Shown here: one piece after another, positions 1 to 40,787 of the stretch | Layout of the letters: each line of letters begins with the position of its first letter | How positions within the stretch are numbered: position 1 is the first letter of the stretch | Sequence record: OZ370879.1 | DNA length: 40,787 bases | Reading direction: 5' to 3' (one strand) | DNA from: a phage | The notes under the pieces: generated by a model | The model's database searches: none | Seen by the model: the letters and a program-made list of their open reading frames with translations, nothing else | What the model was told of the DNA's origin: nothing | Translations under genes and position numbers: made by a program

Positions 1-136
1 TAACACCCAAAGACAAACCCAAGGGTCATCCCCAACCCTTAGGGAACCCTCAAGGTCAACCGAAGGTTGACTTTAGGTGATTGGCTGGGCTTTAGGTACC
101 CCCTATGGGGGAACTTTAGGTCCGTACACTGTGAGA
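1..136. repeat. T7 terminal repeat, partial right-end copy (about 136 of 160 bp)
   Basis: 1..112 is identical to 40676..40787; the sequence is the reverse complement of the recalled T7 terminal redundancy, ending ...actgtgaga at 136. Confidence 0.9.
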
Positions 137-300
137 TAGTCACTCAGATTTTTATGGTATATTTTAAAGGACCCTATAGGAACTCCATAGGCCCTCTCTA
201 AGACCCTCTTTAGGTGACACTGATAGGATGGCCTATCTTTAGGTATAGACCTTAGGATAGACCATTAGAGGCTCTTTATGGGTATACCTTAGGACTTGAC
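137..300. repeat. Array of short ctttaggt-type repeats next to the terminal repeat
   Basis: Repeated ctttagg/cttagg/ctatagg-like heptamers visible directly; T7 is known to carry short repeat arrays inside the terminal redundancy. Confidence 0.6.
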
Positions 301-375
301 TCTATAGGGATGAAGTGGTGTGATGCAATCATACCGCTGAATCCCTCGGTGAGCCATCAGTCGGTCAGGAAGACC

Positions 376-525
376 CTAATCGCTACAAGTGAGTATAGAG
401 CAAACGACAGACTCCAGTGAACTGAGGTCTCCAGTAAGAGATGCGTACCCAAGGGCAGCACAAAGTACCACAAGAAATCGGTAGGTGACTCTATGCCGCA
501 GTAGGTTCAACAATAAGCGGAACAT
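376..525 (-). CDS. 19.5: Gene 19.5 small protein (49 aa)
   Basis: ATG at 525 preceded by GGAGA, TAG stop at 376..378; position matches T7 gene 19.5 right of gene 19. Confidence 0.75.
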   Translation of the reverse strand: MFRLLLNLLRHRVTYRFLVVLCAALGYASLTGDLSSLESVVCSILTCSD

Positions 526-679
526 GAGTCTCCTCCCTTTATGTTGGTCCTTAAGTTAAGGTGATACTAATACAATATAATCACCATTCTTAGAGGTCAC
601 TCTAGGTACACCATTATGCATACTTTATGCACTCTATAAGTATTCATTCAGTATCTATATAGTAACCTTTCGTCCCTCC

Positions 680-702
680 TCTCCCTATAGTGAGTCGTAT
701 TA
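680..702 (-). promoter_or_regulatory. T7 RNA polymerase promoter phiOR
   Basis: Plus strand reads tctccctatagtgagtcgtatta, the exact reverse complement of the T7 consensus TAATACGACTCACTATAGGGAGA. Confidence 0.85.
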
Positions 703-783
703 ATTTATCGTGTCTTTTCAGTAACTTAAAGAACTGACCATCCGTGGTCTATAGTGCATCCCTATGCAGTCCTAATGCATAAA

Positions 784-2544
784 TCACCACTCAATGAAAG
801 ACGTACCGTAACCCTCATCGTCCTCAGAGTACACATCAACTCCTCCCACAGACATCTCAATGATATGCGTAGCAGCAACCGTAGGACGCATCATGTGTTC
901 CTCAAGGAAGTCAGCAAGTACTTCACCCTCGACCTTAACGGAATCCAACTGCATGGACTCACGGAGATACTCAATGCCTAACGCAAGGGCATCCAATCGG
1001 TCATCATGAGCCAGAGCGCCTTTCTCACGAGTGATACGGGTCATCTGGTAGAACAACGAGTACTTAACGTCATGCTTACCGTCTACGTCACGAGCGGACT
1101 GGTAGTCGGCCCTAATGACCTCATCACGAATTACAAGGCGGTGAGTCTGCATGACTGGCTCAAGGGTATCGCAAATACGCATCTCTTTCATACCACGGGC
1201 ACGAATCTCTTCCATCGCACAGTTGTGGTGTTTAAGAAGGATAGGACTGAATACCTTACCGAACATACCGTCACCGAAGTTACTCTCGTAGACAACCGTC
1301 TGGACTCCCCATTGCTTTGCCTTCTTAGCGAGTAACTCAAGGGTCTTATCGGAGTAGCCATCACGGAAACCTCCAGCTTCCATAAGGTAGATGTAACCGT
1401 TCAGTGTGTACAGCACAGCGTAACCTGTTTCGTCCTTACCGCGACCACTAGGGTCAATGACCAGAATCTTCTGTTGGTACTGACCTGAGTTGTTGGAACA
1501 ATCGTGGTACGTATGCAGGTCATCACCCTTAAGGCCAACGTTAGGAAGGTCCTCAATGATGTTCTGACGGTTCGGAAGCCACTGGTAATGCATTGGGGCC
1601 TTCTCTAAGTCTAAGGCCGCTACGATAGCGTCACGAAGCCTCAGCGGGTACTTCTCGGCATCACTAAGGTTAGGGTTAAGCATGAACTGTAGCGTAAAGC
1701 CAGCCTTACCGTATTCCAACTCACGCTCGCGCAGGTCATCACGGTCAAAGCGCACTGGGTCTGTTGGAGTCCCAGCAAGTGCCTCAGGGTTCTCATCGTA
1801 CTCAGCGCGTAACATAGGAGCAAGACGCTGTGAGTAATAGAGGTTCTCTTCACGTGTCCTTGGGTACAGAGCAGGCCAGATAATGGTTGTGTACCCACGG
1901 TTATCCTCAAGTTCCTTATAGAGAGTCATCTCTGTCTGAGGTGTACCAAGGTAGATAACGCGAGAGGAAGGCAGCGGTTTAAGTAACGCAGCGAACTCCT
2001 GAACCAGAGTCCATAGCTTCTCACGGGCACCCATAGTTGCGCTGTTAGACGGAATCTCAACGTCATCCGCAATGATAATGTCAGCACGGCTACCAGTTAA
2101 CTGACCAGTGATACCTACTGATTTCACACTAGGAGAGTGGTCAGGATTGGCTGGGCCTACATCAAAGCTGATTACCGAGTCACGCTGTCCGGGTCTTGGC
2201 TTTAACTCAGATAGGAATGGCAGCAGGTCAATGATGTTCTTAATAAAGATGGAGTTAGCGTCTGCACGCTCCTTAGAGGCTGATACGATAAGTATCTTCA
2301 ACTGAGGGTCTCTCCATAAGGACCACACAACGAACGCACATGTGATGAACGACTTACCGATACCACGGAAAGCCTGTAAGATGAACTTCTTGTTGTCTCC
2401 ATTCGCCAGCACCTTAGCCATGTCAATCTGACACTTAGTGGGCACCGGTAGGTTTAGCGCCTTCCATAAGACGAATAGGAACGCCACGAAGTCTCCTTTC
2501 AGTTGCGCCACTACGAGCGCATTACGATTGGATTGAGTAGACAC
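784..2544 (-). CDS. 19: Terminase large subunit / DNA maturase B (gp19, 586 aa)
   Basis: 586-aa [22 protein letters not shown]...; GTG start 4 nt after AAGGAGG; length and sequence match T7 gp19. Confidence 0.95.
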
Positions 2545-2565
2545 ATTGCCTCCTTACTTGATTTC

Positions 2566-2997
2566 CTACTTACGTTGCAGTTCACGAATAGTATCCTGTA
2601 ACGCACGAATCCATGCGTCACCCTTCTGGGTCACTGCGAGAATACGTTTAGCATCTCGGTCGTCAAGTTCGGCTCGACCATCAGGCTCGAATCCACACTG
2701 ACCATCGGAGGTTCCGGTAGTTTTGACTCTGACGCGCAACCGCTTATTGTCGCTACGCAAATCAGAAATAATCCTATCAGTGCTCCCTTCCAGCGCGGCA
2801 AGGTCTTCTTGATACTTAGCAGATACCGCATCGATTGCTCTTTGAGTGCTCTTCGCAGCCTCAACTCTCTTAACGTACTCATTGTGTACCTCCTGTTTCC
2901 ATTTAGCGTCCATTGAGTCTGACCCTAGATGCCATCCTAACCCGAATAGCATCCCAGCGAGAACCCAAGGGATTAGCTTACGTAAAAATTCTAGCAT
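2566..2997 (-). CDS. 18.5: gp18.5, Rz-like i-spanin (143 aa)
   Basis: 143-aa ORF with N-terminal hydrophobic segment, directly downstream of holin and gene 18; matches T7 gp18.5. Confidence 0.9.
   Translation of the reverse strand: MLEFLRKLIPWVLAGMLFGLGWHLGSDSMDAKWKQEVHNEYVKRVEAAKSTQRAIDAVSAKYQEDLAALEGSTDRIISDLRSDNKRLRVRVKTTGTSDGQCGFEPDGRAELDDRDAKRILAVTQKGDAWIRALQDTIRELQRK
2631..2882 (-). CDS. 18.7: gp18.7, Rz1-like o-spanin, fully embedded in gene 18.5 in another frame (83 aa)
   Basis: 83-aa ORF nested inside 18.5, contains lipobox-like ...ATISGCAS...; matches the T7 18.7 arrangement. Confidence 0.8.
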   Translation of the reverse strand: MSTLRELRLRRALKEQSMRYLLSIKKTLPRWKGALIGLFLICVATISGCASESKLPEPPMVSVDSSLMVEPNLTTEMLNVFSQ

Positions 2998-3044
2998 AAT
3001 GCCTCCCGTTAACTTTCAGATTTCACGTAGGAGCATCTCGTATA

Positions 3045-3095
3045 GACAATGACATCCATAAAGACCACTATCTGTAGTGGCCTTGAGTATATCAC
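3045..3095 (-). promoter_or_regulatory. Probable RNase III processing hairpin R18.5
   Basis: ataaagaccac...gtggccttgag inverted repeat of the same family as other T7 RNase III sites; position upstream of gene 18.5. Confidence 0.5.
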
Positions 3096-3361
3096 TGTAA
3101 TGTGTAAATATCATCATCCGTAAGACCGTTATCACCGACTTTCTCTTTGTACTCTTCAAGAGCACCAGCAAGGCCACCTAAGATGTGAACATCCGGCTGC
3201 AACTTACCAATCTGGAACTTGTGGCGGTCTAACAGTTTGTTAATAGCATTATAGAGTTGCGGAGAGCGACGCTCATGGTCCGAAAGGTCCGCAAGCATAC
3301 GCTGAGCCATCGCAGTGTCCAACATCTCTAAGAATGTAATAAGGCTCTTATCCTTTTCCAT
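3092..3361 (-). CDS. 18: Terminase small subunit / DNA maturase A (gp18, 89 aa)
   Basis: True start MEKDKSLITFLEML... at 3361; the ORF-track start 3 codons upstream is not used; 89 aa as in T7 gp18. Confidence 0.9.
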   Translation of the reverse strand: MEKDKSLITFLEMLDTAMAQRMLADLSDHERRSPQLYNAINKLLDRHKFQIGKLQPDVHILGGLAGALEEYKEKVGDNGLTDDDIYTLQ

Positions 3362-3366
3362 ACATA

Positions 3367-3570
3367 TCACTCCTTATTGGCTTTCTTCCAGTCAATCATC
3401 TTATCGACTACCTTGGCACCAATCTGAACCACTGTGTAGGCGATAGCAGCAACGTAGAACCATTCGTTAAGGCTTAACCCAAAGAACAGTCGAGCACTAA
3501 CATCTGCTACACCCGTCCCAACAATTGGAGCAGCCTTAATCAATTCGTTGTTAAAGTCTAATGATAGCAC
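3367..3570 (-). CDS. 17.5: Holin (gp17.5, 67 aa)
   Basis: 67-aa ORF with a hydrophobic core and charged C-terminus; matches T7 gp17.5. Confidence 0.9.
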   Translation of the reverse strand: MLSLDFNNELIKAAPIVGTGVADVSARLFFGLSLNEWFYVAAIAYTVVQIGAKVVDKMIDWKKANKE

Positions 3571-3628
3571 CTTGTACCTCCTTGAGAGTCCATCCGTGGA
3601 CTACACGTCTTTCCTTGTGATTTACCAA

Positions 3629-5290
3629 TTACTCGTTCTCCACCATGATTGCATTAGGTACAGAACGTCTGTCTGCAATATTCTTGAATCCGAGACCGTT
3701 GGAGTGTATTTGGAATCGTAACCATCCACCATCAGAGGCTATGAAGTAGATTCCATCGGGGCCAGTACGGAAGAAGTTCCAAGAGTTGTTGGCACACTTA
3801 ATCCAGATATTGCGGAAGCGGAGATCCTGTGAAACAGTCACACTTACCCCACCGCCAGCACTACCAGACCACACCTGAGTCCACGCCTTGGACTTCGCAA
3901 CGAAGCTGTCACGTAGGTAAGCATCCAGCCATTTACCTCCCCACTTAGTACCTTGAATATTACCATCAGTGGCCACAACGGCCTGACCTACGTGGAAGTG
4001 TTTGTTAACTACTGCATAGTCCTGCTTGAGTGTTAAGGTCGTACCATGTACATAGGAGTGGAAGGTACAGTCATTGTTGTTATCTGACCCTCTACCAATG
4101 TACCAGTTATTCCTGTTACCATCTTTAGATAGAATATAGTGCGCCTTGTCGGATGCGGACTCTAATTGAAGAACATGCCCATTCTGCAATTTTAGCTGAC
4201 CGGTCATGGCTCCACCTTGGGTGATGATCTGTCCGTTTACTACTAACTGGATGTTACCGCCTATCGCTGTTGTCCACTCTCTACGTTGAACATACATCAG
4301 CCATCCGTTCTCATCTCCCCACTCCATGACAGAGTAACGATTAGTGACACCACCAAAGAACTGTTGATACTGGCCACAGTCAAAACCGTTTGTGGTCATG
4401 TAAAGGCGCCCGTTAGCGTGAATATTTCCTTTCCAGTACACATTGGTTCCATCTACCTTATCAATTGCACCAGCCAATCCATTGTAATTTTCCAGCTTGT
4501 CTGCCTCACGTTCCGCACGGTCTGCTTGCTGTTCTGCCAAATGAGCAGAGTTAGCGGATGCTGTGGCAGAGTTCTCAGCGTTTACCTCAGATTGATGCGC
4601 AGCGGAAGCAGAGTTCCCAGCAGATGTAGCGTATTGACCAGCCGTATTCTTGAACCGCTTGGCTTCGTCTCGGAAACCCTTGGTCTCATCGCGCCACTGC
4701 TTTGTGTTCGTAGCGTTGGTACTGGACTCGTTCTTAAAGCCCTCCGCTTGGTTTCTGAAAGTCTCAGCCTCATTACGGAACTGTAAGGCTTCATTACGTG
4801 CTTGCCATGAGTTCTGGTTCATGGTCTTTAGTTGACCAAACGGAACAGCATCGCGGTCATCCACGGCGTTCGCTAGGTTCACAATTCGACGACCACGAGC
4901 ATCCAAGTGACCATCGTTATTGACACCGATAGTATCCGTAGTGAGGTCACGGGCCTCTTCCGCTACGTGCATCGTTTGAATCTGAGCGACGTTAAGGTCA
5001 TACGCGCGGAGGATTGAACCATCCGTAAAGTCAACCAATCGGTCGGTAGTGGAGGTTACTCGACGTAACTCGATGGTCGTGTAGCCATCGGCTGGACCCC
5101 AAGCCTTTGTCAGAGAGATAGTAGTACGTGTAGCAAAGCGATAGTCTGTATTAATCGTAAGGACCTTTCGGTCTACACCAATAAGAGTTACCACTACGAA
5201 CTTACGGGCTAGATACTCAAACGGGATATTAAAATCACGATTGGAGCCATCTAACTGGTAAGTCAAAACGGTTTTAATTACGTTAGCCAT
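3629..5290 (-). CDS. 17: Tail fiber protein (gp17, 553 aa)
   Basis: 553-aa ORF MANVIKTVLTYQLDGSNRDF...; matches T7 gp17. Confidence 0.95.
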   Translation of the reverse strand: MANVIKTVLTYQLDGSNRDFNIPFEYLARKFVVVTLIGVDRKVLTINTDYRFATRTTISLTKAWGPADGYTTIELRRVTSTTDRLVDFTDGSILRAYDLNVAQIQTMHVAEEARDLTTDTIGVNNDGHLDARGRRIVNLANAVDDRDAVPFGQLKTMNQNSWQARNEALQFRNEAETFRNQAEGFKNESSTNATNTKQWRDETKGFRDEAKRFKNTAGQYATSAGNSASAAHQSEVNAENSATASANSAHLAEQQADRAEREADKLENYNGLAGAIDKVDGTNVYWKGNIHANGRLYMTTNGFDCGQYQQFFGGVTNRYSVMEWGDENGWLMYVQRREWTTAIGGNIQLVVNGQIITQGGAMTGQLKLQNGHVLQLESASDKAHYILSKDGNRNNWYIGRGSDNNNDCTFHSYVHGTTLTLKQDYAVVNKHFHVGQAVVATDGNIQGTKWGGKWLDAYLRDSFVAKSKAWTQVWSGSAGGGVSVTVSQDLRFRNIWIKCANNSWNFFRTGPDGIYFIASDGGWLRFQIHSNGLGFKNIADRRSVPNAIMVENE

Positions 5291-5342
5291 TTGACCTCCT
5301 TAAAGTAAATCTAAGAGACTACAGGGAGAAGATTATTTCGCC

Positions 5343-5365
5343 TCTCCCTATAGTGAGTCGTATTA
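5343..5365 (-). promoter_or_regulatory. T7 class III promoter phi17
   Basis: Exact reverse-complement consensus tctccctatagtgagtcgtatta just upstream of gene 17. Confidence 0.85.
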
Positions 5366-8300
5366 TTTCCTACGCTCCCTCAAGTTAACACCGTTCGCCT
5401 CATAAATCTTCAACACAAGCTGTTGAGTCAATGGGTCGTTCGGTACTAACTCTTTTGTGGAGTTCATAAGACCAGTCATGAAGTCCTGCTCGGTTGCTTT
5501 ATTAGGTGAGTTGACCACGCCAGCAGCATTCATTAAGGTAGCCCCTACGTTAGCCACAAAGCCAGCCGAAGGCATCTGTTCCAGAAGGTTTGAACCCATA
5601 GCGCCCATTACCTCTCTAGAGGTGTACGGTTTGTTTGGGTCACGTTCCTTCACGGTGTCCTTAGGTAGAATCGTAGAGCGAGCCATCTTGGAGGACTCGA
5701 ACCCTAAAACACCACCAACTAGGTCAACCATAGCCAAAGGAGCACCCAATTGAGAACTACGAGATAACGCAGCGTGGGCAATCATGGTTGGGTCCAGTGC
5801 ACGCTCCAAGTACTCCTTACGTTTCTCCTTAGGCAGAGCGTATGCTTTGACGTGTGCAGCCATAGCATAGAAACCACCAGCGAGACCCATAGAGGTGATG
5901 ATGCTCAGCGCAGCGTCAATCGCTCGGTTGTTCTTGTATCCATCATAGAAGGTTCGCAGGAACTTAGAGTTAAGGGACTTGATAGTGAAAGACTTAAACT
6001 GCATAACCATCTTACCTAGTGCTCCGAACGCATGGGAATCCTGTAAGGACACCTTATGTGGACGCAGCATTGCCTCATCAGCTACCTTGTCAGCCAGTCT
6101 CCATAAGTCCATAGCCCGTGGGTCCATAGAGAACGCTTGCTTGTCCTTAACGGTAAACTTCCCGTCCTCACCGCGTACCATATGTTCCTTGATGAGAGAC
6201 TTGATGCCAGCCATCTGCTCAGGAGTTACGGAGGCACCACGAAGGAAGCCTTCTTTCTCCCAGCGGGTAGTCTTACCTGTTAGGGTGGCACTAATAACAT
6301 CCCCAAGCATACCTTGACGCGCAGCATCCAGAAGGTAGTTAGTGGTTCCGTTCAGTAGCTTAGTCCACGGAGAGCGAGCAGCCAGTTCCTGTGTTGAATA
6401 CTTCAAGGTCCCTACGATGTTCGCCACGGCAGGTCCGGTATCAGTTGCTTCCCTTAGGCGCTGCACAATGTCAGCACGTTTAGGCCGAATCAACTGGTCC
6501 ACCTCCTTCCCGAACAGAGACGCATGGAGTTCCTTGAGTTCCTTAGCTGAAACTGGTTTAGACTTGTAGAGTGTATCACGCAGAATTGGGATACTATGCC
6601 CTAGAGCACGAACGTTACCAGTGACAATCATCCCAGCAATCTCCGTAATGTTCTGAGCACCCATGTAGGCGTTCTTAGCGAAGAACCCTAGGTCATTGAT
6701 GGCACGCAGTGAGGTTTCCCACACAGTGTCCTGATTGCGTCTAGCACGACCAGTAAGAATCTTAACGGTATCCATTAAAGCATGTACCTCGCCAGTCTTC
6801 TTACCGTCTCCCTCAGCTTTCGCTTTGAGAGCCAAAATCTCATCCTTAAGTTCCTTAGTGGTTTTACCAGTAGACCCCATGATGGCGATGTCACCATTGA
6901 CACGGCGGTCATACGCTGGCATGATGCGGAACATATCGAAGTCCCTTAGGTCATTCACTGAGAATTGCTGTCCGTCTGGCATAGTGATGGATAGGTCCGA
7001 ATCAAACAAGTTACGTGCCTCAAGGAATGAGTTATTCTCGATACCTACTAAGCCCTCAATGTTCTCTTCTATTATGGAACTGTTGGTGAACTGGTCTGAG
7101 TGGGAGATACCATAAGCCTTATCCATAGCGTACTTCTCTACCATCTCTGGTGTTACTTCCTTCACCCCGTGTAATTCCTTAAGCATCTCATCGACTCTGG
7201 CCTTGACCTCAGGTCTGGAGACGTAGCTGTTCATCCATGAGCGGGCAATCCCTTCCTGCAAACCTTCGGCACCGTAGCGTTGAATCATCAGCGCCTTGGC
7301 ATGACGGTCATATACGTGAGGAACGTAAGTACCTTTGTGGCGACTCTCAGGGAAGATACTCACAGCCTTTGTGTTACCGAATATTGCTGGGTTTTCCATA
7401 AGTTCACGCTTGGTGTCAAAGTGACGCTTAATGATGTCCATAACGATTCTCTCAGACGGAGTGAGTGCCTTCTGTAGTTCTGGACGCTCAATAGCTAGTG
7501 CCGCTCTACGGTAGATAGTGTATCGAGTTTCTTCACGGGACATCTTAGCGCCGCCAGTAGAGAACTCAGGGTCTTTCATAGCGTCAGACATTGCTTTGTA
7601 CAAGTCATTATAAGTACGCTGGTCAGTACCATGAAGTTTCTCATGGATGTCAGAAGCTGTTGCACCGAACTTACCTGAGGCACCAGACTGCATACCAGTA
7701 GGAGAGCGAACGAGGTCGATAGCCACTCTACGGATGTCAGCATCGTCAGACCCCAAGGTCTTCAAGCCAATCTCGGTGAACCCAGCCAGTTTGATTCCTC
7801 GCGCAGCCTTCTCAGGGTCAACCTCGGAGAACTCTTTTAGAGTCTTAGGGTTGATTGGGTTGCTTGCACTTAGAACGGAGCCATCATGTAACACCACGGC
7901 ACCTCTCTCTGTTGGTAAGTCCTCATAAGGGACACCATTATGTTCACCTTCAAACTTCATGTTCTCAGTGTTCATCCGAGAGAGGTCCGCAGAGTTGGCG
8001 TTTCGTGCTGTCTCACGGGCTTCCAATCGCATCATAGGACCGATGAACTCATTGTCGAACTCAGCTTCTGGTTTACTGCGTTTCAGTCCAGCAGCTACAG
8101 CGTCACTGATTGCAGACATGCCTGCGCCAAACACAAAGCCACCTAAGGCAGCACCCGCATAGTCTGCGTCACCACCAGCTACGGAGGTACGGAGACCTTC
8201 GGATGCAACGTTCAGAGCAGCACTTTCGGCACCAACTACAAGAGCCTTATTGATTAACTTAAAGCCCTTACCAGTGACACCGACCATAGGAACATAGCTA

Positions 8301-9319
8301 AGCGGGTCCACACCAGCACCAATAATACCAGCACTCAGTTTGGCACCTAGGCCAGCCTCGGCAGCGCGGGAGTCATTCTCAAAGTTCTCGTTAGCCAATT
8401 TAATGAGGTCATCGAGGTTCTCAGGGGAACCACCAGTTACAACGTTGATGTACGCAGGGTTCTTAACCTCTGTTCGAATCTTCTCTAACTCCTCTGGAGT
8501 CCAGATGTGAGAGTTCCAGCGAGTCGGCGTAATGGTGTCTTTAAACACATCAAAACCATTATCGAGACGACCAGCACGGAAAGCCATCCCAGCGACTGAG
8601 TTGGAGAGTTCAGCTTCGGCAGCATTTTTGAATCCGAAGAAGGTTGAACGACTGTTGTACTCGTCAAGTGTTTCTCCGTGGGTCTCCCAAAAGTCCTTGG
8701 CGAATGGTTTCGCCGTAGCCTCCTGTTCGATACCCTTAACGTCAAAACTTGTGGACTCAGGAAGTTCCTGTGTTACTTTCTGCTTGTGACCAATTCCAGC
8801 CAATCCTACCTCAGCCGGAATGCCTTTACCCTTTGGGGTTATGCCACCAAAAGTTTCCAACTGTCCAGCCATAGGTGACTTAGCAACATCCAGAAGGTTA
8901 CGCATGTAGTTACGTCCCTCCTCAGAGATTGATGCGAAGTCTCCCTTAGAGTACGCCTCAAGTTGTGGATTACCCAAGCGTCCCTCGCCTTGGTTGTACG
9001 CAAGGGCAGCTTTGAGTTCATCGCCATCAAACTTCCCTACCAGACCTGCAAGTTGCTTAGCGGCAGCATTAATAGCTAACTCAGGGTTCAGTCGGTCGTC
9101 GTCTGGACCATCGGTAACTCGCAGACCGAGGGCCTTAGCGGTTGCCTTGGTAAATTGCATCATGCCTAATGGTCCAGTCTTAGATTTTGCTGTAGGCACA
9201 AATCGTGATTCTGTCCAAGCGACTTTACGTAAAAGGTCATAAGAGACCCCGTTGGCATCAGCAGCCTTTTGGAACAGACCATCATAATCACTTGGTACGT
9301 TCTTATCGTACTTATCCAT
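5363..9319 (-). CDS. 16: Internal virion protein D (gp16, 1318 aa) with N-terminal lytic transglycosylase domain
   Basis: 1318-aa ORF; N-terminus LLRKVAWTESRF...GPLGMMQF is an SLT-type motif; matches T7 gp16. Confidence 0.95.
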   Translation of the reverse strand: MDKYDKNVPSDYDGLFQKAADANGVSYDLLRKVAWTESRFVPTAKSKTGPLGMMQFTKATAKALGLRVTDGPDDDRLNPELAINAAAKQLAGLVGKFDGDELKAALAYNQGEGRLGNPQLEAYSKGDFASISEEGRNYMRNLLDVAKSPMAGQLETFGGITPKGKGIPAEVGLAGIGHKQKVTQELPESTSFDVKGIEQEATAKPFAKDFWETHGETLDEYNSRSTFFGFKNAAEAELSNSVAGMAFRAGRLDNGFDVFKDTITPTRWNSHIWTPEELEKIRTEVKNPAYINVVTGGSPENLDDLIKLANENFENDSRAAEAGLGAKLSAGIIGAGVDPLSYVPMVGVTGKGFKLINKALVVGAESAALNVASEGLRTSVAGGDADYAGAALGGFVFGAGMSAISDAVAAGLKRSKPEAEFDNEFIGPMMRLEARETARNANSADLSRMNTENMKFEGEHNGVPYEDLPTERGAVVLHDGSVLSASNPINPKTLKEFSEVDPEKAARGIKLAGFTEIGLKTLGSDDADIRRVAIDLVRSPTGMQSGASGKFGATASDIHEKLHGTDQRTYNDLYKAMSDAMKDPEFSTGGAKMSREETRYTIYRRAALAIERPELQKALTPSERIVMDIIKRHFDTKRELMENPAIFGNTKAVSIFPESRHKGTYVPHVYDRHAKALMIQRYGAEGLQEGIARSWMNSYVSRPEVKARVDEMLKELHGVKEVTPEMVEKYAMDKAYGISHSDQFTNSSIIEENIEGLVGIENNSFLEARNLFDSDLSITMPDGQQFSVNDLRDFDMFRIMPAYDRRVNGDIAIMGSTGKTTKELKDEILALKAKAEGDGKKTGEVHALMDTVKILTGRARRNQDTVWETSLRAINDLGFFAKNAYMGAQNITEIAGMIVTGNVRALGHSIPILRDTLYKSKPVSAKELKELHASLFGKEVDQLIRPKRADIVQRLREATDTGPAVANIVGTLKYSTQELAARSPWTKLLNGTTNYLLDAARQGMLGDVISATLTGKTTRWEKEGFLRGASVTPEQMAGIKSLIKEHMVRGEDGKFTVKDKQAFSMDPRAMDLWRLADKVADEAMLRPHKVSLQDSHAFGALGKMVMQFKSFTIKSLNSKFLRTFYDGYKNNRAIDAALSIITSMGLAGGFYAMAAHVKAYALPKEKRKEYLERALDPTMIAHAALSRSSQLGAPLAMVDLVGGVLGFESSKMARSTILPKDTVKERDPNKPYTSREVMGAMGSNLLEQMPSAGFVANVGATLMNAAGVVNSPNKATEQDFMTGLMNSTKELVPNDPLTQQLVLKIYEANGVNLRERRK

Positions 9320-9345
9320 TTAGGGCCTCCTTATGTAGCCTTTAG

Positions 9346-11589
9346 TTACTCCTTACGTCCGTAGATGAACTTAGGAGTCTGTTTACGTTTCTCTCGGACT
9401 CGTTTAGCAGCAGCTTCACGGGCCTTCGTAGCGGCAACTATAGGTGCTCGCTTGTTCACATCAGCCAGAGCCTTCTCACGAGCTTTCTCTTCGAGTTTCT
9501 TCTGGTTCTCACTCCAGACCTTCGAGAGTAACTCTTTGTCGTATCGGACTCTGACTTGACCTGTGGTGTCCATAAGGTAAATGGAGTCACCTTGAGAATA
9601 CATGGTCAGTTGCTTATTGGTTATCCAAGGGTTGCTCGCAATGATTCCCTTACGTGCTTCCTCCAGAATATCCCGACCTTGCTCCCATGATTTCGGGTCA
9701 GAGTTAACCTGCATCATATTCTTAGGAATCACACCAACGGTATCACCGTCAACATCATCACCAGTGAACGTGTAGGTAGATTCCTTAAGGAACTTGGTCA
9801 TCTGCTCCATAGCCATGCTTTCGTTCCCCGAGCGATACTTAACGGAGTCATAAATCTTACGTGCAGATTCGCGCAGTGACGCTGGCATACGGGCAATCTC
9901 AGGAGCCTTAGATGCATTCAGTGCAGACTCGAATGCTTTATCATCCTCAAAGCGTTGCTCTTTGGACCGCTTAACAGTCAGTCGGTCGGCATCAAGAATA
10001 ACCTGAGGGTCAATACCCTGCTTGTCCATCATGTCCATCGTCAGGAATAGCTCAGCTTGGTCTGGGTATAGCGCAGCAATCAACTGAGGGTCAGCATTGC
10101 GGATTCTGCGCAGAGCATCCATAGCTGGGGTTCGTTCTGGTAACTTACCGTTAATCACAGCGGCAGACCACTCTTGACCAGCGTCAGTGACCATGGTTCC
10201 GATGGCTGTACGGAATGCTCCGTCCTTAGAGTCCGCTTGAAGGTACTTCAACTTCATAGCATCCTTGGCACCGTCTGGAATGTCCATACTGTCAATCTCA
10301 GCGAGCTTCTTATTGGCGTAGTTAACCATATCGCTATGCTTGAACTCACCAGTGTTCTCGTTGACTGGCATATCCTTAAAATCCGTTGAGACCCACTCAC
10401 CGTTGATTCGCTTCTGGAATTGCTTGTCGATTACGTCAAGTTTGTTCATTGACTTCATGGAATCGTCCAGAGCCTTGGCCTGAGCTTTCGTCCATGCGTT
10501 CATCTGATTCTGAACTTGTTCCTGTGCGGAGATTAGCCACTCACGTTGTGGTGTCATCTGCTCATCAGGTTGGACCTTATCTAGTTCAGCCTTGATACCT
10601 TGAAGCATCTCCCAAGCTGTCCTTGGGTCCTCTTGGTTCAGCGCAGAGTTAATCTTCAAGCGATACTGCTCGTTCAGCTTCGCGTCAGTCTCAAACTGAG
10701 AACGTTGTGCTGTGACCATGAGAGCGTTCCACTGTTCCTCACCAATCAACTCTCGGTAAGTCGTAGTGGCTCCGTTAAGTGTTACCTTCTTGTCACCGAC
10801 TCGCATCAGGAAGTCAGCACCACCAGCACGGCTAGAAGCGTCACTGAACGCTTGGCTTATAAGCTGTGTGGCTTGAGCATCAGATGGGATTGCGCCAGTA
10901 ACCAGACCGTTGTCGATATACTTCTCAAAGAAGTCAGCAGAGTCTGGACGACGCAGCATATCAGGGTCTTGAAGGACACCGTTGAGTTCCACTCGGCTGT
11001 TCATGATAGCGCCCTTCTGAGCTTGCTGGCTCAAGAAGTTATCATGCGCACCATACAGCGAGATGTTACGCTCGGTAATGTCCCCGTTGAAACCACGCTG
11101 ATAATCAACGTCCTCAGGGTCGATGCCGAACTGCTCAGCGTATACCTTAGCGCCCTCTTGAAGGCGACTATGGCGATACTCTTCCATCTCTTCGCGAGTA
11201 CGGAAGACACCCTCTTTTATCTTCTGCATAACGTCATCGTCCACAAGATACGCAGCGTTACGACCAGTCTTGACTCGGAGTGCTTCCATAGCGTATGGGT
11301 CATCCTGATACAGAAGGGTCCCGTTGTTGAGAGCTTCTCGACGTTGCTCAGGGGTCAGCTTACGGATAATCTCGTTAGAGCGTTCATCAGCTAGGTCTCG
11401 TGCTCGTTGTTCCTTAGCGGTATACATATCGGCACCAGCCTTAGCGAACCGACCAATGGTGTCCAATAGGCTTGACCTTGGCTGTTCGGCCTGAGTGGTT
11501 GCTGCACGATAGCCCATACCTCCAGCACCACCACGTAACCGAGAGAGTCCCGGTTGTGCCGCTTGAAGGGCAGATTCAATTTTACTCAT
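9346..11589 (-). CDS. 15: Internal virion protein C (gp15, 747 aa)
   Basis: 747-aa ORF, position and length as T7 gp15. Confidence 0.95.
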   Translation of the reverse strand: MSKIESALQAAQPGLSRLRGGAGGMGYRAATTQAEQPRSSLLDTIGRFAKAGADMYTAKEQRARDLADERSNEIIRKLTPEQRREALNNGTLLYQDDPYAMEALRVKTGRNAAYLVDDDVMQKIKEGVFRTREEMEEYRHSRLQEGAKVYAEQFGIDPEDVDYQRGFNGDITERNISLYGAHDNFLSQQAQKGAIMNSRVELNGVLQDPDMLRRPDSADFFEKYIDNGLVTGAIPSDAQATQLISQAFSDASSRAGGADFLMRVGDKKVTLNGATTTYRELIGEEQWNALMVTAQRSQFETDAKLNEQYRLKINSALNQEDPRTAWEMLQGIKAELDKVQPDEQMTPQREWLISAQEQVQNQMNAWTKAQAKALDDSMKSMNKLDVIDKQFQKRINGEWVSTDFKDMPVNENTGEFKHSDMVNYANKKLAEIDSMDIPDGAKDAMKLKYLQADSKDGAFRTAIGTMVTDAGQEWSAAVINGKLPERTPAMDALRRIRNADPQLIAALYPDQAELFLTMDMMDKQGIDPQVILDADRLTVKRSKEQRFEDDKAFESALNASKAPEIARMPASLRESARKIYDSVKYRSGNESMAMEQMTKFLKESTYTFTGDDVDGDTVGVIPKNMMQVNSDPKSWEQGRDILEEARKGIIASNPWITNKQLTMYSQGDSIYLMDTTGQVRVRYDKELLSKVWSENQKKLEEKAREKALADVNKRAPIVAATKAREAAAKRVREKRKQTPKFIYGRKE

Positions 11590-11595
11590 AGCTCA

Positions 11596-12186
11596 TTACC
11601 TCCCCGTCTTGGTTCCTTTAGCGGCAACAATAGGTGCCTTAGTTGTGGACTTAGAGTCGAACGCACCGGATGCGTAAGCACTCGCAGCGGAAGACCCCAT
11701 GATAGCCAGTGGGTCCAGAACCATCTGTAGCTTACTCTTCTGTTTCTGTTCGCTCTTATAGATTTCGTCAATCTGACTTGCAGCACTTTGAGTACCACCA
11801 AGTTGCTGTGCGAAGATTGCTTGGTAGTCACGGCGATAGTTCTCAGTTACCATATTGGCTTCCCGAATGAACTGTCCTTCTGTGACTCGCTTAATGCGGT
11901 CCATTGAGGAACCTTCAAGCATACTCTCTCCGATAGCCGCTCGGATAGACCCAATAGCTTGGACCTTCTGCATGTTCTGTGAGGTCAACTCGGCGGACGC
12001 TTCCTCAAGTTTACTTCGAGCTTGCAACGATAGGTCAGCATTCTGGATGTTCGTCTGCCTCATGATTTCCATAGCTTGACGACGACCAGCAGCGGTCTGA
12101 GCGGCAATCATTTTGGCCTGAGCGTTCTGACCACTGATAGCCTGAGCGCCAGATATAGCGATAGGTATTGCGGCTGCCCAACACAT
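11596..12186 (-). CDS. 14: Internal virion protein B (gp14, 196 aa)
   Basis: Start at ATG for MCWAAAIPIAISGAQ... (12186); 196 aa as in T7 gp14; the ORF-track upstream extension is not used. Confidence 0.9.
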   Translation of the reverse strand: MCWAAAIPIAISGAQAISGQNAQAKMIAAQTAAGRRQAMEIMRQTNIQNADLSLQARSKLEEASAELTSQNMQKVQAIGSIRAAIGESMLEGSSMDRIKRVTEGQFIREANMVTENYRRDYQAIFAQQLGGTQSAASQIDEIYKSEQKQKSKLQMVLDPLAIMGSSAASAYASGAFDSKSTTKAPIVAAKGTKTGR

Positions 12187-12190
12187 ATGG

Positions 12191-12607
12191 TTATCCTCCT
12201 TTCGTGATTGTAAATAACTGAAATTGACCATCTCGTGTGTACTCTTCATGGAATACCGCACCGATAGTCTTGAGGAAACGAATGTGGGACGTATTGCCTA
12301 CCCATACGTAATTCCAAAGAGTATCATACTTCTCAAGCATCTTATCGCGATACTCCATGATTAACTTACGGAACTTTCGCTTAGCCTTTCCACTAAGTCG
12401 CCACACTTGGTCGCTCGTAACGAACCAGCACTGGTCCCCGCAGTTACCACCGATAGCTAGAGGGAACCCATAGAGGCTCAACGTGACACACTCGGAAGCA
12501 TCAGGGAAACTCGGCTCAATACCAGCAGCCTTAGCTTCAAGAATGTCATGGTGAGCCGGAGTGAATACCTCAAAGTCTGTACTTTTAGTAGGTCTTATAG
12601 TCATCAT
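12191..12607 (-). CDS. 13: Internal virion protein A (gp13, 138 aa)
   Basis: 138-aa ORF downstream of the phi13 promoter. Confidence 0.9.
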   Translation of the reverse strand: MMTIRPTKSTDFEVFTPAHHDILEAKAAGIEPSFPDASECVTLSLYGFPLAIGGNCGDQCWFVTSDQVWRLSGKAKRKFRKLIMEYRDKMLEKYDTLWNYVWVGNTSHIRFLKTIGAVFHEEYTRDGQFQLFTITKGG

Positions 12608-12634
12608 AAGAAAACCCTCCCGTAGTCGTATTGT

Positions 12635-12657
12635 TCTCCCTATAGTGAGTCGTATTA
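12635..12657 (-). promoter_or_regulatory. T7 class III promoter phi13
   Basis: Exact reverse-complement consensus tctccctatagtgagtcgtatta. Confidence 0.85.
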
Positions 12658-12687
12658 ATTTCGAGCCACCACAGGGAGAATATTTAA

Positions 12688-15072
12688 TTAAATACCGGAA
12701 CTTCTCCGTAAGTAGTTACCTCCCCAGCCACACCCAATGATGTTCAGAGGGGTAGTCTCATCTGACAAGATGTATACAGTGTTGAACTTGGCGTTACCAA
12801 CCACAGGGAATCGATATTGTCCGGTCCCTAAGTTCAGTCTCCCAGCCCTCAGAGTGTTAGAGCCTAATCGGGCACCAGCCATTGTGTACTTCCAGTTAGA
12901 CGATTGGTTCTCAACATAAATGTCAAACGTACCAGAGTTCTCGTAGTTAACCCACGCTCGGCGTAACTGTAAGCGCCCAATGTCTTCCGTGGAGGTAGAC
13001 CCGTCGTCGGCAGTCTGCTTGATGAGGAACTTAGAGAACTCATATACGAAGTTAATGTTGAACCCAATGTACACCATGCGTCCCTCCAAGTTACCGCTGA
13101 GTCTCAGCCAAGGGTCGCTATTCCACCCAGCCGTAGGTTGCTCAAACACGGTTATCTTACCATCAGGCTCCAATACAGTGATTTTGCCCCTCCCGAAGTT
13201 TGCACCATAAATTGTTGGAATATGAATAGAGGTAGTGAATGTGTCATCGTTGTATGTTCCACTAGGAATCGTGTATCGAATCTTCATGTCCATAAAGGCA
13301 CGATAGGGTTCTCCCTGTAAGTCAATGGCGTTCTTAGTGAAAGAGATTCTAGCTAGGAACGTATTGAACTCATTGCGAAGAATCACATACATATCTGAGC
13401 TGATACTCTGACAAGCTAGAACCTGTACGTTTTCCCCAAAGTCCCAATGAGACCACGACTGTTGCCTTAACTCTTCGTTCAGGTACAGGAATTTGTACAT
13501 GAAGATTTTACTAGGGTCCCCGTGAGATAGTACCGAACAGAAGTTTTCCGTACCACTTCCGCAAATACTGAACACACCATTAGGGATGTAGTTAGGAACG
13601 TGTGATGTAATGTCCTCAGCATTCTTAACGGAACTGACATCCTGCACAGCGTAGTACCTGTGGATGGACGTGAAGCTGGACCTCGGACTAGCAAAGTAGA
13701 CATTACGCCCAATCCCAAAAGGTCTCGCTCGGTCCTGTACGTCAAACTGGGTCGTTAGGTTCAACTCAACCGACTTAGATGTGAGAGTACCCGAGGCAGT
13801 CAGGACGAATTGTGCTTCATCGGACCAGATGAGTAACTCTTCTGAGAACGGAACGGCGTACTTAAGGATTGCTATTCGGTTGGTACTCACAGCTACGTCT
13901 ATAGGGTCGTCATCACTAAGGTTCGCAATGGACGCAGGGTAGAAGTTGAAGTATTTGGCTGTACGACTCAATATGATGTTCTCCCCACTAAGGAATCCTA
14001 AGCGGTTACGGAAGAAGAACACATCGTTAATACTTGAACCAACAAAAGAAGGCCAAGGGTTGGTGTCAACGTCACCACAAGACTTAGGAGACCACTCAAG
14101 CCACTTGAAGTCGAAATTACCGTCAGCGGCTCGCACAAGAGCGTGTGGCATGGTTTCCCATAGAACTTGGTCCTCAGTGTTCCAACCTAAAGTCTCAGTC
14201 CAAACTTTCCGCTCAGCGTCATACCGAACGTAATACTGGTCGGCAGACTTAGAGGCGTCCCCTACGATTTTCACCATGTAGCCGTTAGGAGCATTAGGTG
14301 GCAGCTTAGAGAACGACTGAGCGTAGTGGGTCACAGGGTTAATCAACTGGTCTGCGTAGCCATCTTTAGTCGTGAAGGAGTCAATCTGTTGACCACTAGG
14401 TGCGGTCACATGGATGAACCCTTGCCCTACATTTACAGTCCAATCAGACAAGTTAGTGCGCATCTGCTTGGCTAACTCTTCAGCTAACCATTGGGCATCC
14501 GTATTGTTTACGTGTTCAGGTTGACTACCATCTGGTATCTTATACTTCGCAACGTCTTTACCGTTAATGTGTACAATTAGTTCCCTACCATACTGACCAC
14601 CACGAACGTTAATCAATCCGTCTTGATTAGGGTTGTAATTCGGTAAGTTGACAGACTTTGTGTTCTTCTGTGCAACAACGTTACGGTTAACGATGAACGT
14701 ATAGTCTGCTACAGTAACCATTCGCAGGTCGTTACGTGGATTAGCGGTCTTGATGTAGTTGGAACCGTTAGGATACCTAACTTGCTTCTCGTTACCAGAA
14801 AGGTCGAACACTCGGATTCCGCTACCAGTGAACACAGCGTAATACTGTTCGTGCTCATCTCGGTTAATCAGGTGGATGTACGGAGCTTGACCTAACGCAC
14901 CGTTGTCTCCAAGTGTATTTAAGAAAACAAGAGGTGGACGCTTTTGGAGGCCCTCGGTCTCCGAAGACCAACCGTTAACTTGGCGTGACCCTTGGTCTGG
15001 ATAACGAAGGATGTCAGGCTGTTGGCTGATACCACCCTTCAAGTTCTTGATTGATTGGCTAATGAGTGCCAT
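12688..15072 (-). CDS. 12: Tail tubular protein B (gp12, 794 aa)
   Basis: 794-aa ORF MALISQSIKNLKGGISQQPD...; matches T7 gp12. Confidence 0.95.
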   Translation of the reverse strand: MALISQSIKNLKGGISQQPDILRYPDQGSRQVNGWSSETEGLQKRPPLVFLNTLGDNGALGQAPYIHLINRDEHEQYYAVFTGSGIRVFDLSGNEKQVRYPNGSNYIKTANPRNDLRMVTVADYTFIVNRNVVAQKNTKSVNLPNYNPNQDGLINVRGGQYGRELIVHINGKDVAKYKIPDGSQPEHVNNTDAQWLAEELAKQMRTNLSDWTVNVGQGFIHVTAPSGQQIDSFTTKDGYADQLINPVTHYAQSFSKLPPNAPNGYMVKIVGDASKSADQYYVRYDAERKVWTETLGWNTEDQVLWETMPHALVRAADGNFDFKWLEWSPKSCGDVDTNPWPSFVGSSINDVFFFRNRLGFLSGENIILSRTAKYFNFYPASIANLSDDDPIDVAVSTNRIAILKYAVPFSEELLIWSDEAQFVLTASGTLTSKSVELNLTTQFDVQDRARPFGIGRNVYFASPRSSFTSIHRYYAVQDVSSVKNAEDITSHVPNYIPNGVFSICGSGTENFCSVLSHGDPSKIFMYKFLYLNEELRQQSWSHWDFGENVQVLACQSISSDMYVILRNEFNTFLARISFTKNAIDLQGEPYRAFMDMKIRYTIPSGTYNDDTFTTSIHIPTIYGANFGRGKITVLEPDGKITVFEQPTAGWNSDPWLRLSGNLEGRMVYIGFNINFVYEFSKFLIKQTADDGSTSTEDIGRLQLRRAWVNYENSGTFDIYVENQSSNWKYTMAGARLGSNTLRAGRLNLGTGQYRFPVVGNAKFNTVYILSDETTPLNIIGCGWGGNYLRRSSGI

Positions 15073-15095
15073 TAGAGCCTCCTTATTTATTAATG

Positions 15096-15686
15096 TTAGC
15101 GAGTCAGTAGACCAGAAGTGAACGCATCTCCATCCAGCATATTGTACCCACCGTAGTCCATCTCATACTCCATGCAGAGACGTCTAGCCTCATCTTCCTC
15201 TTCTTGGAGTACACCCTCTACTTCCGGTGCCCCAAAGAATCGGTTGTTGAACTGACGGGAAGCCTTGGTGACAATCCAGTAACGGAAGCACTCAGGCATC
15301 TCATCGTAGTCGCGGAGACGAATAATGTTCACAGTAATACCAGAGTCAAAGCGGTCTGATTGACTCGTTCGGTCATACACATAGCCACCTCGGTTAACGT
15401 AGATGGATTGACCGGAAGTAGACATTAGGGATAAATAGTCGTCACTGTATACAATCAGGTTGGAGTAAACATCAGGTAGTAGCGTTATGCCTTCCTCAAT
15501 GTTGAACGTCCATCCACGAGATTGAATCTGTCGGTTAATCTTGTTGAGAATACGCCGAGCGTTCGCTGCATCTGCGTTAGCGTCACCTTCCAGCGTTGAT
15601 ACCGGAGGTTCACCGATAGACGCCAGAATGTCGTTCACAGCTGATAACTCAGCGGCAGTCTCAACGTTCATATCGTATGAGCGCAT
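15096..15686 (-). CDS. 11: Tail tubular protein A (gp11, 196 aa)
   Basis: 196-aa [24 protein letters not shown]...; RBS aaaggagg upstream; matches T7 gp11. Confidence 0.95.
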
Positions 15687-15703
15687 ATAGTTCCTCCTTT
15701 CAG

Positions 15704-15748
15704 CAAAAAACCCCTCAAGACCCGTTTAGAGGCCCCAAGGGGTTATGC
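15704..15748 (-). terminator. T7 late terminator Tphi
   Basis: Sense strand reads tagcataaccccttggggcctctaaacgggtcttgaggggttttttg: a GC-rich hairpin followed by a U-run, identical to the terminator carried by pET vectors. Confidence 0.9.
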
Positions 15749-15828
15749 TAGTTATTGCTCAGCGGTGGCAGCAGCCAACTCAGCTTCCTTTCGGGCTTTG
15801 TTAGCAGCCGGATCTCCTAAGGCTCGAG

Positions 15829-16591
<763 letters not shown>

Positions 16592-16616
16592 CGGGATCGA
16601 GATCTCGATCCTCTAC

Positions 16617-16745
16617 GCCGGACGCATCGTGGCCGGCATCACCGGCGCCACAGGTGCGGTTGCTGGCGCCTATATCGCCGACATCACCGATGGGGAAGAT
16701 CGGGCTCGCCACTTCGGGCTCATGAGCGCTTGTTTCGGCGTGGGT
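16617..16745 (+). pseudogene. tetA: Fragment of pBR322 tetracycline-resistance gene tetA (about 43 internal codons), plasmid backbone remnant
   Basis: Plus strand translates to [46 protein letters not shown]; preceded by agatctcgatcc, the BglII site and destroyed BamHI junction typical of pET vectors. Confidence 0.85.
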
Positions 16746-16806
16746 ACAGAGGCCTAAGAGTGCTTTGTACTGTATGGCTCCGGTTTGGAATGTTTGCCAC
16801 GTGTTT
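16746..16806. other. 61-bp linker of unassigned origin between the gene 10A stop and the vector fragment
   Basis: Matches neither the recalled T7 sequence after gene 10A nor pBR322; contains StuI aggcct and PmlI cacgtg. Confidence 0.5.
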
Positions 16807-17844
16807 TTACTCCACTTTGAAAACCACTGCACCAGCAGCTTCTGGGCGAAGACCACCGTGGCCCATTGCGTACTTAGCGATAATCTGGTCCGCTTGGAAG
16901 TTAGCACGGCGAGCGCGCTCCAGAGCCAAGTCACGCAGCTTAACAGTACCTACCGCAGAGCGGTGCATGAACAGGCCGATAACGTTGTCCTTAGCAACCT
17001 TGACATTACCCTCACCTTTATTGGCAGGGAAGACGTGCTTCTGACCAGTAGTGCCCTCACGAGCGGTACCAGCACCACCAGCGGTGAGGTGCGGAACTTC
17101 TACAACCTCAAAGCCCATAACGTTGCGGATAGAACCCTTCTCAGGGTCAATCAGAGCAGCGTAGTTTGCTGCGTTCGGCATCAGTGCTGCCAGAATCGCA
17201 GAGTAGCTATCTGGGTCACAGTAGAACACACGGTCAGCAGCCGGAACATAGTTCTTGGTCAGAGCCGCACGAGCCTTAGTCAGAGCCGCAATAATCTCCT
17301 TACCCAGCGCAACTTGGTCGGTAAGTGCGGCCTTGTTCTGAGTGGTCTCAATTACGGTAGCAGTACCTAAGCCCTCGATGTTCTCATTATATTTGCTTTC
17401 CACGTTACACAGACCGGCAATCTCAGCCAGAACCGCACCATCCGCAGCCATCGCCAGAGATTCACCCAACTGAGAGGTATACTCAGAGCGAACGTCGTAG
17501 TGGTTCATCGCGTCCTCAATATCATAAATCAGAACGTCAGCCGTCAGGAGACCGTCAATGGTGATTACCTTCTCGGTGTGTTTGATGTCCTTACGTTTAT
17601 CGTCGAGGTTCTCGCCCGGAGCCAGATACGCTGCCTGAGTGCGACCCAGAACAGGGAACTGAGCGGATTTACCGCTGGAGATGGAACGTACCATGTGGCG
17701 AGAAGTGGTCACGGAGGTACGAGCGAACGCAGTCAGGACTTCACCGCCAAATACCTTCAAGAACAACGCCAGTTTATCTCCAGCAGCAACTACACCTTTA
17801 CCTTGGTTAGTACCCATTTGCTGTCCACCAGTCATGCTAGCCAT
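16807..17844 (-). CDS. 10A: Major capsid protein (gp10A, 345 aa)
   Basis: ORF MASMTGGQQMGTNQGKGVVAAGDKLALFLKVF...AVVFKVE, start inside NdeI catatg; matches T7 gp10A. Confidence 0.95.
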   Translation of the reverse strand: MASMTGGQQMGTNQGKGVVAAGDKLALFLKVFGGEVLTAFARTSVTTSRHMVRSISSGKSAQFPVLGRTQAAYLAPGENLDDKRKDIKHTEKVITIDGLLTADVLIYDIEDAMNHYDVRSEYTSQLGESLAMAADGAVLAEIAGLCNVESKYNENIEGLGTATVIETTQNKAALTDQVALGKEIIAALTKARAALTKNYVPAADRVFYCDPDSYSAILAALMPNAANYAALIDPEKGSIRNVMGFEVVEVPHLTAGGAGTAREGTTGQKHVFPANKGEGNVKVAKDNVIGLFMHRSAVGTVKLRDLALERARRANFQADQIIAKYAMGHGGLRPEAAGAVVFKVE

Positions 17845-17847
17845 ATG

Positions 17848-17930
17848 TATATCTCCTTCTTAAAGTTAAACAAAATTATTTCTAGAGGGAAACCGTTGTG
17901 GTCTCCCTATAGTGAGTCGTATTAATTTCG
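17848..17930 (-). promoter_or_regulatory. Native T7 class III promoter phi10 with gene 10 leader and RBS (promoter core 17902..17924)
   Basis: Exact consensus promoter followed by the s10 leader; 83 bp identical to 16509..16591. Confidence 0.9.
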
Positions 17931-17937
17931 AAGTCTA

Positions 17938-18861
17938 TCAGAAGTTCGAATCGATTACTTTCTGTTCGACTTGACGACGATAGTTGGCATCTGTGCGATA
18001 CCGAGGGTCACTCATAGCTTTAATCATCTCGCTACGGTCCGCAAAGCCTTCACGCTTGGTAGCCTGAGGTTTAGCCGGAATAGCACGATTAGTCACACTA
18101 CGAGTTGGCTTACGACCGAACGCCTTAGCGCGAGACTCACCAGCCAAGTTGATGATAGCCTTAACGGTCGCTAAGTCACGACTGGTCAACGCATTATCCA
18201 GCGACTGTGCAGCCTCAGGGTTGTGCGTCTCAAGGTGGTTATACAGTGCATCAAAACGTTCACGACCACCAGCGTACTCAATGACACTGTTTACGTACTG
18301 CTCCACCAGAGCTTCTTGACCACGGATATACGAGTCAATGAAAGCCTTCGTGTAGCCAATTTCAGCCAGCTTAGCGTAGGACTCGGCGGACAACTCTTCG
18401 TTCTCCTCGTACTCACGCTGGATAGCCTCAATGGTCTCGACACTCATGCCACGCTCAGCAGCAATGTTAATCATCTCTTGGAAGCCCTCTTCGTGCTCAC
18501 CAAGTTGCTCAGAGGCAGCTACCAGTTCTTCTGGAGTCTCGCCCAGTGGGGTAAACTCTTCGGAACCTTCGGTGCCCTCAACGCCTTCTTCTCCAGTGTC
18601 CACATCGGTCGGCTCAGAGCCATCACCGATACGAACCTGAATGCGGCCTTCGTCATCCTCTTGACCGAACGGGTCAGAGTTGTCATACAGGTCACGTTCT
18701 GTTTCCACTTCGTCTGACGCTAACTCGATTGCATCATCGCCATCACGGGCAGCAACATCAAGAGCCAGCATGTTCTGCTCATGTTCCTCAACGGAACCAC
18801 CAGACATCACAGCGGAGTTCACGCCAAAAGATGCATATACGTCTGCATTAGATTCAGCCAT
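17938..18861 (-). CDS. 9: Capsid assembly / scaffolding protein (gp9, 307 aa)
   Basis: Acidic 307-aa ORF between phi9 and phi10; matches T7 gp9. Confidence 0.95.
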   Translation of the reverse strand: MAESNADVYASFGVNSAVMSGGSVEEHEQNMLALDVAARDGDDAIELASDEVETERDLYDNSDPFGQEDDEGRIQVRIGDGSEPTDVDTGEEGVEGTEGSEEFTPLGETPEELVAASEQLGEHEEGFQEMINIAAERGMSVETIEAIQREYEENEELSAESYAKLAEIGYTKAFIDSYIRGQEALVEQYVNSVIEYAGGRERFDALYNHLETHNPEAAQSLDNALTSRDLATVKAIINLAGESRAKAFGRKPTRSVTNRAIPAKPQATKREGFADRSEMIKAMSDPRYRTDANYRRQVEQKVIDSNF

Positions 18862-18940
18862 TATTATTGTCTCCTTAAAGTTGAACTACAGGAAGACCGA
18901 GGACTCCAACCTCTTGTCATCGCTCATTTCAAAGATGAGG

Positions 18941-18963
18941 TCTCCCTATAGTGAGTCGTATTA
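18941..18963 (-). promoter_or_regulatory. T7 class III promoter phi9
   Basis: Exact reverse-complement consensus. Confidence 0.85.
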
Positions 18964-40313: not shown

Positions 40314-40350
40314 TGGCTGTAAGTATCCTATAGGTTAGACTTTAAGTCAA
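40314..40350 (-). promoter_or_regulatory. E. coli sigma70 early promoter A1
   Basis: Sense strand reads tatcaaaaagagtattgacttaaagtctaacctataggatacttacagccatcgagaggg, the classic T7 A1 promoter. Confidence 0.85.
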
Positions 40351-40401
40351 TACTCTTTTTGATAAATTTTAAATTAATCTTTTAAGTCTCTTTAAGTTGT
40401 C

Positions 40402-40425
40402 TCTCCTTATAGTGAGTTGTATTAA
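40402..40425 (-). promoter_or_regulatory. T7 RNA polymerase promoter phiOL
   Basis: tctccttatagtgagttgtattaa, near-consensus with mismatches. Confidence 0.75.
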
Positions 40426-40439
40426 TAAAGACAATGATT

Positions 40440-40650
40440 AAAGGTTATCACTTTATGGCTAACAACAAGGCGTCTTTAGGTCTGGTCTTTATGTAGTGTC
40501 TTTAGGTCTGGTCTTTAGGTCTGGTCTTTATGTTTAAACTTTAAGATAGGCGTTGACTTGATGGGTCTTTAGGTGTAGGCTTTAGGTGTTGGCTTTAGGA
40601 TGGACGTTAGGAGGTGACTTTAGGAGGATACTTTAGGAGACTGTAACAGA
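40440..40650. repeat. Array of short ctttagg(t/a) repeats inside the left terminal region
   Basis: At least a dozen copies of (g/c)tctttaggt, gctttagg and actttagg within about 200 bp. Confidence 0.6.
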
Positions 40651-40651
40651 T

Positions 40652-40787
40652 AGGGACACAGAGAGACACTCAAGGTAACACCCAAAGACAAACCCAAGGG
40701 TCATCCCCAACCCTTAGGGAACCCTCAAGGTCAACCGAAGGTTGACTTTAGGTGATTGGCTGGGCTTTAGGTACCCCCTATGGGGGA
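40652..40787. repeat. T7 terminal repeat, partial left-end copy
   Basis: 40676..40787 is identical to 1..112; starts agggacacagagagacactcaagg, the reverse complement of the inner end of the recalled T7 terminal redundancy. Confidence 0.9.

Follow-up and report, generated by a model that had tools for sequence, protein, structure and literature searches.

How does a piece of a tetracycline resistance gene come to lie in the genome of a T7 phage, and can it still act there? The question is raised by positions 16592..16745 of phage record OZ370879.1, which a sequence-only reading had taken for a pBR322 tetA fragment carried along with a cassette from a pET-type plasmid. Comparison by blastn of the reverse-complemented window (the whole stretch of 40,787 nt analysed here) with NC_001604 identified it as T7 25..39913 in reverse complement with a single large replacement, in which a foreign block of 995 bp (15812..16806) supplants T7 24005..24101, the gene 10B-specific tail. 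The two flanking parts, T7 25..24004 and T7 24102..39913, are 99.96-99.99% identical to the window. We regard it as about 95% probable that the window is a laboratory-engineered T7 built by PHEIGES (Levrier et al., Nat Commun 2024, PMC10933291), in which PCR fragments are assembled in vitro and then expressed in a cell-free system, with a deGFP reporter that was PCR-amplified from T7p14-deGFP. This reading has its basis in directly observed sequence identities and boundaries, in the match to a published primer and in an architecture common to published genomes.

Architecture of the insert

The deposited genome is oriented as the reverse complement of the T7 reference, and all T7 genes of the window lie on the minus strand. 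Both window ends (1..136 and 40652..40787) are without 24 nt of T7, which leaves 136 nt of the 160-bp terminal repeat. In the direction of T7 transcription the insert and its surroundings comprise the following features.

17847..17930, minus strand: native phi10 promoter and leader, one copy of an 84-nt direct repeat
16807..17844, minus strand: gene 10A (major capsid protein), intact, with its stop codon at 16809..16807; the insert begins at the next base
16747..16806, minus strand: oho1, a designed orthogonal assembly overhang of 60 nt (AAACACGTGG...GGCCTCTG), equal to the upper-case 5′ part of primer oho1-mcherry-s
16728..16746, minus strand: annealing site of the forward primer, TACCCACGCCGAAACAAGC (supplementary oligo table, PMC10933291), which sets the outer end of the tet scar
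16607..16746, plus strand, antisense to T7 transcription: internal fragment of tet(C) (pBR322 tetA), 140 nt, recognised by nucleotide identity, translation and HMM
16592..16606, no strand assigned: pET-type BglII linker, cgggatcgagatctc, which joins the tet fragment to the T7 promoter fragment (AGATCT at 16600..16605)
16508..16591, minus strand: second phi10 promoter with gene 10 leader and RBS, a 100% match to T7 22881..22964
16503..16508, minus strand: NcoI site (restriction-site map), the entry point of deGFP
15829..16506, minus strand: deGFP ORF of 225 aa (MELFTGVVP...VTAAGI), with a Pfam GFP match and ~99% identity to GFP-bearing plasmids
15812..15828, minus strand: 3′ cloning scars XhoI, Bsu36I and AGATCC (restriction-site map), just before the Tphi segment
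15690..15811, minus strand: Tphi terminator segment, starting with GCTGCTAACAAAGCCC, T7 ~24102/24106 onward and continuous with native gene 11

The promoter proper of the second phi10 copy, TAATACGACTCACTATAGGGAGA, lies at 16585..16563, and a lac operator is absent. The reporter ORF is eGFP shortened at both ends; deGFP has been described as a slightly shorter eGFP from the laboratory that built the phages (PMC10933291). At the 3′ end AGATCC replaces the GGATCC of the vector and would represent a BglII/BamHI fusion. A terminator scan placed the Tphi hairpin at 15744..15709, and the segment shows a 1-nt gap relative to T7 (T7 24105, window 15808). The crossover from plasmid to phage sequence is located somewhere within 15690..15811, over which plasmid and phage sources are identical.

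The insert creates an exact direct repeat of 84 nt, since phi10 promoter and leader are now present at 16508..16591 as well as at 17847..17930. The two copies flank gene 10A, the overhang and the tet scar, and recombination between them would delete the essential capsid gene. The reporter alone is not flanked by a repeat, so that no easy route leads to the loss of deGFP only. With the insertion the gene 10B-specific tail is lost as well, and the minor capsid product made by −1 frameshifting would read FQSGV-KTRGKHSKPEPYSTKHS* (16754..16822, minus strand) and stop inside the synthetic overhang, with 22 residues after the slip versus 57 in the native protein.

Identity and coding content of the tet(C) fragment

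A megablast search of 16592..16745 against 72,556 plasmid records gave matches in 112 of them. In 110 of these 112 records query bases 16..154 match annotated tet(C) with an identity of 99% or more, and for 16607..16745 the identity to tet(C) is 100% in more than 100 plasmid records (E = 2e-66). With a wider query one further identical base (16746) was gained; the fragment therefore comprises 140 nt (16607..16746), all of which are identical to tet(C), the tetA gene of pBR322. Judged by these alignments the match is far beyond chance. The presence of a pBR322 tetA fragment in a phage genome, as proposed from the sequence alone, is thereby borne out, while the proposed interval 16592..16745 needs correction: it does contain the tet sequence, but its first 15 bases are the BglII linker, and identity to tet runs from 16607 to 16746.

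In NC_002056.1 the match spans coordinates 376..515. BamHI cuts pBR322 at position 375, with which this numbering agrees, so the fragment begins with the GATCC left over from that site. The sequence 'agatctcgatcc' was found at 16600..16611.

The search also returned five small plasmids (5.6-6.6 kb) in which all 154 bases of the query are matched at 100%, in agreement with the expectation of near-identity to a tet region flanking a T7 promoter. Four of the five additionally match the promoter and terminator regions of the window, and the fifth matches the upstream block only. Size and content (a kanamycin resistance gene, rop and a foreign insert) mark these plasmids as pET-type expression vectors. 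They are CP014772.1, NZ_CP080650.1, NZ_CP071514.1, CP046410.1 and NZ_CP130428.1, filed under unrelated bacteria (a lichen Mucilaginibacter, a deep-sea Ruficoccus, Staphylococcus haemolyticus, Aeromonas and Micromonospora), and most likely represent contamination of those genome projects with laboratory vectors.

The tet reading frame starts at 16608 on the plus strand and encodes the peptide that had been proposed, followed by TEA and a stop codon. A frame beginning at 16592 was considered as the tet frame and rejected, as its translation is not tet. The fragment starts mid-codon at the BamHI remnant and encodes 46 aa, corresponding to positions 98-143 of the 396-position Tet(C) model or ~12% of the protein. 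It reaches 90.3 bits with the Tet(C) HMM (E = 1e-25) versus a curated cutoff of 850, and 30.5 bits with Pfam MFS_1 versus a cutoff of 33.4; no transmembrane architecture remains. Compared with tet(C)/TetA(C) of pBR322 and pSC101, nucleotide identity is 100% over the 140 nt, but only 46 of ~396 codons are present, without promoter or start codon.

The sole in-frame start within the fragment is an internal GTG at 16629, which opens an ORF of 42 aa and is not preceded by a Shine-Dalgarno motif when the sequence is read by eye. A sigma-70-like promoter was found on neither strand in 15600..17100. The earlier statement that the piece lacks a start codon and promoter of its own thus holds with the refinement of this internal GTG. 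From a full-length functional tet(C) one would expect an ORF of ~396 aa, a family score above the cutoff and an own promoter and start; none of these is present, and what the fragment shares with such a gene is nucleotide identity. It is furthermore antisense to every T7 gene. It would be transcribed only as antisense, in RNA that reads through from phi9 and phi10 across gene 10A towards Tphi, which now sits behind deGFP. In line with the proposed lack of function, the fragment cannot confer tetracycline resistance.

It had also been suggested that naive screening would flag the piece as a resistance gene. Screens based on E-values would indeed do so, whereas a caller that applies the curated cutoff should not (90 vs 850 bits). 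A precedent is found in PLSDB, where RGI labels a 120-bp piece of tet(C) in a vector-like plasmid as a resistance gene.

Probable origin of the fragment in primer and template plasmid

The outer boundary of the tet sequence is explained by a published oligonucleotide. On the minus strand, window 16806..16728 is identical in 79 of 79 nt to primer oho1-mcherry-s, AAACACGTGGCAAACATTCCAAACCGGAGCCATACAGTACAAAGCACTCTTAGGCCTCTGtacccacgccgaaacaagc, the lower-case part of which anneals (supplementary oligo table, PMC10933291). This annealing 19-mer is listed a second time as sequencing primer 'pIVEX2.3d-seq1-s', and orthogonal overhangs were added to the primers for "leak-free" assembly (PMC10933291). 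A restriction-site origin of the outer tet boundary was rejected, since no site is present there and the boundary equals the primer end. Likewise, the 61 nt between gene 10A and tet do not derive from another phage or vector but are a synthetic primer overhang.

As templates the paper names T7p14-Mcherry for the mCherry amplicon and T7p14-deGFP for a backbone amplicon (PMC10933291). Primer gp10-s contains TAGAGGATCGAGATCTCGATCCCGCGAAAT (PMC10933291), which indicates that T7p14-deGFP carries the same tet/BglII junction. We infer that a primer of the oho1 design (overhang plus annealing 19-mer) was used for the deGFP version, too. The link to T7p14-deGFP and pIVEX2.3d, which we consider probable, is based on the name of the primer and on the primer sequences.

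The cassette has the expected layout of a pET/pIVEX-type construct built from the BamHI site of pBR322: BglII linker and phi10 promoter abut tet at the BamHI remnant, and s10 leader with RBS, NcoI start and Tphi follow. Vectors of the pET-3/pET-14 type and pIVEX2.3d are alike in that tet starts from the BamHI remnant, followed by BglII linker, phi10 without lac operator, s10 RBS, NcoI and Tphi. Unlike in these vectors, just 140 nt of tet are present in the window, cut at the primer site, and the cassette resides in a phage genome. The suggestion that tet was lifted together with a pET-type cassette is supported by the BglII/tet junction, which matches that of the small vector-like plasmids, and can be refined in that the template would have been T7p14-deGFP, a Noireaux-lab plasmid of pIVEX2.3d type, rather than a pET plasmid as such. 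The hallmarks of a PHEIGES reporter insertion are found as well, namely oho1 with the 19-mer and a position after the gene 10A stop codon that ends in native Tphi and gene 11.

Taken together, these data suggest the following course. The deGFP cassette would have been amplified from T7p14-deGFP, a vector of the pIVEX2.3d/pET type, with a forward primer consisting of the 60-nt oho1 overhang and, as 3′ annealing part, the standard sequencing primer of the laboratory. This primer presumably binds inside the residual pBR322 tet(C) of the vector, 161 nt upstream of the T7 promoter; the 161 nt are the distance in the phage between the 5′ end of the annealing part (16746) and the first base of the promoter (16585), from which the distance on the template is derived. 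A piece of 140 nt of tet(C), the 15-nt BglII linker and 6 nt of T7 sequence before the promoter would thereby have been copied along into the phage. Thus, the tet scar would be present because the primer with orthogonal overhang reused a sequencing-primer site inside the residual tet, and the tet piece would be a passive passenger in the untranslated stretch that separates the second phi10 promoter from gene 10A. An earlier primer, mcherry-tt-s, anneals at TAATACGACTCACTATAGGG itself (PMC10933291) and would import no backbone.

Of 50,697 phage records searched in a distant mode, no more than three contain the 61 nt between tet and gene 10A, namely PP384393, PP384395 and PP384397. In these records overhang and tet block precede a feature annotated as "T7 promoter added for mCherry cassette", and the block itself is unannotated. 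It is located after gene 10A, gene 17 or gene 1, and its occurrence at three different T7 loci indicates that it moves together with the cassette and is not tied to the locus. All three are PHEIGES mCherry phages made with orthogonal overhangs: T7_mCg10o (PP384393.1), T7_mCg17o and T7_mCg1o (PP384395, PP384397) share with the window oho1, the 140-nt tet(C) piece, the BglII linker, phi10 promoter and leader and the NcoI start. PP384393 further agrees with the window in the insertion point, immediately behind the 10A stop codon, and in the Tphi junction. Window 17000..16503 is identical to PP384393 in 497 of 498 nt. The one difference affects the XbaI site of the leader at window 16542, which is intact in the window (TCTAGA) and reads TCTAGC in PP384393; the two reporter plasmids accordingly differ at this base. 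Further differences concern the reporter (deGFP in the window, mCherry in PP384393 and its siblings), the 3′ polylinker, which is a short XhoI/Bsu36I/AGATCC sequence in the window but the His-tag polylinker of pIVEX2.3d in the mCherry phages, and the gp17 exchange S541R, which distinguishes the window from the mCherry phages. A phage record with the whole insert was not found in the phage collection (release August 2025), none of its records reaching 80% coverage of 14500..19000. Over this 4.5 kb the PP3843xx records are 100% identical and NC_001604 is 99.9% identical.

The differences from reference T7 point to a particular published phage. In gene 17 (window 3662..3668, minus strand; T7 36246 and 36252) S541R (AGT to AGA) is accompanied, two codons away, by a silent change of S543 (TCA to TCT) that has the look of a mark left by design or by a primer. 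The exchange S541R itself has been published as the mutation by which T7 is retargeted to RdLPS (PMC12808745). Phage T7-GFP-S* ('A synthetic cell phage cycle', Nat Commun 2025, PMC12808745) is described as a T7 in which egfp takes the place of mCherry, with the position downstream of gene 10 unchanged; this phage carries the RdLPS-specific tail-fibre mutation S541R, was nanopore-sequenced and was deposited as OZ370879 (PMC12808745). Its description matches the window with respect to both GFP at the mCherry position and gp17 S541R, and the features of the window as a whole fit T7-GFP-S*. Relative to NC_001604 the window also shows N227S in gene 9, E784G in gene 12, R561K and G909S in gene 16, a silent change in gene 0.7 and a 1-nt A insertion near T7 1896 (window positions 18182, 12722, 7638, 6595, 38347 and 38916). 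N227S in gene 9 appears to be common to the other T7 records of the laboratory, given their 100% identity over 14500..19000.

Could the tet sequence have been kept deliberately, as a designed spacer or insulator between the second T7 promoter and the overhang or gene 10A? In favour of this, the block does not vary among the three insertion loci or between the mCherry and GFP versions. Nevertheless, the cassette is defined in the paper by four parts only, promoter, RBS, reporter and terminator (PMC10933291), the primer anneals through what is simply the sequencing primer of the laboratory, and the block is left without annotation in GenBank. Moreover, the earlier primer design starts at the promoter without any spacer and was yet reported to give mCherry-positive phages (PMC10933291). 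We therefore consider deliberate retention improbable.

Still less credible is an artefact, in which vector reads were misjoined into the phage assembly and the scar is not physically part of the phage. The genomes of the follow-up paper are long-read nanopore assemblies (PMC12808745), 24 nt are missing from either end of the window, and small plasmid records assigned to very diverse bacteria in unrelated genome projects do include pET-like vectors. Against this, both junctions are exact and designed, with the overhang right after the 10A stop codon and Tphi continuous with gene 11; the same structure is present in three separately deposited genomes with insertions reported as confirmed by NGS (PMC10933291), and the published phages fluoresce and hence contain the cassette. 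We rate an artefact as very improbable. Capture of the fragment in nature, by recombination between a wild T7-like phage and a tet(C) plasmid, is the least probable origin and can practically be dismissed. It would draw on the wide distribution of tet(C) on natural enterobacterial plasmids, but the start of the fragment coincides exactly with the BamHI remnant of pBR322, where a BglII linker and a duplicated phi10 promoter are joined to it, and its other side is bounded by a synthetic 60-mer identical to a published oligonucleotide. A GFP gene follows whose G+C content (~60%) differs from that of the T7 backbone (~48%), and only engineered records share the block. The carry-over of vector sequence by a PHEIGES primer is thus the reading retained here.

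Possible consequences of the scar

It is possible, though in our view rather unlikely, that a scar derived from primer and vector in this way is not entirely inert and that it provides, in addition to a trigger for AMR and biosafety screens, an unplanned landing pad or route of gene capture through homology to pET/pIVEX plasmids. Homology to this plasmid family is perfect over ~240 nt on one side of the reporter (16503..16746) and comprises ~120 nt of Tphi on the other. With homology arms on both sides, the recombination system of T7 itself could therefore, on a plasmid-bearing host, swap deGFP for the insert of the plasmid, if this view is correct.

The tet scar is an ordinary cloning leftover of known kind in a published engineered phage and biologically nothing new. 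The choice of primer, i.e. the reuse of a sequencing primer for annealing, silently imports vector backbone into engineered genomes. In the sibling phages the block is unannotated and absent from the description of the cassette in the papers (PMC10933291), and AMR or biosafety screens, for instance of therapy candidates, may consequently report a harmless tet(C) piece of 46 codons. As the window represents an engineered T7 reporter phage of a published type, nothing in this region should be taken as natural biology.

Follow-up and report, generated by a model that had tools for sequence, protein, structure and literature searches.

The 60 bp after gene 10A in an engineered T7 reporter phage match a published PHEIGES assembly overhang

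In the PHEIGES method of cell-free T7 engineering, DNA fragments are joined by exonuclease III digestion and annealing, with no restriction step, and the product goes straight into cell-free extract for expression (Levrier et al., Nat Commun 2024, PMC10933291). Its first design relied on natural T7 overlaps, and some unedited wild-type phage were obtained; in the redesign, sense and antisense orthogonal sequences were placed on the fragment ends to stop crosstalk, after which the cassette was found in all phages and none lacked the insert; the authors term the method 'leak-free' (PMC10933291). The orthogonal oligonucleotide library concerned is reference 45 of that paper (Subramanian, Russ and Ranganathan 2018; PMC10933291), and its primers are the product of 10 million random 20-mers that were filtered for primer quality and mutual dissimilarity, then tested experimentally (PMC7445780). 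Supplementary Data 2 of the PHEIGES paper lists the primers oho1-mcherry-s (AAACACGTGGCAAACATTCCAAACCGGAGCCATACAGTACAAAGCACTCTTAGGCCTCTGtacccacgccgaaacaagc) and gp10-oho1-as (CAGAGGCCTAAGAGTGCTTTGTACTGTATGGCTCCGGTTTGGAATGTTTGCCACGTGTTTttactccactttgaaaaccactgcaccagc), as well as gp1-oho1-as and gp17-oho1-as with an identical 60-nt tail (PMC10933291).

The DNA analysed here (sequence record OZ370879.1; 40,787 nucleotides, the whole of which we call the window) represents an engineered T7 genome that is nearly complete and reads in reverse complement. It aligns with positions 25-24004 and about 24102-39913 of wild-type T7 (NC_001604) at >99.96% identity, and between these two parts lies a single foreign insertion of roughly 1 kb. 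The genome ends are each 24 bp shorter than those of wild-type T7, leaving 136 bp of the 160-bp terminal repeat (1-136 and 40652-40787); this trimming and the reverse-complement orientation are consistent with long-read assembly rather than biological change. The features referred to below are collected in Table 1.

Table 1. Features of the junction, the reporter cassette and the T7 backbone, in window coordinates.
Feature	Position	Strand	Evidence or remark
oho1, synthetic orthogonal overhang 1	16747-16806	-	exact match to 5' tails of PHEIGES primers oho1-mcherry-s, gp10-oho1-as, gp1-oho1-as and gp17-oho1-as
oho1 unit 1	16787-16806	-	AAACACGTGGCAAACATTCC
oho1 unit 2	16767-16786	-	AAACCGGAGCCATACAGTAC; equals primer GSP2 (named in an independent paper)
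oho1 unit 3	16747-16766	-	AAAGCACTCTTAGGCCTCTG
gp10-oho1-as footprint	16747-16836	+	reverse-complemented oho1 followed by the last 30 nt of gene 10A with its stop codon
oho1-mcherry-s footprint	16728-16806	-	oho1 plus 19-nt vector-annealing part tacccacgccgaaacaagc; primer list and sequence reading
T7 gene 10A, major capsid protein, 345 aa	16807-17844	-	ORF; 100% identity to T7 10A
Vector backbone fragment, pBR322 tet(C)-derived (as in pET/pIVEX-type vectors)	16592-16746	-	100% identity to tet(C)-bearing plasmid records from 16746
Cassette T7 promoter and 5' UTR/RBS	16508-16591	-	promoter TAATACGACTCACTATAG at 16568-16585; blastn self-hit, vs WT 22881-22964
GFP reporter ORF, 225 aa, MELFTGVV...VTAAGI	15829-16506	-	Pfam PF01353 GFP, E=7e-10
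105-bp block, cassette pET-type 10B-tail/Tphi equal to native T7 WT 24106-24210	15704-15808	-	longest-common-substring analysis
Point differences vs NC_001604, gene 17	3668 and 3662		gp17 S541R and silent change at codon 543
Point difference vs NC_001604, gene 12	12722		gp12 E784G
Point differences vs NC_001604, gene 16	7638 and 6595		gp16 R561K and G909S
Point difference vs NC_001604, gene 9	18182		gp9 N227S; common to PP384393
Point difference vs NC_001604, gene 0.7	38347		silent
1-bp insertion vs NC_001604	38916		at WT 1896; common to PP384393

The limits of the junction are set by its neighbours. Identity with wild-type T7 runs as far as window 16807, in the stop codon of gene 10A, the alignment breaking at wild-type position 24004 and resuming at about 24102-24106; on the minus strand the gene ends ...AVVFKVE-TAA, its stop (16807-16809) directly abutting the foreign sequence. 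On the other side, comparison with plasmid records showed that identity with tet(C)/pBR322-type plasmids starts exactly at 16746. This base already belongs to the vector-annealing part of a published primer, and the stretch between the stop codon and the vector sequence is therefore 60 bp long, not 61. The original prediction, made from the sequence alone, had described 16746-16806 as neither native T7 nor pBR322. The two comparisons bear this out, and the stretch is real, though one base too long at 16746; the string quoted for it also took in the 'taa' of the 10A stop codon, outside the prediction's own range.

The 60-mer is identical to the tail shared by the four PHEIGES primers. All 90 bases of gp10-oho1-as match the plus strand of the window (90/90, with 0 expected by chance), and the flanks of the 60-mer are the annealing parts of both published primers: ttactccactttgaaaaccactgcaccagc at the end of gene 10A and tacccacgccgaaacaagc in the vector, the latter being listed also as the vector sequencing primer pIVEX2.3d-seq1-s (PHEIGES supplements, PMC10933291). 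The 60-mer sits where a PCR fragment of the T7 genome meets that of the reporter cassette. Judged from these matches, it is almost certainly oho1, the orthogonal overhang 1 of PHEIGES cell-free T7 engineering. The stretch had been taken for a designed synthetic sequence of unknown provenance: the exact match to published primer tails upholds the first half of this description and does away with the second, the provenance of oho1 being already published. Neither this synthetic overhang nor the family of engineered T7 reporter phages to which the genome belongs is new.

Searches for the 60-mer elsewhere gave a consistent picture. Of 50,697 phage records searched, only three contained it, all of them engineered T7 genomes belonging to a single submission (PP384393, PP384395 and PP384397). 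Alignment did not find it in wild-type T7 (NC_001604), in which the sequence after the 10A stop encodes the 10B tail; the 73-bp junction gave only a 22-nt chance match (E=6) against 72,556 plasmid records; and exact scans found neither the 60-mer in IMG/VR viral contigs nor its first 40 nt in 185,579 species genomes (one genome per species). Within the window there are no near-copies of its 20-mers at up to 4 mismatches. We attribute the lack of a natural match to the origin of the library primers as random 20-mers filtered for quality and dissimilarity. In the literature, full-text search with the three 20-mers found only the middle unit, as the universal priming site GSP2, the first and third being in no searchable paper text; their reverse complements and the 20-mers of the second overhang, oho2, gave no match. 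A natural origin, whether as a variant of a T7 strain or through recombination with host or plasmid DNA, has nothing in its favour beyond the location of the 60-mer in a phage genome, and is at odds with its absence from wild-type T7, the natural phage records searched, plasmids, viral contigs and, for the first 40 nt, species genomes. The exact match to a synthetic primer tail refutes it, and leaves this reading with practically no chance of being right.

In each of the three engineered genomes oho1 is the left edge of the mCherry cassette: after gene 10A in PP384393 (T7_mCg10o), after gene 17 in PP384395 (T7_mCg17o) and after gene 1 in PP384397 (T7_mCg1o). Since it moves with the cassette to three loci, the 60-mer is part of how the cassette was designed rather than a junction peculiar to one locus. 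This distribution bears on a suggestion of the original prediction, that the stretch is a DNA barcode or watermark identifying a strain. The 60-mer is indeed synthetic, was not designed to code, has no match in natural databases, and in practice would identify PHEIGES-derived phages; but it is identical in at least four constructs, at three loci and with two reporters, and the authors state that its purpose is to provide an annealing overlap (PMC10933291). The barcode reading is unsupported and highly improbable. As oho1, on the other hand, the sequence (with oho2 where this is retained) is a reliable signature of PHEIGES-built phages as a group, by which they can be screened out of searches for natural novelty.

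Two restriction sites had also been noted, PmlI (CACGTG) and StuI (AGGCCT), and both are present inside the 60-mer, 48 bp apart. They are what speaks for a restriction linker or mini-polylinker designed into the position after gene 10A for later cloning. However, neither enzyme is a unique cutter, the genome having second sites at 1856 (PmlI) and 21792 (StuI); with only two sites, the 60-mer lacks the cluster of unique sites used for cloning that makes a polylinker; and two 6-mers in 60 random bases are unremarkable. The 60-mer consists of three concatenated 20-mers, the middle one GSP2 and the others probably from the same library, whose primers began as random 20-mers, and the published workflow proceeds by exonuclease III annealing with no restriction step. 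Given this origin, the non-unique sites and the workflow, the two sites are best read as incidental, and the chance that they mark a cloning linker is very slight. A further suggestion, that of a primer landing pad, came close: the 60-mer is three PCR-primer sequences in tandem, probably all from the validated library, but its documented role is that of an assembly overlap.

The 60-mer was also considered as a regulatory element, and rejected as such: its RNA fold is no better than that of shuffled sequences (z=0.30), and scanning it for sites resembling sigma-70 promoters or terminators gave none. We ascribe this lack of excess structure and of promoter or terminator signals to its probable derivation from a library of random 20-mers. 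In the finished phage oho1 is a passive assembly scar without designed biological role.

The making of the junction can be pictured from the primers. The T7 genome would have been PCR-amplified in pieces, the piece ending at the gene 10A stop with gp10-oho1-as, and the reporter cassette (vector fragment, T7 promoter, RBS, reporter and Tphi) with oho1-mcherry-s; both primers would thereby contribute the 60-nt tail, composed of three 20-mers that presumably all come from a library of non-cross-reacting primers, designed by computer and validated by experiment. Removal of the 3' ends by exonuclease III would expose complementary 60-nt single strands, which would anneal, and cell-free expression would then yield phage. 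Unique synthetic homology of this kind would let the PCR fragments join only in the intended order and, since nothing in T7 resembles this artificial overlap, the fragments could not join without the insert, hence 'leak-free'. The purpose of the overhang is that given in the PHEIGES paper. What the comparisons establish directly is the sequence identity, the position and the co-occurrence with the cassette at three loci; its use in the present genome we infer.

The vector fragment that follows oho1 lies upstream of the cassette promoter and contains a BglII site (16600-16605); the promoter is annotated in PP384393 as 'T7 promoter added for mCherry cassette'. The cassette promoter, leader and RBS (16508-16591) form a perfect 84-bp direct repeat with the native phi10 promoter and leader (17847-17930), and the two copies flank the essential gene 10A. 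The repeat is a potential substrate for recombination, the deletion product of which would lack the capsid gene. As to the reporter, the ORF looks like the truncated eGFP known as 'deGFP'. It has termini (MELFTGVV and VTAAGI) that we take to be those of deGFP. The PHEIGES supplements include a plasmid named T7p14-deGFP (PMC10933291). Since the annealing target of oho1-mcherry-s is the vector backbone rather than the reporter, one set of primers should amplify a GFP or an mCherry cassette, and the GFP genome would appear to have been built with the same PHEIGES primers on a deGFP template.

At its right end the cassette departs from the design. The second overhang, oho2 (AAAGGGGCCGTCAATATCAG AAATAAGACGACGACCCTCG AACGATGATGCTCACTCTCG), whose units together with those of oho1 run in alphabetical order, as if they were entries 1-6 of a sorted list, should stand after the cassette terminator. 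The window contains 0 matches to oho2 with up to 3 mismatches allowed, and is therefore not the literal designed product; oho2 is absent from PP384393 too, and the gene-1 and gene-17 constructs still have it. Its absence has no bearing on the identity of oho1. The right-hand insertion junction falls somewhere inside the 105-bp block of Table 1, which includes the Tphi hairpin (15709-15744, by terminator scan and sequence reading). By design, two copies of this block would form a direct repeat with 97 bp between them (oho2 and 37 bp of native sequence); the window keeps one copy, and wild-type 24005-24105 has also been lost. We ascribe the loss of oho2 to this repeat, either because fragments annealed directly through the 105-bp homology during assembly or because the repeat collapsed by recombination during growth. 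For phage engineers, the consequence is that a cassette with its own Tphi placed beside the native Tphi does not keep the designed right junction.

The position of the scar also affects the gene 10 frameshift product. The -1 slip site (G GTT TTC) is intact, upstream of both the 10A stop and the insertion, and the -1 frame (16756-16826, minus strand) enters oho1 and ends at a TAG in its third 20-mer. The predicted product, ...GFQSGV-KTRGKHSKPEPYSTKHS*, carries 17 artificial, lysine-rich residues after FQSGV, in place of the 52-residue specific tail that follows the shared FQSGV in native 10B. Because the -1 frame now reads into oho1, this phage is unable to make native gp10B. According to a review, the terminator holds a CCCC motif, some 200 nt downstream, that plays a part in the gene 10 frameshift; here this motif lies about 1.1 kb downstream, which may bear on how much of the artificial product is made. 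From the reading frame we would tentatively suggest, while giving it rather less than an even chance, that the scar is translated and that a capsid variant with a synthetic tail makes up a fraction of the subunits. If so, reporter phages of this type would unintentionally display a synthetic peptide on some of their capsid subunits. In any event, insertion directly after the 10A stop swaps the 10B frameshift tail for scar-encoded residues, a point of interest to those designing such phages.

The remaining differences from NC_001604 are the few point changes and the 1-bp insertion of Table 1. One of them, gp17 S541R, is a tail-fibre mutation linked in the PHEIGES paper to infection of deep-rough LPS hosts (PMC10933291). 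For the gene 12 variant the direction is discrepant: that paper has 'G784E' (PMC10933291), whereas the reference has E and the window G. By its matching features, gp17 S541R and a GFP cassette, the window fits T7-GFP-S* (Nat Commun 2025), with which we would tentatively equate it. With oho1 assigned, the annotation is complete, in that every base of the window can now be accounted for.

The closest known construct is PP384393.1 (T7_mCg10o), to which this genome is about 99.99% identical outside the reporter ORF. The two share the 60 bp right after the 10A stop with the same primer-annealing flanks on both sides, the downstream vector fragment, T7 promoter and UTR, and the right junction through Tphi without oho2. 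They differ in the reporter, mCherry with a His-tag/polylinker tail in PP384393 and the 225-aa deGFP-like GFP in the window; in the backbone, that of the window carrying gp17 S541R, gp12 E784G, and gp16 R561K and G909S; in orientation and ends, the window being the reverse complement with 24 bp missing at each end; and in one base of the cassette 5' UTR (window 16542, tctagA vs tctagC). The last restores an XbaI site, tctagAaataatt as against tctagCaataatt in PP384393, and presumably reflects different template plasmids.

Two further systems are comparable in their parts or their principle. With the orthogonal GSP ('gene-specific primer') set of Subramanian et al. (Synth Biol 2018, PMC7445780) oho1 shares its middle unit, GSP2, and its three units have the 20-nt length and the GC content (45-50% in each) expected of that library; the library, however, was made for PCR de-multiplexing of oligonucleotide pools, whereas in oho1 its members are concatenated into a 60-bp homology arm. 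Overlaps of the Gibson/SLIC type work in the same way, in that an exonuclease makes identical ends single-stranded and their annealing sets the order of the fragments, but these are usually native or scarless, while PHEIGES deliberately leaves an artificial sequence in the product to ensure orthogonality.

What the first reader, a model, noticed from the sequence alone, without database searches (positions are those of the whole stretch)
16746..16830. Native gene 10B frameshift extension is lost and replaced by a 21-codon tail
In wild-type T7 a -1 ribosomal frameshift near the end of 10A (at GGTTTTC) yields the minor capsid protein 10B with a 56-residue extension. Here the slippery region is intact, but the -1 frame now reads QSGVKTRGKHSKPEPYSTKHS and stops inside the linker. 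Any frameshift product would carry this novel tail rather than the native extension.
Basis: partly seen in the sequence, partly recalled or inferred. Interest (0 to 1): 0.5.

Follow-up and report, generated by a model that had tools for sequence, protein, structure and literature searches.

The report
Cloning scar replaces T7 10B tail
The window is a laboratory-built T7 phage carrying a GFP reporter directly after the capsid gene, so the rare frameshifted capsid protein would end in 17 amino acids read from a synthetic assembly primer instead of its natural tail; this is a by-product of cloning, not new biology.

Summary
Gene 10A (16807-17844, minus strand) is identical to wild-type T7. The slippery heptamer G_GTT_TTC (16819-16825) is intact and in phase. 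The -1 frame reads QSGVKTRGKHSKPEPYSTKHS and stops at TAG (16754-16756), giving a 363-aa product instead of the 398-aa 10B.

The cause is engineering. The window is a whole T7 genome, reverse-complemented, from the Noireaux laboratory's PHEIGES lineage. A T7-promoter/deGFP cassette replaces T7 bases 24005-24105.

Window 16747-16836 is, base for base, the published PCR primer gp10-oho1-as. That primer is a 60-nt synthetic "orthogonal" assembly overhang plus the last 30 nt of 10A. The 17 new residues are an unplanned reading of that overhang. The same junction is in GenBank PP384393.1, where only 10A is annotated.

The product is probably very rare. The native sequence just 3' of the site is deleted. 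The Tphi terminator, reported to stimulate this frameshift, now lies 1081 nt from the slip site instead of 184 nt. A published construct with the same heptamer followed by foreign sequence shifted in under 1% of translations, against about 10% in wild type. 10B is non-essential.

The finding is real but ordinary, and of low interest.

The parts
16807..17844 (-). T7 gene 10A, major capsid protein, 345 aa. The protein is identical to wild type.
   Evidence: ORF list; identity to V01146 10A; annotation of the homologous records.
16819..16825 (-). Slippery heptamer G_GTT_TTC of the gene 10 -1 frameshift (Val341-Phe342), intact and in the native phase.
   Evidence: Single occurrence in 10A with correct phase; alignment to wild type.
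16754..16819 (-). The -1 frame reached after the slip: 21 codons (QSGV + KTRGKHSKPEPYSTKHS) at 16757-16819, then TAG at 16754-16756.
   Evidence: Translations.
16747..16806 (-). Synthetic 60-nt 'orthogonal homology overhang' oho1, used to join the reporter cassette to the genome. It encodes the 17 new tail residues and the stop codon.
   Evidence: Exact match to the 5' 60 nt of primers oho1-mcherry-s and gp10-oho1-as in PHEIGES Supplementary Data. The same 60 nt occur at the gene 1 and gene 17 insertion sites in PP384397 and PP384395.
16747..16836 (+). Footprint of PCR primer gp10-oho1-as (90 nt). It nearly coincides with the finding's coordinates.
   Evidence: Exact string match to the primer listed.
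16507..16746 (-). Sequence derived from plasmid T7p14 upstream of the reporter: a pBR322 tet(C) fragment, BglII site, T7 promoter (16563-16585), 5'UTR and RBS.
   Evidence: tet(C) hits begin at window 16746; alignment to the PP384393 cassette, with 'T7 promoter added' annotated there; sequence read.
15829..16506 (-). Reporter gene: a truncated eGFP of 225 aa (M + eGFP residues about 6-229). This matches the deGFP variant used by the Noireaux laboratory; the variant name is from my own knowledge.
   Evidence: ORF; PDB sequence search, E about 1e-155 to eGFP, query 2-225 = eGFP 6-229.
15704..15808 (-). Terminator fragment equal to T7 bases 24106 onward. It holds the orphaned last 19 codons of the native 10B frame (15752-15808) and the single Tphi hairpin (15704-15744).
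   Evidence: Genome comparison and string searches.
15096..15686 (-). Native gene 11 (tail tubular protein A). The wild-type sequence resumes here.
   Evidence: ORF; annotation of homologous records.

Best explanation
This is an engineering scar in a published type of recombinant T7. It comes from the PHEIGES lineage of the Noireaux laboratory and is most likely T7-GFP-S*.

A T7-promoter/deGFP cassette was joined immediately after the 10A stop codon through a synthetic 60-nt assembly overhang (oho1). On the other side it is fused through the Tphi terminator sequence that the cassette and the phage share. This removed T7 bases 24005-24105, which are the first 101 nt after the 10A stop and most of the 10B-specific reading frame.

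The slippery heptamer lies inside 10A and was untouched. A ribosome that slips -1 at G_GUU_UUC therefore reads four native codons (QSGV), then 17 codons of the overhang (KTRGKHSKPEPYSTKHS), and stops at a chance TAG. That gives a 363-aa, 38.5-kDa capsid variant with a basic tail (pI about 10) instead of the acidic 56-residue native tail (pI about 4.7).

The sequence facts above are shown directly. Three further steps are inferred. The tail was neither designed nor selected. The frameshift is now much rarer than the native ~10% (probably under 1%), because the native 3' context is gone and the Tphi element is about 900 nt further away. The loss of 10B is tolerated because 10B is dispensable.
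For: The window's reverse complement aligns with T7 V01146 25-24004 and 24102-39913 at >99.9% identity, with 995 foreign bases in between.

The 10A/cassette junction is identical over about 300 nt to PP384393.1, 'recombinant T7_mCg10o'. That record annotates only 10A and no 10B.

Window 16747-16836 equals primer gp10-oho1-as, and 16728-16806 equals the reverse complement of primer oho1-mcherry-s, both from PHEIGES Supplementary Data. The same 60 nt are present at the gene 1 and gene 17 insertion sites of sister constructs, so it is a generic assembly handle and not a gene-10-specific design.

The reporter is a truncated eGFP. PMC12808745 describes T7-GFP-S*, with egfp replacing mcherry at this position and an RdLPS-specific tail fibre. 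The window carries gp17 S541R and a change at gp12 position 784, the markers of the laboratory's T7-rfaD-1 lineage.

[quoted passage not shown] The distance from slip site to Tphi is 184 nt in wild type and 1081 nt here. The plasmid p10-EYFP has the same 10A end through the TAA followed by foreign sequence, and it shifted in under 1% of translations against about 10% in wild type (PMC1635266). The predicted local structure 3' of the site is weaker here: -16.4 kcal/mol (z -1.1) against -25.8 kcal/mol (z -1.6) in wild type. Over 231 nt the z-scores are +0.17 and -2.69.

10B is described as not essential (PMC5592923).
Against: No expression data exist for this construct, so the residual frameshift rate is inferred from a different construct (a plasmid carrying EYFP) and from a review's summary of Condron et al. 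1991. I could not read that primary paper.

The identification with accession OZ370879 could not be checked, because that record is not in the searchable collections.

The designed downstream overhang (oho2) is absent, so the genome is not exactly what the published primer set for the orthogonal design would give. This does not affect the 10A junction.
Confidence: 0.93

Rival explanations
1. The frameshift still runs at roughly the native level (about 10%). The virion would then carry tens of copies of a 363-aa capsid protein with a basic tail, changing the capsid surface.
For: The heptamer and all upstream sequence are unchanged. The Tphi hairpin with its CCCC is still on the same mRNA, only further away. 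Frameshift fusion products are incorporated into capsids (PMC1635266).
Against: The same heptamer and 10A end followed by foreign sequence gave under 1%. The native 101 nt after the stop codon, including the predicted local hairpin, are deleted. The terminator is 1081 nt away instead of 184 nt. No strong structure is predicted 3' of the site in the new context.
Confidence: 0.06
2. The tail was designed on purpose, as a display peptide or tag on the minor capsid protein.
For: The same laboratory made gp10B-FLAG display phages (PMC10933291).
Against: The 60 nt are named an 'oho' overhang in the primer tables and are used unchanged after genes 1, 10 and 17. The supplementary figure legend says the orthogonal oligonucleotides were introduced to stop leaky assembly of phage lacking the insert. 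The word 'frameshift' does not occur in the main text of the paper. The depositors annotate only 10A.
Confidence: 0.01
3. The junction is a sequencing or assembly artefact of a long-read assembly, and the real phage has an intact 10B.
For: The genome is reported as nanopore-sequenced. The window lacks 24 nt at each end relative to V01146.
Against: The junction matches an independently deposited genome base for base and matches the published primers. A GFP cassette cannot arise by misassembly.
Confidence: 0.005

Closest known systems
Wild-type T7 gene 10A/10B programmed -1 ribosomal frameshift (V01146: 10A 22967-24004, 10B to 24162)
   Same: Identical 10A. Identical G_GUU_UUC heptamer in the same phase. 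The first four post-shift residues are the same (QSGV).
   Different: The 56-residue acidic extension is replaced by a 21-residue basic tail. The 101 nt after the stop codon are deleted. Tphi is at 1081 nt instead of 184 nt. The product is 363 aa instead of 398 aa.
PP384393.1, recombinant T7_mCg10o (PHEIGES; PMC10933291)
   Same: The same 10A-oho1-plasmid-T7 promoter junction, base for base, and hence the same predicted 363-aa -1 product. A single Tphi and no oho2.
   Different: It carries mCherry plus a polylinker/His-tag remnant instead of deGFP. There is one base difference in the 5'UTR (window 16542). It has a wild-type tail fibre and gp12, whereas the window has gp17 S541R, gp12 E784G and gp16 R561K/G909S.
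p10-EYFP helper plasmid (Slootweg et al. 2006, PMC1635266)
   Same: The native 10A 3' end with GGTTTTC through the TAA, followed directly by foreign sequence in the -1 frame. It is a direct functional precedent for the bare site out of its native 3' context.
   Different: It is expressed from a plasmid. The -1 frame continues into EYFP (a 70-kDa fusion) rather than a 21-residue tail. The frameshift rate was measured there (under 1%) but not here.
T7Select display vectors (Novagen); recalled from my own knowledge, not tested here
   Same: Engineered T7 in which the native 10B C-terminal extension is removed and replaced by vector-encoded sequence.
   Different: As I recall, the frameshift site is removed in T7Select and the capsid protein is made in-frame up to residue 348 plus a cloning site. 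Here the slip site is intact and the new tail is reachable only by frameshifting.

Membership tests
T7 gene 10 programmed -1 frameshift (10A/10B) | Slippery heptamer G_GUU_UUC at codons 341-342 of gene 10, in the correct phase | tested here: met
   Window 16819-16825 (-), single occurrence, with the first G at the third base of codon 340.
T7 gene 10 programmed -1 frameshift (10A/10B) | A -1 frame encoding the native 56-residue 10B extension | tested here: not met
   The -1 frame gives 21 residues, of which 17 are foreign, then TAG. T7 24005-24105 is deleted.
T7 gene 10 programmed -1 frameshift (10A/10B) | 3' stimulator: native downstream sequence with the Tphi terminator (CCCC) about 200 nt from the shift site (PMC5009743, citing Condron 1991) | tested here: not met
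   Tphi is 1081 nt from the heptamer here, against 184 nt in V01146. The intervening native sequence is replaced. Predicted folding 3' of the site is weaker.
T7 gene 10 programmed -1 frameshift (10A/10B) | A frameshift product made at about 10% of gp10 and present in virions | not testable with these tools
   This needs protein analysis. The nearest precedent gave under 1%.
PHEIGES-engineered T7 reporter phages (Noireaux laboratory) | The 60-nt synthetic overhang oho1 immediately after the stop codon of the upstream gene | tested here: met
   Exact match to primers gp10-oho1-as and oho1-mcherry-s.
PHEIGES-engineered T7 reporter phages (Noireaux laboratory) | Cassette from plasmid T7p14 (tet(C) remnant, T7 promoter, strong RBS, reporter, T7 terminator) | tested here: met
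   Alignment to PP384393; tet(C) match; eGFP match.
PHEIGES-engineered T7 reporter phages (Noireaux laboratory) | 'S' host-range background: gp17 S541R together with a change at gp12 residue 784 (T7-rfaD-1) | tested here: met
   AGT->AGA at T7 36246 (S541R) and GAA->GGA at T7 27192 (position 784). The paper's description is; it writes the change as G784E, the opposite direction to V01146.
PHEIGES-engineered T7 reporter phages (Noireaux laboratory) | Identity to the deposited T7-GFP-S* genome (OZ370879) | not testable with these tools
   The accession is named in PMC12808745 but is not in the searchable collections. The paper's supplements are not held.

The most novel reading that the evidence does not exclude
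The bare heptamer, with its terminator partner moved about 900 nt away, still shifts often enough (about 0.5-2%) for a few copies per capsid of the 363-aa, basic-tailed gp10 to be assembled. These reporter phages would then be an accidental test of how the long-range Tphi stimulator of gene 10 frameshifting depends on distance. They would also carry an unintended surface peptide that might slightly alter capsid charge or behaviour in the synthetic-cell binding assays.
Probability: 0.25. Interest if true: 0.2.

Novelty: already known. Interest (0 to 1): 0.07.

Why it matters
It matters only in practical terms. Users of these reporter phages (T7-mCherry and T7-GFP from the PHEIGES lineage) should know two things. 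The virions lack native gp10B. They may also contain trace amounts of a capsid protein ending in KTRGKHSKPEPYSTKHS. This is relevant for proteomics databases, for anti-capsid reagents and for anyone planning gp10B display in this background. For genome annotation, the 10B join feature should not be transferred to this genome. It reveals no new biology.

Tried and rejected
(1) I tried to read the primary frameshift papers: Condron 1991 NAR (PMC328964), Condron 1991 J Bacteriol (PMC209055) and Sipley 1991 (PMC5952207). None is held. The statement about the 3' stimulator therefore rests on the 2016 review, and the efficiency estimate on Slootweg 2006.

(2) I searched the plasmid collection for the origin of the 'linker'. 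Only the tet(C) part (window 16746 and below) matched, and the 60 nt had no plasmid source. This was later explained by their synthetic origin.

(3) I looked for the second designed overhang (oho2) in the window and found none, allowing up to 3 mismatches. The right-hand junction therefore runs through the shared Tphi sequence rather than oho2.

(4) I looked for the supplements of PMC12808745 to confirm the exact construct. None is held.

(5) I considered a fortuitous RNA structure in the overhang acting as a new stimulator. The predicted folds are weak and not different from shuffled sequence, so I rejected this as unlikely.

(6) I considered deliberate design of the tail. I rejected it because the same overhang is used at three unrelated loci.

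Full report
**What is in the sequence**

The region lies on the minus strand. The 345-aa ORF at 16807-17844 starts MASMTGGQQMG and ends AVVFKVE*. Its protein is identical to T7 major capsid protein 10A.

GGTTTTC occurs once in the gene, at 16825->16819. It is phased so that GTT is Val341 and TTC is Phe342, as in wild type.

Translating the -1 frame gives ...G F Q S G V K T R G K H S K P E P Y S T K H S *. The tail codons lie at 16819-16757 and the TAG at 16756-16754. The 0 frame stops at the native TAA.

The -1 product would be 342 + 21 = 363 aa (38.5 kDa). Native 10B is 342 + 56 = 398 aa (41.8 kDa).

Two refinements apply.
- QSGV is native, because it overlaps the unchanged 3' end of 10A. Only 17 residues are new.
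- The last 19 codons of the native 10B frame survive at 15752-15808, beyond the GFP gene, where gene 10 translation cannot reach them.

A run of 17 foreign codons before a stop is what a random frame gives (about 21 on average), so the length of the tail carries no signal.

**What the window is**

The reverse complement of the window aligns with T7 (V01146) over 25-24004 and 24102-39913 at more than 99.9% identity. Between these blocks are 995 foreign bases. True identity on the right resumes at T7 24106, so T7 24005-24105 (101 nt) are missing.

The insert reads, in gene order:
- 60 nt with no source in the plasmid collection; the phage collection holds them only in the three engineered T7 records PP384393, PP384395 and PP384397;
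- a pBR322 tet(C) remnant;
- a BglII site, a T7 promoter, a pET-type 5'UTR and an RBS;
- a 225-aa truncated eGFP (query residues 2-225 = eGFP 6-229);
- an XhoI site;
- the terminator fragment, which merges seamlessly into native Tphi and gene 11.

**Provenance**

The best phage hit is PP384393.1, 'Mutant Teseptimavirus T7 clone recombinant T7_mCg10o'. It has the same junction base for base from 10A to the reporter's ATG, apart from one base in the 5'UTR. That record annotates 10A only, with no 10B.

PP384393.1 belongs to the PHEIGES paper from the Noireaux laboratory (PMC10933291). The paper's supplementary primer table lists two relevant primers:
- oho1-mcherry-s: AAACACGTGGCAAACATTCCAAACCGGAGCCATACAGTACAAAGCACTCTTAGGCCTCTG + tacccacgccgaaacaagc
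- gp10-oho1-as: CAGAGGCC...CACGTGTTT + ttactccactttgaaaaccactgcaccagc

Window 16747-16836 is exactly gp10-oho1-as. Window 16728-16806 is exactly the reverse complement of oho1-mcherry-s. The finding's coordinates (16746-16830) are therefore essentially the footprint of one PCR primer.

The 60-nt upper-case part is a synthetic 'orthogonal' assembly overhang. It was introduced to stop leaky assembly of insert-less phage (supplementary figure legend). The same 60 nt follow gene 1 and gene 17 in sister constructs PP384397 and PP384395. The sequence is a generic handle, not something designed for its reading frame.

A later paper from the same laboratory (PMC12808745) describes T7-GFP-S*. In that phage egfp replaces mcherry at this position, and the phage carries an RdLPS-specific tail fibre. 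It was nanopore-sequenced and deposited as OZ370879.

The window carries gp17 S541R and a change at gp12 residue 784. These are the two markers of the laboratory's T7-rfaD-1 host-range variant. I could not compare the window directly with OZ370879, so 'T7-GFP-S*' is a strong inference rather than a demonstrated identity.

**How it most likely works**

Shown directly: a ribosome that slips -1 at G_GUU_UUC reads four native codons, then 17 codons of the overhang, and terminates. The new tail is basic (pI about 10.2, net charge about +4). The native tail is acidic (pI about 4.7, net charge about -3).

Inferred: the event is now rare, for four reasons.
- That terminator is 184 nt from the heptamer in wild type and 1081 nt here. 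The native 101 nt directly after the stop codon are gone.
- Predicted folding agrees with a loss of structure. The first 80 nt 3' of the site fold to -25.8 kcal/mol in wild type and -16.4 kcal/mol here. The 231-nt wild-type segment is more structured than its shuffles (z -2.69), while the engineered one is not (z +0.17). These are predictions only.
- The closest experimental precedent is p10-EYFP. It has the native 10A end through GGTTTTC...TAA followed by foreign sequence. It shifted in under 1% of translations, against about 10% in wild-type T7, and the product was still incorporated into infectious capsids (PMC1635266).

Scaling under 1% to the 415 capsid proteins per phage head that Slootweg et al. 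cite gives at most a few copies per virion.

10B is reported as not essential (PMC5592923). This fits the good growth of these reporter phages.

**Rivals**

- Near-native frameshifting (about 10%) is unlikely for the reasons above. It is not excluded without protein data (confidence about 0.06).
- Deliberate design of the tail is contradicted by reuse of the overhang at three loci. In addition, the main text of the paper never mentions frameshifting.
- An assembly artefact is excluded by the match to an independent GenBank record and to the published primers.

**Comparison with what is known**

The site keeps one defining feature of the T7 10A/10B recoding site, the heptamer in phase. It fails two others: the native -1 ORF and the native 3' stimulator geometry. 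The fourth feature, product abundance, cannot be tested here. It is best described as a disabled or vestigial 10B frameshift site in an engineered genome. It meets all testable features of the PHEIGES reporter-phage family.

**Verdict**

The feature is a cloning scar in a published engineered phage, and the same junction is already in GenBank. Novelty: already known. Interest: low (0.07).

The only open point is quantitative: how much of the 363-aa species is made. Targeted mass spectrometry or a western blot of virions would settle that.

Noticed in passing
window 1-40787: The window is a complete engineered T7 genome in reverse-complement orientation. It starts and ends 24 nt inside the V01146 ends, so the terminal repeats are trimmed to 136 nt. 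This is typical of a long-read assembly.
   Followed up: yes
window 15704-15830: The published orthogonal design for the gene 10 site has a second 60-nt overhang (oho2) followed by T7 sequence from about base 24070 (primer gp10-oho2-s). Neither oho2 nor a second Tphi copy is present here or in PP384393. Instead the cassette's own terminator fragment (T7 24106 onward) runs straight into gene 11. The right-hand junction seems to have formed through the roughly 120-bp homology between the cassette and native Tphi, either during assembly or by recombination in the phage.
   Followed up: partly
window 3668 and 3662 (gene 17, minus strand): The tail-fibre gene carries AGT->AGA (S541R), a known substitution allowing infection of deep-rough LPS hosts. 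A synonymous TCA->TCT change lies two codons later (S543), possibly a primer-borne marker.
   Followed up: partly
window 12722 (gene 12), 7638 and 6595 (gene 16): gp12 E784G relative to V01146; the laboratory's papers write this change at the same position as G784E. gp16 has R561K and G909S. None of these is in PP384393. The gp16 changes have no explanation in the papers read.
   Followed up: partly
window 18182 (gene 9) and 38916: gp9 N227S, and a 1-nt insertion after T7 base 1896 (the gene 0.6B region). Both are shared with PP384393, so they belong to the laboratory's T7 stock rather than to this construct. A synonymous change in gene 0.7 (window 38347) is specific to the window.
   Followed up: partly
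window 16542: The 5'UTR of the reporter reads TCTAGAAATAATTTTG (an intact XbaI site) here. PP384393 has TCTAGCAATAATTTTG. The deGFP and mCherry cassettes therefore come from slightly different plasmid versions.
   Followed up: no
window 16590-16746: About 150 nt of the pBR322 tet(C) gene travel with the cassette as a non-functional plasmid remnant between gene 10A and the added T7 promoter.
   Followed up: yes
window 16563-16585 and about 17885-17910: The added T7 promoter duplicates the phi10 promoter/5'UTR region: 84 nt are identical to T7 22881-22964. This creates a direct repeat flanking gene 10A, which in principle could delete the capsid gene by recombination. Such deletants would be inviable, so the repeat should be held stable by selection.
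   Followed up: no
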